Shown here: positions 1 through 64,000 of the stretch, one piece after another | Numbering within the stretch: position 1 is the first letter of the stretch | Layout of the letters: every line of letters starts with the position of its first letter | Virus record (IMG/VR): IMGVR_UViG_3300045988_125874 | From: a virus | Direction: 5' to 3' (one strand) | Length of the DNA stretch: 64,000 nucleotides | Notes under the pieces: model-generated | Databases searched by the model: none | Told to the model about the DNA's origin: nothing | What the model saw: only the letters and a program-made list of their open reading frames with translations | Made by a program: the position numbers and the translations under genes

Positions 1-3000
1 TATATGAGCATACATATCAGCATTTGCATTCCACAATATTGTAAGTGTAGTCATTTGATAATGTCCGAATTGTCCACGGCACCAAATGTCAGAAGCGTAA
101 AATCTCCAGGCACGACTCTCATCGTAGTTATACCCCTGTTGGTATAAATCACCGGAAATCCAAGTTTTTGAGAAATCAATATTAAATGATGATGAAACAT
201 TATCACCTGAACCGGAAGTATTAAAGGATATCTTACCTTGTATATTTCCAACATTATCAACTGCTTGTAATTCTTTGAAAGTGCCCGTTGCCCCTTTTAA
301 TTTTGTCACTTCAAGAGTATCAACGTTAATAAACTCTGTCTTTATCTTGCCGGCTTCTATGAAAGTCTTTCCGCCTACGTTTATTCCACCGGTTTCTGGA
401 AGAGATATTTTACCGTCAGATGTTAGCTCGACACCTGTAACATTATGCTTAATAGAGCCTTCAGTCATTATCCAGCCCTTCGTTTTATCTAAGTTTCCAA
501 CAAATATTCCGGAAGAACCGAGAACATCAATCGTCGCATTCTGCGCAAGAAGGACGTTTGTTGCTATGTTCTCGAACTCGCTGAACTCTTCCCACTTTGT
601 TGAGTCAAAAGAAGTTGTAGACGTATGAGTGATCTTACAAAGTTTGTTTTGACCGTTATAGATTACTGTGTCTATAAATGTCTCATTTCGGTAATACTCG
701 GTATTGGTTTTCCATACTCCACGAGGGCGGAGCATTGCACCGGGTAATCCTGTATCTCCCTTGTCTCCTTTATCACCTTTAATTTTACTCCACTTATATT
801 TTGAAAATACGGTGCTGTCTGCCTCTGTAAAATCCACATATTGACCGATCCATGCTCCGGGAGTCTCACCGTTGTTAGCTGTGAAGCTACTACCATCGTC
901 AGAATATTTAATATGGAGATAGCTGGCTTGCCCGTTCTCTCCATCTATACCGGGTATACCCTGCTCGCCTCTTTCTCCTTGTGCACCTTTAAATCTAGCC
1001 CATGTATATGATGTATATGAAGTTGGAGCCGTAGGGCTTGTAGTAACAGCGGTACCGATATAAGTATTGGGAGTATCCGTCATCGGGTTACCGTTAGAGT
1101 TTGCCGAGTACTTGACATGAAAATATGAAGAAGTACCCGGAATACCCTGTGAACCCGTAGGCCCCCGTTCTCCCTGCGGTCCGGTAGCTCCTTGAGGACC
1201 TTGTTCCCCTTGCTCACCCTTTATCTTAGACCATTTGTAATCAGAGAATACATTACTGTCATTTTCCTCAAAGTCGGTATACTGTCCAATCCATTCCCCT
1301 GAAGTTTCCCCATTATTGTCTGTAAACGTTTGGCCGTCATTTGAATACTTAATATGCAAGTAGGAAGTCTTTCCATCTTCGCCATTAATACCGGGAATCC
1401 CTTGTTCACCTGTTGCACCCTGTAGTCCTTCAAATCTGGCCCATGTATACTTGGATGGATCATTACTATCCTCCTTAGTAAAGTCTACATAAGTACCGAT
1501 GAACACATCTGGCGTTTCTGTCATTTGGGAAGCTGTAGGATTCTGGACGGGAGAATATTTTATATGAAAATATGATGTTAGTCCATTTTCTCCATCTTTG
1601 CCGGGTATTCCATCCTGTCCGGCTGGCCCTTGCAAACCTTGTAATCCCTGCGGTCCTTGAGGGCCTTCAGGACCGACTGGACCTTGTGCTCCCTGCTCTC
1701 CTTTGGAAGTATACTTCAACCAGTCAGTAGAAGAATCTGACGGCTCCTGCGTAGTCGTGGATTCAATGCAAATCCATGTGCTTCCGTTGTGGGTTACTTC
1801 GTCATAATACCAATACGTCCCCGCTTTCCATTCACCTTTGAAAGCCGGAACCGGTACTTCCGTCACACCATCGTTAGAAATCTGTTTGATCGTACCGGTC
1901 ATGTAGATTCTGTTAAGATATGCACTATACCCAGTCATATCCATTCCAAACAGTTTCAGGTTAGACAAGTCTCCCAACTGCATGGCAATCATATCCTTTG
2001 TGATCTCCCAGTTGTTTACACCCTTAAGGAAACGGATATAATTCTGCGTGGAATAGCTGGACTTCTGGCGTTCTGCATTGGTGAAGTTACCATAGCAAAC
2101 AAAGTGCATAGCCTTTTGAGGATGATAAGTATATCCGCTGCGGAGAACGTATTTAAAAGAACCATTATCCAGCTTTTCGGTGATCCGGAAATAGGTTGTC
2201 TGAAAACCTGTGTCATTGTTAAAGTTAGCCTTGCAAATATCATCCACTTCAACAGCTGCAACCTCGCCCGGTTCAAGCTTCAGGTAAACGATACTGTTAT
2301 CTTCGTCCACTGATTCGATTATACCGCCTCCGGGTGCGTTCCATTCCTCACCCGTGATAACTGATACCCGGTTATATCGCAATTCCGGTACTTCAAGGAA
2401 ATCACGTAGGCGCAACGATTTCGCATCTATATCTCCGGATGGGGTTATCAGCCAGCCAAGTAACTTTTCAGCATAATCAACAGAAGATATATTTCCGGAG
2501 AAAGCGGCATTATTGGCTGTAAGCTTATCAAGTACCTTTACGATATTGCTGCTCAATTCTGTTGCAGTTATCGTGTCCGTTACAATACCTTTGGTAACAT
2601 TAATGCCGTTCAGAAATGAAATAAGCCCTAGGGCTGTGTCATCTTTCGTCTTACTTATAGCATAAGCTATAATCTCCTGAAGCACTCTCTTTGCGGAGAA
2701 TACGTTTCTGTCAGACGGGATTGTCTTGTCATTAACCCCAATAACATACACACTCGTTCCACCGCCTCCAACGGCAGAGCCGGAATAGGTTTGTCCCTTG
2801 TAAGTAAGGGAATCAAGCTTGCTCTCTATCTCACCGATACGGGAATATGAAGCCGTCTCTCCAACTGTATAAATCGGGTGATCGTAAGGAATATCCAGCG
2901 GCCACTCGAAACCGATTATTCTTGATTGTCTGCCTTCCGGGAAAAATGCCTTATTTATCAGATTGATCTTAGCCCCGACTTCGTATGTACGGATATTACC

Positions 3001-5148
3001 CTTATTGTAGATGAAATCAGCATCCATCTCACAATCGTAGGTGGACGGGTCAATCATGGATTTCTTTACGTATTCCTTTGCCTTTTTGAGTAGATTCTGC
3101 TCTGCGTCCGGCAACATCTGTTCGGAGATGTATGCGGTATCAAAGCCGTAAAGGATATATGTGTCTGCGGGGACTTCTTCACCGTCCTCCATGTGTGCGG
3201 TTTGCGGATAAAGAACATCATCCGGAAGAAAGCGACCGTAATCCTCATTGCGGACAATTTCGAAGGTTGTTCCGGTGTTATCGCTTTCTACAATATTGAT
3301 AGCAAAGTCCATCCCGGCAAGCTTGCCAGTTTGGAATATCATGTGAAGTTCCTCACCATCCAGCCTAAAATCTTCTGTAAAGTTCTTCAGTCCCGTATCT
3401 TTGAAATTATAGATCCGATATTCCTTATCGTTATCGTCTACCTTGTCATCGTGGATGACACTGGATATTGTGCCCTTGTATTGGGGATATTCATCCTCAA
3501 ATATAACGATCTCTTCGATTGCCTCCTCTTCCGGCATTTCCACGTTACCCGGATCATTATAGCGTTCATCTCCGATGTTGATACGTTCACCAGTCGGGTT
3601 GTATTTATAAGCATCTACATAAGAAATGCCCTCCGGGAGCATAAGACGTTTCTGAACAACTCCGTTAAGGGTCATTTTCTTGTCATCCTTACTGAAGTAG
3701 TTATCGGGGACTTTACCGCTTATGATGTTGTTAATGGTGTACCGATTACCTAAAGAGGCGGTTACACCTTCCGGTAACTGGATAATGTTTGCTGCGTCAC
3801 CGGTTAAAAGGTCGGGATTGTAAACAGCAGCAAAAGTCTGTCCGGCATTTGCACCGGAAAGGAATGTTACGGAAGTCGTTGCAGAAGAACCGCCATACAC
3901 GTTAATATCGTATGTTACATACGCCTGAAAAGTCGATAACAGCTCGGAAGAAGCTGGAGCTGGTACATGAACGTATACCCTTACTTTTAAATCAGAACTG
4001 TTTTTGCCGATAACCAACGTGTCGGGAACCTGTATTTTAGACACAATCTCATATTGTTGATTTTGGGCTAATGAAACGGTCTGATTACCAATAATCACCT
4101 CTTTTGATTCCCCGGAAACATTATAGATATATGACGCCTTCAATATATAATCTCCTGCCGGTAGAAAAGCACGGTTCCCTATTTGCGGAACGGCTGTTGA
4201 TATATTGATTGAAATTCCTCCCGAAACAACTTTATAAGAACCACCCTTGGCTGATGAAGCTAAAGTCTTATCAAGCGTCCATTCTGTATAAGAGGGAGTA
4301 AAAGAACCGCTGCCTTCGTTGCTACTAGCGGTATAGTCTTCCTTATACGTAACTCGTGACGGAAAGTAGTTTATTTTGAGCGGTCTTGACGTATCGGATA
4401 TATTACGTCCATTAACCTCTTTTACGTCGAATATCAAATCTTTCCGGTAGCTGGAAGGAATGTTGCGGGTGGAGCCGAAAGCGTAGATACGGGTCGCATA
4501 AGTGGTCTGGCTGTCGCTGCGTGTCATGCTGTTGACATTCACATTTTCTGTGTCTGTCAAATCACCGGCTTTAAAATCAACAGGAGAACTATATTCACAA
4601 CGCCCGAAGCAAATCTTATGATTCTCTATCCACCATTCACACTCCCAAGTCTCCGCCATCTGTGTGAGAGCGTCGATCAGATTTACGTTATCGTAGGAAA
4701 CGAGCTTGGAAGTGTTTTCTACTGTGCTGTCAATGTCCCAAGTAAAATCCAGATCCCTGAATTTATATCCAAGAGCTTTCAGGTTATCCAGAAAAACATT
4801 TAAATGCTTGTCAAGGGTAGCGGTAAGATTCCATGCGGCTTCGCGTCCGGTGGTTTCCGGTGTATAGAAGAACTTCTTGTTCTTCCATTTCCAGTAATAA
4901 GCATCAAGGCGGAGTTCGTAGTCGTATGCACCTGTAGTTGTATTGTAGGTAGGCTTATACAAGTCTACTAACTCGAATATTCCCAACTCATTGTCTACAT
5001 AGTCGCCTAGTTTGAAATAAACTGGATTAGAAAGGCTAAATAGCAAAGTGATATAATCTTCCTGCATCAAAAGGAAATGTCTTTTCGAACCCTCATTGAT
5101 AGGAGTCGAAAAGCGAATGTTGCCGGATATGTCTTTGATGTCTATCAT
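1..5148 (-). CDS. Giant tail-associated/tail fiber protein with collagen-like tracts (>=1716 aa, C-terminus beyond window edge)
   Basis: Absent from the ORF track because it has no in-window stop. Manual translation from the ATG at 5148 ([20 protein letters not shown]...) stays open in one frame down to nt 1; frame spot-checked at 8 positions. It lies directly downstream of the TMP and Dit-like genes. Contains G-X-Y tracts and two W..Y..(D/E)V..NG..W.C-type (CBM5/12-like) motifs. Confidence 0.85.
739..1701 (-). repeat. Five collagen-like G-X-Y tracts interleaved with four ~50-aa SY[FL]H[IV]KYS...W..[FI][EK]G modules (coding repeat inside the tail fiber)
   Basis: Translated tracts include [106 protein letters not shown] and [13 protein letters not shown]. 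Confidence 0.85.
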
Positions 5149-5220
5149 AAGTTTCGTATACCTTCATACGATGTTTATGCAAAGATAATAAAAGTGAAAT
5201 AAACTATGCCACTTAAAACG

Positions 5221-5676
5221 TTAAATTGTACGATTTTCAGGCGATGGATTATATTCAACTAACTTTAGTGAAAACTTAGCTATGCCTCTCATAAACTGTG
5301 TGAACTGATTACATGAGAGATATACTGTACGGTACATAATATTAGGTTGGTACTTTGTCCTAATATTTAATATACCGGTAGCAAGTTCTTTACAAAAATT
5401 GTTGTACTTCTCGAAAAAATCATCTTCATCTTTAGCTGTGAGATGAATGGTCAAAGTAAGATTACGTTCGTCCATTTTAGGATTAGCGGTTATTATACGC
5501 TTTCCGTGTTCTAATCTTGACTTGTTCTCTATGAACTCCTTATTAGGTGCAGGGGTCATCAATGCTGATAGGGAAGACGTGTCCATACTAATCCCCCAGC
5601 TATCGTAGGAATCTTTGTTGTTTATAAAAAGCTCACCTTTAGGCATATTCTTATATTTTATAGTGTTCAATATCAA
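5221..5676 (-). CDS. Distal tail protein (Dit)-like small tail component
   Basis: ORF track. Position between the TMP and the Tal/fiber gene. The track start is TTG; an ATG at 5646 (MPKGELFINN) is the more likely start. Confidence 0.55.
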   Translation of the reverse strand: MILNTIKYKNMPKGELFINNKDSYDSWGISMDTSSLSALMTPAPNKEFIENKSRLEHGKRIITANPKMDERNLTLTIHLTAKDEDDFFEKYNNFCKELATGILNIRTKYQPNIMYRTVYLSCNQFTQFMRGIAKFSLKLVEYNPSPENRTI

Positions 5677-8600
5677 CGAGTTGATAAACCTTTAGTGTTG
5701 ACTTTAACCTCTGAAATATCAGCTCTTATATCATTCAAAAGTTTAGTATATTTAGTAATGTCCTCTAAATAACTGTTTGTTATAACGTGCTGATTGAGAA
5801 TGTTGCTTAATGTTTCATTACCGGCAGATGAGATTCCTATAAGGGAATTAACCCCAACCACAACAGCTATCATTTGATTCTTTATTTCTTCTCCGGCAAT
5901 TTGCAAAGCGGTGAAACGTCCGTTAAGTTCGTCGATTGAATCCTGCGACGCAGTGGCAAAGCCTTTCTTTGAGGCTTCTTGGGATGAAGAGGAAGAACCT
6001 GTATATCCTGTTATTTCAGCAATCTTATCTCTTTCATTTATCGCGTCTTGGACCATTGCATCGTATTCTTTTCTAGCATCTTCCAACTGTTGCTTAGTAA
6101 GTTTTCCTCCATTTTCCTTCATCAGTTTTGCAATGCCATTATACCATTCTCTCAATTCATCATCAAACAACTCTCCCATAGAGAAATTAAGTAGTGCACG
6201 TTGCATATATTCGGAGAAATCTTCAGAAAAGCTTTTAGCATCCTTATCCATATCCATTAATGATTCCAAGAAGTTATCTCTCAAACCATCAAAAGAAATT
6301 TGCATCAGAGACTCATTGATTTTCTCTGTTAACTCATCTAATTTTCCAGCTTGGTCGGCATACGCTTCAAGCTTTTCCATTACACGTTCTCCATATCCGC
6401 CTTTGCCGGAACTCTTAATTTGCTCATATATATCAGCATTACTAAGAAGCTCTCTCATTTGTTCGGGTGTTAGTCCCCATAACGAGTTAGTACCGGAGAA
6501 ATTTTTATCCACATTTTCACGAACCCAACGTAGTTGTTCGTCATTCCATTTCATATAATATTGCCAGCTATGATGCGAATTGCTGTATCTAGCTTGCTCA
6601 CGTGCTATTTTGAGAGTATTATCAATCTGTTCTTTTTGATATTTATATGCTTGTTCATATGCCGATATAGATTTGGAACCTGCGGACTTATCCATTACAT
6701 CAGTTAATCGGTCAATCGATTTTTCTAATGTTTCGTTTCGGTCTGTTAATCTGTCGATCGCCTCTTGCACTTCTTTAGCATTGCTTCCGCTAATCTTGTT
6801 TATCAGAGAGTCAAATCCGCCAAAGGAAATAGCATTAAAAATATTGCTTACGCCATCCCGTATGGATTTGCCTAATGTGACAAATAAATCACCGGATAAA
6901 ACATCGCTAAGAATTCCACTAACTGCATTGAATACTGAATCCAGCAAAGTTCCAACAAAATTACTAAGTCCATCCTTAAACACATCAATGATTGATATGA
7001 TCCAACCGACAATCGGAACTTTATCAAGTTTATCAGCAAACTTTTCCATAGCTCCTCCGGCTCCTTTACCAATTTGCAACAATCCTTCGTAGGCATTTTT
7101 AATGCCTCCAGAAGATAACTTCTGTAATCCACTCGTTACATTTTCCATATTAGCCTTTAAAGCTGTTGCGGTGTTAGTTAGGCTTTGTTGCATTTCATTG
7201 GCAGCACTTGTTTGAGCTTGTACGTTCATAGATGCTGCATTTGCATTTTGTTGGGCTATCTCAAAAGCATTTTGAGCTGCTTTTTTCTCCTCTTCTGTTC
7301 CACTTTTTAACGCTTTGGTGTAATCATCTTGGGCTTTGGCTAACTTGTCATGAGCCATAGTCTCTTCCTCAATAGCAGCAAGACGATTTTGTTCAGCTAG
7401 TTGATATGCTTTTATGTCTTGACCTAACTTCTTGAAGTTTAAACCACCAGCTCCGCCTAAAGATTGCTCCATTTGGTTGATGGCATCGATTAATGCTTTT
7501 TGGCTGTCTTGGTCTGAACTTTTAAACTTATCTGTTTGGACGTATTTCTTTGCTTCTTCAAGTGCAGGTTTAATCATATCATTAAACATGCTCCCAAATT
7601 CACCAAATACAGTAACCCAATCTATATTGGCTTTTATAGCTTCGGTTTCCTTGTTTTGGATGGCAACGTCACGTTGCTTTTCTAATAACTTAACTTGCGC
7701 ACTATTTGCTCCACTTTCTTCTTGTACTTTTTTTATCTTTTCAGCATATTCCTGTGCTATGGCAAATTTCTGTTGCTGGAATGTTCCATATTCTTTCAAA
7801 TAATCATTTAAAGCCTGTTGTTCGGCTTTAAGTTGTTCCTTGGTTACATCAGCAATTGCTTTGTCTCTCTTGTTTTCAGCGTTGGTATAACGAGCGGAAA
7901 TTTCAATAGACTGCTCCGAAGTCAACTTTCCACCCTGTCTTTCACTCAAATCTTTTTCTTGTTTCTTGATGGCGTCAAGTTCTTTTTGATAGTCAAGGTC
8001 AATCTGTTTTAGCTTTTTCTCTGTGCCTTCCTTCATAAGATTGATTTCCGCTTGTTGATTTTGGCGACGAAGCGACAAAAGTTCTTCGGCTGTCTTTTGT
8101 TGTTCTTTTTTTTGCTTGTCAGCAGCGGATTCTCGCTTGGAAGAAGAGTCATAGACTTTTAATTCTTTTTCTGCCTCTTTTAGCTTCTTAGTGTTATCTT
8201 TATAGGATTTTATAACGGAAGCGTCAATTCCTTCAAACTTACCAGCATCCAACATTTTTTTTTGAGAAGATGCTATAGAATTTAAGGCATCTTCAGCTTC
8301 TTTCTTTTGATCTTCCCAATATTTCTTATTGAATATAACAGGTTTCTCGGCCTCTTTTTTAGCTTGCTCATCAGCTTTTTCAAAATCTTCTAAAGCTTTT
8401 GTATAAATCTCAAGTTCTTTTTTAGCGGCAGTTAAATCTTCTTTTAGTGCACCAGTATATCCCCCTCTGTTTGTAGTTCTGATTATACTATTTTCTAGGC
8501 CTTGTACTTTTTGTTGTGACATTACAACTTTGGTCTTTAAACCAATACGTTGTTGGCGCAACATTTCATCTGTTTCCAGTTTGATTAATTCGGCATTTGT

Positions 8601-9896
8601 TTTTCTTTTTGCTGTTTCCCAATCCATATTTTGAAATACTTCAGGCATTAAACGCTGTAATTGGCGATATGCGATGAAGCGTTCTTCTATAGATTTGGAT
8701 TCATTACTTAGAATATTGGATAGTTCTCCTGCTTTATTTTTCAGATCGTCGTAGTGGCTTTTTTGAGCTTCAAGAGCATTATTTGTTTCACGGATGGCTT
8801 TTTCTGTCTCACTTTCTGCAGTGGCAAGTTTATAAATGCCGTATGCCAATCCAGCGATAGCAGCTGCTGCTAATACATAGGGATTTTTCAGCATTGATAA
8901 ATTCAATGCATCTTGCGCTTTTTTTGTCAAGACTAACCATCCATAGTGAGCTGTTTCTTTAGCTGTTAAAGCTGTAATACCTGATGCTTGTAAAGCTTGC
9001 AAGGCATTAGTTACCATTAAAGCGGTGCGATATGCCCCGTAGGTCCCTACGATTTCTATTAATATTCGTCCTACTTTCTCATAGTTTTCAACAAGATAGG
9101 AAACCCCGGATAAAGCATCATTAATAATACCTTCATTAGCTTTCCCTATTTCATTAAACATGGTAGAAATTGCATCCTCTATATTGGAAATCTGACCAGT
9201 GATTGTCTTGGACTGTTCTTGCATAAGGTTGTAGAACATTCCTCCTTCATTTGTAAGGTTCTGGATAACTTTCTGGACTTCTGGAAATCCTACTTTTCCT
9301 GCTTCAACTAAACTTTTTACTTCTCCTTCTGCTACTCCGAACACTTTTGCCAATTCGCGAATCATAGGAATACCACGCCCTGTGAATTGATTCAGGTCTT
9401 GTGTATATAGACGACCTTGGGTCATAGTAGTACCATAAAGATAAACGATATCTCCGAGAGGCTGGGATAAACCGGCAGCAATGTTTCCTAAACGTATTAA
9501 ATCGTCATTTACGTTTTCAACATTTTCTCCATAAGCAAGAAGTTGTTTAGCTCCATTTGCTACGCCTTGAAGGTCGAATGGGGTAGTAGCTGCTGTCTTT
9601 ACAAGTTGCTGCATGAGGGCATTCGCCTTATCTTCACTGCCAAGCATTGTTTTAAATGCGACTTCCAATTGTTGGAACTCTCCGCGAACCTTCGCAATAT
9701 TTGAAATTAATTCTTTTGCCGTAAATCCTGCTCCAAAAGCTGCTGCAGCTCTTGTCATACGGTTAAACAAATCTTCAATGCCTAACCCGCTTTGTTCTAT
9801 TTGTTTGGAAGCGTTTTTTACTCCGTTTTCACACTCGTGTAGTTTCCGTATAAAGTTGGAGTTGTCACCGGTAATATCGAAGTGTAATCCAGCCAT
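5673..9896 (-). CDS. Tail tape measure protein (1407 aa)
   Basis: Size, long coiled-coil K/E/Q-rich middle, and a TP901-type TMP core near the N-terminus (LMQQLVKTAATTPFDLQGVANGAKQLLAYG). Position upstream of Dit and the fiber. Confidence 0.9.
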   Translation of the reverse strand: MAGLHFDITGDNSNFIRKLHECENGVKNASKQIEQSGLGIEDLFNRMTRAAAAFGAGFTAKELISNIAKVRGEFQQLEVAFKTMLGSEDKANALMQQLVKTAATTPFDLQGVANGAKQLLAYGENVENVNDDLIRLGNIAAGLSQPLGDIVYLYGTTMTQGRLYTQDLNQFTGRGIPMIRELAKVFGVAEGEVKSLVEAGKVGFPEVQKVIQNLTNEGGMFYNLMQEQSKTITGQISNIEDAISTMFNEIGKANEGIINDALSGVSYLVENYEKVGRILIEIVGTYGAYRTALMVTNALQALQASGITALTAKETAHYGWLVLTKKAQDALNLSMLKNPYVLAAAAIAGLAYGIYKLATAESETEKAIRETNNALEAQKSHYDDLKNKAGELSNILSNESKSIEERFIAYRQLQRLMPEVFQNMDWETAKRKTNAELIKLETDEMLRQQRIGLKTKVVMSQQKVQGLENSIIRTTNRGGYTGALKEDLTAAKKELEIYTKALEDFEKADEQAKKEAEKPVIFNKKYWEDQKKEAEDALNSIASSQKKMLDAGKFEGIDASVIKSYKDNTKKLKEAEKELKVYDSSSKRESAADKQKKEQQKTAEELLSLRRQNQQAEINLMKEGTEKKLKQIDLDYQKELDAIKKQEKDLSERQGGKLTSEQSIEISARYTNAENKRDKAIADVTKEQLKAEQQALNDYLKEYGTFQQQKFAIAQEYAEKIKKVQEESGANSAQVKLLEKQRDVAIQNKETEAIKANIDWVTVFGEFGSMFNDMIKPALEEAKKYVQTDKFKSSDQDSQKALIDAINQMEQSLGGAGGLNFKKLGQDIKAYQLAEQNRLAAIEEETMAHDKLAKAQDDYTKALKSGTEEEKKAAQNAFEIAQQNANAASMNVQAQTSAANEMQQSLTNTATALKANMENVTSGLQKLSSGGIKNAYEGLLQIGKGAGGAMEKFADKLDKVPIVGWIISIIDVFKDGLSNFVGTLLDSVFNAVSGILSDVLSGDLFVTLGKSIRDGVSNIFNAISFGGFDSLINKISGSNAKEVQEAIDRLTDRNETLEKSIDRLTDVMDKSAGSKSISAYEQAYKYQKEQIDNTLKIAREQARYSNSHHSWQYYMKWNDEQLRWVRENVDKNFSGTNSLWGLTPEQMRELLSNADIYEQIKSSGKGGYGERVMEKLEAYADQAGKLDELTEKINESLMQISFDGLRDNFLESLMDMDKDAKSFSEDFSEYMQRALLNFSMGELFDDELREWYNGIAKLMKENGGKLTKQQLEDARKEYDAMVQDAINERDKIAEITGYTGSSSSSQEASKKGFATASQDSIDELNGRFTALQIAGEEIKNQMIAVVVGVNSLIGISSAGNETLSNILNQHVITNSYLEDITKYTKLLNDIRADISEVKVNTKGLSTR

Positions 9897-9940
9897 AAGT
9901 CTTTTCGATAGAAATAGTTCCGTGCAACATCACACGGCAT

Positions 9941-9950
9941 TGCAAATATA
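9941..9950 (-). promoter_or_regulatory. Bacteroides-type -7 box (TATATTTGCA on minus strand) upstream of the TMP gene
   Basis: The reverse complement of tgcaaatata matches TAnnTTTG about 45 nt upstream of the ATG at 9896. This fits re-initiation of transcription after the plus-strand moron. Confidence 0.5.
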
Positions 9951-10021
9951 CAAAATATGCTTCTTTGTGTGCTATATTTGTTATTAAAACATCCTTAAAA
10001 GTTTATTTTTTTATCTTTAAT

Positions 10022-10052
10022 TTTGTTTGCATTGATGTATTAAATATATTTG
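10022..10052 (+). promoter_or_regulatory. Bacteroides-type promoter (TTTG ... TATATTTG) for the plus-strand moron
   Basis: TATATTTG at 10045-10052 and TTTG motifs at 10022-10029, about 28 nt upstream of the ATG at 10080. Confidence 0.5.
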
Positions 10053-10079
10053 CACATATACAACAATATAAATAGAGTA

Positions 10080-11204
10080 ATGGATTTTAAAGACAAAATC
10101 ATGCAGCTATCTGACAATATAAAGAAACAGAAAGATAGGATAGCTACAGAGGAAGCGACAAAAAATGCTTTCATTATGCCGATGATAGCTGCTTTAGACT
10201 ACGATGTTTTTAACCCTTTTGAGGTTGTGCCTGAAATGGATTGCGACTTAGTAAAGAAGAAAGGGGAGAAGATAGATTATGCTATAATGAAGGATGAAAA
10301 TCCGATTCTTCTTATTGAGTGCAAACATTGTAAACAAGATTTAAACTTGCATGATACTCAATTACAAAAGTATTTTGTCGCTTCTAACGCACGTTTTGGA
10401 GTGCTTACTAATGGTATAGAATATCGTTTTTATACTGATCTGGAAAAGGTAAACATTATGGATGAGAAACCTTTTCTTGTTGTGAATATGCTGGAGCTTT
10501 CGGACGCAGATATAGAACAGTTGAAGAAGTTTCACAAATCTTATTACAATGAAAACGATATTTTAAGTACTGCGAACAAACTTAAATACACGACAGAAAT
10601 AAAGACAATCTTGAATAGTGAATTTGTTTCACCGTCATCAGATTTTGTGAAATTCTTTGCTAAACAGGTATACACAACAGGGCAAATAACCCAGAAAGTT
10701 GTTGAGATGTTCACGCCACTTGTGAAGAAATCAATGTCTAGTGTTGTCAATGACATAATATCTGACAGGCTTAATACAGCTATGAAGAACGATGAACAGG
10801 CTGATGATGAAGTTTTCGAAGAGGAAAGTTTGCCAGATTCCCCCCGACAAGATATAGGCGATAAACTCCCAGAAGGAGTTGTGCACATGGACAAGGACTC
10901 CGGTATTATAACTACACAGGAAGAATTGGACGCCTACAATATTGTGAGGAGTATCTTAAGAAAAAGTATAGATGCCGCACGTATAACTTATAAAGACTAT
11001 AAAACATATTTCGTTGTTAATCTCGATAGCAGCGAATGGTTCTGGATATGCCGCATTTCCATTGGTGCAAGAAAGAAACGAATTGGGATACCAGTAGACA
11101 GGTACAAAAGCTGCGACTGGATTCAAATTGATAGCATAGATGACATATTCAAATATGCGGATAGACTTGAAGAATCACTTAAAATGGCAATAGAAAAGTT
11201 GTGA
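10080..11204 (+). CDS. HsdR N-terminal-like (PD-(D/E)xK) restriction-endonuclease-fold protein, stand-alone
   Basis: N-terminus TEEATKNAFIMPMIAALDYDVFNPFEVVPE...KIDYAIMKDENPILLIECK...QLQKYF...FGVLTNGIEYRFYTD matches the HSDR_N_2 pattern. ATG at 10080 is preferred over the track's TTG at 10050. Confidence 0.7.
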   Translation: MDFKDKIMQLSDNIKKQKDRIATEEATKNAFIMPMIAALDYDVFNPFEVVPEMDCDLVKKKGEKIDYAIMKDENPILLIECKHCKQDLNLHDTQLQKYFVASNARFGVLTNGIEYRFYTDLEKVNIMDEKPFLVVNMLELSDADIEQLKKFHKSYYNENDILSTANKLKYTTEIKTILNSEFVSPSSDFVKFFAKQVYTTGQITQKVVEMFTPLVKKSMSSVVNDIISDRLNTAMKNDEQADDEVFEEESLPDSPRQDIGDKLPEGVVHMDKDSGIITTQEELDAYNIVRSILRKSIDAARITYKDYKTYFVVNLDSSEWFWICRISIGARKKRIGIPVDRYKSCDWIQIDSIDDIFKYADRLEESLKMAIEKL

Positions 11205-11223
11205 AAATTAAAACTCAATAATT

Positions 11224-11721
11224 ATGAAGAAGAAAATTTTATTCTTACTAGCAGTGTTTGTGTATTCAATAATGGGGTTTGCTCAAGAAAAGAAAGAAGT
11301 CATCATTAAAGCTGGTACTGTTGTTCCTTTGGAAGCCATAAGTAATGTTAGAGCCTCTCAAGTACATGAAGGACAGAATATCGATTTTAAAGTTTCTAGG
11401 GATGTTATTGTAGATAAAATAGTAGCTATTCCAGCTGGCACTATAGCTAAGGGGATAGTGTATGAAGCAAAAAGATCGGCATGGTTTGGAACCAAAGGAA
11501 GATTAGGTATTAAACTACGTTATTTAACTCTTCCATCTGGAGATAATGTCAACTTTTCATCCTCTGAAGTATATATAACAGGGAAAAACAGAACTCCATT
11601 ATCTGTTGTTATATTTTGTTGTACTTGCATTCCTCTTCCTTGTGGATCTAAAGCTGAAATGAAAATAGGTTATGAGTTTGATGCATCAGTAGCTAACAAT
11701 ACTACAATAACTTTAGAGTAA
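11224..11721 (+). CDS. Secreted/envelope protein of unknown function (signal peptide)
   Basis: N-terminus MKKKILFLLAVFVYSIMGFAQE is a typical signal peptide. Co-transcribed with the upstream nuclease-fold gene. Confidence 0.6.
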   Translation: MKKKILFLLAVFVYSIMGFAQEKKEVIIKAGTVVPLEAISNVRASQVHEGQNIDFKVSRDVIVDKIVAIPAGTIAKGIVYEAKRSAWFGTKGRLGIKLRYLTLPSGDNVNFSSSEVYITGKNRTPLSVVIFCCTCIPLPCGSKAEMKIGYEFDASVANNTTITLE

Positions 11722-11751
11722 TTATTTTAAAATTGTTCAGTTTTACCAATA

Positions 11752-11790
11752 AATCACGAGGATTTTTATATAACCCTCGTGATTTTTTTG
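11752..11790 (+). terminator. Rho-independent terminator (convergent junction)
   Basis: Stem atcacgagg / cctcgtgat followed by a T7 run. Lies between the plus-strand moron and the minus-strand gene ending at 11826. Confidence 0.7.
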
Positions 11791-11825
11791 CCTTCTATTT
11801 TTGCTTTTTGTTCTATTGGTCGTAT

Positions 11826-12542
11826 TTAGTCCCATCTCATAGCTTTTATCTTTTCCATGTTTTTCGGGTCGTCTGCATTGACAAATGTCCTGTCATTGGA
11901 AATACGGGCTTCTTTCTTTTCTTCGTCAGTAAGATATACGGAAGTAATAGCATCTGCCATCAGCATTTGAAGAAATGAAAAACTAATTTCCCATACAATC
12001 TGCTGTGGAGTCATGTTGAGTTTTTCACATGCTGGTAATATTAAAGAACCAAATACGCTTTTACCGCCAAAAGTGATGGAATTGCCTTTCTTGTTTTTTA
12101 TCATTGAAACTTTAGCTAGTTCTTTACGTTCCCGGTCAATCCCGAAATATTTGATAAACTCATCTGTATTATCTTTAGTAAGAACCATAACAAGAAGTTG
12201 AGCCATTTCTTCATTTGAAAGATTTTTCCTCAAAAACTGGCATCTGCTATTTACAATTCTGTTATTAAATAGTTCTTCTTTCTTGTTGAGTGTATGGTAA
12301 GATAATAGCTGGCAAACAATCTCTTTTTTTTCTTGGCATAATCTTAATGCTTCCATATATGGGTTTGCTTTAATAATATCAGCCTTCATATCAAGGCTTT
12401 CAATGAGCCTTGAAAGTAGATATGTTTTGCCCAAAGTTATTGGATATAGATAAAAATGTCGCTTATTGACCCGAAAGCCGTATGGTCTTTCCATTATGGT
12501 ATCAGCGATATTCATTTCTATTATTTTTCTATTTTCGACCAT
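11826..12542 (-). CDS. Hypothetical protein in the tail-assembly-chaperone position
   Basis: ORF track. Located between the major tail and TMP genes. No G/GT frameshift partner recognised. Confidence 0.45.
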   Translation of the reverse strand: MVENRKIIEMNIADTIMERPYGFRVNKRHFYLYPITLGKTYLLSRLIESLDMKADIIKANPYMEALRLCQEKKEIVCQLLSYHTLNKKEELFNNRIVNSRCQFLRKNLSNEEMAQLLVMVLTKDNTDEFIKYFGIDRERKELAKVSMIKNKKGNSITFGGKSVFGSLILPACEKLNMTPQQIVWEISFSFLQMLMADAITSVYLTDEEKKEARISNDRTFVNADDPKNMEKIKAMRWD

Positions 12543-12757
12543 ATACTATTACTTTTAGAAAATAAAATGGCTATCTTCACAGACTGCCAATTTCAGACAT
12601 GAAAACAAATCAACTCATGATTTTTAGAGCGGATTGATGGGCCTGCACCATCCCCTTCACTCTGGTAGAGCGACGCACGCCTGTGTGTGCTTAATCCGCA
12701 GGTGTGCATCCACCTAATAGATGCACGAGCCTCTATAAAAAATATACCTATTGTAAC

Positions 12758-13309
12758 TTATCCGCCTATTCCTGGATTAGGAGCAACTTCAAACTTGTCT
12801 CCATCGCCATCTTCGTCATCCGGGTCACATTCAATTTTTGTAATAGGAGATCCTGTTGTAGGAGTAACAATAATTTTACCCCATTGGACTTGATTCTTAT
12901 TAGCAGCAGATTTTAAGGCATCAAACGTATATGCCCAAACACCACCATCTGCACTAGTAAACGTATCTTCAACTGATACCGTTGTCTTTTCCATGCAAAA
13001 TCCGGGAACTTCAGGATCTTCCGGTTGTAGTGCAACAGCATAATTGTGAGCAACTACGCCATCACTGTCGCTGATAGGTCTTTTGCGCCCTTTTGCCGCA
13101 CGTATGTTGACTACTAGGGCATAGGTGTTTTTACCATACTTGACGTCTTCATTTTCTCCACCTTCAATTTTGGCTTCTTGCTTGTCGCCTTTTGTTGTTG
13201 TCAACTGTGTGGAATTTTCCACAGGTGTAGGAAGCTCTTCCCATTTGGGCGAAGTAGCATCCAGGTCTTTTACGAAAATTCGGGGTTTACCCCATCCGAT
13301 TACTGCCAT
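12758..13309 (-). CDS. Major tail protein
   Basis: Position after the head-tail joining genes, 183 aa, acidic C-terminal tail. Followed by a structured GC-rich intergenic region. Confidence 0.65.
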   Translation of the reverse strand: MAVIGWGKPRIFVKDLDATSPKWEELPTPVENSTQLTTTKGDKQEAKIEGGENEDVKYGKNTYALVVNIRAAKGRKRPISDSDGVVAHNYAVALQPEDPEVPGFCMEKTTVSVEDTFTSADGGVWAYTFDALKSAANKNQVQWGKIIVTPTTGSPITKIECDPDDEDGDGDKFEVAPNPGIGG

Positions 13310-13338
13310 AGTTCTATATCACTTAATATAGTTAATAC

Positions 13339-13761
13339 TTATTCGTTATTTATTTCAATATACAGTTTGTTATTGATGAAATGCTCGGTATGTCCGTCTT
13401 CAAAAGGAATGCCTGTGGAATTAGTTTTCTGACTGCATTTTGAAGGAACTGTATGATACTCATCTTTGCGTATAAAAACAAGGAACTTGCATAATTCACA
13501 TAGTTCACCTACGCGTTGAGTATTCTTTTCCCACGATTTTGTTTCTTCATTCCATTGGTCACTGACATATACATTGACATTAACATAAGCTCTCTGGATC
13601 TGACCGCATCCCTCATTAGCAAGAACAGATATAACTATATCTTCCTTATCTGATTTATTGGGTCTTCCTCTGTCACTCAATTTACCAGAAACATTCTGTT
13701 CAAGGCTTGTTCCCTTAATCTTGTGGTAAACGAACTTCTGTATTTCAATGTCTGATTTCAT
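13339..13761 (-). CDS. Tail terminator / tail completion protein
   Basis: Position immediately upstream of the major tail gene; ATGA-type coupling with the upstream gene. Confidence 0.5.
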   Translation of the reverse strand: MKSDIEIQKFVYHKIKGTSLEQNVSGKLSDRGRPNKSDKEDIVISVLANEGCGQIQRAYVNVNVYVSDQWNEETKSWEKNTQRVGELCELCKFLVFIRKDEYHTVPSKCSQKTNSTGIPFEDGHTEHFINNKLYIEINNE

Positions 13762-14303
13762 TATTTAGCAATCTGTCTTTTTAGCTTTTCAAGCATTTGA
13801 GGAATTTTGTCTGTCGCCCATAATTCCGTTGATGCAAGTACGTCTTTATTATCCATCGCTTCTACATATTCAGCGTAATTCATTCCGGCAACAATGACAA
13901 GTACATAATCATTAGAATACCTTTTTATGAGTTCTTCGGCAAGGTCTTTCCCGGCTTTTGCACCTTCCTGACCTCCGGCTTTGACACGTGCTGTAAATGA
14001 AATTTTTTTGCCATCTTTAGTAACATATTCAACTTGTTTTGTATGGGCTGCTTTCCCCATGCTACTGTCAAAACCGTAGCTTGAAACTATGTTGCCATTA
14101 TGGGAAATAATATATCCAACAGAACTTCTAAGATTACCGGACTGGTCAAACCAGCTCTTTTCTCCGGGACGATCTCGGATTCTTCGTACACATTGCTCTC
14201 CAAGATAAGCTAAAGCACGTATTGTTAGTGTTTCTACGCGTTCTGCTTCTTTCATTAAAGTCTTATGTATTTCGTCCAGCTTGCCGGATAATTTTATTCC
14301 CAT
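13761..14303 (-). CDS. HK97 gp10-like tail-component/neck protein
   Basis: Position and size. The N-terminus MGIKLSGKLDEIHKTLMKEAERV resembles gp10-family starts. Confidence 0.5.
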   Translation of the reverse strand: MGIKLSGKLDEIHKTLMKEAERVETLTIRALAYLGEQCVRRIRDRPGEKSWFDQSGNLRSSVGYIISHNGNIVSSYGFDSSMGKAAHTKQVEYVTKDGKKISFTARVKAGGQEGAKAGKDLAEELIKRYSNDYVLVIVAGMNYAEYVEAMDNKDVLASTELWATDKIPQMLEKLKRQIAK

Positions 14304-14306
14304 ATT

Positions 14307-14633
14307 TTAAACCCAAATTTTACACTGAAGTTGGTAACGATGGAAACCTTTTACTTCAAATTCTCTTTCAATTCCTCCGAGCAGATTTATTTTAACCCTG
14401 TCTCCAATAGTAAAGGTCTGACAATTACTTGGAAGACAAACCGTATATGAATAGCTTCTTACAACACCGTCTTCAAACTCCCTTTCTTCCGCCTTTCCGG
14501 AAGGTACTGCATCACAAGGGATTGAGCCCTTCCATTCAGATGAACCGGGATGATAATTTCCATTTTCATCTTCATAGCCAGGTACAGCCACTAGGTATTG
14601 TAAACGATGTGGATTTCTATTTGCTACTGCCAT
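14307..14633 (-). CDS. Head closure / head-tail joining protein
   Basis: C-terminus GDRVKINLLGGIEREFEVKGFHRYQLQCKIWV resembles head-tail joining proteins. ATG at 14633 (MAVANRN) is preferred over the track start at 14657. Confidence 0.55.
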   Translation of the reverse strand: MAVANRNPHRLQYLVAVPGYEDENGNYHPGSSEWKGSIPCDAVPSGKAEEREFEDGVVRSYSYTVCLPSNCQTFTIGDRVKINLLGGIEREFEVKGFHRYQLQCKIWV

Positions 14634-14634
14634 A

Positions 14635-14973
14635 CTACAACAAACAATCACCCACATATACCATTGGTTTTGCTTCCAGTTCTACTGAAGGCTCACCAAT
14701 AGTATTGTAGATGGAGTTAACACGTAATAGTATTCGTTCTTTGTCTTTATCAGACAAAGCCCCGAAGGACTTGTCTGCTTCAGAGAAATTGATAGCCTGA
14801 ACCAAAGACCAAAGACAATCAGCTAGAGCTCCCTGATATTCGTTAGAATGAGCTATGTCGTAATTAAACTCATCATCACCATTGAGATTACGTTTAATCA
14901 TCACATTCTCTACAAAACCGATAGGGATCGGATAATGTATTTCGTCTATGAGGGCTTGCTGAATTGTCTTCAT
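14635..14973 (-). CDS. Head-tail connector/adaptor (gp6-like)
   Basis: Position directly downstream of the capsid gene; 112 aa. Confidence 0.5.
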   Translation of the reverse strand: MKTIQQALIDEIHYPIPIGFVENVMIKRNLNGDDEFNYDIAHSNEYQGALADCLWSLVQAINFSEADKSFGALSDKDKERILLRVNSIYNTIGEPSVELEAKPMVYVGDCLL

Positions 14974-14976
14974 GGT

Positions 14977-16314
14977 TTACGATGCTTTATGAGATTCAAC
15001 CGCCTTTTTCAATGCTTCTTCGTCTGCGTCACTTAATCTGTTGACTGCTGCGATTAGTTTATCATCGGAAACGGTGGAAGTAAGGTTCTTGCCTGCAATC
15101 TTGTTATATTCCGTCACAAACTCCGGCTTTTTGTAAGTTGCTCCCCAAATTGTAATCTTAACATCAGAAGTATCTTTCTCTTCTTCTGTTGTGTCTACTG
15201 TTTGGGCTTCCAGTATATCCAAAGAATAGATTTGATCTACGTTTTCGATAACCGGCAAGCAGATAGCCTGTCCGTTTGTAAATTCCTGCAATGGGTCTGT
15301 TTTAGAGTAGCGGCTAATCAACTTATATTCGTCAATAGTAGTATATTCCACTCCATTAACGGGATTAGTTGCTTCAGCCAAAGTTCCCCATACAAAAGAA
15401 CCTACATTATCAGCGGAAGGGAGGAATATAAGTTTGTTTGCATTCCACGGCTTATAAGAAACCCTTTTCCCATTCTTCTCATAGGTAACAGAACGGTCAA
15501 CTTTCAAGAACGAAATGCCACCATATTGATCCGAAAACGCTTCATCAAATAAAGTAGATGTAGGAACCGGAAGTTTAGTATCATTATCAAAGGTTTGACC
15601 ACGATAATTTGCGGCTAGTTCTTTAGCCCATTGAGATTGACGCATTTTGTTATATGTAGATAAAGCCAGCATAATAACTGAAATACTGTTACCGTCATCG
15701 TTAGCTTTACTTATAACTCTTTCAATATCATCTCCTGTAACTTCACCGGTAGTAACAACCCCAAAGCTATGTTCTGGTAAATAACCATAATCAAAACGGA
15801 GACCTATACCAGTATTTTTATCATCGTCACCCTCAACAATGATGATACCATCGGATAGTCCTGTAAGGAAATTTGCTTCATTTCTCTCATCAATACCAAT
15901 AGAGCAAGCTGTTCCATCGTCCAACATACGAGTGATTATGCGGTTAAGAACAGATTTCTTAGCTGCATCCGTGCTGGCGTTGGATAAATGAGCTCTCATA
16001 ATGTTGATAGCATTAATTTGAGTCTCTCTTAGAATCTTTTTAATTCCGATCTTAGGCAATTCTCCGTTTGACCGTGCGATAGAATCTCGCTTTTTAGGTG
16101 AAAGCGGAGAGTCCATAGCCACCATATCAGCAGCGACATGCGTAGTATTGGCAGATGTGCCTTCCCATTTCTGATCGGGGGAGTACACTTTAGTAAGCAT
16201 CGTTTTGTGAAGATAGGTCAATGTCTTGTTTGTATCATTGATCTTTTCTTTCACATACAGGCTTAATTTAGGCCATATTCTTCTTACAAATTCAATAAAC
16301 AATGATTCATTCAT
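14977..16314 (-). CDS. Major capsid protein
   Basis: 445 aa, downstream of the scaffold gene and upstream of the connectors. Confidence 0.7.
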   Translation of the reverse strand: MNESLFIEFVRRIWPKLSLYVKEKINDTNKTLTYLHKTMLTKVYSPDQKWEGTSANTTHVAADMVAMDSPLSPKKRDSIARSNGELPKIGIKKILRETQINAINIMRAHLSNASTDAAKKSVLNRIITRMLDDGTACSIGIDERNEANFLTGLSDGIIIVEGDDDKNTGIGLRFDYGYLPEHSFGVVTTGEVTGDDIERVISKANDDGNSISVIMLALSTYNKMRQSQWAKELAANYRGQTFDNDTKLPVPTSTLFDEAFSDQYGGISFLKVDRSVTYEKNGKRVSYKPWNANKLIFLPSADNVGSFVWGTLAEATNPVNGVEYTTIDEYKLISRYSKTDPLQEFTNGQAICLPVIENVDQIYSLDILEAQTVDTTEEEKDTSDVKITIWGATYKKPEFVTEYNKIAGKNLTSTVSDDKLIAAVNRLSDADEEALKKAVESHKAS

Positions 16315-16327
16315 CTTTCACCTCCTT

Positions 16328-16729
16328 TTAATCGTGTAAAAAAACGAGTTGTGGCAATGCCGTTTTTAATGCAGCTTTGATGCTGTCAACGGAATAAGGA
16401 CTTGCCACATCATTAACTTCACCAGCATACATAATGCCTACAAATGGTTTGTCGGCAGGTTTTGAACAAACAACTACGCCAACATATTCATGATTGGATG
16501 GTAATGAATCGTAAGCTGTACCTGCAGAATTAACAGGCATCGGCTTATAAGTATCGTTCTCTGTATCGCGGATAACGATGTGCCCGGCTTTGATTACAGA
16601 CTGCTTAAATCCAGTCATGTCTAACGTCCGGCCATTCATAATTCCGCCCAAATAGTTACGAATAACAATCGAATCCATTCCGGTTAGGATTGTTTCTTGT
16701 TCGTTGACTAAATCAGCTTTTGCGCCCAT
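16328..16729 (-). CDS. Capsid-associated protein (possible decoration/auxiliary head protein)
   Basis: 133 aa ORF between the scaffold and capsid genes. Confidence 0.4.
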   Translation of the reverse strand: MGAKADLVNEQETILTGMDSIVIRNYLGGIMNGRTLDMTGFKQSVIKAGHIVIRDTENDTYKPMPVNSAGTAYDSLPSNHEYVGVVVCSKPADKPFVGIMYAGEVNDVASPYSVDSIKAALKTALPQLVFLHD

Positions 16730-16746
16730 TTTTAATTTGTTTTTGA

Positions 16747-17454
16747 TTAAAGGCCTTTAGCTATTGCTATGACCTCTTCGTCAGTTAATACTTCATTTTT
16801 TTCTTGTTTCTTACTTCCTGCACCTGGAGGATTCCCCAAACTAGATAGTCCTGCGTCGGCACGTTCTTGGTTGTAAGATTTCAAATCTTCCTCAACTTCG
16901 GAATAGAATTCTTCAAACTCTTCATCATTTTCAAACTTCATTTTATTGAAGGATTTCAATGTGCGAGTTCCGAATGTACCAGCATCTTTTAAAAGGGATT
17001 CAAGTTTTTCTCTACGTGTAGTGGTTACTTTTTCACCTTTTAATGCTGCAATTTCATCATTCAGTATTTGTACTGTCTGAACCAAACCTTTAGCCCATTC
17101 AGGGGCATCATCATTCTTTCCTTTGTTTTGGGGATTTTTTTTGTTTGAACCCGGCTGGCGATTAGTGGAATTTGATGACTCATCGTCATCGTCGTCATCG
17201 GTTTCATCGTCGTCATTCTTTTTACGGTTTTCTTCGATTACTCGATTTGCAAAAGACTGGCTGACTTGTAGGTAGGGGAGAACCGCATCAATAGCTGTAT
17301 CAATTTCTGCGTTTACGTCCTCATCGGAGGCATCGTCTGTGGAAGTTAGATTGTCGGCAATCTTGGCAGCGACACTCATCAATTCCTTTTTATTGAACCC
17401 GAACGCCTTCACTTTCGGTTTCAATCTCAACAATACTTGTTGTTTTCTGTCCAT
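16747..17454 (-). CDS. Scaffolding protein
   Basis: Acidic low-complexity tract (ETDDDDDDESS), predicted helical, position upstream of the capsid gene. Confidence 0.7.
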   Translation of the reverse strand: MDRKQQVLLRLKPKVKAFGFNKKELMSVAAKIADNLTSTDDASDEDVNAEIDTAIDAVLPYLQVSQSFANRVIEENRKKNDDDETDDDDDDESSNSTNRQPGSNKKNPQNKGKNDDAPEWAKGLVQTVQILNDEIAALKGEKVTTTRREKLESLLKDAGTFGTRTLKSFNKMKFENDEEFEEFYSEVEEDLKSYNQERADAGLSSLGNPPGAGSKKQEKNEVLTDEEVIAIAKGL

Positions 17455-17601
17455 TGTACAATGTTTTGGTTACTAAAATAGTCTGCGAAGTACGTATACC
17501 AGCAGACTATTCGCTTAGAACTTTACCAAACAATAGAGCAATGAGTTTTTACGACAAGTTCTGTGGCGTACGTCTTCATACGCATCTGATACAAAAGTAG
17601 T

Positions 17602-17628
17602 AAAAGTGGCGTAAACTCAATCACGTTT
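17602..17628 (-). promoter_or_regulatory. Copy 1 of the 27-bp dyad motif AAAAGTGGCGTAAAYTCAATCACTTTT
   Basis: aaaagtggcgtaaactcaatcacgttt lies in the intergenic region upstream of the scaffold/capsid operon. It is one of four near-identical copies. Confidence 0.6.
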
Positions 17629-17690
17629 AGTGTTAAAGTATATAAAAAGTAAATGTTTGGATTTGCCTGAATGAGAGGTGTTTAATTAGG

Positions 17691-18122
17691 CTATTCCTTT
17701 AGGTATCTATATGCTTTTAGGTATTTGTTTAGTCTGTAAATATCTTTCTCTGCAAGTTCGTTCAAACGTGTTATATCCATGTTGTCTTCCAAGTCATGCA
17801 ATTTAACTTGTCTTCCTATAGGGTTAAGCTTAGAACGTTTTATAAAATCTTCGTAACTTTCTCCTTTATTACGAGTAACTGAAATAATAGCATCAACAAT
17901 ATATTGTGGGAATCCTCCCATTAGTAAAAAATCAGCGGTAACTTCAGTATCTTCTATCGTATCATGCAGCAAAGCAACAATCCTTTCGTTATCTGTAGAA
18001 CATTTATTTGCGACGCGGATAGGATGAAGTATATAAGGCATTCCTGCTTTGTCAACTTGATAAATATGCGCATCTGTTGCTATATGAAGCGCTTTCTCTA
18101 ATAAAGTACTAATATCTGTCAT
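17691..18122 (-). CDS. HD-domain hydrolase, RelA/SpoT-hydrolase-like (small alarmone hydrolase-like)
   Basis: Motif YILHPIRVANKCSTDNERIVALLHDTIEDTEV matches the HD (p)ppGpp-hydrolase signature (H...HD...D). ATG at 18122 is preferred over the TTG at 18152. Confidence 0.75.
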   Translation of the reverse strand: MTDISTLLEKALHIATDAHIYQVDKAGMPYILHPIRVANKCSTDNERIVALLHDTIEDTEVTADFLLMGGFPQYIVDAIISVTRNKGESYEDFIKRSKLNPIGRQVKLHDLEDNMDITRLNELAEKDIYRLNKYLKAYRYLKE

Positions 18123-18336
18123 ATTCTGATTTTGAAATTTCTTTTCCGCCAAGAATTATATTACAAACTGTTTTATTGGATTGTGGAATTTCTATCTCGT
18201 TACGCCCACGATGTTTTATATACGATTTTGTTTGACCGTTATCGAGATGTAAACGGATAACTGCTTCCTCAAAATCGTCAAGTAAATAAACCGTTTCACC
18301 TGACTGTAATTTATTATATAATTCCTTTTGGTTCAT
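18109..18336 (-). CDS. Small hypothetical protein (75 aa) between the MuF-RelA/SpoT fusion and the HD hydrolase
   Basis: ORF track. Its position is compatible with an immunity or adaptor protein. Confidence 0.55.
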   Translation of the reverse strand: MNQKELYNKLQSGETVYLLDDFEEAVIRLHLDNGQTKSYIKHRGRNEIEIPQSNKTVCNIILGGKEISKSEYDRY

Positions 18337-18360
18337 TTTTATATGTAAAGATAGTGATTT

Positions 18361-19977
18361 TTATTGGAAATGACTATAATATTCAATTGATTTTTCAGCT
18401 ATTTTTTGTGCCTTTTTATCAGCTTTGTCTAATACTCGCCATTCTTCATAATATTTATGTCCTAATCCTCCTTCCATACCTGTTTGCTTCTGTATTTCTT
18501 TCCAACGTTTTTCTCCAAGAATTCTTTTTGCGTCTTCCGGCTTTTCTTTGGCATAAATCATACGTTCTGTATTAACTTGAATTTCGGCAATTAATCCGTT
18601 AGATGTTTGGATATTGACTATATTGCCACTATATCCCATAAAGGATTCCGGTTTTTGCCTTTTCAGTCGTACAAACGAATCGCTTTCAGATAGTTCGTTT
18701 AATACTTGATCTATTTGTGATCTGGGGACTATAATTGTCGTCCTAACTGCGTCTTTTATATCGTATGGAGTTATACCTTCCGTTGTAACCTTTCTTGTTA
18801 TTGATGAGATGCTTTTGTAATTGATTGGCGTTACAAATCCTTTATTCTTTTTAGCTATGGATTCCGCTAAACTTTGTACCTCATTCCCGACTAAAGAAGC
18901 ACGATTAACAAGCTCTTTAGCTGAATTCTCGGTATTTATATTTTGAACAATTGATTTGTTATCTCTCAAAAAATAAGGTAGGGTGTTTCTTTTCTGGGCT
19001 TTCTCGATCTTTTGACGGTTTTCGAGTACCCATTTTTTGAATTCGTCAGGAACATCCTTTACTTCATTTATACTTTCTGTGGAAACATCGCTTCGTCCAT
19101 CCCATTCCCAGAATTCTTCTTCTGTTTTGAGGATAGGAACTTTATAACATAAATCATTCGGATGCCATCCTGTCCAGGTGAAGTCTTTAGGATATTTACC
19201 GGCAAGTGTGTCACAAATGTCTCCATGTGGCATACGACTATGATGAGAAGAACTTAGTTTTATTTCATATCCGACTACGAAATCCATTTGTTTCCATCTT
19301 TCGTTTTCGGCTGTTCTATAAGCCATGTTTATTTCTGAACGGGCTAGACGTATGGAACGATACTCACAATCTTGTATATGTTCAGCACTGCCATATCTGT
19401 CTTTGTAATCTTTTTGCAGTAATGGGAAATCAAGAAGATACTTACTTATTTGCTTACTCAACGTAACAGCACTGGTTCCTTTTTGAATAGCGCATGAGAT
19501 CGCAGCCTCCAGTTCTTCTTTGTAGATCATAGATTGCTGCCAGAGTTTTGCAGATATATTGAATCCTTTATCTTTTCGGTTCTGGAATGCTTTCAAAGCA
19601 TCTGAATTTGTTTGATATAGTATTTTATATTTTTCTTTGTCAACTTGGGCGTTATATGCTTTTAGTACTTTGTTTGCTATTAAATCCTGCGCTTCATTAC
19701 TATTCTTCCATTCTTCGGTAGTACCGCGATAGATAGTTGCATTTATATCCTCTACAAAGTGCTTCTGTATATCGTCAATTTGCTTTTTAGTTTGAGGGTA
19801 GTCAGACCATTTAAACGGCTTATCGCTATCAGGGGAATATTTAGTACGTGAAACGGCTTTGGCAGCTTCCAAATTCAGGGTATCGTATATTTGCTCAACG
19901 AGGGCTACATATCTGTTTAATCTCCCGTTGAGTTCTTGGTACTTCTTTTTCTGATTTGGAATCTTGGGTTTTGCCAT
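18361..19977 (-). CDS. MuF/SPP1 gp7-like head morphogenesis protein fused to a C-terminal RelA/SpoT-like nucleotidyltransferase domain
   Basis: MuF core: SSSHHSRMPHGDICDTLAGKYPKDFTWTGWHPNDLCY. C-terminal part: YKSISSITRKV...DIKDAVRTTIIV...FMGYSGNIVNIQTSNGLIAEIQVNTERMIYAKE resembles the RelA_SpoT synthetase motifs (KS..SI..K, D..R, GY...H, EIQ.RT). Confidence 0.75.
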   Translation of the reverse strand: MAKPKIPNQKKKYQELNGRLNRYVALVEQIYDTLNLEAAKAVSRTKYSPDSDKPFKWSDYPQTKKQIDDIQKHFVEDINATIYRGTTEEWKNSNEAQDLIANKVLKAYNAQVDKEKYKILYQTNSDALKAFQNRKDKGFNISAKLWQQSMIYKEELEAAISCAIQKGTSAVTLSKQISKYLLDFPLLQKDYKDRYGSAEHIQDCEYRSIRLARSEINMAYRTAENERWKQMDFVVGYEIKLSSSHHSRMPHGDICDTLAGKYPKDFTWTGWHPNDLCYKVPILKTEEEFWEWDGRSDVSTESINEVKDVPDEFKKWVLENRQKIEKAQKRNTLPYFLRDNKSIVQNINTENSAKELVNRASLVGNEVQSLAESIAKKNKGFVTPINYKSISSITRKVTTEGITPYDIKDAVRTTIIVPRSQIDQVLNELSESDSFVRLKRQKPESFMGYSGNIVNIQTSNGLIAEIQVNTERMIYAKEKPEDAKRILGEKRWKEIQKQTGMEGGLGHKYYEEWRVLDKADKKAQKIAEKSIEYYSHFQ

Positions 19978-20105
19978 TATTTCATTTGCTTTTTCTTATC
20001 CTTGTCGTCGGTAGGGTAGAGGTGGTGTTTTACTATAATCTTACCACAGATAGGACAATCCTGTACTATGTATTCCACTGTGACTACTCTAGTATGCTTT
20101 TTCAT
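19977..20105 (-). CDS. Small ORF (42 aa, MKKHTRVVTVEYIVQDCPICGKIIVKHH...)
   Basis: Manual translation (below the track cutoff). Its TAATG stop/start overlap with the MuF gene suggests translational coupling. Confidence 0.4.
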   Translation of the reverse strand: MKKHTRVVTVEYIVQDCPICGKIIVKHHLYPTDDKDKKKQMK

Positions 20106-20107
20106 AT

Positions 20108-20470
20108 TTATTCCTCCGAAATTCTATCAGGTGCTGGCATCTCCAATAATCGGATAGCTTTAATTGTTTCCTTTCCCTCCAATATCGCTTTACATAAACG
20201 ATGGTAGCCATCAGCAATTTGACCTACTTCGTCAAGGATAATAGGATATTCAAGAGAACATTGATTCACCCGTTTGCATTGAAAAATGAAACTGTGAAGC
20301 TGATTACATTCAAATGGTTCAGCTGTAAGGTCTATATTCCATAGCGGCATATCAAGCACTGGGTATTCTTTTGCCTTAGCAAAATCGTAGAGTGTTTGAG
20401 CTTTCCAGATCTTGTCTCCACGATGATATTCACTTTCGCTAAAAGTTATGTTATCTATAGGAACCTGCAT
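20108..20470 (-). CDS. ParB-like nuclease domain protein (120 aa)
   Basis: Motif PIILDEVGQIADGYHRLCKAILEG (DGxHR, ParB/Srx fold). Confidence 0.6.
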   Translation of the reverse strand: MQVPIDNITFSESEYHRGDKIWKAQTLYDFAKAKEYPVLDMPLWNIDLTAEPFECNQLHSFIFQCKRVNQCSLEYPIILDEVGQIADGYHRLCKAILEGKETIKAIRLLEMPAPDRISEE

Positions 20471-20471
20471 A

Positions 20472-20819
20472 TTATTCTTTTTTTATATATACTTTGATTT
20501 CACCGGTAACATGGAGTTCATCACCAACTTTTTCAACGGAGTATTCTATTAGCCCCCTCTGGTTGATTGAGCTTACAATTGATTGGAGAACTTCATCCTT
20601 TACTTCTTTGATGAACATTTCATCTGATTTTCGATTAGACCAACCTTCATCAAGTTTCTTCTTTTTTCGGTAATCCTTGATTTCTTTTTTAGTTCGGGCA
20701 AGGCAGATACCAAGCTTCTTTGCTTCGTAGTTATCAACTCGTTCAATACTACTCAATCTTTCTTGTGGATTGATTTTTTCTGCTAATCTAATAAGCCAGT
20801 TTGATATTTTTGTCTTCAT
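20472..20819 (-). CDS. Hypothetical protein (115 aa)
   Basis: ORF track; tightly packed in the accessory island. Confidence 0.55.
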   Translation of the reverse strand: MKTKISNWLIRLAEKINPQERLSSIERVDNYEAKKLGICLARTKKEIKDYRKKKKLDEGWSNRKSDEMFIKEVKDEVLQSIVSSINQRGLIEYSVEKVGDELHVTGEIKVYIKKE

Positions 20820-20855
20820 GATTTTAAGTTTTAAGCCAGCAGCGTAAACATCTGC

Positions 20856-21395
20856 TTACGCTGCTTTAACCTTTTTTACAGCTTGGCAGATAGGATATTG
20901 TACAATTTCCCAGTCTTCTGCAAACACATCACTGATGGATGGTACCCACGAATCAGCACGTCCCGTATTTTCGTTATAGATAAGGCATTGGCTTGTATAG
21001 TCAATAAAACCTTTTCCTTTCAGAATAAGGTCTTTTGCTGATTGAGGAAGCGATTGCATCTTGGGAATGGTATCGCTTTCAATATGTGCAGGCACTTGCT
21101 TGAATACCGTCAGGCCTTTGCCGTTCCAGCCGTTTCTACGGATAGCCCCACCTTGCTTCAAAACTTCGATAGCATCACCGAAACACATAGGAGTTTCTTT
21201 CTTGACTTCTCGATATGATTCTTCAAACAATTCTTTGGGGGACCAACTTTCATAGCCATATTCAGCACGAGTGTGATATCCAAGCCTGCAAGATTCATGC
21301 TCTCCTATTTCACTTTTTACCAAACCTTTACGGTAAGCTTCGCCTAATGTCATAGGTTCTGCTTCAATCTGTTTTGTGCTAATGTACTTTTTCAT
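20856..21395 (-). CDS. DUF2829-domain protein (Tad2-like fold candidate) with an extra N-terminal domain
   Basis: C-terminal half FGDAIEVLKQGGAIRRNGWNGKG...SWVPSISDVFAEDWEIV matches the DUF2829 signature (..GW.gK....W..s..Dl.AeDWei.). Confidence 0.65.
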   Translation of the reverse strand: MKKYISTKQIEAEPMTLGEAYRKGLVKSEIGEHESCRLGYHTRAEYGYESWSPKELFEESYREVKKETPMCFGDAIEVLKQGGAIRRNGWNGKGLTVFKQVPAHIESDTIPKMQSLPQSAKDLILKGKGFIDYTSQCLIYNENTGRADSWVPSISDVFAEDWEIVQYPICQAVKKVKAA

Positions 21396-21416
21396 GATAG
21401 TGTATTTATTTACAAA

Positions 21417-21707
21417 TCAAACATCTTCCTCTTCATAAGCCATCTTTGCACTCATGACACCAACCGAACTTAGCATCCTGATAGAAAGCCCCTTTTGTAC
21501 GTCAAGCTCAAAAATCATATTGTCATTGAATTGAGCGGCAGGATATTGATACAATAGCGCATAATCCATTCCTTCCAACTTTGCGTATATACTAAGTGTG
21601 CCACTCTTCTCTCTGTCTATCTGTATTACACATTTCCCAACAGAAGTAAACTCACAGGAATAGCCCTGTTTTTCTTTACTAAATTTTAGTACATCAGTTT
21701 TTGCCAT
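21417..21707 (-). CDS. Hypothetical protein (96 aa)
   Basis: ORF track; directly downstream of the portal gene. Confidence 0.55.
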   Translation of the reverse strand: MAKTDVLKFSKEKQGYSCEFTSVGKCVIQIDREKSGTLSIYAKLEGMDYALLYQYPAAQFNDNMIFELDVQKGLSIRMLSSVGVMSAKMAYEEEDV

Positions 21708-21727
21708 AATATTTATATTTTAGATTG

Positions 21728-23128
21728 TTATTCCGGTTCTTCGAATATATTGCTTATCCTGCTTCTGGAAGCATCTGCATCTTCTTTTTGGATTTGGGCA
21801 AGAGTTTCTTGTGGATCAGTAGAGATACCTAAGTTCTTGATGGCTTCTAATTGGCTGACAACAGCTTTTCCACCACTTGCTGTAACCCATTTTTCTATTT
21901 CTGACTTTTCATCATTTTGGATAAATGGAGTTATGATGTGCTCAATCTCAACATTATCTACTTCATTTTTCCAAGAAACATTCATCATTTTCAGGAAAGC
22001 TTTGATTACGCTACATTCACGTTCAAATGCTTCTATCCATGCACCACTTTCATCTCCAACCTTTAAATGAGCGTCAGTAAGTAAAGTCTGCCTTGCATCA
22101 AATCCGATATTGCCAAGAGACTTCATGTTTTCGAAGGAAATATCCGGCATTTGTGATTGTGACCAGAACAACTTAACAAGGGTATCGACATGATATTTTA
22201 ACGCCTCGATAGATTGTGCCCATGAAACATAGGACACGTCCCCGTTTTGTTCTACTCGGTAAACTCTACGGCTTTCTCCTTTATCTTCTCCTCCTTTTAT
22301 GCTACCTGCTATTTTTAGGATAGGAGCGGAGTTATATGCTATGACATCGCTATTGCGTGAAAGGGTATATTCGATTTCTTTTCTGATATAGGAAAGACCG
22401 TGATAAATGGGAACAGGACGATAAACGTATACTCCGGGTATTTTCAGAATAACGACCGGCTCTGATTTAACTAATTCCCAACCGTTTCCCTGTTGTTTCC
22501 ATTTATAATGAATGTTTGCCGTGTATGTCTCGAAATACGTAACTTCTTCATTTTTGACCTTTTTTGTGTATTCAAAAGACATTGCGATCATATCGCCAAG
22601 CTCATCAAGTAGAGGGTATAAGCTAACACCGTCCATTGGTGAGTAGGTTTTGCATTTTAGCTTATATTTACTTTTAAAGCCGTATAGAGTGTTGGGATTC
22701 TCAACTGTGTACCAAATGGTGAACACTTCGCATGAAGCAAAGTAAGCATTGCCTCGCTTAATATTCTCACTGTCAATACGGGCATACTTATATATCGCTT
22801 CAATCGCTTTCGCAATACTTTGGCGGGTTTCATTGTCTTCTATATTGTGATATACACGTTTAACCGGGATAGCGAACATGAATTCAGTCATTCGCTTGGT
22901 GAGGAGTTTTTCAAGTCCGATGTAGATACGGGAAGCTTTTTCTGTATCTCCATTAGATCGGATCTTATCTTTACGGGTAACTGTGTCAGATACTATATCA
23001 TGTTCTGTTGGTTCGTAGTCTTTGAGAAGTTTATCCCATGAGGGGACTGTTACAGACTTTTCTTTCAAATCGTTGATTATGTTATCAACGGGCCGCGTAC
23101 TGTCTAAGATAGAGGTGATTTCGTCCAT
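21728..23128 (-). CDS. Portal protein
   Basis: 466 aa; position between the TerL block and MuF. Confidence 0.75.
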   Translation of the reverse strand: MDEITSILDSTRPVDNIINDLKEKSVTVPSWDKLLKDYEPTEHDIVSDTVTRKDKIRSNGDTEKASRIYIGLEKLLTKRMTEFMFAIPVKRVYHNIEDNETRQSIAKAIEAIYKYARIDSENIKRGNAYFASCEVFTIWYTVENPNTLYGFKSKYKLKCKTYSPMDGVSLYPLLDELGDMIAMSFEYTKKVKNEEVTYFETYTANIHYKWKQQGNGWELVKSEPVVILKIPGVYVYRPVPIYHGLSYIRKEIEYTLSRNSDVIAYNSAPILKIAGSIKGGEDKGESRRVYRVEQNGDVSYVSWAQSIEALKYHVDTLVKLFWSQSQMPDISFENMKSLGNIGFDARQTLLTDAHLKVGDESGAWIEAFERECSVIKAFLKMMNVSWKNEVDNVEIEHIITPFIQNDEKSEIEKWVTASGGKAVVSQLEAIKNLGISTDPQETLAQIQKEDADASRSRISNIFEEPE

Positions 23129-23165
23129 TTGAGTAGAATATTACTTAATATTCGTTTTTACTTGG

Positions 23166-23204
23166 TGCAAATATAATAAAAGTCGCGTAATTTATATCAC
23201 TTTT
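23166..23204 (-). promoter_or_regulatory. -7 box (TATATTTGCACC) plus copy 2 of the 27-bp dyad motif, upstream of the portal gene
   Basis: tgcaaatata at 23166-23175 and aaaagtcgcgtaatttatatcactttt at 23178-23204, about 40 nt upstream of the ATG at 23128. Confidence 0.6.
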
Positions 23205-23206
23205 AT

Positions 23207-23479
23207 TTATAAATATCCAACTAATTTGATAGCTTCATGCATGTAATAAGGGAAATTAATGACAGCAATCTCACCAGAATATCCACAACGCCATAATTCA
23301 GCCTGCCAATCTTGTATATCATCACGTTCATCAATATTGTACTTCTTCATTAAATCTCTTATGATAGCGCAATCCTCATATCTTTCCATAACTTTAGCAG
23401 AAGAATAAAGATTGAGTAAGACGTATTCTCCATAAAGGAGGAGTACTTTTTCAAATATATTAAACCGATTTTGTGTCAT
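23207..23479 (-). CDS. Hypothetical protein (90 aa)
   Basis: ORF track. Confidence 0.5.
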   Translation of the reverse strand: MTQNRFNIFEKVLLLYGEYVLLNLYSSAKVMERYEDCAIIRDLMKKYNIDERDDIQDWQAELWRCGYSGEIAVINFPYYMHEAIKLVGYL

Positions 23480-23487
23480 ATCTATCT

Positions 23488-23805
23488 TTAAAAGTCACAC
23501 ATTATAGTATATTTAGTTTGCAAAATCTTTAGGACCTTTTCTGTTACATGAATTATATCTTCATTATACCTTCTTACGTTTCTGCCATATCCTTGTATGT
23601 CTTTGTTTATCTTCTGGCGGAGTGTAGTACTTTTAGGCAAACTGATTTCATAGAAATTGCCATCAATTGAAGTTATCAACATATCAGCTTGCTTCTTTTG
23701 ACAATCCAATTCTGTTTCTTTGTATTCACCTTTGGGTATGAAATTAGGATTGGGTACTAAGTAGCCTTCTGCTACTACATTTCCATTTATATCATATACT
23801 TTCAT
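23488..23805 (-). CDS. Hypothetical protein (105 aa)
   Basis: ORF track. Confidence 0.5.
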   Translation of the reverse strand: MKVYDINGNVVAEGYLVPNPNFIPKGEYKETELDCQKKQADMLITSIDGNFYEISLPKSTTLRQKINKDIQGYGRNVRRYNEDIIHVTEKVLKILQTKYTIMCDF

Positions 23806-23964
23806 AATCGTGTGTGCTAATAGAAAAACATTTTACAGTGGTTATTGTACAATCTTGATCTCAACGGGCTAGGGTTGGCGAGCCAAGCAAAATGAAAATT
23901 TAGGCTAATTTCACACATTACGTTTTTATGGTGAATCCATTGTTCTTTTGTCATAATCGTATAT

Positions 23965-24147
23965 TTAAGCGTTGATACCAATTGCATTTCTCATAAAGTT
24001 ACTCGCTTGCTCTACTGACATATTCAGTTTTTTCTGAATCAGAAGAAGCATACAATTAACTTGTTCTTTCGTATCCAAATTACCTTGTACAAACTCTGAC
24101 ATGATAAATTTTTCTATTGTTCTTTGTTGGATAATTGTTGCTTTCAT
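23965..24147 (-). CDS. Hypothetical protein (60 aa)
   Basis: ORF track. Confidence 0.45.
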   Translation of the reverse strand: MKATIIQQRTIEKFIMSEFVQGNLDTKEQVNCMLLLIQKKLNMSVEQASNFMRNAIGINA

Positions 24148-24158
24148 TAAAACCTGTT

Positions 24159-24566
24159 TTAAAGATGAGTATATAAACCTGTCACTTGTGTAAACACTTC
24201 TTGCAACTGTTCAGAATAAATATCGCTCGTAAAGTAGATCTCTTCAGTTTCAGAGAAAGAGAAGGTCCTTTTGTTGAATTTCGAGGATTTGATGAATTTC
24301 ATAGAATAAACATCCTTACCTTCTTCATAAGTGACGATTAATTTATCCGCGCCAGATTTGTTCCTGCTCAATTTAATAATCTGCTCCATGTTGCCAGATT
24401 CATTTTCCATATAACCGGTAAATTCTGAACCCGTCATAACTACAAATTTATGTCCACCAAGTTGTTGGTATAGGGACAACATAATTTCTTTTATTTGTTC
24501 TTTTGAATGTTCCATTGTAATATCGGAATTAAAAAGCTGGAAGAGTTTCTGATTGACCATTTGCAT
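24159..24566 (-). CDS. Hypothetical protein (135 aa)
   Basis: ORF track. Confidence 0.55.
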   Translation of the reverse strand: MQMVNQKLFQLFNSDITMEHSKEQIKEIMLSLYQQLGGHKFVVMTGSEFTGYMENESGNMEQIIKLSRNKSGADKLIVTYEEGKDVYSMKFIKSSKFNKRTFSFSETEEIYFTSDIYSEQLQEVFTQVTGLYTHL

Positions 24567-24780
24567 AAGCGAAAATTTGTGCTATTTCTTTAGCTAATCT
24601 TCGACTATGTTCTTTGTCACGGCCATCGTATCCATTTCTATTATGTTTTTTGAGTTCTTCTCTTGCATTAGAGAGTGTTGTTGCTGTTTTCGTACAGGGA
24701 TTTGCATCAAATTTAGCTTGGGCTTCATCAAATTTAGCTTGCAACTCTTTTTCTTTATTCATCCATTCTTCTTTTTTCAT
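24529..24780 (-). CDS. Hypothetical protein (83 aa)
   Basis: ORF track. Preceded by the duplicated promoter/leader module and the AGAGCAATG start context. Confidence 0.55.
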   Translation of the reverse strand: MKKEEWMNKEKELQAKFDEAQAKFDANPCTKTATTLSNAREELKKHNRNGYDGRDKEHSRRLAKEIAQIFAYANGQSETLPAF

Positions 24781-24859
24781 TGCTCTTATGTTTTAATTGT
24801 TAGTATTATTGGTTTCTTTTAGTATTGTAAAGATACTCATTATCAGTGAGTTAACCAAA
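24774..24859 (-). promoter_or_regulatory. 86-bp promoter/leader module, copy A (near-identical to 36699-36784)
   Basis: 3 mismatches in 82 nt versus copy B. On the minus strand it contains TTTG, the palindrome CTCACTGATAATGAG, the -7 box TATCTTTACA, a ~45-nt leader and the ATG. Confidence 0.65.
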
Positions 24860-24917
24860 TATTTATTCAATTATTTTAGGCGTAATTCGTTCATAATCAA
24901 ATATTTAACTTTTGCTA

Positions 24918-24954
24918 TAAAACAAAAATGGCGCCGACTTTCACAAGCCAGCGC
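24918..24954 (-). terminator. Rho-independent terminator after the TerL gene
   Basis: Minus-strand stem GCGCTG/CGGCGC followed by CATTTTTGTTTTAT. Confidence 0.55.
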
Positions 24955-25020
24955 ACATAAGAGCAATGAAAACACCAAAAAGAAGTGTTTTCAAACGCAA
25001 AGGTACTAAAAGAAACACAA

Positions 25021-26532
25021 CTACAAAAAATCTTTGAGCAACTCTTCATCACTAATAAAGTTGTAATCTCTAGGATAAAACGTATTCGCTAATGCGTCCA
25101 TATAGTCAGGAGAACGTTTGATACGTTTCTTGACATCTTCTTTAGGCTCAATGATAATCTTTCCATTACTAAGGAATTTCCATTTGGTTTCGGTAGCTTC
25201 CTCCATTAGTTGATCGCAGGGTGGGAGAGCAGCTCCAAAACCATTTTTAGGATTGAGCCAGTCACGTAAAGCCCAATATAGGTATGCTCTCATATTGGCA
25301 AATTCATATTCGCCAGTAATATCGTGTAAGCCATCTGCACCTTCGGAATATTTACAAGAAAAAGCATTCCTACACTCTTCTTCTAGTAGCCTGGAATATA
25401 CTCCAGCTCCTTCACCAATAGTATCAATAAACGCTTTTGCTCCTTTCTTCTTCAGGTAGGGAATCGTCATACCTACTACGTGCATGTGATCCGCACGTCC
25501 GGCAGATTGATGAACTTCAAATTGAGAAACGTAGTTACCGTATCGCGGACAAAGCACACTATTATCGCGTCCCATACCGGCAACGTCAACACCTAGCTTA
25601 CAAGATTTGGCTGGGATGAAACCGCTTGCCTGTAATTCCTGCCAATTCCTGTTTGCTATTTCTATCCATTCATAAGGAATAAGCACATCTTCAGAAACTT
25701 TCGGGAACATACCAAGTACCTTGACGCGAAACAAATCGTTAGGCCGGTATAGCTTACCTTCCCAATTGAAATCGCCTTCTCCCTCGTTGAAATCTGTTCG
25801 CTGAATGGGGGAGCACCAATTTATCACCTTGTCCTTAACCCATTCATAATCCACTTGACCGGGTATTACTATTTGCTTCTTTACTACATTTTCTGCATTT
25901 AGAGAGCTAAGTCTGAATTTTGCAAAACGGTCAGACTTCATGGCACGAGCTGCGTAACCAGTAGTAACATTAGGATTGAACACTATGAGAAAGCGAGAAT
26001 TACCCTGTAAGTTACCCTCAATAGCGTTGTAAGTCGCTTCTGATATACCGGAAGCTTCAGTAACAACAAACATAGTATTTACAGCGTGGAAACCAGACCA
26101 AGCTTCCGTATTGTCGTCACCAGCTTTAAACCCTGTTAGGAACCACTCTTCGTAATCAGTTTTAATGCCGGAAGACAATAAGCGTCCGGGCAAGAACCCT
26201 GCATTTCTAAATAAGCGGGATATTTCAGGTATCATGATATTTTGAACCTGACGGGCTGTAGGAGCCGTCATGGCAATCTTGGTATTCTTGACTAACTTAC
26301 CTTCTTTCCAACGTGGAGTAAGATACATAAAACACATAGATGCACAAGCCGCAATATAATCCTTTCCCCTTGCCGTGCCTGACGCTACAGCAGTCATTGG
26401 ATTATGCTGAACGGATTGAAGAATGGCTTGTTGCTCTTTGTCTAACCTTGAATGAAGAACATCATGAGCGAATTTGCACCAATCCTCCCGCCATGCTTTC
26501 ATGTATCTTATAGACTTGTCATCTTTGCTCAT
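25021..26532 (-). CDS. Terminase large subunit
   Basis: 503 aa; follows the small-terminase-like HTH gene with an ATGA overlap. Confidence 0.8.
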   Translation of the reverse strand: MSKDDKSIRYMKAWREDWCKFAHDVLHSRLDKEQQAILQSVQHNPMTAVASGTARGKDYIAACASMCFMYLTPRWKEGKLVKNTKIAMTAPTARQVQNIMIPEISRLFRNAGFLPGRLLSSGIKTDYEEWFLTGFKAGDDNTEAWSGFHAVNTMFVVTEASGISEATYNAIEGNLQGNSRFLIVFNPNVTTGYAARAMKSDRFAKFRLSSLNAENVVKKQIVIPGQVDYEWVKDKVINWCSPIQRTDFNEGEGDFNWEGKLYRPNDLFRVKVLGMFPKVSEDVLIPYEWIEIANRNWQELQASGFIPAKSCKLGVDVAGMGRDNSVLCPRYGNYVSQFEVHQSAGRADHMHVVGMTIPYLKKKGAKAFIDTIGEGAGVYSRLLEEECRNAFSCKYSEGADGLHDITGEYEFANMRAYLYWALRDWLNPKNGFGAALPPCDQLMEEATETKWKFLSNGKIIIEPKEDVKKRIKRSPDYMDALANTFYPRDYNFISDEELLKDFL

Positions 26533-26894
26533 TCTTCATCGTCTGGCAATTCTTGCATTAATTTCTCAAATGGATTAATATTCAAATCTTGCTCTACTTT
26601 TTCAACGTAACCGCGATGCTTCATTTTAGTCTTACTTAACCAAATAAGCATGGTGTTATCTTGTTCCGTCAAAGCTTTAGCAAACATTGTCGTTTCTAGC
26701 TTATCATAGAAACTTTCTTCTACTTCTTTCCATTTTTCGGCAAAATCTGGATCATTCGATTTCCATTTATAAGCAATGGAGCGTGAGATTTCTACAGCTT
26801 CACAAGCTGCGGTAACATTCAGCATCCTTGCTTCCAATGCTTTTAAAAACTTAGCTTTCTTTTGCCTTGTATTAAGCCTGTACTTCTGTGCCAT
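26529..26894 (-). CDS. Terminase small subunit (HTH)
   Basis: KAKFLKALEARMLNVTAACEAVEISRSIAYKWKSNDPDFAEKW is a typical TerS HTH. ATG at 26894 is preferred. Confidence 0.7.
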   Translation of the reverse strand: MAQKYRLNTRQKKAKFLKALEARMLNVTAACEAVEISRSIAYKWKSNDPDFAEKWKEVEESFYDKLETTMFAKALTEQDNTMLIWLSKTKMKHRGYVEKVEQDLNINPFEKLMQELPDDEE

Positions 26895-27582
26895 CTTTAC
26901 TTCCCTCCAATACATTATTCACAATTTCCAACATTTTGCATATACTCAAAGCCTGTGCTTTGATTTTGTATTTCGCCTGAACTTTTGCGGATACTTCATT
27001 TAATCGATACATTGTTTCCATGTCCAATAAAGTAAGGTTGCCAAGTTCTTTTTCTGAATAGCAATCCAATGTTTCCATTAATTTGTCAAATGAGACTTTC
27101 TGTGTATCTACAAACATAAGAGTTACTGGAACAATTTCATTATTCGGCATTTCAACTGTATAGTTGATGTCTTTAACGCTTTCTAGTACTTCATTACTGA
27201 TATGCGCATACTCTTTCAGTGCGACATCCGTTATTTCATCAAGAAGCTGTTTTATTATCTCTTGATCATCTTGACCGTTTATCGAATTTGCGCTTAACTG
27301 AATAGCCCGTATTTCATCATTGGAAATATCTTTTTCATTAATATACATAATATGACATGATGTCAAACCAGCCATATTTGCCGCTTGTATTCTATGGTTC
27401 CCAGAAACAACAGTATAAGTTCCGTTGTCATGTTCAACACAAAATGGGACGCTGCTTAACTGGCCATCTCTACGAATATTATTCACGAGTTGGTTAAACA
27501 TGGATTGCTCCATAAATCTTGCATTCTTCTTTATCAACTTGATAGAAGAAAGCGGAACTTCTCTTATTTGAAACTGCTTCAT
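26872..27582 (-). CDS. ParB N-terminal domain protein
   Basis: VPLSSIKL...RRDGQLSSVPFCVEHDNGTYTVVSGNHRIQAA (ParBc motif GxxR / GNHR). ATG at 27582 removes the 128-nt overlap with the HNH gene. Confidence 0.7.
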   Translation of the reverse strand: MKQFQIREVPLSSIKLIKKNARFMEQSMFNQLVNNIRRDGQLSSVPFCVEHDNGTYTVVSGNHRIQAANMAGLTSCHIMYINEKDISNDEIRAIQLSANSINGQDDQEIIKQLLDEITDVALKEYAHISNEVLESVKDINYTVEMPNNEIVPVTLMFVDTQKVSFDKLMETLDCYSEKELGNLTLLDMETMYRLNEVSAKVQAKYKIKAQALSICKMLEIVNNVLEGSKDGTEVQA

Positions 27583-27586
27583 ATTT

Positions 27587-28330
27587 TTATTCTTTAAATT
27601 TCCAAATAAATCCTCCTGCTGTATGGTATCTTGGTCTTTTCCTACAGCACATACCAATATTGGCACTACATACTCCTGTTTTTCTTGATGCGTCCATAAT
27701 AGAATTATATTCATTCAATAAATCACCATTAGAATTATATTGAAGAACCCTACGTACTTTTAGCTCTATCTTTATCTTCTTGGGAAATTCTTCTGATATT
27801 TTGCGACACCAATAGAAACTACCTGCATGGTACTGCTTTCCATTTATACATTGATTTATAGAAGTGTTTAGTACTCCTGTTATTCTTTCGGCTTCTGCAC
27901 CAGAGTTATACTCTTTTAAGAAATTACCATCCAAATCATATTGTAAAACCGGAATAGAACAAATTTCTTTTGTCTTTATATTTCTATTTCCATATTGGCA
28001 ATTATACTTATGTGTACAAAATTCCAAATTATCGACTGTATTATTATTTTTACATTCATCCTTATGATTGACTTCTGTAAGATTTAAAGGATTATCTAAA
28101 AAAGTTTCAGCTATTACTTTATGTACATAAAAACGCTTGACTACATTATTCTTGCATAAACACAGGAATAGGTATCCTTTTTTATTATCACGAGGTAGCA
28201 ATATTTTACCGCTATAGAATCTTCTTCCACCTTTGTATGGGACAACCCTATCTAAGGAGCGTATTCTACCTAAAGACGATGCTTGATATAAACCTTCGTA
28301 CCCCTTAATATTTTTCCAAATTTCATCCAT
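27587..28330 (-). CDS. HNH homing endonuclease (NUMOD4 + HNH + two IENR1-like repeats)
   Basis: IWKNIKGYEGLYQASSLGRIRS (NUMOD4); VNHKDECKNNNTVDNLEFCTHKYN (HNH); two repeats with the AGSFYW / AGGFIW endings. Confidence 0.8.
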   Translation of the reverse strand: MDEIWKNIKGYEGLYQASSLGRIRSLDRVVPYKGGRRFYSGKILLPRDNKKGYLFLCLCKNNVVKRFYVHKVIAETFLDNPLNLTEVNHKDECKNNNTVDNLEFCTHKYNCQYGNRNIKTKEICSIPVLQYDLDGNFLKEYNSGAEAERITGVLNTSINQCINGKQYHAGSFYWCRKISEEFPKKIKIELKVRRVLQYNSNGDLLNEYNSIMDASRKTGVCSANIGMCCRKRPRYHTAGGFIWKFKE

Positions 28331-28334
28331 ACAT

Positions 28335-30422
28335 TTATTCCTTTCTCGGCTCATCACCGTATTTTTCTACAAATGCTTTTAAAATATCATCTAAGTTGCC
28401 ACGAATACCTGCATCTTGTATGTAATGGAGTTTACCAACGCAACGTTCATGTAATTTGAATACACCACGATATTTCATACTTACAGGTTTATCGGTGAAC
28501 ACGGAAGTAGCAATAACACCACATTGATGTTTATATCTTATATCCAGTTCTGATTTAAATTCTGATGAAAGAACGCCCATTATTAGCAATCGGCTCAACT
28601 TAGGCAGAGGGTGGTCTATGACAAAATCCGATTTCATCCAAACTGCATCCATGCCGTATTTGCTGACCTTCAGGAAGTCAAACATACAAGCTCCGAACAC
28701 GTAATCATCCAAGAACCACAAATAACAGAACGGAGCTGATCCGAGTATGATGCCTTTCTTCAAGTAAATCATGCGCAGATAATCAATTTCTGCCATAGAA
28801 GCACGAACAAACCGGAGTTTGCTATTATTTGTAAGTACGTAATCGTCTGGCAACCGTTTATATTTTAGAGGGATGATAGTCCGCTTGTTAAAACTGCTGT
28901 CTCCACTTTCTACCACATTAGACCAAATATATGTGCGTTGGTCTTTGAATACCTCTCTTCTGCCCATAAATCCATGCTGCGAGAGAGCCATGTAATTAAC
29001 TTGTTCTTCATCTATTTCTGCATATTTCGTTTTAGTTCGTTCTTGAGATCCAAAATCATCCAATAAGAAACGCTGTAATGCGTTGCTTGTGGCTTTCATA
29101 CCGGAATGAAATTCATTCTGATAGATCAATATGTCATTCTCTTTGCAGTTAAGAATTGCATCTGATATATCAGCACAATAAAATACTTCAATAGACTTAC
29201 TTTTAAGGCTGTCTACGAGCTTTTGGTAACGTTCCGTATACTTCTTATGGTAATGCTCCAATTTTGCCATAAAATCGTCATAAAGCGACTTATGGTAAAT
29301 ATCTTGTGAGTTCTTATGCTTCTTGATGGCATTGAACAGATGGATAGTGGCAATAATTTCAGCCGGACTTTCAGACTTGATATTCAGAAACTCATATTCA
29401 TCATTAAAACGCAGTTCTTTTATCTCTCCCTTGATTGCCTTATACATCATGTAGATAAAATACTCCTTTGTATACACCTTAATCTCACGGTTGGTAAGTA
29501 TTTGCTCTATATCCATATAGTATGAGTTTACCACATGAGCAATATCAAATTTGGCCGCTTCTTTCTTGATGAAGGAAAGCATACGATTAGTTTTCTTAAA
29601 CATGGAGCCTACTATCGTAACATTGTCCGAGTGTTCTGCTGCCCAAAGTAACGGTTTATGTCTTTGGGGAACCTTGGAATAGTCTATATGGAATGTCTCA
29701 AGACATTTGTCAATAGTGGTGAGTTGCTTATACTCTTCTATGTCTTCATGTAGGTAGGCATATTCTACAAATGAATACATGAATTTGATTGTTTCCAGCA
29801 CCTTGTCGAAGTCCCATGAACTATTGAAGATACGGAATTCTGCTGTTCCTATCTTTTCAATAGAACATAAGTTGAGCCAGTACCGGATATGTCCTCTATC
29901 TGACCCATTACTAAAAACTTTCAGTAAATTCTCAATATTATCTGCTTCAAGAACTCGTTTTACAACATCCCAAGGTGGACTGGGTACGAGATATTTTGTT
30001 TCCCACCACTCGGCAATGTCAAATATTCGTTTGATTGGATAAGCGGTGTAGTAGGAGAGGGCAAACAAACGTTTGATAACATTCAAGTCCATATCTTTGA
30101 TGTATAGATGTGCATCAAAACCTTCATTCCACATGAGATAACTTCCTGCATCTCTCATGGTCTGAATAAAATTCTTCAACTCCTGCAAATCTTCTATACA
30201 ATAATGGTATGGGCGTGTGTTTATTTCCCCGCCAAATTGACCGTGATGCGTAACTGCCGATCCATCCGAGTTATTCATCATGGTTAGCTTGTTATCCGTC
30301 CACTTGTAACCCGATGGAAGAGGAATGTGCTCTTTATCACCATCAGCGAACTCCAGTTCCATGCCAAATGTGCGATTGGCTATATAGTCAATCCACGGTT
30401 TATCTATATTCGTGTTCTGCAT
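28335..30422 (-). CDS. Amidoligase (Amidoligase_2 / GS-like) N-terminal domain protein with a ~450-aa uncharacterised C-terminal region
   Basis: FGMELEFADG...DGSAVTHHGQFGGEINTRPY...GFDAHLYI...IGTAEFRIFNSSWDFDKVLETIKFMYSFVEYA follows the putative-amidoligase pattern (G.E.EF, DGS...GE..., H.H, GT.EFR). Confidence 0.65.
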   Translation of the reverse strand: MQNTNIDKPWIDYIANRTFGMELEFADGDKEHIPLPSGYKWTDNKLTMMNNSDGSAVTHHGQFGGEINTRPYHYCIEDLQELKNFIQTMRDAGSYLMWNEGFDAHLYIKDMDLNVIKRLFALSYYTAYPIKRIFDIAEWWETKYLVPSPPWDVVKRVLEADNIENLLKVFSNGSDRGHIRYWLNLCSIEKIGTAEFRIFNSSWDFDKVLETIKFMYSFVEYAYLHEDIEEYKQLTTIDKCLETFHIDYSKVPQRHKPLLWAAEHSDNVTIVGSMFKKTNRMLSFIKKEAAKFDIAHVVNSYYMDIEQILTNREIKVYTKEYFIYMMYKAIKGEIKELRFNDEYEFLNIKSESPAEIIATIHLFNAIKKHKNSQDIYHKSLYDDFMAKLEHYHKKYTERYQKLVDSLKSKSIEVFYCADISDAILNCKENDILIYQNEFHSGMKATSNALQRFLLDDFGSQERTKTKYAEIDEEQVNYMALSQHGFMGRREVFKDQRTYIWSNVVESGDSSFNKRTIIPLKYKRLPDDYVLTNNSKLRFVRASMAEIDYLRMIYLKKGIILGSAPFCYLWFLDDYVFGACMFDFLKVSKYGMDAVWMKSDFVIDHPLPKLSRLLIMGVLSSEFKSELDIRYKHQCGVIATSVFTDKPVSMKYRGVFKLHERCVGKLHYIQDAGIRGNLDDILKAFVEKYGDEPRKE

Positions 30423-31278
30423 ATCTCAACTTGACTAATGATTTATAATCAGGGACAAAACGAACCACATCACCAATGTGATAATCCGAAACATGGTCAC
30501 ATTGCATTATTGTATATTCGCTGGAGCTATCTACATACTTCAAATTGGTATAATAGGGAATTCTGCATTTAGCCATGTCCGCCATTGAATAACCGCAATC
30601 GAGAATGAGTTGATTACGCTCTGGATAGATGCCTATTATTCTTGTTTGTAGTTCTATCCCATTAAAGCCTTTTTTCTCTTCATTATTGCAATATGGAATA
30701 GTGCCAAACAGCATATATTCTCCTATTCGCACATCACTTATGAAGTTTGGAAGTTTGTCATACTGTCCGAGCCAAAAACTTCCTCCTAAACTGATGGATT
30801 CAATATATCCTTTTAGGTTGTCCCAGATGTCGTATAATCGCGACATTGGCGGGTATTTGTCATTGAGGCAACCGGAAGTAATCATACCGTATATATGAGC
30901 ATCTGAAAGCATCCTTATTTCGTTAGCTAGTTTGCTTGCTTCATAAATGCTTAAACCTTCTCTGTTATCGTAAGCGTCAATTGGAATGTAGTAGTTGTGT
31001 ATTCCTTGGCAACCCTCTCCATTAATAGTGAGATATTTCCAAGAGTCAGCAAATGATGTTACTACTGCACCTATATTATCTTTTGTCGCTTTCCCAATAG
31101 AATAACATACGCTATCTTTCAAATGTAACCCGAAAATCTTATTTCTTATTTTATCCGCTATATGCTCATGAATATCTTCATAGAAGTCCTTAAACATTAA
31201 TGAAATGGGAACATTAACAAACGATTGCGCCTTTTCAATGTTCTCTATTATATTCTTGGTATAGACAATAACTTTCAT
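30400..31278 (-). CDS. Fold-type III PLP enzyme, alanine-racemase-N/YhfX-like (predicted amino-acid racemase family)
   Basis: IPIDAYDNREGLSIYEASKLANEIRMLSDAHIYGMITSGC...ISLGGSFWLG...VRIGEYMLFG...LILDCGYSMADM resembles Ala_racemase_N/COG3457 motifs. Confidence 0.5.
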   Translation of the reverse strand: MKVIVYTKNIIENIEKAQSFVNVPISLMFKDFYEDIHEHIADKIRNKIFGLHLKDSVCYSIGKATKDNIGAVVTSFADSWKYLTINGEGCQGIHNYYIPIDAYDNREGLSIYEASKLANEIRMLSDAHIYGMITSGCLNDKYPPMSRLYDIWDNLKGYIESISLGGSFWLGQYDKLPNFISDVRIGEYMLFGTIPYCNNEEKKGFNGIELQTRIIGIYPERNQLILDCGYSMADMAKCRIPYYTNLKYVDSSSEYTIMQCDHVSDYHIGDVVRFVPDYKSLVKLRYAEHEYR

Positions 31279-32174
31279 AGCTCCCACTTTAAGATTAAAC
31301 GTTCAATCCCTTTGTATTTGGTATCACGTTTGAACGAGAACCCGGCATTGGTAAAACTCTTGATACTTGCTTCATTTTTGGGTGAGGTCATGGCAAATAC
31401 CTCTTGTGCACCGTTTGAAACCAATTTTGCAAGATTAGCATTGAGTAGAATGTACTGAAAGCTATTACCCCTATAATCTGAACGAACGAAACATTTATCT
31501 ACGTAGGCAGTACCGTATTCAGTGAAATATGCAAGCGAATAAGCAACCAGCTTATCATTTGTCAATAATCCGTAACTGCAACCAGATTGCAAGCACTTGA
31601 CTATATCTTCCGGTTCCGAAGCGAAACACATATCAGGATCAGAGAGCAACTTTTGCTCAATTTCTTCTATGGTAGTAATGTCAGACATAGATAAAGCTTT
31701 CACTTGCATATTGTATTCTATGCTTCCTTTATGCGTCGGGAACAATGGTTCGTAACGGTCAATCCATGCTTTAGAAAGGAATGTGTCTATATCGACTTTA
31801 GGCAATAATGCTTTTCTATAATTGTCGAAAATGTCTAGTACAAATTCTTTATGCTTAGTAAGTTGCTCATTTTTCAACGGACATTTACTGCTACGGAAAA
31901 CAAGACCTTTTTTTACCGACTTTACCCACAAAGGATAAGTTCTACACATGATAGGTTTGTAGCCATTATCACATGATTTACAGTCTTTAGCGATACATTT
32001 AATCTTTTTACCGCCAAAGTAATCATCATCTATAATCTGTAAATGGGAGATTTCTTTTTCATACCCGTCAAGTTCATGGGGGAGAATTACAATATGTCCG
32101 TCCGATCCGAACGAACAACACTTCCAACCGCAGCCGGAGTTTTCACATGCTCTTATTAGTCCTTTTTCGTCCAT
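31275..32174 (-). CDS. YkgJ-type Cys-cluster domain fused to a GNAT acetyltransferase domain
   Basis: N-terminus: CENSGCGWKCCSF...KPIMCRTYPLW (CxxCxxCC ... CR.YP). C-terminus: FVRSDYRGNSFQYILLNANL...AMTSPKNEASIKSFTNAGF (GNAT motif A region). Confidence 0.6.
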   Translation of the reverse strand: MDEKGLIRACENSGCGWKCCSFGSDGHIVILPHELDGYEKEISHLQIIDDDYFGGKKIKCIAKDCKSCDNGYKPIMCRTYPLWVKSVKKGLVFRSSKCPLKNEQLTKHKEFVLDIFDNYRKALLPKVDIDTFLSKAWIDRYEPLFPTHKGSIEYNMQVKALSMSDITTIEEIEQKLLSDPDMCFASEPEDIVKCLQSGCSYGLLTNDKLVAYSLAYFTEYGTAYVDKCFVRSDYRGNSFQYILLNANLAKLVSNGAQEVFAMTSPKNEASIKSFTNAGFSFKRDTKYKGIERLILKWEL

Positions 32175-32217
32175 ATATTTAGGTTGTATATAACTTCATA
32201 TACATTTTGCGTTAAAT

Positions 32218-32243
32218 GCCTGTCGAGCGTATTCCCGACAGGC
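32218..32243 (-). terminator. 8-bp GC-rich hairpin between the tRNA-like array and the enzyme cassette (terminator or processing signal)
   Basis: gcctgtcg-N10-cgacaggc. Confidence 0.35.
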
Positions 32244-32399
32244 CTAAATACAAATCCATCATTTTTCAAGCTACTTGCAAGAACACTTATGCAATCTATT
32301 CGGCTTCTTTACAGTCGTGTCAGATGGCAATTTCCATCACCCCGTAAACTGCACAAGCTTTAATGCTCTTGTTTTCGCTTATCGCTACTATAAGGGTTG

Positions 32400-32586
32400 A
32401 GGGATAAGCAGGATTCGAACCTGCACAAGTATCGTCTGCTTTCTCGTTTTCGTCCGTAGATTGGTTATCCTACGATCTTTAAACTACTCGACCTGTTACT
32501 AACAGCCGGTCTTGATGACATCCATTCTTATGTACACTTGGAACTTCCGTTCATTTAGTCTTAGCTCCCTATGACCATTTTATCCC
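32400..32586 (-). tRNA. Oversize tRNA-like gene (187 nt): perfect acceptor halves and a canonical T-arm, with ~110 nt excess internal sequence
   Basis: 5' GGGATAA (rc of 32580-32586) is fully complementary to 3' TTATCCC, which follows GCAGG-TTCGAAT-CCTGC. The internal region holds several hairpins, including GAAC-GGAA-GTTC. No anticodon could be assigned. Confidence 0.35.
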
Positions 32587-32590
32587 TTAG

Positions 32591-32741
32591 TAGTGGTAGC
32601 AGGATTCGAACCTGCATGATAGGAGTTATTTTGCTGTTACATTTAAAAACAGCCATGCCCGTTTATTTTTACAACCTTAGCCTAGGGTTAACCTATCTAT
32701 AAACATGTCACTTTAGCGTCTACTAATTCCGCCATACCACC
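32591..32741 (-). tRNA. Oversize tRNA-Leu-like gene (151 nt) with ~65-70 nt extra sequence between the D-arm and T-arm
   Basis: The 5' half GGTGGTATGGCGGAATTAGTAGACGC is close to the bacterial tRNA-Leu acceptor/D-arm. The 3' half is GCAGGTTCGAATCCTGC-TACCACT-A (A73). Acceptor 7/7 paired (one G-U). The middle region is 99 nt versus about 33 expected. Confidence 0.45.
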
Positions 32742-32785
32742 AAATTTGCGTGTCTTTCCACGCTGTCAGATTGTTTGCAGTACCA

Positions 32786-32861
32786 ACTAAATGCAAGGAA
32801 TCGAACCTTGTCGCTTACTTTACACAACCTCAATCAACGAGCCGAGTTTAACGGCATTCGA
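32786..32861 (-). tRNA. tRNA-like gene, normal length (~76 nt), imperfect stems, anticodon loop compatible with UGA (Ser)
   Basis: T-arm CAAGG-TTCGATT-CCTTG. D-like hairpin GCCG-TTAAACT-CGGC. Loop (A/G)TTGA(G/T). One acceptor mismatch, and the D hairpin abuts the acceptor strand. Confidence 0.35.
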
Positions 32862-32930
32862 GCGGAAACAGGGAATCGAACCCCACTCTTTGGCTGGAAT
32901 GCCAACGCTCTACCGATGAGCTATTTCCGC
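32861..32930 (-). tRNA. tRNA-like gene, 70 nt, near-canonical cloverleaf but with a 6-nt anticodon loop ATTCCA (UCC-Gly or CCA-Trp)
   Basis: GCGGAAA-TA-GCTC-ATCGGTA-GAGC-G-TTGGC-ATTCCA-GCCAA-AGAG-TGGGG-TTCGATT-CCCTG-TTTCCGC-T. Confidence 0.55.
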
Positions 32931-32990
32931 AAATGCCTATGCTGTCAAACCACCGCTTGCTTGGCAAATTTGACAGCATCCCATCAAACG

Positions 32991-33371
32991 CTATTGACGG
33001 TTGGCTAATAATTCCGGATTGTCATAAATATTACCTGCATATCTAATTCCGAACATATCTATCATTTGTCCTATTGGTTTGTTCCCAAGATTTTGAGACA
33101 GAACTTCTAATAGCACAAAAGAACCGATTTTATCACTATACACTACCTCACATAATACGCCAGCACATTCAACTAAATCATGCTCATATATTTCTTTCCC
33201 GCTCTTGTCACACAAGCCGGTGAACTGCCCAAGAGTATTTTCGTCTATTTTTTCAACGTCATTATCGTGCAACCAAGTTCCATCTCCATCTTGAATAAGC
33301 GTATAAGAATCTCTTATCCATCCCTTACCATCAATGCGCTTCCCTCTAAACTTAATCCTTCTCATACTCAA
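32991..33371 (-). CDS. YopX family protein
   Basis: IKFRGKRIDGKGW...LGQFTGLCDKSGKEIYEHDLV...AGNIYDNPELL is the YopX signature. Confidence 0.8.
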   Translation of the reverse strand: MSMRRIKFRGKRIDGKGWIRDSYTLIQDGDGTWLHDNDVEKIDENTLGQFTGLCDKSGKEIYEHDLVECAGVLCEVVYSDKIGSFVLLEVLSQNLGNKPIGQMIDMFGIRYAGNIYDNPELLANRQ

Positions 33372-33772
33372 AATAAACTTGCTTGTTCGTATTTAGGTTC
33401 CTTTTTCTCAACTACTCCGAACTCTGTTATTTCAATGCCAGTCTTTTCAGTAAGCCATTTTGCCAAAATATGACGATGGCAGAAATCACCCGGTTTTTCG
33501 TAACAGCATAGAGCGACATCTTTACCTTCACTGTGTCGTTGGATAGTTTGAATCAATTCTTGCGGATTGACTTTTGCAAGAACATCATTCAAATACATAC
33601 TCGTGTACTCTTCATAAGTCCATTTGTCATCTAACATATATCTTCTTGGTGCAACCTCTATAATTTGAGGTGCGTTATAAAATTTTGGTCTGCCTAAAGC
33701 GACACATATCATTTTGATGTTCGCTGCTGCCAGTTTTCTGTAATTTCCAAAATATGATGTATAAATCCTCAT
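33368..33772 (-). CDS. DUF488-like protein
   Basis: MRIYTSYFGNYRKL...VALCCYEKPGDFCHRHILAKWL. ATG at 33772 is preferred (the track start would overlap the promoter motif). Confidence 0.5.
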   Translation of the reverse strand: MRIYTSYFGNYRKLAAANIKMICVALGRPKFYNAPQIIEVAPRRYMLDDKWTYEEYTSMYLNDVLAKVNPQELIQTIQRHSEGKDVALCCYEKPGDFCHRHILAKWLTEKTGIEITEFGVVEKKEPKYEQASLF

Positions 33773-33788
33773 TGCTTTAATTTTATGG

Positions 33789-33827
33789 TGTAAAGATACA
33801 AAAAGTGGCGTAAATTCAATCACTTTT
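33789..33827 (-). promoter_or_regulatory. -7 box (TATCTTTACA) plus copy 3 of the 27-bp dyad motif
   Basis: tgtaaagata at 33789-33798; aaaagtggcgtaaattcaatcactttt at 33801-33827. Confidence 0.6.
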
Positions 33828-33841
33828 AGTCATAAATTTGT

Positions 33842-34027
33842 CTAATTTGATAATTTTATTGTCTCAACTTTATAGCACCTCATCATGTGGTCTGTTTCGC
33901 GTCCCATATTGAATGTTTTGCCAAGATAGTACATGTGAGCTTCTTCCTCTGGTAGGTTGATAGGAGTGACAAACCAATCTTTATTACCTTGTTCGTCTTT
34001 TAAATACACTTTTACTGTTGTTTTCAT
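33842..34027 (-). CDS. Hypothetical protein (61 aa)
   Basis: ORF track, trimmed to the ATG at 34027 (MKTTVKVY), which carries the AGAGCAATG context. Confidence 0.5.
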   Translation of the reverse strand: MKTTVKVYLKDEQGNKDWFVTPINLPEEEAHMYYLGKTFNMGRETDHMMRCYKVETIKLSN

Positions 34028-34052
34028 TGCTCTATGTTTTATAAAAGTAGGG

Positions 34053-34238
34053 TTAATCAATATTCTCAATTAATTTAAGAACAAGATATTCTGGTGAAAC
34101 ACCTTTGATTTCACAAAAATCGAGGACGTCTTCTTTTTTGATATTTGAGATTTCAACTCCTCGAATAGTCATTTTTTTTGTTTGGATTGTTTTTTCATTG
34201 CAATCCATACGCTTGAATCTGTTTTTGTAATCATTCAT
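34053..34238 (-). CDS. Hypothetical protein (61 aa)
   Basis: ORF track. Confidence 0.45.
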   Translation of the reverse strand: MNDYKNRFKRMDCNEKTIQTKKMTIRGVEISNIKKEDVLDFCEIKGVSPEYLVLKLIENID

Positions 34239-34264
34239 AATTTACACTTTTACCGTTGTTTATA

Positions 34265-34696
34265 TTAAAATGAAGGGTCGATATAATGGCTCTGATAATG
34301 GAGCATCAATAATACTCCATCTTTATACGGTTGTCCTTCCATAACCCAATATCCATTTCTTCTTTTGGTAAACACTTTTTCTTCTCCTTCAAGTTCTGGT
34401 AGAATTTCATATTTCCCATCGTAATAGTCAATGCATCTCGTCTGGTTACAAGTGACTTCAATTTTGCAAGGAGAAATTATTTTTGTTACTGTAGCTGCGC
34501 GTTTATCAGAGTAATAGCAAATTGTACAGCCTAGACCAAGCTCTGGTATAAGGTTCTTAATAGCTTCCATTCGTTCTTTATCTTTTTCTTGTCTCCATTT
34601 GAAAAAGTTTTTTTCGTCCGATGGGCACTCTCTTTTTTCTATTTCATGAAGAATTGCAAAACTTTCTTTGCTTGTTAATTTACTCAATGTTTTCAT
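34265..34696 (-). CDS. Hypothetical protein (143 aa)
   Basis: ORF track; AGAGCAATG start context. Confidence 0.55.
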   Translation of the reverse strand: MKTLSKLTSKESFAILHEIEKRECPSDEKNFFKWRQEKDKERMEAIKNLIPELGLGCTICYYSDKRAATVTKIISPCKIEVTCNQTRCIDYYDGKYEILPELEGEEKVFTKRRNGYWVMEGQPYKDGVLLMLHYQSHYIDPSF

Positions 34697-34707
34697 TGCT
34701 CTATATT

Positions 34708-34992
34708 TTATCCGTTATACGTTGCTGTTATTTCTTTAGCATGAAGTTCTTTTCTCAACTCACCGTTCTTGTATATTCTTACAGATACGATTCTAACCGT
34801 ATCGGATAGGAAACGTCCACAGTCTTTTGTTACCTTTTGCTCTAACTTAAGTGCCTTCGCTAAATCTTTGGTACGCTTTTTTATGGTGCTCTTGAATCCG
34901 AAGACGAAATCTTCGGTGTCAATCTCGAACTGATAGGTGTCAGAGTGTAATATCTGGTTAAGTTCGGATGTCATTCGTTGTATTTTGCTCAT
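34708..34992 (-). CDS. Hypothetical protein (94 aa)
   Basis: ORF track. Confidence 0.5.
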   Translation of the reverse strand: MSKIQRMTSELNQILHSDTYQFEIDTEDFVFGFKSTIKKRTKDLAKALKLEQKVTKDCGRFLSDTVRIVSVRIYKNGELRKELHAKEITATYNG

Positions 34993-35003
34993 TGATTTAT
35001 GCT

Positions 35004-35228
35004 TTAAAATTCAACAATTGCAATTTCATATTCAAGACCTGAAAGAACACCTTCAATCAAAGATTGCATTTGTTCCATTTCTTCCAACTCTGTTTCTTCA
35101 AACTCTTTTGATTCCCAGATGTTCGATGCAGTCCATTCACCATTCTCTGAAAGGAAGCGATTATCTTCTATTCTCCAATAACCATTTCTCGCATCTCTTA
35201 AACTGATTTCAACTTCTATCTTTTTCAT
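35004..35228 (-). CDS. Hypothetical acidic protein (74 aa)
   Basis: ORF track; AGAGCAATG start context. Confidence 0.5.
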   Translation of the reverse strand: MKKIEVEISLRDARNGYWRIEDNRFLSENGEWTASNIWESKEFEETELEEMEQMQSLIEGVLSGLEYEIAIVEF

Positions 35229-35333
35229 TGCTCTTATTGATTAATTTGTTATTTTTGATATGTAAAGATACAAATAATATATTGATTACCAATAAGTTAA
35301 ATTAGAAATATGCATGGCTTAAACTTTGTTTAA

Positions 35334-35573
35334 CTATTTCATTTTCAAGTACTTCGATGTAATAATAGACTTGCTTTTCTCTATCTCCTTGTCGATGTCA
35401 ATTCCAAGTTGACGATAGAACGAGCCTTTTCCGGAAAGGCTTTCACTTGCTATTTTTAAGGTTCTTTGCTCTTCTTTGGTAAATCCTATGCGAAAGGTGG
35501 AGAAAATTGCTAGTGCGGCTTTAAAATCACCGCACTGGAGTAGTGAAATAGCTTTGTTGGTTTTCGTTTCCAT
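35334..35573 (-). CDS. Hypothetical protein (79 aa)
   Basis: ORF track. Confidence 0.5.
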   Translation of the reverse strand: METKTNKAISLLQCGDFKAALAIFSTFRIGFTKEEQRTLKIASESLSGKGSFYRQLGIDIDKEIEKSKSIITSKYLKMK

Positions 35574-35830
35574 TAATCTATGAGTATTTCCGATCCAATC
35601 ATTTTATTTGCTCTACTAGCATTTACAAAATAAAAGCGTCCCTTAGAAACATAACTGTCTTCTGATGTGTACACTTTTATAGCGTAGTATTGTCTTTGAG
35701 CTTGTGAATAACATATTTCCCAGATTGTTTTCCATTTGACAATAAACTTATTGCCTTTTGCTAGTTCTTGTTCTATTTCATCTGATCTGAATTTAATACC
35801 GGCTAGTACTAGTATATTTTTATTTTTCAT
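35573..35830 (-). CDS. Hypothetical protein (~85 aa)
   Basis: ORF track, trimmed to the ATG at 35830 (MKNKNILVLAG). Confidence 0.45.
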   Translation of the reverse strand: MKNKNILVLAGIKFRSDEIEQELAKGNKFIVKWKTIWEICYSQAQRQYYAIKVYTSEDSYVSKGRFYFVNASRANKMIGSEILID

Positions 35831-36470
35831 CTCCCCATAACTTTTTAGCCAGATCATATTTTTTTTGCAACTCATTCACTTCCTTTTTGGCATAAGTGAG
35901 GGCGTAAGAGTGACTACGTGGATATTTTCCGGACATCACACCTTCATGGTATTCTTTCGCTTGTTCCAACTTGTGTTCGTAGAAGTCAATACTTTCCGGC
36001 ATAGAAAGATTGATCGTTTCAGCGCGTTTTTCCCAGTACTTGGCTACTCTTTCATGTTCGGCAGCTTTATCACTAAGCTCGACGCTTTTCCCCATATTAT
36101 TCCAGGCGTCATCTATCATTTTACGATGTCCTCGTTCGCTATGGTGTCCTACTTTGATAGGCTCACCCAAAGAAAGGAAATCCCGATGTTTGTTTGATTT
36201 CTGAAAATATTCATCGCTCTTTTGTGCTGCTGATAATGCCCATTCATGCCTGCGTTCCGCTCTTTGCCTTGCCCATTCTTGTACATTGAAACCATCTGCT
36301 CTGACGATGGAATAGTAGTAAAAGCCACTTTTTTCGGCTATCAGATTAAAAACTATGCAAGCATTTTCTTTGCCATACTTGGTTGTAACTAGAATTTCTT
36401 CGCCTCTTTCGTGCTTCTCTTCGCACTTTGCCAAAAATACGTTTGGCGCAAATTTGTAATATGTGTTCAT
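35820..36470 (-). CDS. DUF3560-domain protein
   Basis: LSLGEPIKVGHHSERGHRKMIDDAWNNMGKSVE matches the DUF3560 core (GePIlVGHHSE.rHR). Confidence 0.6.
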   Translation of the reverse strand: MNTYYKFAPNVFLAKCEEKHERGEEILVTTKYGKENACIVFNLIAEKSGFYYYSIVRADGFNVQEWARQRAERRHEWALSAAQKSDEYFQKSNKHRDFLSLGEPIKVGHHSERGHRKMIDDAWNNMGKSVELSDKAAEHERVAKYWEKRAETINLSMPESIDFYEHKLEQAKEYHEGVMSGKYPRSHSYALTYAKKEVNELQKKYDLAKKLWGDEK

Positions 36471-36513
36471 TGCTCTTATGTGTTATATAGGGCTTTCGCG
36501 CTGTTGGTTAAAC

Positions 36514-36705
36514 TTATGCTAAATCTATCGCTCTTGCAGGAACCCCAATCATCGTCCATGTCTTACCGTTTTTTAGATAGTCAACAGAATATTCTGTTTC
36601 CCAAGTACAAATGTTTGTATCAACATTTGATATTACTCCTTTTACATTACCGTTTTTTGTAGTAACTATAACAGATTGTCCTTTCTTAAATTCTGAAGTT
36701 TTCAT
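36514..36705 (-). CDS. Hypothetical protein (63 aa)
   Basis: ORF track; preceded by promoter/leader copy B. Confidence 0.5.
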   Translation of the reverse strand: MKTSEFKKGQSVIVTTKNGNVKGVISNVDTNICTWETEYSVDYLKNGKTWTMIGVPARAIDLA

Positions 36706-36784
36706 TGCTCTTATCTTTTAATTGTTAGTATTATTGGTTTCTTTTAGTGTTGTAAAGATACTCATTATCAATGAGTTAACCAAA
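36699..36784 (-). promoter_or_regulatory. 86-bp promoter/leader module, copy B (near-identical to 24774-24859)
   Basis: Contains the palindrome CTCATTGATAATGAG between TTTG and the -7 box TATCTTTACA. Confidence 0.65.
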
Positions 36785-36842
36785 ACAAAACAATCTAAAA
36801 ACTTTTACTTAAACTTTGTTTAACTTATTGAGTAACAGTTGC

Positions 36843-37493
36843 TTAGTCTGTTAATCTGAATTCGTAAGCAAATACATAAGGATTGGATTGAAAAACTCCT
36901 TTGCCGGAAACTTTGTCTATCAGGACAGCAAAGGCTTCTTTGGGGTTCTTAAACCACTGGGAAGCGAAATAACCGTTTTCTCCATTCAAAAAGGCATCAT
37001 AGGCGTAAATAAGTGGGGATTCATCAGATATTACCTCTTGCCTAACAATCCCCTCTTTCAAGCAATCTTCATCGGATATATCCTGCAAACGCTCTATTTT
37101 TACATTGGTTATCTTTATGTGATGCTTACAAGCATACGACTTAACGAACATTTTGTTATTCCATCCTGCGGAATTCTTCATGAGGCCACGAACGCTTAAA
37201 TCTTTCGGATGCCTGTCTAGTGAGTCTGGGGAATAGCCTGAATCTTTGTAGCTTTGCGCAATGGCAATAATCTCCCCAACCTTGTACGATGAATTGTCAA
37301 TAAAAAACTCTTTTTCATCATAATATTGTCGTGTCGTAGGTGTATTTTCAACACTTACGCTGTTGCAAAAATCATCGTAATCAGTCCATTTATCTAATAG
37401 TTTTTCACTTACAATCCTTCTCGTCATAGTCTTTCGACCATCCAATACAGCTTGGGTTAAGCCGAATTCATCTGAAAACATAATTTTCTTCAT
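36843..37493 (-). CDS. ASCH-domain-like protein
   Basis: N-terminus MKKIMFSDEFGLTQAVLDGRKTMTRRIV resembles the ASCH/PUA-like start. Confidence 0.45.
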   Translation of the reverse strand: MKKIMFSDEFGLTQAVLDGRKTMTRRIVSEKLLDKWTDYDDFCNSVSVENTPTTRQYYDEKEFFIDNSSYKVGEIIAIAQSYKDSGYSPDSLDRHPKDLSVRGLMKNSAGWNNKMFVKSYACKHHIKITNVKIERLQDISDEDCLKEGIVRQEVISDESPLIYAYDAFLNGENGYFASQWFKNPKEAFAVLIDKVSGKGVFQSNPYVFAYEFRLTD

Positions 37494-37495
37494 GA

Positions 37496-37870
37496 TTATT
37501 CCTCCCATTCTACTCTAACTGTTGTTATGTATGTAACATCTTTTTCATTGACTTTCATACGCATGGCTTCTTCTTTTGATTTGTGAACCGCTCCAATACA
37601 TCTTTCCATGAATGTTTCATATATATTTATCCATCCTTCTTTCTTTTCTCCCACCATGCATAAATCGGTAGGACTGTCTTTTTCTCCATCAGAAAATCGT
37701 CCTTTTTTAGTAAAAGAAGCGGGATATTCTTTGCCATCCTCGCCTTCAAGTAGAGCAACAATAGGGAATCTATTGTTATTTGCATCAAAACATACAATTC
37801 TAGCTCTAAATCCTTCTCTTGTGCATAGAGGCGCACCTGCTTTTGCTTTTTCTAAATCAAATGTTTTCAT
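37496..37870 (-). CDS. Hypothetical protein (124 aa)
   Basis: ORF track. Confidence 0.55.
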   Translation of the reverse strand: MKTFDLEKAKAGAPLCTREGFRARIVCFDANNNRFPIVALLEGEDGKEYPASFTKKGRFSDGEKDSPTDLCMVGEKKEGWINIYETFMERCIGAVHKSKEEAMRMKVNEKDVTYITTVRVEWEE

Positions 37871-37881
37871 AATTTTGTATT

Positions 37882-38172
37882 TTATATTAGTTCAACTGCT
37901 TTCTGTATTCCAGCTTCCAATGCTTCTTCATAGGTATCCCACTGACCGCCATCGTTAGGACCGTCAAATATTCCATCGGTTATATGAGTTCCATTGTCAG
38001 CTTTGCATATATCATAGCCATAACCGCAAGCGTTTCTAATGATGGAAATATGTAGGTTATTTGTTTCACGAAGCCATTTCTGGGCTAATGATTGTGTTGG
38101 GAAATGATAATAGTTAAAGCCTTTTTGCAATAATATATTCAAAGTGTTTATCGGTATAAGTTTATCTTCCAT
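37882..38172 (-). CDS. Hypothetical protein (96 aa)
   Basis: ORF track. Confidence 0.5.
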   Translation of the reverse strand: MEDKLIPINTLNILLQKGFNYYHFPTQSLAQKWLRETNNLHISIIRNACGYGYDICKADNGTHITDGIFDGPNDGGQWDTYEEALEAGIQKAVELI

Positions 38173-38173
38173 T

Positions 38174-38572
38174 TTATTCCTCCTTTCCTTTAAAGTGTTC
38201 CATTAGCTCTTCTATGGAAGCCTTGTGAATTTCTCTGTTATATCTATTAAGATAATACTTAATAGTTTCATCGCACATTTCAACCCCACATTTAAACCAT
38301 AAGTTCCCATCAGTAAAACATTGGTTCTTGTTAGTGTCATCCCTCAATGCGGCTATTGCAAGGAACAAAGTCTCATTAGTTCCGCAATGAATATACCCAT
38401 TACATTGTTCAGGAGGAAATGGAACATCAATTCCAAACATCTCATCATTGTCTGTCGCTAAAAAATAATCGTTTATATACCTTTCATTTCCTATTTTATA
38501 CCCTAAACGAACTAACTTATCTCGAAGCTCCGGTGTGTTTTTGAGTATAAACGCAGGTGTTGTAAATCCCAT
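38174..38572 (-). CDS. Hypothetical protein (132 aa)
   Basis: ORF track. Confidence 0.55.
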   Translation of the reverse strand: MGFTTPAFILKNTPELRDKLVRLGYKIGNERYINDYFLATDNDEMFGIDVPFPPEQCNGYIHCGTNETLFLAIAALRDDTNKNQCFTDGNLWFKCGVEMCDETIKYYLNRYNREIHKASIEELMEHFKGKEE

Positions 38573-38574
38573 AG

Positions 38575-38913
38575 TTATTCGTTTTTAAGTTCTTTCAATA
38601 CCTTTTTCACTATCTCATATCTATTAAACTTCCAATTAGTATAAATATCCTCTATGTGCTTGTCATATATGTATGAATACAATTGAGAACGAAAAGATTC
38701 TCCATCTAGCCCACTATCATCATAATCATCGTACATCATCAATTCATGAGCTACTTCATTACATTCTTGATGTGTGACGAAATCATACAAAGTCCTATCA
38801 TAAACATTTGTCTGACGGACATACTTTTGTCCCGGCTGTATCTTGCAGGCACAAAAATCACATATATGCTCTTTCTTGGCTGTTGGATAGGTTTCTCTTA
38901 GTACTATTGGCAT
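38575..38913 (-). CDS. Hypothetical Cys/His-containing protein (112 aa)
   Basis: ORF track; HICDFCACK...THQEC. Confidence 0.5.
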   Translation of the reverse strand: MPIVLRETYPTAKKEHICDFCACKIQPGQKYVRQTNVYDRTLYDFVTHQECNEVAHELMMYDDYDDSGLDGESFRSQLYSYIYDKHIEDIYTNWKFNRYEIVKKVLKELKNE

Positions 38914-38927
38914 AATTAGTCTCCTTT

Positions 38928-39230
38928 CTATTTCAAAGTGTATTGAAAGCCTTCTTCTTTCAGTATGCTATCAATCAATCCATCTATTTCCTGATCGGAT
39001 AGAAATTGCTTACCTGCATCCTTTTGCTTCCGAAGTTCAACTTTAAGCCTATTCTCTATCCTTTTCAACGCTGTACAAGTGTTCTTATCAGGATAATGCC
39101 AATCAATAGAACTGCGAATAATTGCTTTAATATGATCTAATTCTAGGCTATCTGGGCAATGTTCATTGAGAAAGTCTAAATCCTCTTTGATTAGTTTCTC
39201 ATACGCCTCTTTACTTATCTTTATGCTCAT
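38928..39230 (-). CDS. Hypothetical protein (100 aa)
   Basis: ORF track. Confidence 0.5.
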   Translation of the reverse strand: MSIKISKEAYEKLIKEDLDFLNEHCPDSLELDHIKAIIRSSIDWHYPDKNTCTALKRIENRLKVELRKQKDAGKQFLSDQEIDGLIDSILKEEGFQYTLK

Positions 39231-39233
39231 ATC

Positions 39234-39428
39234 TTATACTTTTTCCTTCTTTACCAATTCAACTTCTGTCGGCTCTTCATCTTCCCATTTTACTTCGGGA
39301 AATAGAGAAGAGTCAAGCTTATAGAAATCATGGGGATTGTCACTACATAATTGCCAACTTTCCGAATACTTCACGGGTTGCTTTTTATAAAGATACAAAT
39401 CACCGTCCTTGTCTCTTGCTACATACAT
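39234..39428 (-). CDS. Hypothetical protein (64 aa)
   Basis: ORF track. Confidence 0.45.
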   Translation of the reverse strand: MYVARDKDGDLYLYKKQPVKYSESWQLCSDNPHDFYKLDSSLFPEVKWEDEEPTEVELVKKEKV

Positions 39429-39429
39429 A

Positions 39430-39720
39430 TTAGTCTCCTTTCTTTAGTTCTTTGATAAGAGCATCAGCTACTCTAATAGATCCAATCGCAATATCATTAT
39501 AGGTTTCGCTATCATCATTCATTCCTAAAGCAATACAATACCCTTGCATAGCAGATTTTGCCAATTCATAACGTCTCTGTTCCCAATCAATAGTTTCAAA
39601 ATCTTCAAAGAAGTCCAATTCTGACACTTTGAAATACCTACCTTTCACTAAGGCAGTACCATCATCATATAAATCCTCAATCTCCACAATTTCTCCGGTT
39701 GCTTTTATTCTTGCTTTCAT
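39430..39720 (-). CDS. Hypothetical protein, paralog of 47863-48198
   Basis: Shared features: MK.R.K.TGEI..I, IDWEQRRYE.AK, ADALIKELKK. Confidence 0.55.
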   Translation of the reverse strand: MKARIKATGEIVEIEDLYDDGTALVKGRYFKVSELDFFEDFETIDWEQRRYELAKSAMQGYCIALGMNDDSETYNDIAIGSIRVADALIKELKKGD

Positions 39721-39722
39721 AT

Positions 39723-40064
39723 TTAGTCTCCTTTCTCTTTAATCCGTTCTAGTACATCTCTGTTGGCTTCCAGTATTTCATCAAAAGATGGTATTGGCAT
39801 CCACGCAAGTACTTCACTAGAACCAAACACCATTCTTTTTTCGCCAATATAGAAAAGTTCTTGAATTTGCATTTCCCCTTCATATTCATAAAGGACTAAA
39901 ACTTTTTCCTTATAGTTCGGCAATCGTTCTTCTACACTTATCCACGGTGATTGCTTGGTTCCAGCCTCATAACCTTTTGCATACACTTTTCGTAAATAGC
40001 CCTCTATTACACGAGGTTGGTTTATCCGGTTAGCCAATAGGCTTACTATATCTTTTAATATCAT
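39723..40064 (-). CDS. DUF551-like protein, paralog of the C-terminal half of 48822-49208
   Basis: SPWISVEERLP plus the shared tail PIPSFDEILEANRDVLERIKEK. 38 bp are identical at the DNA level. Confidence 0.6.
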   Translation of the reverse strand: MILKDIVSLLANRINQPRVIEGYLRKVYAKGYEAGTKQSPWISVEERLPNYKEKVLVLYEYEGEMQIQELFYIGEKRMVFGSSEVLAWMPIPSFDEILEANRDVLERIKEKGD

Positions 40065-40065
40065 A

Positions 40066-40293
40066 CTATTTATTGTTTAATTTTTCTTCAAACTCCGCAA
40101 TGATGCAATCAGCATCACCGCCATGTACCCAGTTTTCTAAAACAGAGGAAAGGACCTCTATTGATTGCTTTGCATGCCATTCTGCACCAGCCATAAAATC
40201 TTTTTGCGTCTCTTTGTATAAAACACCTTTATCATCAGGATTATATAGCCCATCAGCGTATTTTTTTGCTGCTTCTTCTAATGTCTGTTTCAT
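40066..40293 (-). CDS. Hypothetical protein, paralog of the N-terminal half of 48822-49208
   Basis: The MKQTLEEAAK... start is shared. Confidence 0.5.
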   Translation of the reverse strand: MKQTLEEAAKKYADGLYNPDDKGVLYKETQKDFMAGAEWHAKQSIEVLSSVLENWVHGGDADCIIAEFEEKLNNK

Positions 40294-40311
40294 ACTTTAT
40301 GTTGTTTTATG

Positions 40312-40587
40312 TCAATTTATTATTGCTTTTTCTACCAATTCCTTAGAATATTTCTCAATCTTGTCTTGAGATAGCTTTCTGAATTCAGGAAAATTCACAC
40401 GCATCCAATTTCTTATTTGCATACCTTCCCTCAATCCTACAGGATGAAACGGAATGTGTTTTCTATTGAAATTCAACCTTAGGATGGGGAAAACGCATCC
40501 TTTCAAACCTTTCAAGTGTCGGAAGTACCTTAGGTTTTCTTCCCCAAGGTACTTTTTAAGTGCATCAATGTGTTGTTGAGTAATCAT
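40312..40587 (-). CDS. Hypothetical protein (91 aa)
   Basis: ORF track. Confidence 0.5.
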   Translation of the reverse strand: MITQQHIDALKKYLGEENLRYFRHLKGLKGCVFPILRLNFNRKHIPFHPVGLREGMQIRNWMRVNFPEFRKLSQDKIEKYSKELVEKAIIN

Positions 40588-40829
40588 AGCTTCAATCCAT
40601 CAGCAGTAGGTTCTATAACTGTTCCCGTTGAAGGATCTTTACTTGATGGATAAGGATTATCAGTACCCAGTCGTTTCAAATCCATACCGAGCCACATAAC
40701 AGCTTCTTGTAATTTTGTGATAGTAAGGCTACGTTCACGACTTACTGGAAGGTCTTTCACTTCTTGAATCTTAGCATCAATTTCTTGACGCAATCTTTTG
40801 TTTTCTACAACTTCTTGTTCAAATGTCAT
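40584..40829 (-). CDS. Small helical phage protein (81 aa)
   Basis: ORF track. The motif SRERSLTITKLQEAVMWLGMDLKR recalls a widespread small phage protein family, but I cannot name the family. Confidence 0.5.
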   Translation of the reverse strand: MTFEQEVVENKRLRQEIDAKIQEVKDLPVSRERSLTITKLQEAVMWLGMDLKRLGTDNPYPSSKDPSTGTVIEPTADGLKL

Positions 40830-40874
40830 AATGTTTAAGGATTTTACAAAGCCCGTCCAAGGCTATTTAATTCG

Positions 40875-41090
40875 TTATTTTATCGTTTTACGGTTTTCTC
40901 TTAGTTCTTTTTCACTGACAATATTATTAGTTCTGTTACCAAGATTAGAAACAGTTGTTGTATTATTGGGCTTACAATACAAACACATTTGAGTAAAAGG
41001 TGAATATACTCTCCCACACTTCGGGCAAATCCATCCCTGCTGCCCGAACATTCCATTATATGGATTTACTGAACTTGATTCTGTTTTCAT
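40875..41090 (-). CDS. Zinc-ribbon protein, paralog of 49210-49404
   Basis: VNPYNGMFGQQGWICPKCGRVYSPFTQMCLYCKPNN is nearly identical in both copies. Confidence 0.6.
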   Translation of the reverse strand: MKTESSSVNPYNGMFGQQGWICPKCGRVYSPFTQMCLYCKPNNTTTVSNLGNRTNNIVSEKELRENRKTIK

Positions 41091-41365
41091 AATGATAGTC
41101 TTTTAATGTCATCTACTGATAGTTTGTCCTTATCTTTGGCATATTCAAAGAATCCTACTACAGGACATACACATTCGGGAATAGTATAATCATCAGTTTC
41201 AGGTAACGTTACCAATATACTAAGTCCTACACCATTGATATATTCGCAAGAAACAAAATTGTCAAAGTCGATATATCTTTGCGCCTCCTTAGCTATAATG
41301 TCACAATTCTTTCGATATTCATCATAGCTTTTGATAGTACTATTAATAAATTTATCTATATTCAT
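41087..41365 (-). CDS. Hypothetical protein (92 aa)
   Basis: ORF track. Confidence 0.5.
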   Translation of the reverse strand: MNIDKFINSTIKSYDEYRKNCDIIAKEAQRYIDFDNFVSCEYINGVGLSILVTLPETDDYTIPECVCPVVGFFEYAKDKDKLSVDDIKRLSL

Positions 41366-41376
41366 TTCTGTTTTAG

Positions 41377-41634
41377 TTATTTAGTTACTATTGTTCTATC
41401 ACTCCTTACCACTTTCATCTTAGGCTTCTTAAACTGTTTGTCGCATGATGTATAAGGAAGCCAATACGATCTATCTTCATATAAATACTGATCTATTGGA
41501 ACAAGATGAAATAGCTCATTGTCAAAATCTACCCCTATCAGCATACACTCTATATCAACTTCAGGATGCTTCTGGTGATAGACGATAATTTCACTATGTC
41601 GATAGGAGTAATGAATAAATTGATTGCGGGTCAT
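41377..41634 (-). CDS. Hypothetical protein (85 aa)
   Basis: ORF track. Confidence 0.5.
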   Translation of the reverse strand: MTRNQFIHYSYRHSEIIVYHQKHPEVDIECMLIGVDFDNELFHLVPIDQYLYEDRSYWLPYTSCDKQFKKPKMKVVRSDRTIVTK

Positions 41635-41713
41635 GATTAGATCATTTTTCGTTTTTAAGTTCCTCTAATATTTTATTTCTCCTGATAATCCCATACGATA
41701 ATGTGGAAGGGGA

Positions 41714-42016
41714 TTACGTATCTTCATTTTCGGCAGTTTCAGCTATATTCTTCAACTCTTCAAATGACGGAATCCAGCCGGTAGGCATAATCCCTGAAGC
41801 GTTAATATATTGTATGGCAACCTCATATTTCTGTTTCGCAATTTCAATCATGCTGTTAGCTAAATTGATATTGTTCTTTTTGTTTCCTACGTAATCAGGC
41901 ACCGGTTCTTCCCGTTTGATCTTTGCGTTTTTCAAAAGAATAAGAACTTGGTTTATCTCCCGCAGATGGGTGACTGTAGAGGTAAAGGCGTAATGGTATT
42001 CACTGTATTTGCTCAT
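41714..42016 (-). CDS. Hypothetical protein (100 aa)
   Basis: ORF track; preceded by the CGTAAAACAAA motif. Confidence 0.5.
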   Translation of the reverse strand: MSKYSEYHYAFTSTVTHLREINQVLILLKNAKIKREEPVPDYVGNKKNNINLANSMIEIAKQKYEVAIQYINASGIMPTGWIPSFEELKNIAETAENEDT

Positions 42017-42037
42017 ATCTATTTTGTTTTACGCTAA

Positions 42038-42259
42038 TCAAAAAGCACCGCCATCACAAGCAAATAAAATGGAATCTACAACTCTATATTTATCTATTCG
42101 ACCATCTTCCGTTTCACATGAAGGATTTTCCTTGCTTCCTTTCAATATATTCAAATTACCGTCAGCAAAGAGTATGAGATTCTTAGGTTTCTTTCGGATT
42201 AACTTCTTCAGCTCTTTAATCCATTCCTCTTCTTTCTTCGTTAGTTTGATTATTTCCAT
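42038..42259 (-). CDS. Hypothetical protein (73 aa)
   Basis: ORF track; preceded by the CGTAAAACAAA motif. Confidence 0.5.
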   Translation of the reverse strand: MEIIKLTKKEEEWIKELKKLIRKKPKNLILFADGNLNILKGSKENPSCETEDGRIDKYRVVDSILFACDGGAF

Positions 42260-42285
42260 AATGTCCCTTTCTATTTTGTTTTACG

Positions 42286-42517
42286 TTAACCTTCTACTGT
42301 TTTAAACAGAGTAACTATCTTAATCCATCTCTTACGCTCACCCAAAGTCTTTGCAGCTTCCATTTGAGCTTGTTGATAATGACAATGCGATTTGTCGAGA
42401 ATGCCATCAAGCCAATATTTTTTTATATTCCTCTGTCCGGTAAGCTAATCTGAAGGTCTCCGTGAATAAAACGTTGTCTATTTCAAATTGAACAAAGAAG
42501 TTGTCTGTTTTAAGCAT
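42286..42517 (-). pseudogene. Small gene split by a frameshift at an A7 homopolymer (T7 on plus strand, 42418-42424)
   Basis: Manual translation: MLKTDNFFVQFEIDNVLFTETFRLAYRTEEYKK then a stop after 3 codons. The +1 frame continues YWLDGILDKSHCHYQQAQMEAAKTLGERKRWIKIVTLFKTVEG* and ends exactly at the next intergenic motif. Confidence 0.45.
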
Positions 42518-42544
42518 AGATGTTCCTTTCTAATTTGTTTTACG

Positions 42545-42685
42545 TTAATCAATTGCAGGTTCATACGTGTAGTATTTCCATCCTTTATAAGAGTTTTTCC
42601 AATTACAATAGTCTGATGCATCTTTTTCTTCAAAAAATACAGCTACGTTGTGTCCGTAACAGTCATACACTCTATATTTCTTCAT
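42545..42685 (-). CDS. Small ORF (46 aa, MKKYRVYDCYGHNVAVFFEEKDASDYCNW...)
   Basis: Manual translation. Fills the gap between flanking genes; its stop lies in the conserved intergenic motif. Confidence 0.4.
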   Translation of the reverse strand: MKKYRVYDCYGHNVAVFFEEKDASDYCNWKNSYKGWKYYTYEPAID

Positions 42686-42698
42686 ATCTCTTTTGTCT

Positions 42699-42947
42699 TT
42701 AATATGGGTTTATACAATTTTTCAAAGCGTTCTCCCACTCATCCTCTGTTATTTGGATCATATCATCATAAAGATTAAATCCTATAATGTAACATCCTCT
42801 CTTATAGTTATTTTCGATATATTCACAATGAAAATATCGAGATTCTTTATCAAACATACCTTCAGGGGTTAGTTGAAATATCTTCTTTCCTTCCTTATAC
42901 CACCTGTGAGGTATTTTCTTGTTGAAATGTTTTACAAAAGTGCTCAT
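42699..42947 (-). CDS. Hypothetical protein (82 aa)
   Basis: ORF track. Confidence 0.5.
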   Translation of the reverse strand: MSTFVKHFNKKIPHRWYKEGKKIFQLTPEGMFDKESRYFHCEYIENNYKRGCYIIGFNLYDDMIQITEDEWENALKNCINPY

Positions 42948-43005
42948 ATTTAATTTGTTTTACGCAAATCCTTGATAATTCTTCAAGAACTTGCAAGGTT
43001 TTACT

Positions 43006-43488
43006 CTAATTGATTCGTATATACTTACCTGCGATATCGCAAGTTCTTAATATATCGGCATTATCTTCGCCGAAAGCGATTAGGATACTTCCGCAACCGG
43101 GCGAATCTCCACGAGTCCCATCAGGTCGGAAGAACCTAATCCGGTTACGTAGAAATTTCATAGCTGTTGCTTTTTCAAAGATGACATCTTGGAACATCTT
43201 ACTATCGCAGCGGTTGAATAGTAGAGCGATGCCGTTACCGTGTTCTGCCAGACGTTTAACGAAACGTTCTATTAGAGGACGGGAGTAAGGTGGATTTAGC
43301 CAAACACGACCTACCCAATCTTTAGTTAATCCGTCATGGTTCTTGTTGTACATTTGTGTAGCTGTTTGCCAAAGCGGTTTAACCGGAGCGCATGGATCTA
43401 AATCGAACTTTCCCAATGCGTCTATAATTTCTTTTGGCGTGTACCATTCATCGGTGGTATTAACCGATTTCTCAAAGGTTGTATTCAT
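43006..43488 (-). CDS. DNA N6-adenine methyltransferase (phage Dam family)
   Basis: TDEWYTPKEIIDALGKFDLDPCAP...DGLTKDWVGRVWLNPPYSRP (NPPY catalytic motif, phage Dam layout). Confidence 0.8.
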   Translation of the reverse strand: MNTTFEKSVNTTDEWYTPKEIIDALGKFDLDPCAPVKPLWQTATQMYNKNHDGLTKDWVGRVWLNPPYSRPLIERFVKRLAEHGNGIALLFNRCDSKMFQDVIFEKATAMKFLRNRIRFFRPDGTRGDSPGCGSILIAFGEDNADILRTCDIAGKYIRIN

Positions 43489-43602
43489 TGAAAATATTTT
43501 AATTAATTGTATCCATCAAGTGGTCCGCTATCGCATACACCACCAGGTAAAATAAGATGTTCACTCCTAGGAGAAGGAGGATGTTTAGGAGTATTCTCAT
43601 AA

Positions 43603-44007
43603 CTAATCCAGCTTCTCGTTACTTTCGAAAATATGAGCAAACGTACTTTTTTCATCTGATAGATCGAGTCCAAGTTGTGAAGGGTGACGTTTGATGTAAT
43701 TATAAAATGCGAACATCTTCTTGTCATCGTCACCGCAGCGGTCTACCAACAGCCGGATGAAAGCCAGAAGACAATCGGAGTCGTTTCCGAAGTTTTCCTG
43801 TGTGGAGAACTGTGTTTTATCCACATCTTGTTTCAATTTCCGGATCGCGGCTATTGCTGTGTTGAAATTGCGTTTCGCATCGTGGCGTAATTCATAGCCT
43901 TGCTTTCCCATTTCGCTTCTCAAATCATAGAGAAGGGTTTCTACGACATCTGTCAACACGTATGCTAGGTTGAGGGTCGTATTAAGATTTGTTGTTCCTA
44001 CTAACAT
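43603..44007 (-). CDS. Hypothetical protein (134 aa)
   Basis: ORF track. Confidence 0.55.
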   Translation of the reverse strand: MLVGTTNLNTTLNLAYVLTDVVETLLYDLRSEMGKQGYELRHDAKRNFNTAIAAIRKLKQDVDKTQFSTQENFGNDSDCLLAFIRLLVDRCGDDDKKMFAFYNYIKRHPSQLGLDLSDEKSTFAHIFESNEKLD

Positions 44008-44182
44008 GATTTATTATACATTTTTCAATTCCACTTATGCGCCATGAACTTTTCGATGGCTGCTTTACTTTAGTGTACAACGAGCATCGTTTGCATATAG
44101 GCTTCAGATGCCTTCCGTCGTAATGAATACCGTTACAGATTACCGGATAACTTTGGAGTATCATCTGTTCGGTTATTGGCAT
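43982..44182 (-). CDS. Hypothetical Cys-containing protein (66 aa)
   Basis: ORF track. An alternative 47-aa ORF starting at 44276, with the AGAGCAATG context, overlaps it in another frame. Confidence 0.3.
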   Translation of the reverse strand: MPITEQMILQSYPVICNGIHYDGRHLKPICKRCSLYTKVKQPSKSSWRISGIEKCIINHVSRNNKS

Positions 44183-44398
44183 TGTGATTTAGTAGGTAGA
44201 TAACAGGCATGAGAATAGATTGAGTGAGCCTGTTGAGTACCACTTCTTTTTCAGTTAATTTTCTTCTTGTTTTCATTGCTCTTATATTTTATATGTTTCT
44301 GATTTACAGGTGTAAAGTTACTTGATTTGTAGCTTGTAAACAAACGTTACTTTTCTTATTTGCATAGCTTTAGATTAAATTACCCTGTTGCAAATCAG

Positions 44399-45187
44399 CT
44401 ATTTCCTTCTGCTATTTCCTGTAAGGGGGATGAGATTGAAACTCTTGAATCGGTCAACAAGTCGATCAGCAAAACGCTTTTTAAATTCTTCTGCATCAAG
44501 ATTGCTTGTTATGTGATACATCTTGCCAAATTGCTGGTAAATCTCATATCTTGCATATAAAAATTCATCTATCACACTGTTTAGACTAGTGCCATAACTT
44601 TTCTGATTCTCCGTTTCCAGCCCTATATCGTTCAAGCAGATATTAAACGGCTCCGGTTTAAACCCTTTCGATTGTCCTTCATTGAACGTATGTCGATCTA
44701 TATGACCATTCATCTTGTAATAGTTCATCATTTGAGTAACCGATAGGTTCTCAAAAGTATTCGGGTTATGAGTCAATCGTAAATAATCAGAAAAAATCTG
44801 CATAAGCATCGTTTTACCGGTACCGGGTTCTCCGACAAGTAGCAGGTTTTTATGGATTTTGTAATCTTCATCTGGGAAAACCTGTTCTGCATACCGGCAT
44901 CCATTGAAGTAGTAAAGCAGGAAAGACAACACCTTTGAGTTGTTTTCGTCTACTTCAAACTCTCTGAATTCACGTCCCATATAGTTATTCCCGATATACC
45001 TGATAAAATCACGATGGGCATAAAACTCATTGGGATTCGTCAAGTCATATTCAAAATCTTGAAGAATAGTCTTTCTGTGGCGCTCTATCAGATTCCCGAT
45101 CTGCTCCTTTTTCAGCTTTGCTGCAAATGAATTTCTCTGTTGGACCTGTTGTAGTTGATCCGATAGTTCCTTTTCCAGAATTTCCAT
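44399..45187 (-). CDS. DnaC/IstB-like AAA+ ATPase (helicase loader)
   Basis: Walker A LLLVGEPGTGKTMLMQIF; follows the replication initiator gene. Confidence 0.7.
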   Translation of the reverse strand: MEILEKELSDQLQQVQQRNSFAAKLKKEQIGNLIERHRKTILQDFEYDLTNPNEFYAHRDFIRYIGNNYMGREFREFEVDENNSKVLSFLLYYFNGCRYAEQVFPDEDYKIHKNLLLVGEPGTGKTMLMQIFSDYLRLTHNPNTFENLSVTQMMNYYKMNGHIDRHTFNEGQSKGFKPEPFNICLNDIGLETENQKSYGTSLNSVIDEFLYARYEIYQQFGKMYHITSNLDAEEFKKRFADRLVDRFKSFNLIPLTGNSRRK

Positions 45188-46058
45188 TTTTTGCCTTAGA
45201 AACGATTTCGTTATACTTCGAGTTAATATTAGCTACGCTAAAGTTATCCAGTAACCAACTATCCTTGACGGACGTGAGGAATACTTGGAGAGCGTACAAC
45301 ACAGAGGCATCATCAACGGGAATATGTCTTTGTTCCCGTGAAAATGTTAGCTTACGAAGCAACTGGGACATATTGCCGGCATCTTTGGCAGTCCAGTAAT
45401 ATTCTTCGCCAAAAGTATTTCTGAAATGTTCTTCAAAAGCCTTTCGAGCGTTAGCATTTAGGCTATTAGCCCGTTTAGGCTTTGCAGGATTGTCTTTAGC
45501 AATCTTTTCTTCAAGTTCCTTAATTCTGGCTAAAGCCTCATTCAAGGCATGATCTTTTTCAGAAATGACTTTTTCTAAATCCTCAACCCCCTTGGGGGGT
45601 ATGGGGGGAATATTATTATTTTCTATTTCTTCTTCTATTTCTATTTTAGGAATGGATTGTTCCGTGATTAATCCGTGATTAATCCGTGATTGTTCCGTGA
45701 TTTTAGATAAACCCTTAAATAGTAGCTCTTTAGGCACATTTACATCTTCAAAATTTGGCTTATTTATCTTTTGGTGCAGACTAAACTTAGGCAGATAATA
45801 GAATTCCTCACCGCGATATGAGAACAGACTAATAAATCCATTTCTTAGAATCTCCTGACAAATTTTCTCAAACTGTTGAATCTGTATTTGGTCAAAAGGA
45901 AATATTTTAGACTTTAACCAAACCATATCGGCACGGATTACCCCCAAGTCATCACAGAAGTTCCACATGCCTATATAGAGAAGTCGAGCATCCCTACTAA
46001 TTTTAGCTATTTTGGAATCATCCCAGAATTGTGGTTTTATCATCCGATTTCTTGGCAT
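45051..46058 (-). CDS. Replication initiator / replisome organizer
   Basis: N-terminus IKPQFWDDSKIAKISRDARLLYIGMWNFCDDLGV. Carries four in-gene iterons. Upstream of the DnaC-like loader. Confidence 0.65.
   Translation of the reverse strand: MPRNRMIKPQFWDDSKIAKISRDARLLYIGMWNFCDDLGVIRADMVWLKSKIFPFDQIQIQQFEKICQEILRNGFISLFSYRGEEFYYLPKFSLHQKINKPNFEDVNVPKELLFKGLSKITEQSRINHGLITEQSIPKIEIEEEIENNNIPPIPPKGVEDLEKVISEKDHALNEALARIKELEEKIAKDNPAKPKRANSLNANARKAFEEHFRNTFGEEYYWTAKDAGNMSQLLRKLTFSREQRHIPVDDASVLYALQVFLTSVKDSWLLDNFSVANINSKYNEIVSKAKNGNSGKGTIGSTTTGPTEKFICSKAEKGADRESDRAPQKDYSSRF
45661..45702 (-). repeat. Origin iterons: 4 x TCCGTGATT at exact 11-bp spacing, inside the initiator gene
   Basis: Copies start at 45661, 45672, 45683 and 45694. 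They are flanked by an AT-rich tract and G-runs (45590-45655). Confidence 0.75.
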
Positions 46059-46224
46059 ATTAATAAGGTATTATCCATCCATAACATAATTCATGGTCAG
46101 TTATAAAAGAAGCTCTATATTTTCATTGTTTCTATTTGTGGAACTCGGAAACAACTACTCATACAGAGCTGACTTATATTTTCCTATACGAGAGTTCCAC
46201 CAATCGCATCAATTATTTTCACGG

Positions 46225-46264
46225 TGTAAAACTAATCAAAAGTGACGTAAACTCAATCACTTTT
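46225..46264 (-). promoter_or_regulatory. -7 box (TAGTTTTACACC) plus copy 4 of the 27-bp dyad motif, upstream of the replication genes
   Basis: tgtaaaacta at 46225-46234; aaaagtgacgtaaactcaatcactttt at 46238-46264. Confidence 0.6.
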
Positions 46265-46295
46265 GATCTATTATTTTTTCGTGATTAACTTTATT

Positions 46296-46748
46296 TTAAT
46301 ATCCAGTCTTATTTAACCGCAAAGCTTCCTTTTCATAACTCAATAGAGTACGTAATGCGTCTAACTGATGAGTTGCTGAAGCGTTAAGTCGATCTAGTCG
46401 ATCCACTAAGAATGATTCGTTTTCTGCAATACTATCAAGTAGGGCGTTTTGTACTTTTGCAGACAAGCAGTTTTCCTGTGCTATCTTAATAATAGTGTTT
46501 TGTATTTCATCCGATTTTCTTTTGCGAAGCATTCTTTTAGCATCTGCAAGCATTTCACCGGTTCTTACTACATATACCATAGTAGCTGCAATCCTTTCCT
46601 GTATTTCTACAGGGTTGTTTTGGCATGTAATATTTAGGAATCCACTTATTTCTTCCATTTCTTGTATGATAGGGAGTAGGGGACAGTCGTTTATTTTACA
46701 CGAGCCTGTACCATCATTTTTAGGGCAGTATTTACAGTTTATTTCCAT
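46296..46748 (-). CDS. Hypothetical protein (150 aa), N-terminal Cys cluster
   Basis: ORF track; CKYCPKNDGTGSCKINDC. Confidence 0.55.
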   Translation of the reverse strand: MEINCKYCPKNDGTGSCKINDCPLLPIIQEMEEISGFLNITCQNNPVEIQERIAATMVYVVRTGEMLADAKRMLRKRKSDEIQNTIIKIAQENCLSAKVQNALLDSIAENESFLVDRLDRLNASATHQLDALRTLLSYEKEALRLNKTGY

Positions 46749-46760
46749 AATGATGTAATA

Positions 46761-47102
46761 TTAATCTTTAGGTGAAAATTCATATTTGAGCTCTTTATCG
46801 TCAAGTATGTATTTTTTGAATAACTCATTTGCATCTATTCCGTTATGTTCCAGATATAAGATGTAAGTATAAAAAAGAGCAGCTGCACTTCCTTCTGTCA
46901 AATACATATTCGTTTGGGTAGCGCGTCCGGAACTTTGAGGATTTTCTACCGATAACAGGTAGGCATCTTCTTCTGTATACGCAACGGTAACAAGACGGTG
47001 ATCTGCAAATTCGCACCTAACCATATTATTGATTGCTACTTTTCTTGCAGATTCATTATCAAATCCAAGGGTAATTTCACCAATGTTTTTACTTTCTTCC
47101 AT
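46761..47102 (-). CDS. Hypothetical protein (113 aa)
   Basis: ORF track. Confidence 0.55.
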   Translation of the reverse strand: MEESKNIGEITLGFDNESARKVAINNMVRCEFADHRLVTVAYTEEDAYLLSVENPQSSGRATQTNMYLTEGSAAALFYTYILYLEHNGIDANELFKKYILDDKELKYEFSPKD

Positions 47103-47110
47103 AAGAGGTA

Positions 47111-47668
47111 CTATGCTTTTATAGAGTCGTTAATGTATGATGCCAACATTTCTCCTAATGTATGAAAACGTCTCAAACCTGCTAAAACAAGACTACCGCT
47201 CATTCCACTGTGACCTTGTTTAAAGAATAAAGATCGGCATATTTCAAATCTTTCCAACTCTTCTTTGGATGTATCATTCAATATCTCAATAAATGTCAAC
47301 CAGCAGTCAAGTTCCATGCCATGATACAGGTCATTCAATCTGATAGGGACGATTTCATCCCAGTATTCTAAATGTTCTTCCGGGATGATGCCCCTTGCAC
47401 GGTTTCTGTAATCTTCAGTTAATTGAGGAATTTTAGCTTTGAACTCCGCTTCCTTACGATCATACTCTTCATGCATTTTGCGGATATATCCATCGTGTTC
47501 CGCTTTTGACTTACCGGTCACTTTTATATACACTTCATCGAGAGAATCAGTAGAATACAACGTTTTCTCGTTAAATTCACCATAACATGGTGCATTGTCC
47601 TGCAATTCTTGATATGCTTTATCAAGATTGATTCCTGGGTAAAATTCAATCTTCTTCATTGGTTTCAT
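47111..47668 (-). CDS. Hypothetical protein (185 aa)
   Basis: ORF track. Confidence 0.55.
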   Translation of the reverse strand: MKPMKKIEFYPGINLDKAYQELQDNAPCYGEFNEKTLYSTDSLDEVYIKVTGKSKAEHDGYIRKMHEEYDRKEAEFKAKIPQLTEDYRNRARGIIPEEHLEYWDEIVPIRLNDLYHGMELDCWLTFIEILNDTSKEELERFEICRSLFFKQGHSGMSGSLVLAGLRRFHTLGEMLASYINDSIKA

Positions 47669-47861
47669 TAAAATAATTAATCATATCTTCATATTCTTCA
47701 CTGGATATTTCTTTATAGAAGGTGATAATACAAAATTCCAGAGAATCACCTTGCACAAACTTAAGTCTTTCAAGTATATTAAATCGTCCATTATCAGTGC
47801 AGCATACTGCATGACCTATTGTTTTACCACGTTGGTAAGTATAGTAATAGTACTTTTCCAT
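47646..47861 (-). CDS. Hypothetical protein (71 aa)
   Basis: ORF track. Confidence 0.5.
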   Translation of the reverse strand: MEKYYYYTYQRGKTIGHAVCCTDNGRFNILERLKFVQGDSLEFCIITFYKEISSEEYEDMINYFNETNEED

Positions 47862-47862
47862 T

Positions 47863-48198
47863 TTATTTCTCCTTCTTTAATTCTTTAATAAGAGCATCAG
47901 CAAATATAACTGCGGCACGTGCAATATTAGTTTGAATTTGTCTTTGACCATGCTCTGCTCCCTCACATAAAACCTGATGATAGAAATCTTCATTTGACAT
48001 TATTGCAGTAACTGTTTCCTTTGCTATTTCATAACGTCTCTGTTCCCAATCAATATTATCAGACCTTTCTTGAAGTATTTCAACATCATCAAAACTTAAT
48101 TCAATAGGATTACCGTAACTATCACACTTATCAAGTGTGACACGTGCGTAATCAGCAATATTGATAATTTCTCCAGTTTCTTTTACTCTTACTTTCAT
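47863..48198 (-). CDS. Hypothetical protein, paralog of 39430-39720
   Basis: See 39430-39720. Confidence 0.55.
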   Translation of the reverse strand: MKVRVKETGEIINIADYARVTLDKCDSYGNPIELSFDDVEILQERSDNIDWEQRRYEIAKETVTAIMSNEDFYHQVLCEGAEHGQRQIQTNIARAAVIFADALIKELKKEK

Positions 48199-48200
48199 AA

Positions 48201-48626
48201 CTATTCTTTAGTTTTAATACATCCGTTTTCAATACACCAGCAAAGCATCTCGTAGGCTGCATTCAATGGATTTTCTGCCAATTTAGAAACAAATGGTTCA
48301 CATATTCCTATCTGATAACTTATACGCCAAGGTCCAGCAAAAGTAGATTCAATGTGCAGCTTATATTTTGCACCAAAGTCATTTATGTATCGCGGTAACT
48401 TGCCGAGAATATCCTGCAAGGTGTAAGTAGGAATTGATTCATACGACATAAACCCACAAGTTTGAAATGCCTTATGCAAGCTCAAAAACCATTTACCTTT
48501 TGATTTGTCATCAATACGGATTCCATGCGACACTCTCGCCCAATACATACTTGCATCACTTGTGTCCAATCTAAGTTCCTGTAAATGTTTCATCTGTTCG
48601 ACTGATAATACTTGTTTTGATTTCAT
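48201..48626 (-). CDS. Hypothetical protein (141 aa)
   Basis: ORF track. Confidence 0.55.
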   Translation of the reverse strand: MKSKQVLSVEQMKHLQELRLDTSDASMYWARVSHGIRIDDKSKGKWFLSLHKAFQTCGFMSYESIPTYTLQDILGKLPRYINDFGAKYKLHIESTFAGPWRISYQIGICEPFVSKLAENPLNAAYEMLCWCIENGCIKTKE

Positions 48627-48628
48627 AG

Positions 48629-48829
48629 TTATTCCTCCTTATTTAAATCTTCACAATGCAACTTATAAGCATAGGCAAACATCTTCAAAGTAATAGGTTC
48701 AAAGTGAAAGTCTGCCTGCTTGCCCTCTACCACAACAGAGACACACAAATCTCCATCACAAAAATCAATATATGCCACAGCATCATCATTTCCCTTGATA
48801 GAAAGGGTTTGTGTCTGTACGCTATCCAT
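48629..48829 (-). CDS. Hypothetical protein (66 aa)
   Basis: ORF track. Confidence 0.45.
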   Translation of the reverse strand: MDSVQTQTLSIKGNDDAVAYIDFCDGDLCVSVVVEGKQADFHFEPITLKMFAYAYKLHCEDLNKEE

Positions 48830-49208
48830 GGTTCACCTCCTTCTCTTTAATCCGTTCTAGTACATCTCTGTTGGCTTCGAGTATATCATCGAAAGACGGA
48901 ATAGGTAACCAGGCTTTTATTACGCCTTCATCGTAAAATAGATGAGGATAATCCCTAGTTGATACAAACTTATTCCATCTTTTAAAGAAATAAACTTTCT
49001 CAACGACATCACCGTCAGTAACAAAGTAACACCCATCCTCTTCCGGCAACCGCTCCTTAACGCTTATCCAAGGCGATTGCTTTGACTGCCATTGTGCACC
49101 TTGTCTGAATGCCTCTTTAACCAACCTCATTTCTAAGCTATTATCGTATTGGCATTCATAACAATCTTCTGCCGCTTCTTTTGCTGCTTCTTCCAATGTC
49201 TGTTTCAT
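48822..49208 (-). CDS. DUF551-like protein (fusion-equivalent of 40066-40293 plus 39723-40064)
   Basis: MKQTLEEAAK... start, then SPWISVKERLP and the tail PIPSFDDILEANRDVLERIKEK. Confidence 0.6.
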   Translation of the reverse strand: MKQTLEEAAKEAAEDCYECQYDNSLEMRLVKEAFRQGAQWQSKQSPWISVKERLPEEDGCYFVTDGDVVEKVYFFKRWNKFVSTRDYPHLFYDEGVIKAWLPIPSFDDILEANRDVLERIKEKEVNHG

Positions 49209-49209
49209 A

Positions 49210-49404
49210 CTACTCTGTTTTACGATTTTCTCTTAATTTTTCTTCACTGACGGTCGTATTAGAAATTGTATTTGCATTATTGGGTTTGCAATACAAACAC
49301 ATTTGGGTAAAAGGTGAATATACCCTGCCACACTTCGGACAAATCCAACCTTGCTGCCCGAACACTCCGTTATACGGATTAACTGCGCTTGATTCTTGTT
49401 TCAT
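49210..49404 (-). CDS. Zinc-ribbon protein, paralog of 40875-41090
   Basis: See 40875-41090. Confidence 0.6.
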   Translation of the reverse strand: MKQESSAVNPYNGVFGQQGWICPKCGRVYSPFTQMCLYCKPNNANTISNTTVSEEKLRENRKTE

Positions 49405-49419
49405 AATTTGATATTTTAG

Positions 49420-49641
49420 TTATTTCTTATGATTAAGTCGTTTAATAGCGTCCTTTTTGGAATATGCCATAACTTTCTGTCCTTTTATGGTAAACTCTCT
49501 TAACTCTTTAACTGATGACTTAACTTTATAGTTAGGATTAAAAGTCATTCCTTCTTTACGATTCACAGAGTATGGATCGTTACTTTGTACTGCTGCGCAC
49601 ATCGCTGCTGTTGCCAGTAACATTTGCTTCATTTTACTCAT
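49420..49641 (-). CDS. Hypothetical protein with a hydrophobic N-terminus (possible signal peptide)
   Basis: MSKMKQMLLATAAMCAAVQS...; ATG at 49641 is preferred over the track start. Confidence 0.45.
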   Translation of the reverse strand: MSKMKQMLLATAAMCAAVQSNDPYSVNRKEGMTFNPNYKVKSSVKELREFTIKGQKVMAYSKKDAIKRLNHKK

Positions 49642-49654
49642 ATTCGAATATTTT

Positions 49655-49783
49655 TTAAGAACTATATATAACTTCAAACTCCCATAGAGCAAATATCTGA
49701 TTATCATTAGTCTCTACCCGATTCCAATCAGGTATGATTTTCTTTACTTCAACTTTTTGCCCGTTCTTTAATAATCCGATCAT
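49655..49783 (-). CDS. Small ORF (42 aa, MIGLLKNGQKVEVKKIIPDWNRVETNDNQIF...)
   Basis: Manual translation; below the track cutoff. Confidence 0.35.
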   Translation of the reverse strand: MIGLLKNGQKVEVKKIIPDWNRVETNDNQIFALWEFEVIYSS

Positions 49784-50000
49784 TTTTCTATATTTATTAA
49801 TTACAAAATCATTTTATACACTATTTTTCAACTCTATATTACCTCGAATAATCAAGGATGATAGTTGTTATTTCAAATTGTATGATTCACTTAGAACCAC
49901 TTAAAACCGGTAAAACAGTGACAACCATTTTCAGATTGTCACTGTGTCGATTGGCATCAACTTAATGTGTGGGACGAATCCCCTGACACTACTTTCCTAC

Positions 50001-50201
50001 TTAGTTAGCTCCCATTCGACTAGCGTAATCAAAGTGCTCGACCTGATTACGGGAAGAACGAGAAACCTTTAAGCTATTCGACAGCTCGATTTTCAACTTT
50101 TCGTTTTCAGCTTTTAACCGATAACACTCCGCTCTGTATTGAGAGCATTCTGTGAATGACTTTAACATTGCGAGGTATTGGCTTATTTCTACTTCAATCA
50201 T
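50001..50201 (-). CDS. Hypothetical coiled-coil protein (66 aa)
   Basis: ORF track. Confidence 0.45.
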   Translation of the reverse strand: MIEVEISQYLAMLKSFTECSQYRAECYRLKAENEKLKIELSNSLKVSRSSRNQVEHFDYASRMGAN

Positions 50202-50220
50202 TACTTTATAGTTTATATTA

Positions 50221-50625
50221 TTATCTCATTATACTTCCATTTAGACGCTGTGTGGTTCTTATATAGTCATCCAGTAGTTCATGAAGGATGAAGTCCGGGT
50301 AAACATTGATTGTACCGAAACGCTCGATATTCACTTTGTTGACTGGATACCCTCTTTTCCTACATAAGCGTGCAGCATCATTGCTAAGCTTTGAAATGTC
50401 ACTTACATAGATCGGCAATTTGTATCTTTGGATATATGATGACATTGTAGAACATCCATAGTTACCGATACACTTTGAAGACAACTTTTTTATTTCCTCT
50501 TCGAGTGCGCTTAATCTTAGCTCTGTATTTTTAAGCCTTTTTTCCTGTTCCACATTCGTTTGAGCTAGCTGAAGGATAAGTTCGGCTTGGCTCATTTCAA
50601 CGGTTGAGTTCAAAATATTGTCCAT
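50221..50625 (-). CDS. Hypothetical protein (134 aa), N-terminal coiled coil
   Basis: ORF track; AGAGCAATG start context. Confidence 0.55.
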   Translation of the reverse strand: MDNILNSTVEMSQAELILQLAQTNVEQEKRLKNTELRLSALEEEIKKLSSKCIGNYGCSTMSSYIQRYKLPIYVSDISKLSNDAARLCRKRGYPVNKVNIERFGTINVYPDFILHELLDDYIRTTQRLNGSIMR

Positions 50626-50648
50626 TGCTCTAAATTTTAATGTTCTGA

Positions 50649-50801
50649 TTACTCGGTTATCTCTCTAATTGAAAGTTCAGGGAATCTATCACCTTTCACG
50701 TGCATTGACATGACATACATATAGCAGAAATCAGCTGCCTGTTCGTATGTTTCGAACTTAAATGTTACGCTTGAACCTTTCTTAGAAACTTCGTATTTCA
50801 T
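50649..50801 (-). CDS. Small ORF (50 aa, MKYEVSKKGSSVTFKFETYEQAADFCYMYV...)
   Basis: Manual translation; fills an otherwise empty 200-nt gap. Confidence 0.4.
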   Translation of the reverse strand: MKYEVSKKGSSVTFKFETYEQAADFCYMYVMSMHVKGDRFPELSIREITE

Positions 50802-50831
50802 TGTTTTATGTTTTAAAGTGTTAGTTATATC

Positions 50832-51143
50832 TTAATCACCTACGTAGCGTGAACCGAATCTAGCAGTACTGTTTACATTGTAATAAGCTGATACTGGAAT
50901 GTTCTTGTTATTGTAGCCTTCGTGCATTGTAGCCTTAGCAGCTTTGCTCATCGCTTCTTCTCTTTCTGCCAAGAATTTATCAGTTCTTTCCTTTACCGCT
51001 TCTACTGTGAAGTTAGCTTGGAGTTTTGCAAGTTTCCATGCTGACTTTAAACATTCACCAAAGGTCTTACCTTGCTTCTTACCTGAATACTTGTAGTTTC
51101 TGTGAGCGTTTTTCATTATCTCTGATAAATTGTAGCGTTTCAT
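50832..51143 (-). CDS. Hypothetical basic protein (103 aa)
   Basis: ORF track. Confidence 0.55.
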   Translation of the reverse strand: MKRYNLSEIMKNAHRNYKYSGKKQGKTFGECLKSAWKLAKLQANFTVEAVKERTDKFLAEREEAMSKAAKATMHEGYNNKNIPVSAYYNVNSTARFGSRYVGD

Positions 51144-51245
51144 ATTCTTTTTATTTATGAGTTATTTTTGATGATGTAAAACTACATTATAATGCCGTAT
51201 TTACCAAACAAATACAGCATTTAATTACCTATTTAGCTTTAATTA

Positions 51246-51287
51246 ACGATATTATAATATCGTACTATCATTAAAATACTACATTTG
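51246..51287 (+). promoter_or_regulatory. Perfect 18-bp palindrome ACGATATTATAATATCGT (operator) plus -7 box TACATTTG for the XRE gene
   Basis: Palindrome at 51246-51263; TAnnTTTG at 51280-51287, 21 nt upstream of the ATG at 51308. Confidence 0.6.
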
Positions 51288-51307
51288 CATACATAAAACT
51301 TAATATT

Positions 51308-51595
51308 ATGGAGCTAAGAGTAAAAGAAATTACAAAATCAAAGGGACTTACAATGCAGCAACTTTCTGAAAAGTTGGGAGTTACTCGTGATACATTAACA
51401 AGGAATGTGAACGGAAATCCTACCATTGAGACCCTTTCCAAAATAGCAACCGCATTAGAAGTACCTATATGGCAATTATTAGCGTCCCCGGAAGAGGTGC
51501 AGCTTCCCTCAAACGCCCATTCTATCAAATGCCCACACTGCGGAAACGAGTTCCCGGTTAGTGTGAATGTTGAACTTAAAACACGAGACGACTAA
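51308..51595 (+). CDS. XRE-family HTH regulator with a C-terminal CxxC element
   Basis: LTMQQLSEKLGVTRDTLTRNVNGNPTIETLSKIATALEVPIWQLL; KCPHCGNEF. Confidence 0.75.
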   Translation: MELRVKEITKSKGLTMQQLSEKLGVTRDTLTRNVNGNPTIETLSKIATALEVPIWQLLASPEEVQLPSNAHSIKCPHCGNEFPVSVNVELKTRDD

Positions 51596-51613
51596 AAAAT
51601 AAATAGTACTTCT

Positions 51614-52039
51614 ATGGAAGCAAAAGAATTAAGGTTAGGAAACTATGTAAAGCTGTCGAAAGATCACCAGTACGTAGGAATTAAGATACCTGCCGGTACT
51701 ATATGCAAAGTAGAAACTATCGAACCTAGCTCTTTGTACTTACAATGTCATGTAAATGGTGGAACTTTCTACGGTGAAGTTCCTATTTCTATGGTAGAAC
51801 CTATTTCTCTCACAGAAGGATTGCTGTTAAAGTGCGGATTTAATGTCGAGTATTATGAATTCCAAATAAAAGAACAACGATTATTGACTATAGAAGATTT
51901 CTGGATACTATATAATACTCGTACTAACTTCTATGGAGTAATGCGCTCTAACAGAGTTTTTAAGCAAATAGAATATCTGAATCAACTCCAAAATATATAC
52001 TTTAATTTGACTAGGATAGAGTTGGAAGTAATTCTATAA
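51614..52039 (+). CDS. Hypothetical protein (141 aa)
   Basis: ORF track; co-directional with the XRE gene. Confidence 0.55.
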   Translation: MEAKELRLGNYVKLSKDHQYVGIKIPAGTICKVETIEPSSLYLQCHVNGGTFYGEVPISMVEPISLTEGLLLKCGFNVEYYEFQIKEQRLLTIEDFWILYNTRTNFYGVMRSNRVFKQIEYLNQLQNIYFNLTRIELEVIL

Positions 52040-52094
52040 TTAACATACATCTTTTTACGATATTAATATAAATGTAAAATTTAAATTCAATAGT

Positions 52095-52757
52095 ATGAAA
52101 AAGCTCCTAATCGTATTAATGTTTATTGTACCACTCTTTGCAAATGCGCAAGAATATGGCAATTTGACATCTAAAGATTCATTGAATATAAACATGGATT
52201 CTTTACAGTCTGTTGTTGATTCTATAATGGAAGTCAAATTAAAAAAAGAGCAAATAACAACTATTGGTGGAATACCTTTTGGAATTTCCAGAGAAAAAGC
52301 CCTACCTGTATTAAGAAACAAATATGGGACGGAAGATTATCTTTCCGACAATAAAGACATAGTCTTTAAAAACATAAAATATGCCGGTGTAGATTTTAAC
52401 TCCGTACATTTCCTTTTTCAATCAGATGGTATTAATAACTATTTTAATGCTTGCATATTTATCCTAAACGCAAAAACGGAAAAAGAAGCCATTGACAAAC
52501 AAGAAGAAATGAGAGAACTTTTATCTAAAAAATACGATTTATCTTCTTTTAAGGATGACAATGGATTCGACTTATACGTTGGAGGTGTATCCCCATTATG
52601 GAACGGTCGTTGGAAATCGTTTTTAGAAGGAGGGTATGAAGGGGCTGTCCATATAGATATAATTAATTATAGCAAAGAAGTAGCAAAAAATGCTGGATTT
52701 GAATATTCTGTCCGTATAATTTATGGTCCTTTCGATTACGTAAAAGAAGAATTTTGA
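52095..52757 (+). CDS. Secreted protein of unknown function (signal peptide)
   Basis: MKKLLIVLMFIVPLFANAQE signal peptide. Confidence 0.6.
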   Translation: MKKLLIVLMFIVPLFANAQEYGNLTSKDSLNINMDSLQSVVDSIMEVKLKKEQITTIGGIPFGISREKALPVLRNKYGTEDYLSDNKDIVFKNIKYAGVDFNSVHFLFQSDGINNYFNACIFILNAKTEKEAIDKQEEMRELLSKKYDLSSFKDDNGFDLYVGGVSPLWNGRWKSFLEGGYEGAVHIDIINYSKEVAKNAGFEYSVRIIYGPFDYVKEEF

Positions 52758-52853
52758 GTCTGAATGTATTAGAAATTACCGTCTGGATACTTGCTCTTAT
52801 CGTGTCTATTATAGCCTTATTTATAAGTTGTACTGCAATGTATAGATGAATAT

Positions 52854-52882
52854 AAGGGATGCAAATGCATCCCTTTATTTAT
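52854..52882 (+). terminator. Rho-independent terminator
   Basis: aagggatgca / tgcatccctt stem followed by tatttat. Confidence 0.65.
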
Positions 52883-52995
52883 ATTAGCTAAGAATTAATA
52901 AGATTAATGATCCCTTGCCTGCCAATTCCGGTAATCTTTCTATGGTAGATAATATGACCATTGTCTGCAACCTCTTGCTTTATATCAAACCATTA

Positions 52996-53535
52996 CTATT
53001 TAAAGTTATATTTAGACAGTATATACTTTATATCTTCATCAGATAAATGATACCATTCCCCACGTATATGCTTAATAGAAAAATAATCGTGAAGTTCTTT
53101 CTCAACCAATTTATCACATACTTTGAATAAAGAGATTGTCGGTTTTTCAGATTGCAACGTGCGTTCTCTTTTTTTAGGATTTACAGACTTCCCAATTTTT
53201 GTAAATCCTGTATTTTCATCTTTCATAAGATAAGTTTGGCATTTGCTTTTCTTATAAGAATGCTTTTTCTGTAATTTCAACGCCGTATTTGCACTCATTA
53301 CAGCATCGCGTAACAACCAATAATATTTGTTACCAATAGATAAGCAATCAAGCAATAATATAAGTTTTTTACTAAATTCATCGTTTTTTGAATTATAGGC
53401 CATAGCCAACAATTCATAAACATTAAAAGAACATTCTCCTTCTTCGTCTTTATAAATTAATAATGGTTCTTCACTTGTTCCGGCTACTCTAACTTCACCA
53501 AACGATTCATTCTTAAAAATCTGAATGTTGTCCAT
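52996..53535 (-). CDS. Bro-N-like N-terminus + T5orf172 (GIY-YIG superfamily) domain protein
   Basis: IQIFKNESFGEVRVAG (Bro-N-like). YLMKDENTGFTKIGKSVNPKKRERTLQ...EKELHDYFSIKHIRGEWYHLS (T5orf172). ATG at 53535. Confidence 0.6.
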   Translation of the reverse strand: MDNIQIFKNESFGEVRVAGTSEEPLLIYKDEEGECSFNVYELLAMAYNSKNDEFSKKLILLLDCLSIGNKYYWLLRDAVMSANTALKLQKKHSYKKSKCQTYLMKDENTGFTKIGKSVNPKKRERTLQSEKPTISLFKVCDKLVEKELHDYFSIKHIRGEWYHLSDEDIKYILSKYNFK

Positions 53536-53846
53536 AATAATGTCTTTTCGTTCGAGGACGTACCGCACTTCTTCATGCGGAGATAAAAAGGCGAAAGCCA
53601 TGCAGGGGGTTGTGACCTACACAGCTTTCTATATCTTAATCCTCTGATTAATTCTAATTTTAATAAGTACAACCCAACGCATTGCAAATATAATAATAAT
53701 TTTTAAAAGTGATTATACGATCAACAATCAACATATTCTTTTAACTATTTATGCTTTGCTTCTCAAATGAAATTGCTAACTTTGCATTAAAATGCATATA
53801 TTTGAATATGCAATTATATAATTAGTAACCAAGAACCCTAAACAAA

Positions 53847-54374
53847 ATGACAAAATTTGAACAACAAAAAATCATAGAAATAGTACTTTATATCCTTAAT
53901 AAAACTGGGGGTATGGACTATTATCATTTGTTCAAGATATTATATTTTGCCAATCAACGAAGCTTGGTTGACTGGGGGCAACTGATGATAGCGGATAAAT
54001 TTTGCGCTCTTCCCCATGGACCAGTACCAACAATTTTGTATAGTACAATACAAGGGCAAAAAAGCGTTCTTTCAAAAATGACAGATGATGTTCATGTTGT
54101 AGATTACTATCTATTATCTAAACGTGAACCTGATATGGATTATCTTTCACAATATGATAAAGACACTTTAGATTTATGCATTTCCAAATACGGGAAAATG
54201 AGTTTTAAGGAGTTGGAAAAAACTTCTCATACAACTTGTTGGCAAAAAGCGAGAGACAAAAAGGGAAATCATGTTATTGATCCGGGGGATATTGCCCTTG
54301 ATGGAGGAGCTAATGATGAACTTGTAAAATATATTAATGATTCAATAGCATTTGATGAAACCTTCGGAAATTAA
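53847..54374 (+). CDS. DUF4065 / Panacea-domain antitoxin (SocA/PanA-like)
   Basis: KIIEIVLYILNKTGGMDYYHLFKILYFANQRSLVDWGQLMIADKFCALPHGPVPTILY matches the DUF4065 pattern. Confidence 0.7.
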   Translation: MTKFEQQKIIEIVLYILNKTGGMDYYHLFKILYFANQRSLVDWGQLMIADKFCALPHGPVPTILYSTIQGQKSVLSKMTDDVHVVDYYLLSKREPDMDYLSQYDKDTLDLCISKYGKMSFKELEKTSHTTCWQKARDKKGNHVIDPGDIALDGGANDELVKYINDSIAFDETFGN

Positions 54375-54771
54375 GATAGGAGATGTGTTTTGCGTTACGA
54401 TGAACAAGGCCAATGGAGTAGTACCCAAACCCGGAGATGCCAGTCGTGATAAATTTTTTGTAGTACTTGGCTTTGATAACGATGGAAACGTTTATGGTGG
54501 TGTCATCTTTAACTCCTTTATTAATATGAATCTGCCACCTAATGTACGAGCAATGCAGCATCTTATAAAAGGGGAAAGTTATGATTTCCTTTCATATGAT
54601 AGCTACATAGATTGTTCTTCAATTAAAATAGTAAAGAAGAACAAACTTCTTAAAAGTACTAGTTTAGGCACATTGGAGGAGAAAGATATTACTCTTGTTT
54701 GTGATAAGATAAAGAGTAATTCTCGAATCAATAAAGCCGAATTAAAAAGATTCGGACTAATTGATAAATAA
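54352..54771 (+). CDS. Putative cognate toxin (PemK/MazF-like SH3-fold suspected)
   Basis: 23-nt overlap with the antitoxin gene. IKIGDVFCVTM...GDASRDKFFVVLG...GGVIFNS resembles the MazF/PemK N-terminal pattern. Confidence 0.45.
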   Translation: MMKPSEIKIGDVFCVTMNKANGVVPKPGDASRDKFFVVLGFDNDGNVYGGVIFNSFINMNLPPNVRAMQHLIKGESYDFLSYDSYIDCSSIKIVKKNKLLKSTSLGTLEEKDITLVCDKIKSNSRINKAELKRFGLIDK

Positions 54772-54798
54772 AGCCAGACATTACATCTGGCTTTATTT
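54771..54798 (+). terminator. Rho-independent terminator
   Basis: aagccaga / tctggctt stem followed by tatttatt. Confidence 0.65.
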
Positions 54799-54890
54799 AT
54801 TCCAATGCAGTAATAAGGCAGATTAAAAGCTGAAAACAAAATGTCAAAGAACGATTTGCCGAATAGGAGCTGAGCCAATCGACACAGGTT

Positions 54891-55043
54891 TTATTTGTCT
54901 AAACCAATTTGTCTGGACAGCATCTCGCATAAAGCTTCTAGCTGTCCCAATATATATGGTTTTATATCCTCACTACAGTTACTTGTAAATGCAACAAGAT
55001 TCTCTGATAGCTTATGCCATTCTTCTAACTCATTCGGTTTCAT
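54891..55043 (-). CDS. Small ORF (50 aa, MKPNELEEWHKLSENLVAFTSNCSEDIKPY...)
   Basis: Manual translation; downstream of the VRR-NUC gene on the same strand. Confidence 0.35.
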   Translation of the reverse strand: MKPNELEEWHKLSENLVAFTSNCSEDIKPYILGQLEALCEMLSRQIGLDK

Positions 55044-55079
55044 AAGTCTCAATCTTTAAAATTTGCGAAACAACCATAA

Positions 55080-55487
55080 CTACATGTTATTCAAATAATC
55101 AGTTACCACTTTAATGAAATCGTCAAGAGAACGGCAGACAACATATTTATTCCCAGCCGCTTCACATTCCTTTTGCCATTCTTTTTGTACTGTTCTTTGG
55201 TACTCACCTGGCTTTTTCATTTCTATACACAAAGCACCGTAGAAACGATTACTTTTAAGAAGTATCAGATCTGCAACTCCCGAAAGCATCCCTTCTTCTT
55301 TCATGTATGCCCCGTTTCTAGCACTTCTTCTTGCTGCATTAGGAACAGCAAATAAGATGTTTCTTAATTGGGGGTATTGGAGGCGAAACCATCTAATACA
55401 AGATGCTTGTATCTTATGTTCTTCACTTTTCGGCTTTCTACGAATATTGGTTCCGCAATATTTAGCTTTCATTTCTTCGTATGTCAT
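55080..55487 (-). CDS. VRR-NUC domain nuclease
   Basis: EEHKIQASCIRWFRLQYP...FAVPNAARRS...GVADLILLKSNRFYGALCIEMKKPG...QKEWQ. Confidence 0.75.
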   Translation of the reverse strand: MTYEEMKAKYCGTNIRRKPKSEEHKIQASCIRWFRLQYPQLRNILFAVPNAARRSARNGAYMKEEGMLSGVADLILLKSNRFYGALCIEMKKPGEYQRTVQKEWQKECEAAGNKYVVCRSLDDFIKVVTDYLNNM

Positions 55488-56284
55488 AATACCCTAGCAA
55501 GTTTAAAATCAAGCAACATCAATAACTCATTGAATTTCTCTTCATACCAAAGCGGCTGTGTTTCTTTGGGATTATTAGGGTTGACTTGGTTCTCACCATA
55601 CGACAGACCGGATTCGGTTATGGATTTGAAATACTTATCTCTACCTTTTGATGACTTCCTTTTCATATCACATAAGATACCTTTCTGAATCGCTCTTTGA
55701 TTAAACGCCTGTGCGCTGATAGACAAACCCGCTTCTTTGAGCAATTCAGTAGCGGATTTAAGTATCCCATGTGACGGAGTATAATCAGGTGTCGGAAGTC
55801 CAAGAGGTGCAGCTACTTTACTAATTAAAGACAATTTAGAAGAATCATTTAGATTAAGCACTTCACTTACGCCTTTTACCCATTCAAGACCAACACGGAC
55901 TTTAGTTGTTAGTGATGGTTCACGTTTAGTACTTTTCTTTTCTTCTACAATTTTTTGAGTGGCAAATTCTTCACAATTGATGAAATACTTTCTTGCTTGC
56001 TTCCCACGTACGTTATTCTCAATCATGGAAAGTTCTTTCGCCATGCTGATTGAGAGAGCGTATTCTATTGAGGGACGCCCTCCTTTGGAGTTTTCGCCAA
56101 AATTGTTGAAAACCTGATAGTCTTGATTCTCAATAAAATCATACTTATCAATGCGGTCTTTAATCCAATTAGAAAAATCTCTCTTACTTTCAAGAAACGC
56201 ATGTAAATCACGTGCGTTAACGGCTCTTTGACCGTTATTTTCTCTGATAGGAATAAGTTCTCCCATATTATAAAATTCTGCCAT
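55484..56284 (-). CDS. AntA/AntB-type phage antirepressor
   Basis: RAVNARDLHAFLESKRDFSNWIKDRIDKYDFIENQDYQVF...GGRPSIEYALSISMAKELSMIENNVRGKQARKYFINCEE. Confidence 0.8.
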   Translation of the reverse strand: MAEFYNMGELIPIRENNGQRAVNARDLHAFLESKRDFSNWIKDRIDKYDFIENQDYQVFNNFGENSKGGRPSIEYALSISMAKELSMIENNVRGKQARKYFINCEEFATQKIVEEKKSTKREPSLTTKVRVGLEWVKGVSEVLNLNDSSKLSLISKVAAPLGLPTPDYTPSHGILKSATELLKEAGLSISAQAFNQRAIQKGILCDMKRKSSKGRDKYFKSITESGLSYGENQVNPNNPKETQPLWYEEKFNELLMLLDFKLARVL

Positions 56285-56421
56285 AATTATAACTTATTTA
56301 TTCTTTATAGTAAATTCGTAGTAGATAGCTTATCACATAGAGAGGAACAAATAACACTCATCGTTCCTCTCTTTTAAACTAGTCTTCAATTATCGCCCAA
56401 TCTGGCAAATATTCTTCACTG

Positions 56422-57033
56422 TTAATCATCTCCATTTGTGTCCGATTTATTGTTAGGGATTACTTTTGTTTTACCGCCAGTTTTATCAACAATAACCGGT
56501 TTGCCACCTACAGTGGTTTCGGTACATTGCCCTTCAGGGAACTTATTAATAAAGCGAACAACTTCTTTATCTTCTGTTGCATTACTTTCTTCTTTGGCTT
56601 CATAAGGGAATACATCTACAATCGAAGTTTCAGCGACCATACCGATCTGATAATCTGCCATTGTCCCCTTCATGCCTTCATCTAACTTTTTGACTGCGTC
56701 GCGCAAGTCGGCAGCTTGTACCAATACTTGAGTGGAAGTCTTTTTTTCAGCACCGCTTTTTTCATCCAGAGTGATGAAAATAAGTTTGCATTTGAACCAA
56801 CGGTCGGCACTTTCTTCGTCGCTGGGGAAAAGTTCGCTATAGTTAGCGCGTTTGATGTCGGAAACGGTAAATTCTCCTGTTATAAATGGAGTCATTTCTT
56901 CGATGATGCGTGCCTCTGCTTCTGTAAAACTAAGTGCATCTACCAAATAAGGTTCCGTCACTTTCTTCTGCATTCCGTTTTCCATTACTTTTTCATAACG
57001 GATTTTACATTCAAACCATGTATGCATTGCCAT
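56422..57033 (-). CDS. DUF4494-like protein
   Basis: HTWFECKIRYEKVMENGMQKKVTEPYLVDALSFTEAEARIIEEMTPFITGEFTVSDIKRANYSELF. Confidence 0.5.
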   Translation of the reverse strand: MAMHTWFECKIRYEKVMENGMQKKVTEPYLVDALSFTEAEARIIEEMTPFITGEFTVSDIKRANYSELFPSDEESADRWFKCKLIFITLDEKSGAEKKTSTQVLVQAADLRDAVKKLDEGMKGTMADYQIGMVAETSIVDVFPYEAKEESNATEDKEVVRFINKFPEGQCTETTVGGKPVIVDKTGGKTKVIPNNKSDTNGDD

Positions 57034-57035
57034 AA

Positions 57036-57386
57036 TTAATCCTCCTTTAAATTTTTGATACTATCTTCAAGCATTTCATTTAAGCATGTTCCACCATTGT
57101 AGAATTGCATAATGTAGCTGTACGTCCCGTCATTGTTAGGAGTAAGGATTGAAATGTCCTGTGTATCCTCTTCTTCCTTGTCCTCAATGACTTCCCAAAG
57201 AACATCGTTGACCTCAATCACAATAGCTGGATAGGGATCATTTAACAATGCTTCTTTATAAGTCTTATAATATGCCCCTAACTCTATTTTAAGAGTCTTG
57301 CATTTCTGTTCACACCACCCTTCGACAGTATAATTATTCAAATCGACTTTCTTAATTTTGCCAATATGTCTTTCCATTTCACTCAT
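57036..57386 (-). CDS. Hypothetical protein (116 aa)
   Basis: ORF track. Confidence 0.55.
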   Translation of the reverse strand: MSEMERHIGKIKKVDLNNYTVEGWCEQKCKTLKIELGAYYKTYKEALLNDPYPAIVIEVNDVLWEVIEDKEEEDTQDISILTPNNDGTYSYIMQFYNGGTCLNEMLEDSIKNLKED

Positions 57387-57413
57387 AATTAACTTTCTTT
57401 TTTTACAATTTTA

Positions 57414-57623
57414 CTAATCAAATTCTTTTTCCCGTTTTTTACGTCTACGATAAAAATCTAATATTGCGTCATCTCTGTCATTGAACATCCTTTTCGAGAT
57501 CTTAACAATGATCCAAATGGATATAGCGAGTACAGCAATAAATAATATTCCACCAACAACCATATAGATACGTACTAAGTCTGTTAGTCCAGATTGGTTT
57601 AAATAATCAATTAGATCTTTCAT
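57414..57623 (-). CDS. Small membrane protein (69 aa, one TM helix)
   Basis: VRIYMVVGGILFIAVLAISIWIIV hydrophobic segment. Confidence 0.5.
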   Translation of the reverse strand: MKDLIDYLNQSGLTDLVRIYMVVGGILFIAVLAISIWIIVKISKRMFNDRDDAILDFYRRRKKREKEFD

Positions 57624-57741
57624 TTCTATTTTTCTTTTTTCATGATGATTAAGCTAAAGGATGAACTCTTTACCAAAGGATTTCTCCAGTATCGTTTTTA
57701 GTTCATCGGAACCATTTTTGTACAGCTCCATGTCTTTTTTT

Positions 57742-57915
57742 TCACTGATTTGTAATATCCTCATTTTTTATTTTCTTTTTAAGTTTTTTACTCGTTTTCC
57801 TACATTGGCGAGCCTTATCTTGCTCACATGGTTTCTTGCAATATTTATCAATTAATTCAGCACTCTTATCAAGGAGCCGAATAAGATTTTGTATATCTGT
57901 TTTGCATACTTCCAT
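57742..57915 (-). CDS. Small basic protein (57 aa from the internal ATG), or the C-terminal part of a frameshifted gene
   Basis: The second half of the 112-aa track ORF reads as plausible protein (MEVCKTDIQNLIRLLDKSAELIDKYCKK...). It overlaps 57869-58186 in another frame. Confidence 0.35.
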   Translation of the reverse strand: MEVCKTDIQNLIRLLDKSAELIDKYCKKPCEQDKARQCRKTSKKLKKKIKNEDITNQ

Positions 57916-58186
57916 TGCTTTTAAGTATATGTTTGAGAATCCAAGAGAAACCACCATATAGCCATCTATTCTGTTTACACAATAATAACCTATCACCTTT
58001 GGGATAGAATATAACCCACCCAAATCCTTTCTTAGAAACAATGAATTCGAATCCAAAATCATTTCGTTGAATAACGTCATATCCTAAAGATTTGATAGCG
58101 GGAAGGATTGTGTTTACAAATTGACTATAACGTTCTTCTCTTCGCTGTTTTACAAATTGTCCGTATTCTTTTCCTGTTTCACTCAT
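57869..58186 (-). CDS. Hypothetical protein (105 aa)
   Basis: ORF track; ATGA overlap with the upstream gene. Confidence 0.5.
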   Translation of the reverse strand: MSETGKEYGQFVKQRREERYSQFVNTILPAIKSLGYDVIQRNDFGFEFIVSKKGFGWVIFYPKGDRLLLCKQNRWLYGGFSWILKHILKSNGSMQNRYTKSYSAP

Positions 58187-59100
58187 GGCAAATCTATTTT
58201 ATCAAAATCAATACCTTTTTCATTCATAAAATCACCAAGAGCAATGATGTTCTCACGGGTAGTAGTAACTTTGAACGCTCTCGTCAATAATTCAGGTTGT
58301 TGTGTCCTGGATTGACTAAAAGGTACTTGTTCGTCAGCTTTTTGATTTGCCATCGCAAACGGATTGACCGGACGTGTTTTGGCTTGTTCTGCTTCAACAG
58401 CTTTACGAGCTTCTTCCGCTTGTTGCTTTTCTTGTTCCGCTCTAATCTTAGCTTCTTCTGCTGCCTTAGCCCGTTCGCGTTGTTCTTTCAGGCGGTTTGC
58501 GTATTGAATAGTAGAAGCGATATTAAGCGTGTCCATATAATAAGTGCGGAGAACATCATAGTCTTCGACAAAACCTTTCAGCGTAGATAGCTCGTTTTCA
58601 ACCTTAGCAAATATGGCATCAATATCCGAACAAACAGACTTCATGCTTGCAGTCTTGTTCAGCCATTCCGGTTTAAACACCTTGTTGAAGTCCACGAGAT
58701 TGGTGTTCATGCCATCAAAATAGGTTTTAATGTTTGCTTTCTTCTTTTCCTTATATTGCTGCTCGTTCTGTTTGACTACAGTATCAATCTTAGCGGAGCA
58801 TTCACCAATGAGCTTCACCGTTTCGTTTACTACCTCCTTGAATTCTCCAAAAGGTTTCATAAACTCCTTCTCTATTTCAAGGCGTTTGGAGTTGAGAGCT
58901 TTTGCAGCTTTGTTGAGAGAGGCTTTATCTCTCTTTGCCTGATCGATATTGTCATCCGTGTAGTTGGATATATCATACTTCGGCAAATTCGCCATTACAA
59001 TATCTCTGATTTGCTTTGCGTTGGTAGTAAGACTACCTAGCGTCTTTTCACTTACGACCAGTTCTAGGTCGCTTTCTTGAATTGCTAATTGTGTATCCAT
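58183..59100 (-). CDS. DUF1351-like protein (recombination-module accessory)
   Basis: Sequence pattern LGSLTTNAKQIRDIVMANLPKYDISNYTDDNIDQAKRDKASLNKAAKALNSKRLEIEKEF; located near RecT. Confidence 0.5.
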   Translation of the reverse strand: MDTQLAIQESDLELVVSEKTLGSLTTNAKQIRDIVMANLPKYDISNYTDDNIDQAKRDKASLNKAAKALNSKRLEIEKEFMKPFGEFKEVVNETVKLIGECSAKIDTVVKQNEQQYKEKKKANIKTYFDGMNTNLVDFNKVFKPEWLNKTASMKSVCSDIDAIFAKVENELSTLKGFVEDYDVLRTYYMDTLNIASTIQYANRLKEQRERAKAAEEAKIRAEQEKQQAEEARKAVEAEQAKTRPVNPFAMANQKADEQVPFSQSRTQQPELLTRAFKVTTTRENIIALGDFMNEKGIDFDKIDLP

Positions 59101-59104
59101 TGCT

Positions 59105-59563
59105 CTATTTTTTATTTAGTTTATCAACAATACGTTCTATTACCTCTGCATTATCTACCGAAAGCCATTCTTTAGCGACATTCCAAGCTATACTTTTAGA
59201 TGCTTTGAAATTGTCAATGCGTGTAGAATGATGCGACAAACGTCCTTCGGTAGGCTTCAATCCTTTGTCGTGAAGTTCGCATAAGCCATTGTGAAAGAAC
59301 GAACAATAATCATCGCCCGATGCAATTTGGATCATAGGAATTGGAATATCAATAACTCCCATTATCATTCCGGCTCCCCAAAGAGTGGGGAGTAACCGGT
59401 CGGAATAACCTGAATCTATTAATTTCTCAATATCCTGCGGAGTTCCTAAACATGGAGTATGACATTGCATTTTACATAATGAACATTTACATTCACATGG
59501 TTTTCTACCTGTCTTTCGTATAATACGTTGGAGTTGAGTCTCTTTTATTAATAGGTCACCCAT
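59105..59563 (-). CDS. Hypothetical Cys-rich protein (152 aa)
   Basis: CECKCSLCKMQCHTPC cluster. Confidence 0.55.
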   Translation of the reverse strand: MGDLLIKETQLQRIIRKTGRKPCECKCSLCKMQCHTPCLGTPQDIEKLIDSGYSDRLLPTLWGAGMIMGVIDIPIPMIQIASGDDYCSFFHNGLCELHDKGLKPTEGRLSHHSTRIDNFKASKSIAWNVAKEWLSVDNAEVIERIVDKLNKK

Positions 59564-60234
59564 TATTCTATATCAGCTATTTGGTTAATAATATCGTCTG
59601 CCATACGAATGCGTTTCTCCATTTCAGCGAAGACTTTTTCATCAGGTAATATGTGTACAATATGAATAGGATCTATTTGAAAAGGATTATAAACGACAAA
59701 ATCAGTTCTTTGTGCTCCAGTGCACATCATGTGAGCACAGCATTGGTAGAAGTATTTAGGATTCATTTCTAACAATGAGTCATTGTCATGAACATCAGAT
59801 TTGTATCTCATAAATTTGCTCTGGTCAAGGCATTTGATTTCCAAACATAATTTGATTTGGCTATCTTCATCATAAAAGAAACCATCAGGACTACTCGCGA
59901 AATTAGGAATAGTAGGATGTTTGCATGAACCGACTTCTATAATATGCAAGCCAGTTTTTTTAGCATAAAGATTACGCGCATATTCCTCTTGCTCATTACC
60001 CCACTGCATTGCTTTGGAGTTTACATTTACTTGTTGCAAGTATATCCCGAATGTATAATCATCATTTATAATATCGGGATCCATAAATCTTTCACCTGCA
60101 ATTTGATAAATATAAGTTTTGGCGGCATCTGAAAAGCGGTCATTACGACCACTCTTCATTAATACTCCGCATTCACTTCCTGTGATACAGCCTAATCGTT
60201 TTCTGTACCATTCAATTGTATGTTGGGCTTCCAT
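59563..60234 (-). CDS. YqaJ-type (lambda Exo-like) recombination exonuclease
   Basis: HTIEWYRKRLGCITGSECGVLM N-terminal motif; adjacent to RecT. Confidence 0.75.
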   Translation of the reverse strand: MEAQHTIEWYRKRLGCITGSECGVLMKSGRNDRFSDAAKTYIYQIAGERFMDPDIINDDYTFGIYLQQVNVNSKAMQWGNEQEEYARNLYAKKTGLHIIEVGSCKHPTIPNFASSPDGFFYDEDSQIKLCLEIKCLDQSKFMRYKSDVHDNDSLLEMNPKYFYQCCAHMMCTGAQRTDFVVYNPFQIDPIHIVHILPDEKVFAEMEKRIRMADDIINQIADIE

Positions 60235-61001
60235 TATAATAATGTTTTTTGAACCGGTTTGTCATTCGTGTTATTTTGAGGTTGATTTACAGGTTGATCT
60301 GGTTTAGGTTGTTCTTCTACTCCTGCATTTTTAAGAGCAATTTCGGCAAGTTTATTAGCTTTAGATTCTTTATCTGTGACATCCTCATATTCGGCAAACT
60401 TAACTTCTTGCTCTTCCTGTGTGTACATTGCGCCCAGTTGAGCTGGGAAAGCTTCGCGTAATGCCTGAACTTTGGCAATCTTGGAAATCATGGTGGATTT
60501 TTTTTCATTCCATATAGATTGCTTTTTGTCGTATTCGGAAAGGTTGACTTTTGCTACAATCGGAAATTTTCGGTCAGACCGGTAAACTTCGCACCATCCT
60601 CCTACAAGTACATCTGTTTTTTCATTATAGAAACAGCCTTCTACTTCTACAATCTGATTGTCTCTGATAATAATGATACCCGCCTTGAAGCCCTCGTATT
60701 GTTCACTGGCATCAGCACGTTTGAAAAATGCTTCTTTGCTGACAATCATCTGTGCTGGTTGTTGTCCGAACTTAACTAGAAATGCTTCGTTTAAGAATGG
60801 ATTAAGCTGGTTGAATTTACAAATACTAATGAACTGAACAATATCTTGATCGGATACCTGTCCGTTGCCTTTAGTCAAATAGTTACGTACAATATCAAAT
60901 GATAATGCCACGTCGTTACCCGCAACTTGATAAATGGTTTTGCCTTTACCAAATATTGCCAATGCATCATTTTCCTGTTTTGTTAATTTGTTTTCTTCCA
61001 T
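60234..61001 (-). CDS. recT: RecT/Bet-family single-strand annealing protein
   Basis: NQLNPFLNEAFLVKFGQQPAQMIVSKEAFFKRA...WNEKKSTMISKIAKVQALREAFPAQLGAMY. Confidence 0.75.
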   Translation of the reverse strand: MEENKLTKQENDALAIFGKGKTIYQVAGNDVALSFDIVRNYLTKGNGQVSDQDIVQFISICKFNQLNPFLNEAFLVKFGQQPAQMIVSKEAFFKRADASEQYEGFKAGIIIIRDNQIVEVEGCFYNEKTDVLVGGWCEVYRSDRKFPIVAKVNLSEYDKKQSIWNEKKSTMISKIAKVQALREAFPAQLGAMYTQEEQEVKFAEYEDVTDKESKANKLAEIALKNAGVEEQPKPDQPVNQPQNNTNDKPVQKTLL

Positions 61002-61020
61002 TGCTCAAATATTTTAAAGT

Positions 61021-61281
61021 TTAACAATATCTCGCCAGCCCTTGCATTAGGCAAAGGCTAGTTCTCTCTTCTTCTAAGCTTTTTTCTGTATATCCTGATG
61101 AAATACCAGAAGCGTGCAATTTTAATCTCTTGTTGATTTCTTTTTTGACATCGGATATGTCTTCCTTGATAAGCTGGATTATTTCTGCTTTCGGTGAATA
61201 TCCATATTCAGGAAGATATTCAAGGTTGCTAGATTCCACCTTTTTTAACTCGGATTCTAATTGCTGTAATTCATCATTCAT
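61021..61281 (-). CDS. Hypothetical protein (86 aa)
   Basis: ORF track, trimmed to the ATG at 61281 (MNDELQQ). Confidence 0.5.
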   Translation of the reverse strand: MNDELQQLESELKKVESSNLEYLPEYGYSPKAEIIQLIKEDISDVKKEINKRLKLHASGISSGYTEKSLEEERTSLCLMQGLARYC

Positions 61282-61453
61282 GGAATTCTGATTTGAAAGT
61301 TTCATACGTGATACCGATAGCGTCAAGTATTTCTCTTAATCTTCTGTTTTCTTTTTCCTTGTTTTCAAGAAGACATTGTTCATACATAATTTTATATGTA
61401 AGTGAAGCTAGGTCTTCATGACTCATTGCTAGTAATTCTTCTTTTGTTTTCAT
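61274..61453 (-). CDS. Small ORF (59 aa, MKTKEELLAMSHEDLASLTYKIMYEQ...)
   Basis: Manual translation; AGAGCAATG start context; ATGAATGA overlap with the next gene. Confidence 0.45.
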   Translation of the reverse strand: MKTKEELLAMSHEDLASLTYKIMYEQCLLENKEKENRRLREILDAIGITYETFKSEFHE

Positions 61454-61469
61454 TGCTCTTATGTACGCT

Positions 61470-61667
61470 TTATATGTACTTTACTTTTAGTTTTACATCT
61501 ATCGGTTTGTCTTTCATAGAAGAGAAAGCATTGAGTATTTTGTCTTTCGTTAATCTGATCGGAGTGTCTATAATTCTCTTATCTATAATTGTAAGAGGAA
61601 GCTTTCTTCCACTATATGTTATCAGGATAATTTCTTGAATTATATACGGAGATTTACTCATCTTCAT
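61470..61667 (-). CDS. Hypothetical protein (65 aa)
   Basis: ORF track, trimmed to the ATG at 61667. Confidence 0.45.
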   Translation of the reverse strand: MKMSKSPYIIQEIILITYSGRKLPLTIIDKRIIDTPIRLTKDKILNAFSSMKDKPIDVKLKVKYI

Positions 61668-61821
61668 GCTCGAATCTTTTATTGTGTTTTTCAATATACA
61701 CCGAGAGATATCCGAAAATCCCAAATGAAATCCAAAACGAAATCTTATATGGATTTTCCACCAGTATTACCATCGCTATAAATGATAGAACCCAAAGTGT
61801 TAAAACTACATCTTTTTTCAT
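61660..61821 (-). CDS. Small membrane protein (53 aa, two hydrophobic segments)
   Basis: Manual translation: MKKDVVLTLWVLSFIAMVILVENPYKISFWISFGIFGYLSVYIEKHN... Confidence 0.4.
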
Positions 61822-61936
61822 AACTGATTGATTATCTTTTAATTACGATGTAAAACTACTTTATTTTTTACTTTAAAGCAAATATTTGACTTGTAAAACA
61901 TTTGTCTTTAACTTGATATAACTGTTTGATTATCAG

Positions 61937-62143
61937 TTATTTTAATGTTGCATTTTTTATTACATCATAGGCATTGCAATACCACCTACCATTTTGTCGG
62001 TTAGGAGGTATTTTTTCAGCACGAATATCGCCAGAGCCTACCAGTCGGAATAATCTACCTCTTCCACCGACTATATCGGCTGCTTCCCGTTGCCCGAAGG
62101 TTTTGTCATTTAGTACAATTTTCAAAACTTCCTCGTTAATCAT
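61937..62143 (-). CDS. Hypothetical small DNA-binding-like protein (68 aa)
   Basis: ORF track. Confidence 0.45.
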   Translation of the reverse strand: MINEEVLKIVLNDKTFGQREAADIVGGRGRLFRLVGSGDIRAEKIPPNRQNGRWYCNAYDVIKNATLK

Positions 62144-62148
62144 ATTAT

Positions 62149-62703
62149 CTAATCTTTAAAAAGGTTGTTCTTGTGCGCGTATTGAATAAATTCTGATTTC
62201 TCATGAATACCTAGTTTGATATATACAGACTTGATATGATTCTTTACTGTATGAGGAGAGAGGTAAAGTTTGTCTGCTATCTCTTCGTTATTAGCTCCTT
62301 GGTATACCATTTGCATTACTCTCATTTCTGCATCTGATATATGGCTGTAAAATTGGGGGCAGCATATAATACCTTCGTACTTACATTCTCCACGCATAGG
62401 GCATTTTACGCGTTCGAAGTTGAATCCTCCCTTTCTATCAATATCTCGACTGGTGTTATCTAATTCTCCAAAATTGCATTTACAAAAACGCCTTACCATG
62501 AGATATTGAAAATATGGAATATTCTGTGCGCTTTTTTGGTAACATTCCATCAGCGCCTTATATGCATCTGGGTAACATTCGCGTATACGATCCAATATAC
62601 TTTTTATTAGTCCTATGTCTTTATCGGTCACAGGTTGGTTGCTTCCATCAGGGAATAGACACCAAAGTTCATCTTCAAATATGTAGAACTCTAAATCTTT
62701 CAT
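62149..62703 (-). CDS. LuxR/GerE-type HTH transcriptional regulator with a Cys-containing N-terminal domain
   Basis: C-terminus EMRVMQMVYQGANNEEIADKLYLSPHTVKNHIKSVYIKLGI. Confidence 0.75.
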   Translation of the reverse strand: MKDLEFYIFEDELWCLFPDGSNQPVTDKDIGLIKSILDRIRECYPDAYKALMECYQKSAQNIPYFQYLMVRRFCKCNFGELDNTSRDIDRKGGFNFERVKCPMRGECKYEGIICCPQFYSHISDAEMRVMQMVYQGANNEEIADKLYLSPHTVKNHIKSVYIKLGIHEKSEFIQYAHKNNLFKD

Positions 62704-62717
62704 TGCTCAATAGTTTT

Positions 62718-62972
62718 TTATTCAGACCATAAATTGTTACGTGGAATTCCTGTTATTTCAGATAGTATCGAGATATGTTCTGGATTATTAGGTTTCATAC
62801 CGTATATAACCCAATTTCTTGCAGCAGTAAATGATACTCCTGTTCTTTTAGTGATCTCATTGATGAACTCTGTTTTGGGGTGAGTTGAGTCTGGTAAGCT
62901 CTTATAATAGCCTTTTAGGGTCATTCTTTGACCTTCATTTGGCAAAATGCTTGTTTTTAATTCATCTTTCAT
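62718..62972 (-). CDS. Cro-like small HTH protein
   Basis: Divergent from the CI-like gene. The ATG at 62972 lies downstream of the -7 box at 63003-63012. FINEITKRTGVSFTAARNWVIYG. Confidence 0.55.
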   Translation of the reverse strand: MKDELKTSILPNEGQRMTLKGYYKSLPDSTHPKTEFINEITKRTGVSFTAARNWVIYGMKPNNPEHISILSEITGIPRNNLWSE

Positions 62973-63002
62973 TATCTTTGCAGTGTTATATATTAATGTT
63001 GT

Positions 63003-63050
63003 TGCAAATATAATCATTTAATGATATAAACTACTATTAAATAGTTTATA
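63003..63050. promoter_or_regulatory. Divergent switch region: -7 box (TATATTTGCA, minus strand) and palindromic operator TATAAACTA-N8-TAGTTTATA
   Basis: tgcaaatata at 63003-63012; inverted repeat at 63025-63033 / 63042-63050, between the two HTH genes. Confidence 0.6.
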
Positions 63051-63068
63051 TTAACATTTATTACATCC

Positions 63069-63590
63069 ATGAATCGTATAAAGGAGCTTAGAATGAAGTT
63101 GAGCTATACTCAACTTCAGATGGCGGAAATACTGGGAATAAAGCAAAATGCTTATTCTAGTATAGAAACGGGTAAAGTATCATTAACTGATAGAAATCGG
63201 ACTGTTTTAGAATCTAAATTTCACTTGACTCCAGGGTGGTTGCAGGGGGATGATGTATCTATGTTTATAAAAGGGGATACTGTTGCCGGAATAATAGGTG
63301 GGGGAATGTCGAGGAGTAACAGGGAGAGATTGAAAGAACAGATTTTAGAAGAGCTTGTGGATCAAAGGATAGAATCGCAAAATGATTCGGTTTCTATGAG
63401 TCGCGAGGTATTTGAGCAAATTTCGAGGTTGACAGAAACTGTTTTGTCACAACAAAGGACGATTGAATCCATGCAGGAGCAAAATAGAAAATTTCTTGCC
63501 CTGCAGGGGATGGATGTAAGATGTGCTCATGTAAGTGGGTCGGATATTTCAACAAACGACATAAAGAACCAAAATATAAATAAGGAATGA
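63069..63590 (+). CDS. CI-like XRE-family repressor
   Basis: LSYTQLQMAEILGIKQNAYSSIETGKVSLTDRN HTH; divergent from the Cro-like gene. Confidence 0.7.
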   Translation: MNRIKELRMKLSYTQLQMAEILGIKQNAYSSIETGKVSLTDRNRTVLESKFHLTPGWLQGDDVSMFIKGDTVAGIIGGGMSRSNRERLKEQILEELVDQRIESQNDSVSMSREVFEQISRLTETVLSQQRTIESMQEQNRKFLALQGMDVRCAHVSGSDISTNDIKNQNINKE

Positions 63591-63865
63591 AAATATCGGA
63601 AGAAGGGGTGGCCATAAGCAAACGTTTTTTTGCAGCACTGGCAATGCTAAAGGAGCAAAAAAAAATTAGAGGATTGCAAACTTTTACGAGAAATCACGAT
63701 ATAAATCGTTGGAATATAAATCAGGTTAAATTTTATCCAGATAGAAGTGTTTTAAAGCCAGAATGGATTGCTTATATACATGATGATTACGGTATTTCTG
63801 TTACTTGGATAGTGTTGGGAAAGGAACCTGTATTTGATCCGAAATGGAAAGGGGGAGGCAAATAA
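63587..63865 (+). CDS. Hypothetical protein (92 aa)
   Basis: ORF track; ATGA overlap with the repressor gene. Confidence 0.5.
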   Translation: MKISEEGVAISKRFFAALAMLKEQKKIRGLQTFTRNHDINRWNINQVKFYPDRSVLKPEWIAYIHDDYGISVTWIVLGKEPVFDPKWKGGGK

Positions 63866-63951
63866 AAAGTGCAAAAACTTATCTCCGATGATAAATAGAC
63901 GTTTAGTAATCAAATAATAATCAGTGTTTTAACCTATATTTTGGAGAAACA

Positions 63952-63993
63952 TTCGTAACGCGTAGGTCGCCAGTTCAAGTCTGGCTAGCGGCT
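63952..63993 (+). tRNA. 3' fragment of a tRNA (anticodon loop TTCGTAA would give CGU, Thr) without a 5' half: candidate att core
   Basis: TTCGTAA-CGCGT-AGGTC-GCCAG-TTCAAGT-CTGGC-TAGCGGC-T. The upstream sequence does not complete an anticodon stem, D-arm or acceptor. Confidence 0.55.
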
Positions 63994-64000
63994 CTCAAAT

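Follow-up and report, generated by a model that had tools for sequence, protein, structure and literature searches.

What does a phage gain from a head protein that carries a RelA/SpoT-like domain at its C-terminus, and what are the two small genes behind it for? This question is raised by three neighbouring genes in a 64,000-nucleotide stretch of viral DNA (IMG/VR record IMGVR_UViG_3300045988_125874; hereafter the window). A preliminary description had read them as a MuF head protein fused to a toxin of the RelA/SpoT-homologue (RSH) type, a small ORF and an HD alarmone hydrolase. We assign a probability of roughly 0.93 to the reading that this Bacteroides phage carries at the locus an Apk2-Tis1-Aph1 module, which is a temperate-phage polymorphic toxin system of the MuF family. 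None of the evidence presented below contradicts this identification.

The three open reading frames were found where they had been described, all on the minus strand. The MuF-toxin ORF (18361..19977) encodes 538 aa from an ATG start, and its stop codon occupies 18361-18363. The second gene (18109..18336; 75 aa, ATG start) begins 24 nt past this stop codon. The third, which encodes the HD protein, can be read either as 153 aa from a TTG (17691..18152) or as 143 aa from an ATG (17691..18122). The ATG at 18122 is in frame within the longer ORF and gives the 143-aa form, whose N-terminus coincides with residue 1 of PDB 7SMG; this form shares 14 nt with the 3' end of the 75-aa gene.

The phage is a siphovirus-like phage of Bacteroides, and the trio sits between its portal and scaffold genes. 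The SPP1 gp6-type portal gene (21728..23128, minus strand; PF05133 SPP1_portal, E=8.9e-34; phrog_64) lies upstream in the same minus-strand gene run, and the MuF-toxin gene, a member of the head gene cluster, follows four genes further downstream. Directly downstream of the trio is a scaffold-like gene (16747..17454, minus strand; phrog_5824 and phrog_8764), which is followed by the major head protein gene (14977..16314, minus strand; phrog_29, E=3.3e-33); a 133-aa minus-strand gene, within 14977..17454, is listed between these two. Since a scan for sigma-70 promoters and terminators gave counts no higher than in shuffled sequence, and is not suited to Bacteroides promoters, we make no claim about transcription units.

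The N-terminal domain (residues 1 to ~345 of the 538-aa protein; 18943..19977, minus strand) was analyzed with several profile collections. It matched phrog_7625 'head morphogenesis' (E=6e-89), phrog_1657 (E=9e-26) and phrog_115 'minor head protein' (E=3.5e-17). SPP1 gp7, a capsid-internal and portal-bound protein, matches two of these PHROGs (1.5e-66 for phrog_115 and 1.7e-5 for phrog_7625). In an AlphaFold2 model of the whole protein, taken from the second of two runs, the pLDDT was above 85 over residues 1-440, and the fold matches of this model in BFVD were minor capsid, MuF-like and head morphogenesis proteins (E from 1.5e-9 to 1e-3). The Pfam model Phage_Mu_F (PF04233) matched neither this domain nor any of 67 relatives, and TIGR01641 gave E=0.12, below threshold. 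The MuF assignment therefore rests on the PHROG profiles, the fold matches and the gene position. When the profile of the N-terminal family was compared by hhalign with the single sequences of SPP1 gp7 and Mu gpF, the matches were not significant (E=0.15 and 0.075, respectively); the non-significant alignment to gp7 still paired its expected GK.P...NC.C motif, and the domain itself carries a ...GDICD...WHPNDLCY... motif. Taken together, these results place the domain in the MuF/SPP1 gp7-type head-morphogenesis group that is characteristic of the Apk2 family.

MuF-family polymorphic toxins were reportedly described by Jamet et al. in 2017. The present N-terminal domain was found in 2908 representative clusters with variable C-termini, and total protein lengths ranged from 335 to 1388 aa among the best 150. 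Of 68 proteins sampled, the C-termini were Gln_amidase in 14, ADPrib_exo_Tox (ADP-ribosyltransferase) in 5, CdiA_C in 4, and Zeta_toxin, PIN_8 and RelA_SpoT in one each. The polymorphic-toxin architecture that had been proposed is thus borne out: a constant N-terminal domain is joined to swappable C-terminal toxins, and small immunity ORFs follow.

The identity of the C-terminal domain is indicated by its similarity to Tas1, a crystallised (p)ppApp synthetase toxin. Residues 357-535 match residues 253-431 of Tas1 (PDB 6OX6_A) with E=5.8e-27, and the alignment extends the toxin domain over residues 357-538 (18364..18909, minus strand). The preliminary description had located this region correctly and had underestimated its size, which is about 182 aa and not ~150 aa. 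The motifs it quoted are all present, at residues 387-397 (YKSISSITRKV), 409-417 (DAVRTTIIV), 448-457 (GYSGNIVNIQ) and 465-470 (EIQVNT). They contain the catalytic set, namely the Lys of syn1 (K388), the Mg-binding Asp of syn2 (D409) and the Glu of syn4 (E465). These three residues align with the same residues of Tas1 and are invariant across 12 diverse homologues (37-62% identity). The Pfam RelA_SpoT model matched only weakly (E=9e-4, 19.9 bits, cutoff 27).

The predicted structure was also examined. A first AlphaFold run started from a shallow alignment, whose sequences shared 89-99% identity with the 538-aa protein; its pLDDT was 44.8 and it was discarded. In the second run, based on 68 diverse N-terminal homologues, the pLDDT was 82, with the C-terminal half of the toxin domain below 50. 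Foldseek returned Tas1 as the top and only significant PDB match (prob 1.00); the rmsd of this match is poor because of the low model confidence in the C-terminal half of the domain, and the identification of the toxin therefore relies on sequence evidence. On these grounds the domain belongs to the Apk2-type, Tas1-like RSH synthetases, that is, the adenosine 3'-pyrophosphokinases or (p)ppApp synthetases. Its product and its toxicity can be judged from the B. caccae toxin domain, which is 96.7% identical and produces (p)ppApp in E. coli (PMC10083569). The phage domain would accordingly be expected, by analogy, to make (p)ppApp from ATP and to be toxic to bacteria.

It had also been suggested that the activity is directed at tRNA. 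According to this interpretation, the toxin would be a tRNA 3'-CCA pyrophosphokinase like the CapRel, FaRel2 and PhRel2 toxSAS, would block translation, possibly in connection with an odd tRNA of the phage, and the HD protein would strip the pyrophosphate from the tRNA. Both groups of enzymes are indeed members of the RelA/SpoT-homologue superfamily, CapRel (7ZTB_A) is among the Foldseek matches (prob 0.85, E=0.34), and a tRNA encoded in the window has an unusual anticodon loop of 6 nt. This is, however, a single tRNA and not the several odd tRNA-like genes of the preliminary description; it lies ~13 kb away in another module and has no link to the trio. The profile of the toxin-domain family found Tas1 with E=2.6e-42 among solved structures and no CapRel or any other RSH structure at E<=1, so that the domain is not close to the tRNA-pyrophosphorylating toxSAS. 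The (p)ppApp made in cells by the B. caccae domain, the adenine-nucleotide-specific signature of the partner hydrolase and the relation of the small partner to the immunity protein of a (p)ppApp synthetase all argue in the same direction. We consider a tRNA-directed toxin highly improbable and retain the Apk2 identification.

The relation of the 75-aa ORF to Tis1 was established mainly with a family profile, since a phmmer search of PDB sequences with this ORF alone gave no match. The profile of 25 positional homologues, the 75-aa ORF included, matched Tis1 (PDB 6OX6_B) with E=1.2e-28. With Pfam PF24154 (Tis1_ImmP), 18 of the 25 positional homologues gave a match; the ORF itself scored 24.9 bits (E=2.2e-5), short of the gathering score of 27. 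It is encoded directly 3' of the (p)ppApp synthetase toxin and shares 89.3% identity with the ORF that takes the place of BcTis1 (BACCAC_01147) in the B. caccae locus described below. By sequence and position, the 75-aa ORF is a member of the Tis1/IapK immunity family, which provides structural immunity.

The HD protein matched PDB 7SMG, '(p)ppApp hydrolase' (Aph1), with E=9.3e-74 and 81.1% identity over 143 ungapped residues, and phrog_990, metal-dependent phosphohydrolase, with E=4.5e-49. In the 143-aa numbering, the motifs of the preliminary description are found at residues 33-34 (HP) and 51-59 (LLHDTIEDT). The alignment to Aph1 showed that H33, H53-D54, E57, D58, H109-D110 and N114 are kept; the HD fold with its metal-binding H...HD...D residues (H33, H53-D54 and D110) is thus present. 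The signature defined for (p)ppApp hydrolases, D24, R96, D116, R119, K133 and Y134 (PMC10083569), is identical at all six positions in the ungapped alignment. Although 27 of the 143 positions differ from the tested Aph1 (19% diverged), none of these is a catalytic or signature position. The values for the three proteins (E=5.8e-27 for Tas1, 9.3e-74 for Aph1 and 2.2e-5 for Tis1_ImmP) exclude a chance resemblance.

The preliminary description had taken the HD protein for a (p)ppGpp-type hydrolase. This part of it is replaced by the complete (p)ppApp-specific signature and by the behaviour of Aph1, which does not hydrolyse ppGpp (PMC10083569). We therefore expect, from the 81% identical crystallised enzyme, that the phage protein would hydrolyse (p)ppApp and not (p)ppGpp. 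The same facts bear on the interpretation that the two enzymes are a (p)ppGpp synthetase and hydrolase which tune the stringent response of the host, with no role as toxin and immunity. NCBI and IMG do annotate the HD protein as 'GTP pyrophosphokinase' or '(p)ppGpp synthase/HD hydrolase', and there are weak Pfam RelA_SpoT and HD_4 matches and a partial TIGR00691 spoT_relA match. On the other hand, D24 and R119, whose mutation is needed for a gain of ppGpp activity, are both kept; Apk2 domains make only (p)ppApp, and changes in their syn motifs gave no (p)ppGpp synthetase. The presence of a Tis1-type blocking protein, moreover, indicates a toxin rather than a stringent-response role. It is thus very hard to reconcile a stringent-response function with the locus, and the Aph1-type assignment of the HD protein stands as that of an enzymatic immunity gene.

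The close relatives of the trio point to the same identification. In a reference locus of B. caccae, the HD gene is 100% identical to the crystallised Aph1 and the MuF protein is EDM22756.1. The reference and the module region are collinear, with 90-95% nucleotide identity. The protein identities to this tested Apk2-BcTis1-Aph1 module are 95.7% for the 538-aa protein, 89.3% for the 75-aa ORF and 81.1% for the HD protein, and by sequence the phage trio is its orthologue. The proposed arrangement of a small immunity gene followed by a protective HD alarmone hydrolase is therefore the published architecture of Apk2-Tis1-Aph1 (PMC10083569).

Across 47 genome loci, an ORF of 70-90 aa nearly always comes after the toxin ORF, and an Aph-like gene is also present in 13 of 48 loci when the reference is counted. 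The allele occurs commonly in genomes of gut Bacteroides and Phocaeicola and in metagenomes, and close relatives in nr already carry the label 'Tas1'. A megablast search of positions 17000-21000 of the window against the INPHARED phage collection gave no match; relatives are found in prophages and on metagenomic contigs and not among deposited phage genomes. Relatives of 877 aa were considered as alternative, Bxa-like toxins and rejected, since they are the same Apk2 protein interrupted by an intein.

On the basis of the tested orthologues, the following mechanism can be proposed. The toxin domain would transfer pyrophosphate from ATP to the 3'-OH of ATP, ADP or AMP, and the synthesis of (p)ppApp would drain the adenylate pool and lead to arrest or death of the cell. 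Both downstream genes in the late head gene cluster would protect the cell that builds the virions: the 75-aa Tis1-like protein probably binds the toxin and occludes its active site, and the 143-aa Aph1 hydrolase would cleave (p)ppApp back to ATP, ADP or AMP. As for delivery, the MuF domain may act like SPP1 gp7 and load a few toxin copies at the portal into the capsid; the toxin may then leave with the DNA into the next host. The terms 'head-packaged' and 'injected' in the preliminary description would follow from this analogy with gp7.

There is another possible interpretation of the role of the module, with its Apk2-Tis1-Aph1 identity unchanged. The toxin could be released on lysis or otherwise exported and, as with the MuF-fused Bxa, could serve colonisation by acting against competitor bacteria or the host epithelium. 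Bxa has the same N-terminal domain (phrog_16625, E=1.5e-67), targets epithelial cells and promotes colonisation of the gut, and the published papers explicitly leave the delivery route open. However, (p)ppApp synthesis requires cytoplasmic ATP in the target, and neither a signal nor a route for export is apparent. The position of the gene between portal and scaffold genes, the match of its N-terminal domain to virion minor capsid proteins and the location of gp7 within the SPP1 capsid also argue for a virion protein. Release is thus an unlikely role, although a far less remote one than a tRNA-directed or stringent-response function.

If the toxin is carried in the capsid and ejected with the DNA, a brief burst of (p)ppApp and the depletion of ATP might disable ATP-dependent defences or metabolism of the host at the start of infection. 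Aph1 and Tis1 of a resident prophage might then give superinfection immunity against related phages, and a Tad2-like gene, three genes upstream of the MuF gene, might turn this stretch of the head operon into a small cluster of counter-defence genes. We offer this scenario tentatively and regard it as rather doubtful.

For the phage trio itself, the Apk2-Tis1-Aph1 identification is based on homology, on conserved catalytic and specificity residues, on gene order and on orthology to tested proteins. Toxicity, the (p)ppApp product, additive protection and the specificity of Aph1 are drawn from experiments on orthologues (PMC10083569, PMC12226406, PMC11699363). Since the locus nearly duplicates a laboratory-tested gene trio of a Bacteroides prophage, the module is real but not new. 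Its discovery value is small: papers of 2023-2025 already describe the module and its chemistry, how both immunity proteins act, and the structure of Aph1. The phage could be used as a test case for the packaging and injection of MuF-fused toxins and for their benefit to phage or lysogen; as such it adds nothing beyond the characterised B. caccae prophage.

Several known systems can be compared with the trio, among them the toxSAS. FaRel with its antitoxin ATfaRel, a small alarmone hydrolase (SAH), resembles the present case in that an RSH-fold toxin is neutralised by such a hydrolase, and FaRel also makes (p)ppApp. The toxSAS systems (FaRel, CapRel, FaRel2 and PhRel2) are, however, stand-alone toxin-antitoxin modules with no fusion to a virion protein, and those that modify tRNA are similar to the phage toxin only at the level of the CapRel match given above. 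The T6SS pair Tas1 (Apk1)-Tis1 of Pseudomonas aeruginosa PA14 (PDB 6OX6) has a homologous toxin domain (about 34% identity) and a homologous Tis1. Its delivery domain is a PAAR domain (T6SS spike) instead of a MuF-like head protein, and it is without a hydrolase partner, unlike the phage trio. BcTis1 gives no protection against Tas1 (PMC10083569).

Bxa-Bsi-BAH of a Bacteroides stercoris prophage (PMC11699363) shares the homologous N-terminal domain and the same logic of one structural (binding) and one enzymatic immunity protein. Its chemistry is different: Bxa is a MuF-fused ADP-ribosyltransferase, reversed by an ADP-ribosylhydrolase. The systems reported in 2025 (PMC12226406) consist of the same trio of MuF-toxin, small binding immunity protein and hydrolase, in other phyla and with sequences distant from those of the phage. 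Their toxins produce only (p)ppApp; their hydrolases are interchangeable, whereas the binding immunity proteins mostly protect only against their own toxin.

The closest system is Apk2 (BcTas1, BACCAC_01148)-BcTis1 (BACCAC_01147)-Aph1 (BACCAC_01146) of a B. caccae prophage, for which Ahmad et al. (PNAS 2023; PMC10083569) provided the experimental characterisation. In that work, toxicity, the (p)ppApp product, additive protection by both immunity proteins and the specificity of Aph1 were shown and the Aph1 structure (PDB 7SMG) was determined; follow-up work has appeared (Alexei 2024; Paulet 2025). The two loci have the same three genes in the same order, with the same spacing and lengths (538, 75 and 143/153 aa), and the same flanks, namely the portal gene and genes of 96, 115 and 120 aa upstream and the scaffold and major capsid genes downstream. 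What sets them apart between the portal and MuF genes is a 524-bp indel, which holds the Tad2-like gene in the phage and is missing from the reference locus. The phage trio is, in this comparison, an allelic variant of the B. caccae module.

The module consists of three minus-strand genes: a 538-aa MuF-toxin ORF (18361..19977), a 75-aa ORF (18109..18336), which starts 24 nt past the stop codon of the former, and an HD-protein ORF (17691..18152), which is 153 aa long if started at a TTG. Started at the in-frame ATG at 18122, the HD protein has 143 aa, and this form aligns with residue 1 of its crystallised homologue. The ORF listing showed that the preliminary description had placed all three ORFs exactly, and every motif it quoted was found in the sequence. 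The plus strand across the module interval showed only short ORFs (41-86 aa). An SPP1-type portal gene (21728..23128, minus strand; PF05133, E=8.9e-34) is located upstream of the module, and profile searches placed genes for a scaffold-like protein, a 133-aa product and the major head protein downstream. The 236 nt from the end of the Aph1 gene to the scaffold gene (start at 17454) hold a perfect 10-bp inverted repeat (window ~17476..17510, minus strand; AATAGTCTGC...(15 nt)...GCAGACTATT), about 20 nt ahead of the scaffold ATG, which was not picked up by a simple terminator scan. A 120-aa ORF (20108..20470, minus strand; phrog_17560, unknown function) adjoins the MuF gene upstream and is kept in L001, the reference contig carrying the Bacteroides caccae prophage module. 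Its stretch ...QIADGYHRLCKAI... recalls the ParB/sulfiredoxin DGxHR motif, and no match to it was found in Pfam or NCBIfam.

The C-terminal domain of the 538-aa protein had been described as RelA/SpoT-like, and this was borne out by sequence, by family profile and by predicted fold, each of which pointed to Tas1. A sequence search with the whole 538-aa protein against all PDB chains gave a single match, Tas1 (6OX6_A, E=5.8e-27), a (p)ppApp synthetase that serves Pseudomonas aeruginosa as a type VI effector; residues 357-535 were aligned with Tas1 253-431. A profile of 11 diverse toxin-domain homologues (37-62% identity), collected among proteins related in the N-terminal domain, matched Tas1 at E=2.6e-42 and no other RelA/SpoT-homologue (RSH) structure at E<=1. 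The Pfam RelA_SpoT model matched the toxin domain weakly (E=9e-4, under its gathering score). The AlphaFold model of the 538-aa protein had a mean pLDDT of 82, with values below 50 over most of residues 442-538; with this region mostly of low confidence, Tas1 was the sole significant match among PDB folds (E=3.6e-4, prob 1.00). The catalytic residues, looked for by alignment, are present: K388, D409 and E465 are invariant among the homologues, and we take them, from what is known of RelSeq, to be the syn1 Lys, the syn2 Mg-binding Asp and the syn4 Glu of RSH synthetases, respectively. Some relatives outside the window carry two tandem Apk2-like domains (P0200: 401-569 and 599-776), and in others the Apk2 domain is followed by several hundred further residues, as in multi-effector 'polyvalent' head proteins (P0200, P0202, P0180, P0183, P0262 and P0281 for the two types).

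A tRNA-directed activity of the toxin, suggested earlier, found no support. The nearest relatives of the toxin make (p)ppApp, both immunity proteins are of (p)ppApp-system types, and the tRNA pyrophosphokinase CapRel appeared in the fold search only at E=0.34. The proposed link to odd tRNA-like genes is likewise unsupported: the window has a single such gene (32861..32930, minus strand), ~13 kb off in a different module. ARAGORN reports it as 'tRNA-???' with a two-base anticodon 'tc', and it scores 53 bits with the Rfam tRNA model. Its anticodon stem, TTGGC/GCCAA, encloses a loop of 6 nt (ATTCCA), one short of the usual 7. The gene may be functional, may decode unusually or may be a decayed tRNA-Gly(UCC).

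The 75-aa ORF matched Pfam Tis1_ImmP at E=2.2e-5 (24.9 bits, slightly below the gathering score of 27). In 47 loci with toxin-domain relatives, drawn from one-genome-per-species contigs, a 70-90-aa ORF directly follows the toxin gene in nearly all; with L001 added, an Aph-like gene comes next in order at 13 of the 48. A profile built from 25 such ORFs, the window's included, matched Tis1 (6OX6_B) at E=1.2e-28, and 18 of the 25 matched PF24154. The HD protein matched the '(p)ppApp hydrolase' 7SMG (crystallised Aph1) at E=9.3e-74, with 81.1% identity over 143 ungapped residues, and its HD metal site is kept. Ahmad et al. (PMC10083569) defined a (p)ppApp-specific Aph signature of six residues, D24, R96, D116, R119, K133 and Y134, and reported that mutation of D24 and R119 enables ppGpp hydrolysis by Aph1. 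All six are kept in the window's protein, and the (p)ppGpp substrate assigned to it earlier is not supported.

The N-terminal domain gave no match in Pfam, and TIGR01641 (SPP1 gp7 family) reached only E=0.12. It matched the PHROG 'head morphogenesis' or 'minor head protein' families phrog_7625 (6e-89), phrog_1657 (9e-26) and phrog_115 (3.5e-17); SPP1 gp7, used as a query, matched phrog_115 (1.5e-66) and phrog_7625 (1.7e-5). The well-modelled N-terminal part matched minor capsid, MuF-like minor capsid and head morphogenesis proteins in BFVD (E 1.5e-9 to 1e-3). On the basis of these PHROG families, the matches shared with SPP1 gp7 and the fold matches, we accept the domain as a divergent MuF/gp7-type domain, as in the published papers. 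It was found in 2908 clusters (50% identity), in the best 150 of which it always occupies residues 1 to ~345 of proteins of 335-1388 aa. The C-termini of 68 sampled members included glutamine deamidase (14), ADP-ribosyltransferase (5), CdiA_C (4), Zeta toxin, PIN and others. A constant N-terminus with varied C-terminal toxins is the defining architecture of a polymorphic-toxin family.

Relatives of 877 aa and longer (P0098-P0104, P0154, P0197 and P0250, outside the window) are the same MuF-Apk2 protein split by a ~339-aa intein, whose insertion point falls precisely in the conserved MuF motif, at WHPN|C (equivalent window site ~19150-19162). The intein begins with CYSNDSEVLT and has TPDH, two LAGLIDADG-like motifs (GYWLSDGS, AFVLCDGY) and ...NHIMYIRRNGKCFWGSN|C. 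The window allele is without it.

Other genes of the window were also noted. Between the portal and MuF genes, a 179-aa protein (20856..21395, minus strand) is Tad2-like (Thoeris anti-defence 2, PF11195; residues 70-165, E=3.5e-18). Since the gene lies in a 524-bp stretch (20899..21422) missing from the otherwise collinear L001, it looks like an inserted cassette. A 695-aa protein (28335..30422, minus strand) brings together Amidoligase_2, phage DAM-like domain 1 and a phage GNAT-like domain; multi-domain layouts like this one are associated with phage DNA modification. Next to it are encoded a ParB-like nuclease/methyltransferase-type protein (26872..27714) and an HNH endonuclease (27587..28357). 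A moron-like placement is seen for a 384-aa ORF (10050..11204) on the opposite (plus) strand: it separates the tape measure gene from the upstream tail genes, and it carries an HSDR_N domain (type I restriction enzyme R-protein, N-terminal).

The module is best explained by the published mechanism; orthology and residue conservation are observed here, and the biochemistry is that of the orthologues. By this analogy, the toxin domain would pyrophosphorylate adenine nucleotides, consuming ATP, the Tis1-like protein would occlude the toxin active site, and Aph1 would undo the toxin's product. From their location in the head gene cluster, all three genes are expected to be expressed during virion assembly, and the immunity genes would therefore protect the producing cell. 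By analogy with SPP1 gp7, we infer that the MuF domain would put the toxin inside the capsid, to be ejected with the DNA; this is treated as an open question in the published papers. The core of the preliminary description stands, but its hydrolase substrate and its tRNA link are wrong or unsupported, and so is its treatment of packaging, which rests on SPP1 gp7, as a settled matter.

The feature has been described before. The 538-aa protein shares 95.7% identity with P0049 of B. caccae (EDM22756.1 among its accessions), and near-identical proteins in nr already carry the name 'Tas1'. L001 carries P0049, and its HD gene, two genes downstream, matches crystallised Aph1 at 100% identity, which identifies L001 as the locus of Ahmad et al. 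(PNAS 2023, PMC10083569). Apart from two indels, the window and L001 are collinear at 90-95% DNA identity. Divergence climbs along the module (17691..19977), with identities of 96.7% for the toxin domain, 89.3% for the 75-aa ORF and 81.1% for the HD protein, so that the immunity genes, the 'universal' hydrolase most of all, are further diverged than the toxin. In that system the toxin domain inhibits Escherichia coli growth via (p)ppApp production, BcTis1 or Aph1 alone protects partially and both together fully, and Aph1 hydrolyses pApp, ppApp and pppApp and does not hydrolyse ppGpp (PMC10083569). Alexei et al. (2024) described the same N-terminal domain joined to other toxins throughout the Bacteroidales; one of these, in Phocaeicola vulgatus, is an alarmone synthetase next to an Aph1-like gene. 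Paulet et al. (2025, PMC12226406) extended the system to three other prophages, in which the hydrolases are interchangeable and the binding immunities are mostly specific to their own toxin.

Follow-up and report, generated by a model that had tools for sequence, protein, structure and literature searches.

A three-gene amidoligase, PLP-enzyme and GNAT cassette is an add-on to a widespread phage module beside the DNA-packaging genes

Why would a phage keep an amidoligase, a PLP enzyme and an acetyltransferase next to its DNA-packaging genes, and on what would they act? The genes in question lie in the window, the whole 64,000-nucleotide stretch of viral DNA analysed here. The first-pass annotation had described three overlapping, co-directional genes, treated them as one functional unit, and listed DNA bases, a virion or host protein, and an aminoacyl-tRNA or tRNA as possible targets. 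The ORF list contains the three genes on the minus strand at 32174..31275 (299 aa), 31287..30400 (295 aa) and 30422..28335 (695 aa), with a 23-nt overlap between the second and the third. The HNH/ParB/terminase neighbourhood was also found as described: an HNH/NUMOD endonuclease gene, a ParB_N gene and the small and large terminase subunit genes follow the 695-aa gene in that order, recognised by Pfam and phrog matches and, for the large terminase, by position, size and homologous gene order. At the 5' side, the “tRNA-like array” of the annotation shrank to one true tRNA (Rfam 53 bits), the rest being weaker remnants. The features of the locus are as follows.

33368..33772, minus strand: DUF488 protein (DUF488-N3a subclade), core component (Pfam PF22751 4.8e-10, PF04343 1.4e-5)
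32991..33371, minus strand: YopX-family gene between DUF488 and the tRNA (Pfam YopX 1e-14)
32861..32930, minus strand: tRNA of glycine identity, putative glycyl donor (ARAGORN, Rfam)
32400..32830, minus strand: degenerate remnants resembling tRNA (T-arm-like GGTTCGAATCC repeats plus a single tRNA match below threshold)
31725..32174, minus strand: N-terminal Cys-rich domain of the 299-aa protein (about aa 1-150), YkgJ/CxxCxxCC-like, accessory (alignment with a PF03692 protein of locus L007)
31275..31712, stop codon included, minus strand: acetyl-CoA-type GNAT domain of the 299-aa protein (about aa 155-299), accessory (Pfam Acetyltransf_1)
30400..31287, likely ATG at 31278, minus strand: compact fold-type III PLP enzyme, 295 aa, accessory (AlphaFold, Foldseek, NCBIfam Orr)
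29688..30422, minus strand: glutamine-synthetase-like amidoligase domain of the 695-aa protein (about aa 1-245), lineage-specific N-terminal fusion (Pfam Amidoligase_2)
28878..29615, minus strand: Dam-like domain, DNA adenine methylase fold (about aa 270-515; Pfam PF22555, Foldseek)
28335..28865, stop codon included, minus strand: GNAT-phage-like domain (about aa 520-695; Pfam PF22559 7e-26)
27587..28357, minus strand: HNH/NUMOD endonuclease of homing type, separating the core gene from ParB (Pfam NUMOD4, NUMOD1, HNH_3; phrog_59)
26872..27582, minus strand: ParB-N-domain partner, core component (Pfam ParB_N 5.8e-5; phrog_7405 2e-55)
26529..26915, minus strand: small terminase subunit gene (Pfam GP3_package and HTH matches)
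25021..26532, minus strand: large terminase subunit gene (position and size beside the small subunit; gene order of homologous loci)

Three starts were shifted from those in the ORF list. The DUF488 ORF, listed as 33368..33823, likely starts at 33772 because its homologues begin at the MRIYTSYFGN motif, and the ParB ORF, listed as 26872..27714, likely starts at 27582 because its homologues begin at MKQFQIRE. Since homologues of the PLP enzyme begin at M4, its likely start is 31278, which gives an ATGA overlap with the stop codon of the upstream gene. The terminase pair (25021..26915, minus strand) marks the position of the locus.

To see which of these genes belong together, we compared 80 genome loci from many phyla, together with isolated Mycobacterium, Gordonia and Faecalibacterium phages. 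One specific ParB family was encoded directly downstream of the Dam-like/GNAT-phage-like gene in 79 of the 80 loci, and the isolated phages of all three hosts have the same arrangement. DUF488 lay within 6 kb of this core gene in 52/80 loci, usually just upstream, and in the loci checked the genes downstream of the module encoded terminase or portal proteins belonging to several different families. The members of the trio were much more sporadic: the amidoligase was fused to the core gene at 14/80 loci and the PLP and acetyl-CoA GNAT genes were found at 5/80, and the Cys-rich domain was present at a single locus of the 80. In sister loci, an opine dehydrogenase and ATP-grasp ligases resembling D-Ala-D-Ala ligase replace the PLP, GNAT and amidoligase extras. 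The functional unit is thus something other than the trio. DUF488, the Dam-like/GNAT-phage-like protein and ParB form the conserved core, with the Cys domain, the acetyl-CoA GNAT, the PLP enzyme and the amidoligase fusion as accessories of particular lineages, an add-on to a larger, widespread phage module.

Two genes of the window appear to be foreign to this module. The HNH/NUMOD gene is read as a mobile insertion because, across the varied homologous loci inspected, no gene separates the core gene from the ParB gene downstream of it. No YopX gene was called in the module gene order of diverse homologous loci, and for that reason the YopX gene is probably an unrelated insertion as well. DUF488 (a match to phrog_2450, annotated “unknown function”) has invariant T22, A58-P59, C107, C115-H-R117 and E134 among eight module homologues, and the ParB of the window shares invariant N-A, S-G-N-H-R and Q-L-S-x-N motifs with its Gordonia phage orthologue.

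The 695-aa protein joins an accessory to the core. Its amidoligase assignment was borne out by an Amidoligase_2 match (4.6e-8, 33.7 bits, cut-off 22), by the invariance of E22, E24, E66, H105, R180, E195 and R197, and by structural matches of the model to phage amidoligases in BFVD. The remaining ~450 aa, for which the annotation had advised structure and profile searches, could now be assigned from Pfam, an AlphaFold model and Foldseek to a Dam-like and a GNAT-phage-like domain. Searched alone, the Dam-like domain matched DAM-like-phage1 (PF22555) with 28.4 bits (cut-off 27), and Foldseek aligned it with E. coli Dam (2g1p, 4rtn, 2ore; E ~3e-3, 280-300 columns). The Dam-type fold with its helical insert is retained across the whole family. 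Most members keep motif I (G-x-S-G; VGCSG), the motif II Asp and a PP-aromatic motif IV (F-P-P-[TF]-Y) in which the catalytic D/N is absent. The subfamily of the window has lost both the glycine-rich motif I (VVNSY) and the PP of motif IV (YQNEF), and a base-binding role for its Dam-like domain is therefore an assumption.

In the GNAT-phage-like domain, G577, D599, S648-M-K-Y-R-G653 and Y667 vary little or not at all among 77 family members, and Foldseek matched it to GNATs including Mom of phage Mu (8bv8). We propose that the core enzyme uses this domain for catalysis, as a putative acyl- or aminoacyl-transferase. Mom, itself a GNAT, moves glycine from Gly-tRNAGly onto N6-adenine in dsDNA (PMC13219725). 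The resemblance of the core enzyme to Mom is at the level of fold only: a profile-profile comparison gave a probability of 15%, and the catalytic R111, S124 and R151 of Mom had no counterparts that could be placed in the GNAT-phage-like domain. The module would be similar to Mom in logic (Gly-tRNA to DNA base) but is built from different parts.

Both smaller proteins of the trio are putative accessory tailoring enzymes in our proposal. The fold-type III assignment of the PLP enzyme was confirmed by its AlphaFold model (pLDDT 90.4), which matched D-serine dehydratase, D-threonine aldolase and alanine/lysine racemases (Foldseek E 4e-12 to 1e-8; TM-score 0.7-0.75 on the query), as well as by an NCBIfam Orr match (1.7e-7). 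The PLP-lysine position K33 is invariant across 22+7 homologues, as are R109-E-G, G168-G-S and R187-x-G-E. The first-pass annotation raised a possible D-amino-acid moiety; racemases are among the nearest structural relatives of the enzyme, but so are D-threonine aldolases, which form glycine. The GNAT assignment of the 299-aa protein also held (Acetyltransf_1 6e-7, 30.2 bits, cut-off 20.7; phrog_1249 “acetyltransferase”; CoA-loop motif R-G-N-[GS]), and stand-alone acetyl-CoA GNATs of 125-173 aa occur in L001, L003, L005, L007 and L092. The Cys-rich domain of this protein is YkgJ/CxxCxxCC-like: it aligns with a stand-alone L007 protein annotated PF03692, with which it shares a “KPxxCRxYP” motif, but the cluster reads C-x4-C-x3-CC and a profile search of the domain gave no Pfam CxxCxxCC match (best only DUF3109, E 0.5). 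L005 and L092 encode this domain as a gene of its own, and in L090 it is fused.

A tRNA-Gly gene is a recurring part of the module. The tRNA of the window, the only one detected by ARAGORN in the 64 kb, lies inside the module and folds as a cloverleaf (z-score -3.4). It carries the GlyRS identity elements G1-C72, C2-G71, G3-C70, U73 and C35-C36, all of which are kept in 19/19 aligned tRNAs (the window and 18 module-linked tRNA-Gly), with compensatory changes in 17/22 base pairs; A37 is likewise invariant in all 19. C35 and C36 are identity elements for GlyRS. Glycine types make up 15/17 of the tRNAs found in the 80 loci, and tRNA-Gly(UCC) also occurs in L090 and Mycobacterium phage Jeon, though it may be fairly common across phages generally and many of the Bacteroidota loci share descent. 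In L094 and L096-L104 the tRNA slot lies between DUF488, on its upstream side, and the following gene of the module. Non-canonical anticodon loops were seen in at least five tRNAs (window, L075, L097, L100 and L102), several being enlarged or, as in the window (AUUCCA), of 6 nt, as would suit a donor that takes no part in decoding. Nor is the tRNA obligatory, since none is nearby at 63/66 loci without the amidoligase and in 8/20 amidoligase-fused lineages. In close relatives the glycine-type tRNA is preceded by a tRNA-Phe or tRNA-Cys, and the sub-threshold match in the window, at 32591-32676, scored 23.9 bits in Rfam, below the gathering score.

Phage DNA has more support than the other targets considered earlier, because a Dam-like DNA-methylase fold lies in the previously unassigned part of the 695-aa protein, because the core gene is coupled to one ParB family, because the module occupies the “ParB-terminase locus” (“ParB-Tls locus”) predicted to hold phage DNA-modification genes (PMC4738411), with which its terminase-adjacent position agrees, and because ParB is now known to activate a phage DNA-modifying enzyme, in the ParB-dependent phage T-dioxygenases (PMC13229309). 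No thymidine-hypermodification genes were present among the ORFs scanned. For the chemical steps, the target base and the biological role we infer the following scheme, to which we give about even chances: the module would attach an aminoacyl group to a phage DNA base in a ParB-coupled, Gly-tRNA-dependent reaction and then tailor the glycyl amine, the cassette being the tailoring half of a multi-part DNA-hypermodification module. Host GlyRS would charge the phage tRNA-Gly, which by analogy with Mom is more likely an amino-acid donor than a target. The core enzyme would bind phage DNA, its Dam-like domain presenting a base (most likely adenine N6) to which the GNAT-like domain would transfer the glycyl group, as in Mom. 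ParB, in a role modelled on that in the T-dioxygenase systems, would load on phage DNA and recruit or activate the core enzyme. In the lineage of the window, the free glycyl amine would then be elaborated: the fused amidoligase may form an ATP-dependent amide bond to it or activate a carboxylate for it, the PLP enzyme, akin to D-Thr aldolases and racemases, may work on the alpha-carbon of the amino-acid moiety, and the acetyl-CoA GNAT may cap the amine. The purpose would be to shield packaged DNA from host nucleases. Each accessory enzyme seen across lineages, whether amidoligase, PLP enzyme, acetyl-CoA GNAT, opine dehydrogenase or ATP-grasp ligase, has a primary amine or an amino acid as its substrate, and installation of an aminoacyl group by the core would lead one to expect this.

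It could instead be argued that the acceptor is a protein, although we consider this unlikely. The GNAT-like domain would then be a Fem- or L/F-transferase-type aminoacyl-tRNA transferase that builds, with the amidoligase, a glycine-containing tag on ParB, terminase, or a virion or host protein, the Dam-like domain serving only for DNA binding or as a scaffold. Amidoligase_2 enzymes were reportedly predicted as peptide-tag makers in the first place, by Iyer and colleagues in 2009. The ATP-grasp and opine dehydrogenase genes of sister loci indicate peptide or amino-acid chemistry, and the methyltransferase motifs are degenerate in the subfamily of the window. However, the Dam-type fold is family-wide and most members keep its motifs, the strict link to a DNA-clamp-type ParB and the packaging locus indicates DNA, and co-variation with the module singles out no protein as a candidate acceptor, even though the usual acceptors of GNAT-fold aminoacyl-tRNA transferases are peptides, proteins or lipids (PMC13219725). 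Another candidate substrate is the phage tRNA-Gly itself, for example through acylation of N6 of A37, which would alter decoding or protect the tRNA against anticodon nucleases of the host. The invariance of C35-C36-A37 and the adenine-N6 specificity of characterised relatives of the Dam-like fold are in line with this. Charging alone explains the constancy of C35 and C36, however, given their identity role, and the loops of several of these tRNAs should not decode, so a decoding-related modification would be purposeless. Most core loci have no tRNA at all, and the ParB partner and terminase position would be left unexplained; tRNA modification is therefore very unlikely, despite the tRNA-modifying GNATs (TmcA and the TacT/AtaT toxins) cited in PMC13219725.

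More doubtful than protein tagging, if less so than tRNA modification, is a DNA acylation that needs no tRNA, a scheme close to that of the first-pass annotation. Here the amidoligase of the window lineage would activate a free amino acid as an acyl-phosphate and join it directly to the amine of a base bound in the Dam-like domain, the PLP enzyme and acetyl-CoA GNAT would prepare the amino acid, and the tRNA would be an ordinary decoding tRNA nearby by chance. Glutamine-synthetase-like enzymes use ATP for carboxylate activation, the catalytic residues are intact, and the amidoligase lies in cis with the Dam-like domain. It could thus supply the activated carboxylate alone and make the tRNA unnecessary, which counts against our proposal, as do the amidoligase-fused lineages that have no nearby tRNA. 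This scheme does not explain the core enzyme at the 66/80 loci without amidoligase, the strong excess of glycine tRNAs beside DUF488, or their non-canonical anticodon loops. The least probable reading has the module produce a diffusible metabolite, derived from an amino acid or a nucleoside, for example for anti-defence or signalling, with an adenosine-containing ligand in the Dam-like pocket. The retention of the cofactor-binding motif I and of the Asp of motif II without the motif IV catalytic residue in most family members would suit it, and the accessory enzymes are akin to a small natural-product cluster; but an obligate ParB pairing and a fixed terminase-side position across unrelated phage types are unexpected for a metabolite pathway, and no transporter or resistance gene is associated with the module.

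The tRNA slot is also used outside the glycine type: in Faecalibacterium phage FP_Brigit it holds a tRNA-Lys, the only tRNA of that genome.

The first-pass annotation had described a cassette of three overlapping, co-directional genes at 28335-32174, and we found minus-strand open reading frames at exactly those coordinates. They are given here with two other genes of the window:

32174..31275, minus strand: 299-aa open reading frame, Cys domain plus GNAT, overlapping its neighbor
31287..30400, minus strand: 295-aa open reading frame, PLP enzyme
30422..28335, minus strand: 695-aa open reading frame with amidoligase, Dam-like and GNAT-phage-like domains
28357..27587, minus strand: HNH/NUMOD homing-type endonuclease, between the gene for the core enzyme (the Dam-like/GNAT-phage-like part of the 695-aa protein) and its ParB partner
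43006..43488, minus strand: ordinary small Dam methyltransferase (Pfam PF05869, 1.4e-14), distinct from the Dam-like domain of the 695-aa protein

Upstream of the cassette are a DUF488 gene, a YopX gene and a single tRNA; downstream, the endonuclease gene is followed by genes for a ParB-N-domain protein and for both terminase subunits, small before large. With RecT/YqaJ, AntA and the ordinary Dam methylase among its products, the window resembles a tailed phage of the temperate type. Proteins 100% identical to the 695-aa protein are present on IMG/VR contigs, relatives are encoded on 191 such contigs, and named homologues come from Parabacteroides and Paraprevotella; blastn with the cassette gave no match among INPHARED phages. 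A promoter and terminator scan of the window returned sites no more numerous than in shuffled sequence.

The 695-aa protein (model pLDDT 87.6) begins with the amidoligase that had been predicted. Residues 1-245 correspond to Amidoligase_2 (PF12224, 33.7 bits against a cut-off of 22, match at residues 64-218) and resemble phage enzymes of this family (phrog_2443) by Pfam, structure and conserved residues, although the phage amidoligases matched in BFVD (E 1e-9 to 1e-5) are mostly 250-520 aa long. The residues E22, E24, E66, H105, R180, E195 and R197 do not vary among 24 sequences, and by analogy with glutamine-synthetase-like enzymes we take them to be catalytic.

The remainder of this protein, unassigned in the first-pass annotation, was resolved by profile and structure searches into two domains. 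Residues ~270-515 form a Dam-like domain (PF22555, 28.4 bits against 27) whose overall fold is that of E. coli and T4 Dam: Foldseek matched 2g1p, 4rtn, 4rtm, 2ore and 4rtq over 274-304 columns at E ~3e-3, E. coli Dam being among the matches. A sequence-level search of the PDB gave no Dam match for this domain. In most members of the family a glycine-rich motif I (VGCSG) and the Asp of motif II are retained, together with F-P-P-[TF]-Y, in which F replaces the catalytic D/N, whereas the amidoligase-fused subfamily of the window has lost both motif I and the PP (VVNSY, YQNEF). We ruled out an active Dam methyltransferase because neither the AdoMet-binding motif I (FxGxG) nor the catalytic motif IV (D/N/S)PP(Y/F), DPPY in Dam, is present in the window protein. 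Judged by these motifs the domain is not a methyltransferase, and candidate roles are a pocket for a base or a pocket for the aminoacyl-adenosine end of a tRNA.

Residues ~520-695 form a GNAT-phage-like domain (PF22559, 7e-26) with residues that are absolutely conserved family-wide (G577, D599, S648-M-K-Y-R-G653 and Y667). Foldseek matches were GNATs, including Mu Mom (8bv8_B, E 2.4e-3), with many other GNATs scoring equally well or better, and in BFVD the Salmonella phage Mom S4TTR0 was matched at 3.1e-4. With hhalign, Mom was matched at a probability of 0.1% for a single sequence and 15% (E 1.7e-3) for profile against profile; of the features sought, which included the catalytic R111, S124 and R151, only the Y-x-K-K / Y59-S-R-R stretch was aligned. 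These comparisons are not significant, and we therefore do not claim membership of the Mom family; at the level of sequence the core enzyme appears not to belong to it.

The 295-aa protein had been called a fold-type III PLP enzyme, and its fold bears this out. The model (pLDDT 90.4) has a TIM barrel plus a beta domain, and Foldseek matched it to D-serine dehydratase, D-threonine aldolase, D-threo-3-hydroxyaspartate dehydratase and alanine/lysine racemases, with E down to 4e-12 and TM-scores of 0.72-0.75 on the query. K33 (LMFKDFYE) is invariant in 22 plus 7 further homologues, and so are the motifs that bind phosphate and pyridine; judged by where it lies and by its motif, K33 is probably the PLP-binding lysine. 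On the other hand, no curated Pfam or NCBIfam profile reached threshold on this protein (PF14031, 20 bits against 22; NCBIfam Orr, 30.6 bits against 480). The model identifies it as a shortened, divergent fold-type III PLP enzyme. Searches of PDB sequences with this protein, the 695-aa protein, DUF488 and the Dam-like-domain profile returned nothing useful, and structure comparison was informative where these searches were not.

The 299-aa protein had been described as a YkgJ-type CxxCxxCC domain fused to a GNAT. The C-terminal GNAT was readily recognized (PF00583, 30.2 bits against 20.7) and carries the CoA-loop motif R-G-N-[GS]-F. A Pfam search with the N-terminal 151 aa gave no match, PF03692 included, and the Cys cluster reads C-x4-C-x3-CC rather than CxxCxxCC. 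This domain, which is a separate gene in some related loci, can however be aligned to a stand-alone PF03692 protein of one homologous locus (L007), KPxxCRxYP being common to both, so that the description "YkgJ-like" is plausible but not proven.

In diverse homologues (28-67% identity) the gene order is DUF488, small GNAT, PLP-like, large protein, ParB, small and large terminase subunits, and the order from DUF488 to terminase recurs in phages of differing portal and terminase families. In the diverse homologous loci examined, nothing separates the core gene from the ParB gene downstream of it, so the endonuclease at 27587-28357 appears to be a mobile element inserted into this tightly linked pair. 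A scan of one genome per species gave 80 loci. These span Bacteroidota, Clostridia, Gastranaerophilales, several classes of Proteobacteria, Nitrospirota, Bacillus, Leptospira, Planctomycetota, Dependentiae and one Methanobacterium; a related enterobacterial locus found no match in E. coli genomes. When these loci were searched with HMMs built from our own alignments, the components were distributed as follows:

GNAT-phage-like gene: 79 of 80 loci
One specific ParB family, immediately downstream and on the same strand: 79 of 80 loci, the remaining locus being cut by a contig end
DUF488 within 6 kb: 52 of 80 loci
Amidoligase fusion: 14 of 80 loci
PLP enzyme plus acetyl-CoA GNAT: 5 of 80 loci
Cys domain: 1 of 80 loci

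The trio was thus rejected as a self-contained three-gene pathway, since its accessory genes are present in just 5-14 of the 80 loci; the conserved unit is larger and mostly different. Its core comprises DUF488, the Dam-like/GNAT-phage-like enzyme and ParB, and a tRNA and accessory genes complete the module. Amidoligase loci lacking the PLP enzyme and GNAT have an opine (octopine/nopaline-type) dehydrogenase in that slot (1e-25 to 1e-29), encoded between DUF488/tRNA and the large gene in L097, L098, L100, L102 and L103. One opine-dehydrogenase locus adds two ATP-grasp D-Ala-D-Ala-ligase-like genes after ParB, and these observations extend to L097 8742-10424. In this variability the module is like a small biosynthetic cluster.

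The ParB partner motifs N-A, S-G-N-H-R and Q-L-S-x-N are invariant from Bacteroidales to Gordonia phages, and in the loci checked ParB is followed by GpA-type or T4-type large terminases or by portal proteins. The core is also present in isolated phages, namely Gordonia Sting, Clawz, Soos and Jollymon, eight Mycobacterium phages including Jeon, and Faecalibacterium FP_Brigit. A single-sequence search of 1.84 billion representatives with the C-terminal 426 aa of the 695-aa protein gave 444 clusters at E ≤ 1e-3, in two main length classes of ~430-460 aa and ~670-700 aa.

In PHROGs the three core families (phrog_7858, phrog_7405 and phrog_2450) are annotated as "unknown function". PADLOC returned no match for the core enzyme, ParB, PLP enzyme or GNAT, and weak matches for DUF488 (33368-33772) to the candidate defense families PDC-M19A and PDC-M45 (1e-8 to 5e-3). 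In the literature we found no mention of PF22559, no DUF488 in such a context and no description of or function for this gene combination. An independent link between DUF488 and ParB comes from a published survey in which archaeal ParB-CTPase fusions to DUF488-HTH bind CTP. A prophage survey labels proteins like the 695-aa protein only "amidoligase enzyme". In Clostridium clostridioforme prophages, phrog_2443 "amidoligase enzyme" genes adjoin gamma-glutamyl cyclotransferase genes (PMC11318856), and the C-terminus of these phrog_2443 proteins matches the GNAT-phage-like domain; this hints at gamma-glutamyl chemistry in Firmicutes versions of the module.

The sole tRNA that ARAGORN detected in the window (32930..32861) sits between DUF488 and the cassette, scores 53 bits with Rfam and folds into a cloverleaf with a 6-nt anticodon loop, AUUCCA. 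Glycine-type tRNAs, mostly tRNA-Gly(UCC), were found between DUF488 and the module gene that follows it in L094 and L096-L104, one Clostridia genome included; L098 has an additional CCC species, and in L090 the tRNA is just upstream of DUF488. A tRNA-Gly is also present within ~4 kb in Bacillus, Beijerinckiaceae and Armatimonadota loci, and Mycobacterium phage Jeon has one immediately next to its core gene. Across the 80 genome loci, 15 of 17 tRNAs are of glycine type, and the other two are one Ser beside a Gly and one Arg ~2.5 kb upstream of the core gene. FP_Brigit (MG711465; L174 4747-4823) has a tRNA-Lys(CUU) in the slot between DUF488 and the core gene, the only tRNA of its 61.7-kb genome; ~2 kb upstream there is an S-adenosylmethionine synthetase gene. 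The tRNA is not universal: none was nearby in 63 of 66 loci without amidoligase and in 8 of 20 amidoligase-fused lineages.

G1-C72, C2-G71, G3-C70, U73 and C35-C36-A37 are present in each of the 19 aligned tRNAs and presumably include the identity set of bacterial GlyRS. Compensatory changes in 17 of 22 helix pairs indicate that the module tRNAs are functional RNAs. Five of them, from the window, L075, L097, L100 and L102, have 6-nt or enlarged anticodon loops. The loops of L097, L100 and L102 are non-canonical, those of L100 (1238-1310) and L102 (4841-4911) being second and third kinds besides that of the window; ARAGORN reports "anticodon ac" for both, and both retain the glycine acceptor-stem identity and C35-C36-A37. 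We ruled out a prophage attachment-site remnant, as these tRNAs are internal to complete phage genomes, beside DUF488. At 32400-32830 on the minus strand are several T-arm-like repeats (GGTTCGAATCC) and a sub-threshold tRNA match (32591-32676); in some of these the two acceptor halves are separated by very long inserts. This region may be a decaying tRNA array, because close relatives have intact tRNA-Phe/tRNA-Cys upstream of the glycine-type tRNA.

Several known systems come close to the module. Mu Mom, a GNAT-fold enzyme, transfers glycine from Gly-tRNAGly to adenine N6 in double-stranded DNA, after which the adduct rearranges; acylation of the adenine amine requires an activated carboxylate (PMC13219725, where FemXAB-type glycyl transferases are cited as well). 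The module resembles Mom in its phage-encoded GNAT-fold domain, its proposed post-replicative DNA target and its genomic tie to glycine tRNA. Whereas Mom acts alone and uses a host tRNA, the core enzyme belongs to PF22559 and is fused to a Dam-like domain and, in the window lineage, to an amidoligase; gene linkage ties it to a ParB partner and usually to DUF488, and the module comes with tailoring enzymes and often encodes a tRNA itself, in some cases one whose anticodon loop is non-decoding.

Some enzymes that modify DNA bases need a phage ParB homologue as activator, in clusters often with terminases (PMC13229309), and enzymes for modifying phage DNA around packaging have been predicted at the "ParB-terminase large subunit locus" (PMC4738411). 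As in those loci and in ParB-dependent T-dioxygenases, the window has a ParB-N gene directly beside a gene for a putative nucleic-acid-modifying enzyme and the terminase genes. Unlike them, the enzyme is a Dam-like/GNAT fusion rather than a methyltransferase or TET/JBP dioxygenase, and the ParB is a distinct orthologous family (phrog_7405, with S-G-N-H-R) on which the enzyme, judging by gene linkage, would depend.

In thymidine hypermodification clusters a DNA base receives an amino acid, which a PLP enzyme and a GNAT go on to tailor (PMC8989533, PMC5889632), a likeness to the scheme proposed here. Such clusters encode the 5-HMUDK kinase, amino-acid:DNA transferases, PLP enzymes and an acetyltransferase, with amidoligase genes noted nearby. 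Among 29 window ORFs scanned with Pfam there was no dUMP hydroxymethylase, TET/JBP, 5-HMUDK or aGPT-Pplase/AADT, and a cluster of this kind was rejected since its defining genes are absent from the ORFs scanned. A Dam-like domain that presents a base suggests a purine or exocyclic-amine target, not thymine C5.

From Mom, the ParB-activated enzymes and the ParB-terminase locus prediction we propose the following mechanism. The Dam-like domain would present a DNA base, the GNAT-like domain would move an aminoacyl group onto it from a charged tRNA, ParB would target or activate the core enzyme on phage DNA, and lineage-specific enzymes would then work on the free amine of the adduct. The accessory enzymes seen (glutamine-synthetase-like amidoligase, ATP-grasp ligase, acetyl-CoA GNAT, opine dehydrogenase and PLP enzyme) all act on a primary amine or an amino acid; D-threonine aldolases and strombine-type opine dehydrogenases act specifically on glycine. 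The scheme reuses known logic: tRNA-dependent DNA aminoacylation of the Mom type, ParB-coupled modification, and hypermodification with tailoring. We put the chance that a phage DNA base undergoes tRNA-dependent, ParB-coupled aminoacylation at around even.

There are rival explanations. FemXAB-type peptidoglycan glycyl transferases work with a dedicated non-proteinogenic tRNA-Gly, and the module likewise pairs a GNAT-fold enzyme with a specialized tRNA-Gly apparently freed from decoding. This would fit a Fem-like transferase tagging proteins or peptides; however, the target of FemXAB is a peptidoglycan precursor, the module has no sequence relationship to these enzymes, and its context favors DNA. 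The tRNA could itself be the substrate. Acylation by the amidoligase without any tRNA comes close to the scheme of the first-pass annotation, and a further rival is synthesis of a small molecule. None of these rivals accounts jointly for the Dam-type fold, the obligate ParB, the position at the packaging locus and the excess of glycine tRNAs. Phage DNA, named earlier among several possible targets, is the best supported of them, but the proposal has to be revised as to the functional unit, the key domains and what the tRNA does.

A broader version of DNA-base aminoacylation is more tentative, and we hold it to be possible but somewhat improbable. The modules would represent a widespread, unrecognized class of hypermodification in which methyltransferase-derived and GNAT-like domains aminoacylate DNA from aminoacyl-tRNA (usually Gly; Lys in one Faecalibacterium phage), at the packaging locus and controlled by ParB. 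A dedicated, non-decoding tRNA would often serve, and in Bacteroidota phages the amidoligase, the PLP enzyme, the GNAT, opine dehydrogenase and ATP-grasp enzymes would extend the adduct in a peptide-like or opine-like manner. Both the family of DNA adducts and this non-translational role of phage tRNAs would be new. If the proposal is true, aminoacylation of DNA from tRNA, so far the property of one enzyme (Mom), would become a broad modular system, present in abundant Bacteroidales phages of the human gut and in prophages from many bacterial phyla. Some phage tRNAs, usually credited to codon usage, would be amino-acid donors, including those with crippled anticodon loops, and the module would be a second, independent example of ParB-coupled DNA modification at a packaging locus. 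The chemically complex adducts predicted would be relevant to restriction evasion, sequencing errors in phage DNA and tools for site-directed aminoacylation. The core is available in cultured phages: Mycobacterium Jeon, which combines it with tRNA-Gly and has both ParB and DUF488, Gordonia Sting and Clawz, which have no tRNA, and Faecalibacterium FP_Brigit, with tRNA-Lys.

Elsewhere in the window, two opposite-strand genes are possible defense or moron cargo: one at 10050-11204 (plus strand), whose product carries HSDR_N domains (type I restriction), and one at 53847-54374 (plus strand), encoding a SocA/Panacea antitoxin-domain protein. Positions 1-4000 have a GC content of 43-44%, compared with 34-39% elsewhere in the window, and may be host flank or a different module.

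Follow-up and report, generated by a model that had tools for sequence, protein, structure and literature searches.

The minus strand of the window (the whole 64-kb stretch of viral DNA that was analysed) carries four tRNA-derived RNA genes in a row at positions 32400-32930, all of which lack a canonical anticodon arm. These genes, numbered units 1 to 4 from 5' to 3', are followed by a leader and by the genes of a putative DNA-modification module (Table 1). The source phage is probably a gut phage of Bacteroidales, and the array was compared with more than 450 related viral loci.

Table 1 Features of the array and of the neighbouring genes in the window
Feature	Position	Strand	Sequence or support
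DUF488 (N3a subclade) protein, upstream of array	33368..33823	-	co-occurs with unit 1 and Dam-like–GNAT
Unit 1, 70-nt tRNA-Gly(UCC)-derived gene	32861..32930	-	Rfam 53 bits; ARAGORN anticodon 'tc'
Unit 2, 119-nt spacer element, not a cloverleaf	32742..32860	-	covariation across 22 distinct variants
Unit 2, T-arm-like hairpin	32841-32855	-	GCCG-TTAAACT-CGGC
Unit 2, T arm	32794-32810	-	CAAGG-TTCGATT-CCTTG
Unit 2, small hairpin	32778-32789	-	TAG-TTGGTA-CTG
Unit 2, hairpin just before unit 3	32748-32763	-	GCGTG-GAAAGA-CACGC
Unit 3, 151-nt family A member, tRNA-Leu-type scaffold	32591..32741	-	scaffold covariation
Unit 3, acceptor	32735-32741 with 32592-32598	-	
Unit 3, D arm	32716-32732	-	
Unit 3, stub hairpin at anticodon-arm position	32700-32714	-	AAAG-UGACAUG-UUUA
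Unit 3, variable-arm-position stem	32692-32697 with 32618-32623	-	GATAGG with CCTATC
Unit 3, 68-nt insert, within GATAGG/CCTATC stem	32624-32691	-	
Unit 3, T arm	32599-32615	-	U48 present
Unit 3, A73	32591	-	
Unit 4, 187-nt family B member	32400..32586	-	33 distinct variants
Unit 4, acceptor	32580-32586 with 32401-32407	-	GGGATAA with TTATCCC
Unit 4, D-like arm	32556-32577	-	loop with GG
Unit 4, short hairpin	32541-32552	-	GAAC-GGAA-GTTC; 3-4 bp, loop GGAA
Unit 4, long-range stem around swappable module	32534-32540 with 32426-32432	-	CAAGTGT with ATACTTG
Unit 4, T arm	32408-32424	-	
Unit 4, U73	32400	-	
Conserved 225-nt leader, array to first enzyme gene	32175..32399	-	starts CAACCCTTATAGTAGCGATAAGC
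Leader hairpin		-	GATGG-AAATTG-CCATC
Leader, terminator-like hairpin	~32218-32243	-	
299-aa protein, Cys-rich N-terminal part and GNAT acetyltransferase	31275..32174	-	PF00583, E 6e-7
295-aa protein, D-serine dehydratase / alanine racemase-like fold	30400..31287	-	PF14031 weak, E 1e-3, below cut-off
695-aa fusion: amidoligase, Dam-like, phage GNAT-like	28335..30422	-	PF12224, PF22555, PF22559
ParB_N-like protein	26872..27714	-	follows Dam-like–GNAT gene

Detection of the array

The motif GGTTCGAWTCC occurs four times in the 64-kb window, always on the minus strand (32411-32421, 32602-32612, 32797-32807 and 32872-32882), against a mean of 0.03 in shuffled sequences, and none of 100 shuffles reached four copies; the four T arms on the coding strand claimed in the original prediction were thus borne out. 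Both ARAGORN and the Rfam tRNA model (RF00005) at its gathering threshold of 29 bits called one gene only across the array, 32930-32861, which is unit 1 (53 bits) and itself has a 6-nt anticodon loop. Unit 3 scored 23.9 bits over part of its length, and the matches of units 2 and 4 were confined to the T arm. The canonical anticodon arm (a 5-bp stem and a 7-nt loop with U33 and R37) was absent from units 1, 3 and 4. The claim that no unit is canonical holds for the anticodon arms of all four units, and the claim that none has a standard fold holds for unit 1 as regards its 6-nt loop but not otherwise, since the unit forms a good cloverleaf. The link of unit 1 to a predicted DNA-modification module, the leucine identity elements of unit 3 and the recombination-broken chimeras described below are observations beyond that prediction.

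Rfam, scanned at permissive thresholds with the window region and eight diverse loci, returned only tRNA and T-arm fragments. No match was found among GenBank phages for the array (blastn) or for the surrounding 20 kb (megablast), and literature searches on anticodon loops of six nucleotides, on tRNA-like RNAs of phages and on ncRNAs of Bacteroides phages brought up no account of these RNAs. The best antisense target of the inserts of units 2, 3 and 4 in the rest of the window had an E value of 0.28.

The glycine-type unit and the putative DNA-modification module

It has been reported that the bacterial glycine identity set consists of U73, G1:C72, C2:G71, G3:C70, C35 and C36 (PMC9976931, Table 1), and by comparison of sequences unit 1 (GCGGAAA...UUCC...UUUCCGC-U) has every one of these bases. 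Its anticodon loop is AUUCCA and its variable loop has 4 nt; the 6-nt loop might impair the recognition of C35 and C36 by GlyRS. A 6-nt loop was called in 233 fetched loci, and among the first 160 of these 21 of the 22 distinct sequences had ATTCCA, with a variable 31:39 pair (C:G, U·G or C·A). A search with the unit 1 anticodon arm of one genome per species (185,579 species) gave one true match only, on a 5.3-kb contig binned as Paraprevotella.

Among YopX-anchored loci, all 26 with unit 1 also have the DUF488, Dam-like–GNAT and ParB genes, compared with none of the 54 without it. This co-occurrence may reflect block inheritance instead of function, the presence and absence groups being distinct lineages. 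The downstream enzyme set comes in three versions, with unit 1 and the leader constant. The constant enzyme partner of unit 1 is either the 695-aa fusion or a 433-aa protein with the Dam-like and GNAT parts (for example L098:4750-6051); the 299-aa GNAT is absent in loci L084-86 and L098-109 and is thus not a universal partner. An AlphaFold2 model of residues 268-695 of the fusion (pLDDT 88) resembles E. coli Dam and DpnM in its N-terminal part and GNATs in its C-terminal part. These GNATs include Mu Mom (8bv8; E 4e-4, TM 0.50, rank 18), which matched no better than the others. Because Mom is one of many equal matches, a tRNA dependence of this GNAT is only putative. At the sequence level the Dam-like–GNAT protein had no match to Mom or to PDB chains, and a PDB sequence search with both enzymes gave nothing informative.

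A ParB_N-like gene comes next after the Dam-like–GNAT gene in the close relatives, and each of the three distant lineages that were sampled has this order as well. In these three lineages no tRNA was found within 4 kb of the Dam-like–GNAT gene, so the enzyme family does not require a private tRNA, and the idea that such a tRNA is a general trait of the family was rejected. A link between the oversize units and the 299-aa GNAT was likewise rejected, since arrays of more than one unit can be followed by either enzyme set and families A and B (see below) also lie far from any GNAT.

An unlikely, though by no means negligible, explanation is that unit 1 is a decoding tRNA-Gly(UCC) which reads GGA/GGG, and that its loop, of 6 nt or of 8 nt with C31:G39 open, evades a host anticodon nuclease. 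The enzyme adjacency would then be incidental, and units 3 and 4 would be decoys for the same type of defence. The variable 31:39 pair fits an open 8-nt loop, and related phages hold other anticodon-defective tRNA-like genes distant from any GNAT; for example, another tRNA-like gene with a 6-nt loop lies beside RecT without a nearby GNAT (L335). Canonical tRNA-Phe, tRNA-Ser and tRNA-Cys genes are also present in the same array of relatives, which points to a general tRNA hot spot. The use of phage tRNAs against tRNA-targeting defences is established (PMC12409363). However, a decoding role of unit 1 leaves its co-occurrence with the modification module (26/26 versus 0/54) unexplained. Furthermore, U33 would be displaced in the 8-nt reading and position 38 is missing in the 6-nt reading, and neither type of loop is known as an efficient decoder.

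Unit 3 and family A with its tRNA-Leu-type scaffold

The original prediction had described a Leu-like 5' part and a matching 3' part at 32591-32741, with D arm and T arm 99 nt apart, and our reading of the termini agrees (5' GGTGGTA-TG-GCGGAATTAGTAGACGC, 3' GCAGGTTCGAATCCTGC-TACCACT-A). In total, 50 distinct units of this family A were collected, with lengths of 104-220 nt and none of the canonical length (~85). U48 is present in 50/50 and A73 in 43/50, the other seven having U73; the D loop AAUUGGUAG is also present in 43/50, a figure biased by the D-loop search pattern. Nucleotides 8-26 of the consensus 5' half, including GG18-19, are those of the E. coli tRNA-Leu D arm. The window copy has the D loop AAUUAGUAG, with G18->A, a change expected to make both elbow formation and leucylation weaker. 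It has been reported that leucine identity depends on A73, A15:U48, G18G19 and A20a, that the anticodon and the variable arm are dispensable, and that LeuRS charges a minimal tRNALeu without an anticodon arm (PMC9976931). From its sequence we infer that unit 3 keeps the anticodon-independent leucine identity set, save for G18->A in the window copy.

The family A scaffold was paired in 93.4% of cells, and both sides had changed in 9 of its 16 pairs; none of 500 shuffles was as good, and slid controls were 25-59% paired. The stem at the variable-arm position (b/b') also covaries from one insert class to the next (GATAGG/CCTATC, GAGTGG/CCACTC and GATGG/CCATC). The inserts are structured and hypervariable, and differ even between close phage relatives. 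Within the unit 3 insert, the helix 32686-32690 with 32672-32676 covaries in homologues L303 and L373. Covariation within the inserts of the unit 3 and unit 4 families includes ATCGG/CCGAT vs ACCGG/CCGGT, GGG/CCC vs GAG/CTC and AACC/GGTT vs GAAC/GTTC. The pairing GTTTAT/ATAAAC proposed in the original prediction is not kept in L303, L342 and L373, and a CATG/CATG pairing was rejected for want of support in homologues. Small open reading frames in the large inserts were also rejected because they are not conserved; for example, the one in L162 (AAGGAG and ATG, 25 aa) has its apparent ribosome-binding site in a hairpin loop common with L017. The hairpin at the anticodon position has a hypervariable loop of 7-10 nt without U33 or R37. 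We infer that the insert is kept from becoming an anticodon arm and is otherwise free to vary.

The original prediction had also considered a novel intervening sequence, in which case the oversize units would be tRNA genes spliced to functional tRNAs. RF00005 can be fitted to the full length of several oversize units if the anticodon region is taken as one large insert, and some unit 3 homologues pass its threshold only for this reason (41 and 40 bits, with a 65-nt insert). ARAGORN, run with introns of 0-250 nt at a lowered threshold, likewise read unit 3 as a tRNA-Lys(ttt) interrupted by a 61-nt intron, and part of unit 4 as a tRNA-Phe. These solutions, however, lie below the default threshold and have mismatched anticodon stems. 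No contiguous excision restored a 5-bp stem and a 7-nt loop with U33 and R37 in any of the 50 family A units, and the variability of the anticodon-position loops also speaks against splicing. No group I/II intron or ribozyme model matched at E<=1-10, and the inserts (57-170 nt) are, as originally noted, below the size of group I introns. The hosts are bacteria (Bacteroides), which are not known to have the archaeal/eukaryotic splicing endonuclease. Splicing is thus exceedingly unlikely.

A query with a family A locus retrieved Bacteroides phage BS-TP2, a cultured phage of B. salyersiae (strain BG8) that has its member, of about 113 nt, in an unannotated gap between DUF2303 and NinG. Laboratory work on this family is therefore immediately feasible.

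Unit 4, unit 2 and the leader

The original prediction had read perfectly complementary acceptor halves in unit 4 (GGGATAA/TTATCCC), starting 4 nt after the end of the previous unit, and both points agree with our analysis. Family B, to which it belongs, is represented by 33 distinct variants with lengths of 156-193 nt. Covariation is seen in the acceptor (U5:A68 to C5:G68; G2:C71 to A2:U71) and in the T stem (C:G to U:A; A:U to G:C), and G3:C70 is found in 31/33 variants, with G3·U70 in two. The unconstrained minimum-energy fold of unit 4 recovers the acceptor, D-like, T and long-range stems; the interior fits two fold models without a single consensus. The GGAA tetraloop hairpin proposed earlier is present in unit 4, but its closing pair is C·A in most family members. 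Folding-energy z-scores were unremarkable (-1.9 and -1.0). Both families occur stand-alone in many other phage contigs, in early or recombination gene modules; they are conserved and, as tRNA mimics, apparently not described before. The analysis brought to light neither a protein partner nor a target for units 3 and 4.

Unit 2 had been described as a tRNA of normal length with mismatched stems. This description was not upheld, because the element is not a cloverleaf and only its T-arm hairpin is tRNA-like. Its putative acceptor halves showed no consistent pairing among the 22 distinct variants, in which the T stem covaries (CAAGG/CCTTG, AAAGG/CCTTT, TATGG/CCATG and CGTGG/CCATG). The GAAAGA hairpin covaries too (GCGTG/CACGC and GCTTG/CAAGC, with GCCCG/CGGGC in phage BS-TP2).

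Several features would fit a purely cis-acting 'tRNA punctuation', in which RNase P and RNase Z cuts separate or stabilise mRNAs or tune the downstream operon, with no role for the RNAs in trans. All units are encoded on the coding strand, inside operons, and a conserved covarying hairpin of the form GNNNG-GAAAGA-CNNNC stands before each of them. Stand-alone copies of unit 4 have their 3' end against the start codon of the next open reading frame or ahead of a terminator. The leader is found downstream of every array, whichever enzyme gene comes next, and its hairpin covaries (GATGG/CCATC vs GATAG/CTATC). However, punctuation needs no conservation of a Leu-type D loop, U48, A73 or a full glycine identity set, nor does it need covarying structured inserts of 60-170 nt, and we consider it distinctly improbable as the whole explanation.

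The original prediction had also offered decaying pseudogenes, i.e. functionless recombination debris in a tRNA hot spot. The content of the array is indeed very variable (71 to 834 nt among the loci, with unit 1 alone in 39 distinct sequences), and the arrays of L009 and L215 contain recombination-broken chimeric units with unpaired stems, so part of the locus turns over. The unpaired acceptor halves of unit 2, the G18->A change in unit 3 and the discriminator bases, which track the downstream junction, would also fit decay. Against it stand the compensatory changes in the stems of acceptor, D arm and T arm and within the insert helices, the near invariance of unit 1 in the 233 fetched loci, and the persistence of the unit 3 and unit 4 families as single, stand-alone copies across many unrelated phages, one of them cultured. 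Decay is contradicted as a general explanation. A wholly functionless array is very unlikely.

Finally, units 3 and 4 could be miniature tmRNA-like molecules that tag at stalled ribosomes. They have a tRNA-like domain with a large insert out of the variable-arm position, possible a-b-a'-b' pseudoknots were seen by inspection in L008 and BS-TP2, and ARAGORN reported permuted tmRNA candidates at an 80% threshold; the two unit 4 variants with G3·U70 would also fit. The Rfam tmRNA model, however, recognised nothing beyond the T arm (7-12 bits, where the gathering score is 47). Since all frames are shifted by insertions and deletions, no open reading frame is conserved. The units also have a D stem, G3:C70 predominates, and the length is only 104-220 nt. 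Known tmRNAs are longer than this, and a tmRNA-like role is scarcely credible.

Proposed roles of the units

Units 1, 3 and 4 have retained the acceptor stem (7 bp), the D arm and a canonical T arm, which is the portion recognised by RNase P, the 3'-end enzymes, the CCA-adding enzyme and many synthetases. Their anticodon arms depart from the norm in different ways, by a 6-nt loop in unit 1 and by a short stub with a large structured insert at the variable-arm position in units 3 and 4. Lacking a canonical anticodon arm, the units are unlikely to decode triplets in the normal way. As judged from covariation, the genes of the array are under structural selection. We favour, tentatively and at somewhat less than even confidence, the reading that the units are non-decoding tRNA mimics matured by the host, with unit 1 as a glycyl carrier and units 3 and 4 as mimics that act as decoys or carriers. 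Of the readings in the original prediction, tRNA-scaffolded ncRNAs and tRNA-mimic decoys are both compatible with the conserved anatomy, and the function in either case is putative.

Under the non-decoding reading, the host tRNA machinery would mature the units to stable CCA-ended RNAs that work off the ribosome. Host GlyRS would charge unit 1, given its complete bacterial glycine identity set, and the charged RNA would be reserved as glycyl donor for the Dam-like–GNAT enzyme encoded next to it. Acylation of adenine in the phage DNA by this enzyme would then parallel the reaction of Mu Mom with Gly-tRNAGly, and the DNA adduct might be elaborated by the amidoligase, the PLP-like enzyme and the second GNAT. 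On this reading, unit 1 is probably a dedicated glycyl carrier for a Mom-like DNA modification. Units 3 and 4 would be aminoacylatable or protein-binding mimics, serving either as carriers or as decoys or sponges that engage host factors specific for the tRNA acceptor and elbow. They probably entered the array by recombination at T-arm or acceptor sequences, and would not owe their place to a functional tie to the enzymes. A broader view, which we regard as possible but rather doubtful, is that Bacteroidales phages encode non-decoding aminoacylatable tRNAs, of which the Gly-type, kept off the ribosome, would feed a Dam-like–GNAT enzyme that writes amino-acid adducts on adenine in phage DNA, and the Leu-type, with its 190-nt companion, would present hypervariable structured domains on the tRNA core in an arms race with tRNA-recognising host factors.

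Families A and B are two widespread phage RNA families that are missed by standard tRNA finders and absent from Rfam 15, and in which synthetase identity elements are kept and the anticodon arm is lost. If they are decoys or carriers, they would add an RNA-based layer to the conflict between phages and a dominant gut bacterial lineage. For annotation, they account for 'empty' intergenic gaps in many gut phage genomes.

Comparison with known systems

Like tmRNA, the units combine an acceptor stem and a T arm with a large insert in place of decoding elements (in tmRNA, helix P2 at the variable-arm position), and they may also be aminoacylated without an anticodon. In contrast to tmRNA, they have a D stem, are far smaller, lack a tag frame or an SmpB-type context, carry Leu- or other-type identity in place of G3·U70, and do not match the Rfam tmRNA model.

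Family A is a natural, phage-encoded counterpart of laboratory constructs, namely the minimalist tRNALeu and the engineered 'tRNA scaffold'. The acceptor, D and T core and A73 are kept, and the anticodon region is swapped for a foreign structured RNA. Unlike the laboratory scaffolds, family A has a conserved junction (CTAAAG...YTTATAG), the stem b/b' and U48, with inserts that vary between close phages.

The Y-RNA-like YrlA and other tRNA mimics are also phage or bacterial ncRNAs with T-loop/D-loop elbow mimicry (PMC4201824). YrlA differs in having a closed 'acceptor', open ends in the Ro-binding stem and a link to Rsr, whereas the acceptor ends of the units described here are open, like those of a tRNA. 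No Rsr/TROVE gene was found among the neighbouring genes examined, and the Rfam scans gave no Y-RNA family.

The nearest known RNAs to unit 1 are the staphylococcal non-proteinogenic tRNAGly species, the donors for FemXAB, which are likewise glycine-type. Their exclusion from the ribosome results from changes in the T arm and D arm, whereas that of unit 1 would stem from its 6-nt anticodon loop.

The closest enzymatic parallel is Mu Mom, a GNAT that transfers glycine from Gly-tRNAGly to the N6 of adenine in dsDNA (PMC13219725, 2026), and the parallel here is a unit with the glycine identity set directly upstream of GNAT-family enzymes. The enzyme at this locus differs in being a Dam-like and GNAT fusion (PF22555, PF22559) outside the Mom family, with a putative use of tRNA. 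Furthermore, Mom draws on host tRNAs, whereas here the phage would supply its own. The locus is thus a concrete candidate for a virus that dedicates its own tRNA to nucleic-acid chemistry, a question raised by the work on Mu Mom.

The tRNA-like array and its boundaries

The array is located on the minus strand between a YopX-like ORF and an ORF of 299 aa (see table). Four T-arms on one strand had been predicted, and the 64-kb window indeed has four copies of the T-loop motif GGTTCGAWTCC, each within the array and on the minus strand, with 0.03 copies expected from shuffles. The predicted lengths of units 3 and 4 (151 nt and 187 nt), their boundaries, the complementary 7-nt ends and the 4-nt gap between the two units were also right. 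The original prediction that no unit folds as a standard tRNA holds for units 2–4. Unit 1 is the single gene found by ARAGORN and by Rfam at the gathering threshold (32930-32861; 53 bits as tRNA), and its anticodon loop has the 6 nt noted for one unit of normal length. Unit 3 fell short of the Rfam cut-off of 29 bits, scoring 23.9 at a permissive threshold, at which only the T arms of units 2 and 4 were matched. The original observation is thus real, and the finding reaches further than was visible at first reading. The array brings together three kinds of tRNA-derived RNA without a normal anticodon arm, each belonging to a conserved family missed by standard tools, and no published description of these families was found in a literature search.

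Positions of the array, its neighbors and related features (window coordinates unless a related viral locus, L, or an accession is given)
Feature	Position	Strand	Remark
YopX-like ORF	32991-33371		flanks array
Unit 1	32861-32930	minus
Unit 2	32742-32860	minus
GAAAGA hairpin	32748-32763; L070:2665-2690; L407:3243-3258		covarying stem
Unit 3 (family A)	32591-32741	minus
Unit 4 (family B)	32400-32586	minus
Conserved leader, 225 nt	32175-32399	minus	between array and first enzyme gene
Terminator-like hairpin	~32218-32243		in leader
GNAT protein, 299 aa (GNAT299)	31275-32174	minus	downstream of array
PLP-fold protein, weak match			downstream of array
695-aa fusion: amidoligase, Dam-like domain (PF22555), phage GNAT-like domain (PF22559)			downstream of array
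ParB_N protein			after the three enzyme genes
DUF488 gene			upstream of array
NUMOD4/NUMOD1/HNH homing-endonuclease ORF	27587-28357	minus	between ParB-like and amidoligase–Dam-like–GNAT genes, overlapping both
BS-TP2 family A unit	L407:3263-3375; ~19548-19660 of PQ571275.1		~113 nt
Anticodon-defective tRNA-like genes	L335:14191-14258; L303:2707-2789; L317:8359-8441		related Bacteroides-type phage contigs

Unit 1

A 6-nt-loop tRNA was called by ARAGORN in 233 fetched loci, a biased sample since most were retrieved via the array itself or neighboring genes. The first 160 loci held 22 distinct sequences of unit 1, 21 of them with the loop ATTCCA. At the sequence level, the G1:C72, C2:G71, G3:C70, U73, C35 and C36 of unit 1 agree exactly with the glycine identity set reported for bacteria (PMC9976931). 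When genomes of 185,579 species were scanned, one genome per species, the only true copy was on a contig of 5.3 kb from a Paraprevotella bin.

Units 3 and 4

Homologues of unit 3 (family A) preserve the acceptor stem and both the D and T arms through compensatory changes. In 19 distinct scaffolds from which the insert had been removed, 93.4% of cells were paired and 9 of 16 pairs had changed on both sides; none of 500 shuffles did as well, and slid controls were 25–59% paired. A scan with the 5' half gave at least 119 viral stretches, and for most of the units in them the 1.2 kb upstream contained no unit 1. Full units occurred 165 times in all fetched loci together; the 50 distinct ones measure 104–220 nt, none canonical in length, with U48 in all 50 and A73 in 43; six of the seven units with U73 were array-end junctions. 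The consensus of the 5' half at nt 8-26 (GG at 18-19) is identical to the E. coli tRNA-Leu D arm, from which unit 3 of the window differs by G18->A alone. Next to the D arm is the stub hairpin CTAAAG-loop-YTT(A)TAG, whose hypervariable loops of 7–10 nt lack U33 and R37. It is followed, at the variable-arm position, by stem b/b', which reads GATAGG/CCTATC and covaries to GAGTGG/CCACTC or GATGG/CCATC in other units. This stem encloses a structured insert whose helices covary as well and whose class differs between close phage relatives and is swapped between two scaffold types. A poly-G tract of 7, 8, 9 or 10 G in the insert of four otherwise identical units (L301, L306, L347, L360; 186–189 nt) might result from slippage, from phase variation or from an artefact of assembly. 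In the cultured Bacteroides phage BS-TP2, the DUF2303 and NinG genes are separated by an unannotated gap of 153 nt that contains a family A unit (GGTATCG...CGATACC-A, tRNA-Leu-like), its insert possibly forming an a-b-a'-b' pseudoknot.

Family B (unit 4) comprises 33 distinct variants of 156–193 nt. Its acceptor stem (U5:A68 to C5:G68, G2:C71 to A2:U71) and T stem covary, there is a D-like arm with GG in the loop, and a short hairpin replaces the anticodon arm. A long-range stem encloses a module with three versions; for the internal fold, two models fit. The unit often lies directly 3' of a family A unit and is also frequent as a stand-alone unit in recombination and replication modules.

For the tRNA-derived units of the array as a whole, the anatomy and the evolutionary constraint are established, and decaying pseudogenes, as a general explanation, are contradicted because the units covary and the families are widespread. 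Novel intervening sequences had been proposed as well and are likewise rejected; the intron detection of ARAGORN gave forced solutions only, no intron or ribozyme model of Rfam matched the units, and no excision restored an anticodon arm. A tmRNA was rejected for want of a model match and a conserved reading frame, and an antisense RNA against this phage because no target was found within the 64-kb window.

Unit 2 and the leader

Unit 2 had been taken as a tRNA-like gene. Its ends show no consistent pairing across variants, and covariation is limited to hairpins, namely that of the T arm, a second one resembling a T arm, a small one with the loop YYGGTA, and the GAAAGA hairpin. Unit 2 is most aptly described as a spacer cassette rather than a tRNA. 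In several phages, BS-TP2 among them, the GAAAGA hairpin (GNNNG-GAAAGA-CNNNC; stems GCGTG/CACGC, GCTTG/CAAGC, GCCCG/CGGGC) precedes tRNA-like or tRNA units by 4–6 nt, and it may be a processing or promoter-proximal signal.

The leader stays constant irrespective of the following enzyme gene and found no match in Rfam. Its hairpin GATGG-AAATTG-CCATC covaries (GATAG...CTATC in L057), and the loop of its terminator-like hairpin, GGGAATACGC, was found again in true terminators that follow unit 4 where it stands alone. The leader may thus far be called a candidate regulatory element.

Array turnover in related viruses

The array had no match among GenBank phages; IMG/VR held hundreds of related contigs, in which it extends from unit 1 to the conserved motif CAACCCTTATAGTAGCGATAAGC. 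The shortest arrays, of 71 nt, have unit 1 alone (39 distinct sequences) and the longest has 834 nt; relatives carry additional canonical tRNA-Phe, -Ser or -Cys upstream. Gain, loss and fusion of units take place at T-arm or acceptor sequences, with broken chimeras among the fusions (e.g. L009, L215).

A third scaffold type (AATGAYAYAG-TG-GCGG...ACGC...GCAGG-TGYAAGT-CCTGC-CTRTRTCATT) is the second unit in L211, L293, L044, L017 and L162, with a non-canonical T loop, a 10-bp acceptor-like stem and inserts of ~75 to ~180 nt (units 130–232 nt); the L211 insert is the same as in the Leu-type unit of L008. Among the other anticodon-defective genes, the L335 unit (68 nt) has a 6-nt loop ('ac'), and others have 83 nt, with mismatched anticodon stems or a loop of 8 nt ('tgcg').

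The predicted DNA-modification module

Of 80 YopX-anchored loci, the 26 with unit 1 all had DUF488, Dam-like–GNAT and ParB genes, and the 54 without it had none of the three. The enzyme set takes three forms, across which unit 1 and the leader are unchanged: in one, GNAT299 and the PLP-like protein accompany the 695-aa fusion; in another, a dehydrogenase-like protein accompanies a fusion of 692 aa; the third has a 433-aa Dam-like–GNAT on its own. The co-occurrence may also be mere inheritance as one block. No tRNA was found near distant Dam-like–GNAT members (on a contig from a Lysinibacillus genome, on contigs from a JGI metagenome for P0065, and on a Bacteroidetes contig from a groundwater metagenome), and as a counter-case the 6-nt-loop gene of L335 adjoins RecT without a GNAT.

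In an AlphaFold2 model of the Dam-like and GNAT part of the 695-aa protein (pLDDT 88), the predicted N-terminal half matches E. coli Dam and DpnM and the C-terminal half GNATs, Mu Mom (8bv8) being one such match and not a distinctive one. One family member is named 'putative antirestriction adenine methyltransferase' in UniRef. A ParB_N gene follows the Dam-like–GNAT gene in every lineage examined (L294-L299, L098, L084, window); the two may form a conserved, predicted DNA-modification pair. In some distant lineages the Dam-like–GNAT gene lies near terminase or portal genes. The homing-endonuclease ORF has the look of a mobile element inserted in the module.

Possible roles

The units would be matured by the tRNA machinery. 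It has been reported that bacterial LeuRS requires A73, A15:U48, G18G19 and A20a, that the anticodon and variable arm are dispensable, and that a minimal tRNALeu without an anticodon arm is still charged (PMC9976931). Read against these elements, family A sequences appear to keep the whole leucine identity set, apart from the changed G18 of the window copy. Families A and B may act as mimics, decoys or carriers. Mom, a GNAT, was recently demonstrated to move glycine from Gly-tRNAGly to adenine N6 in dsDNA (PMC13219725); by analogy with this transfer, unit 1 would stay off the ribosome and serve as a dedicated carrier that donates its glycyl group to a Mom-like Dam–GNAT enzyme.
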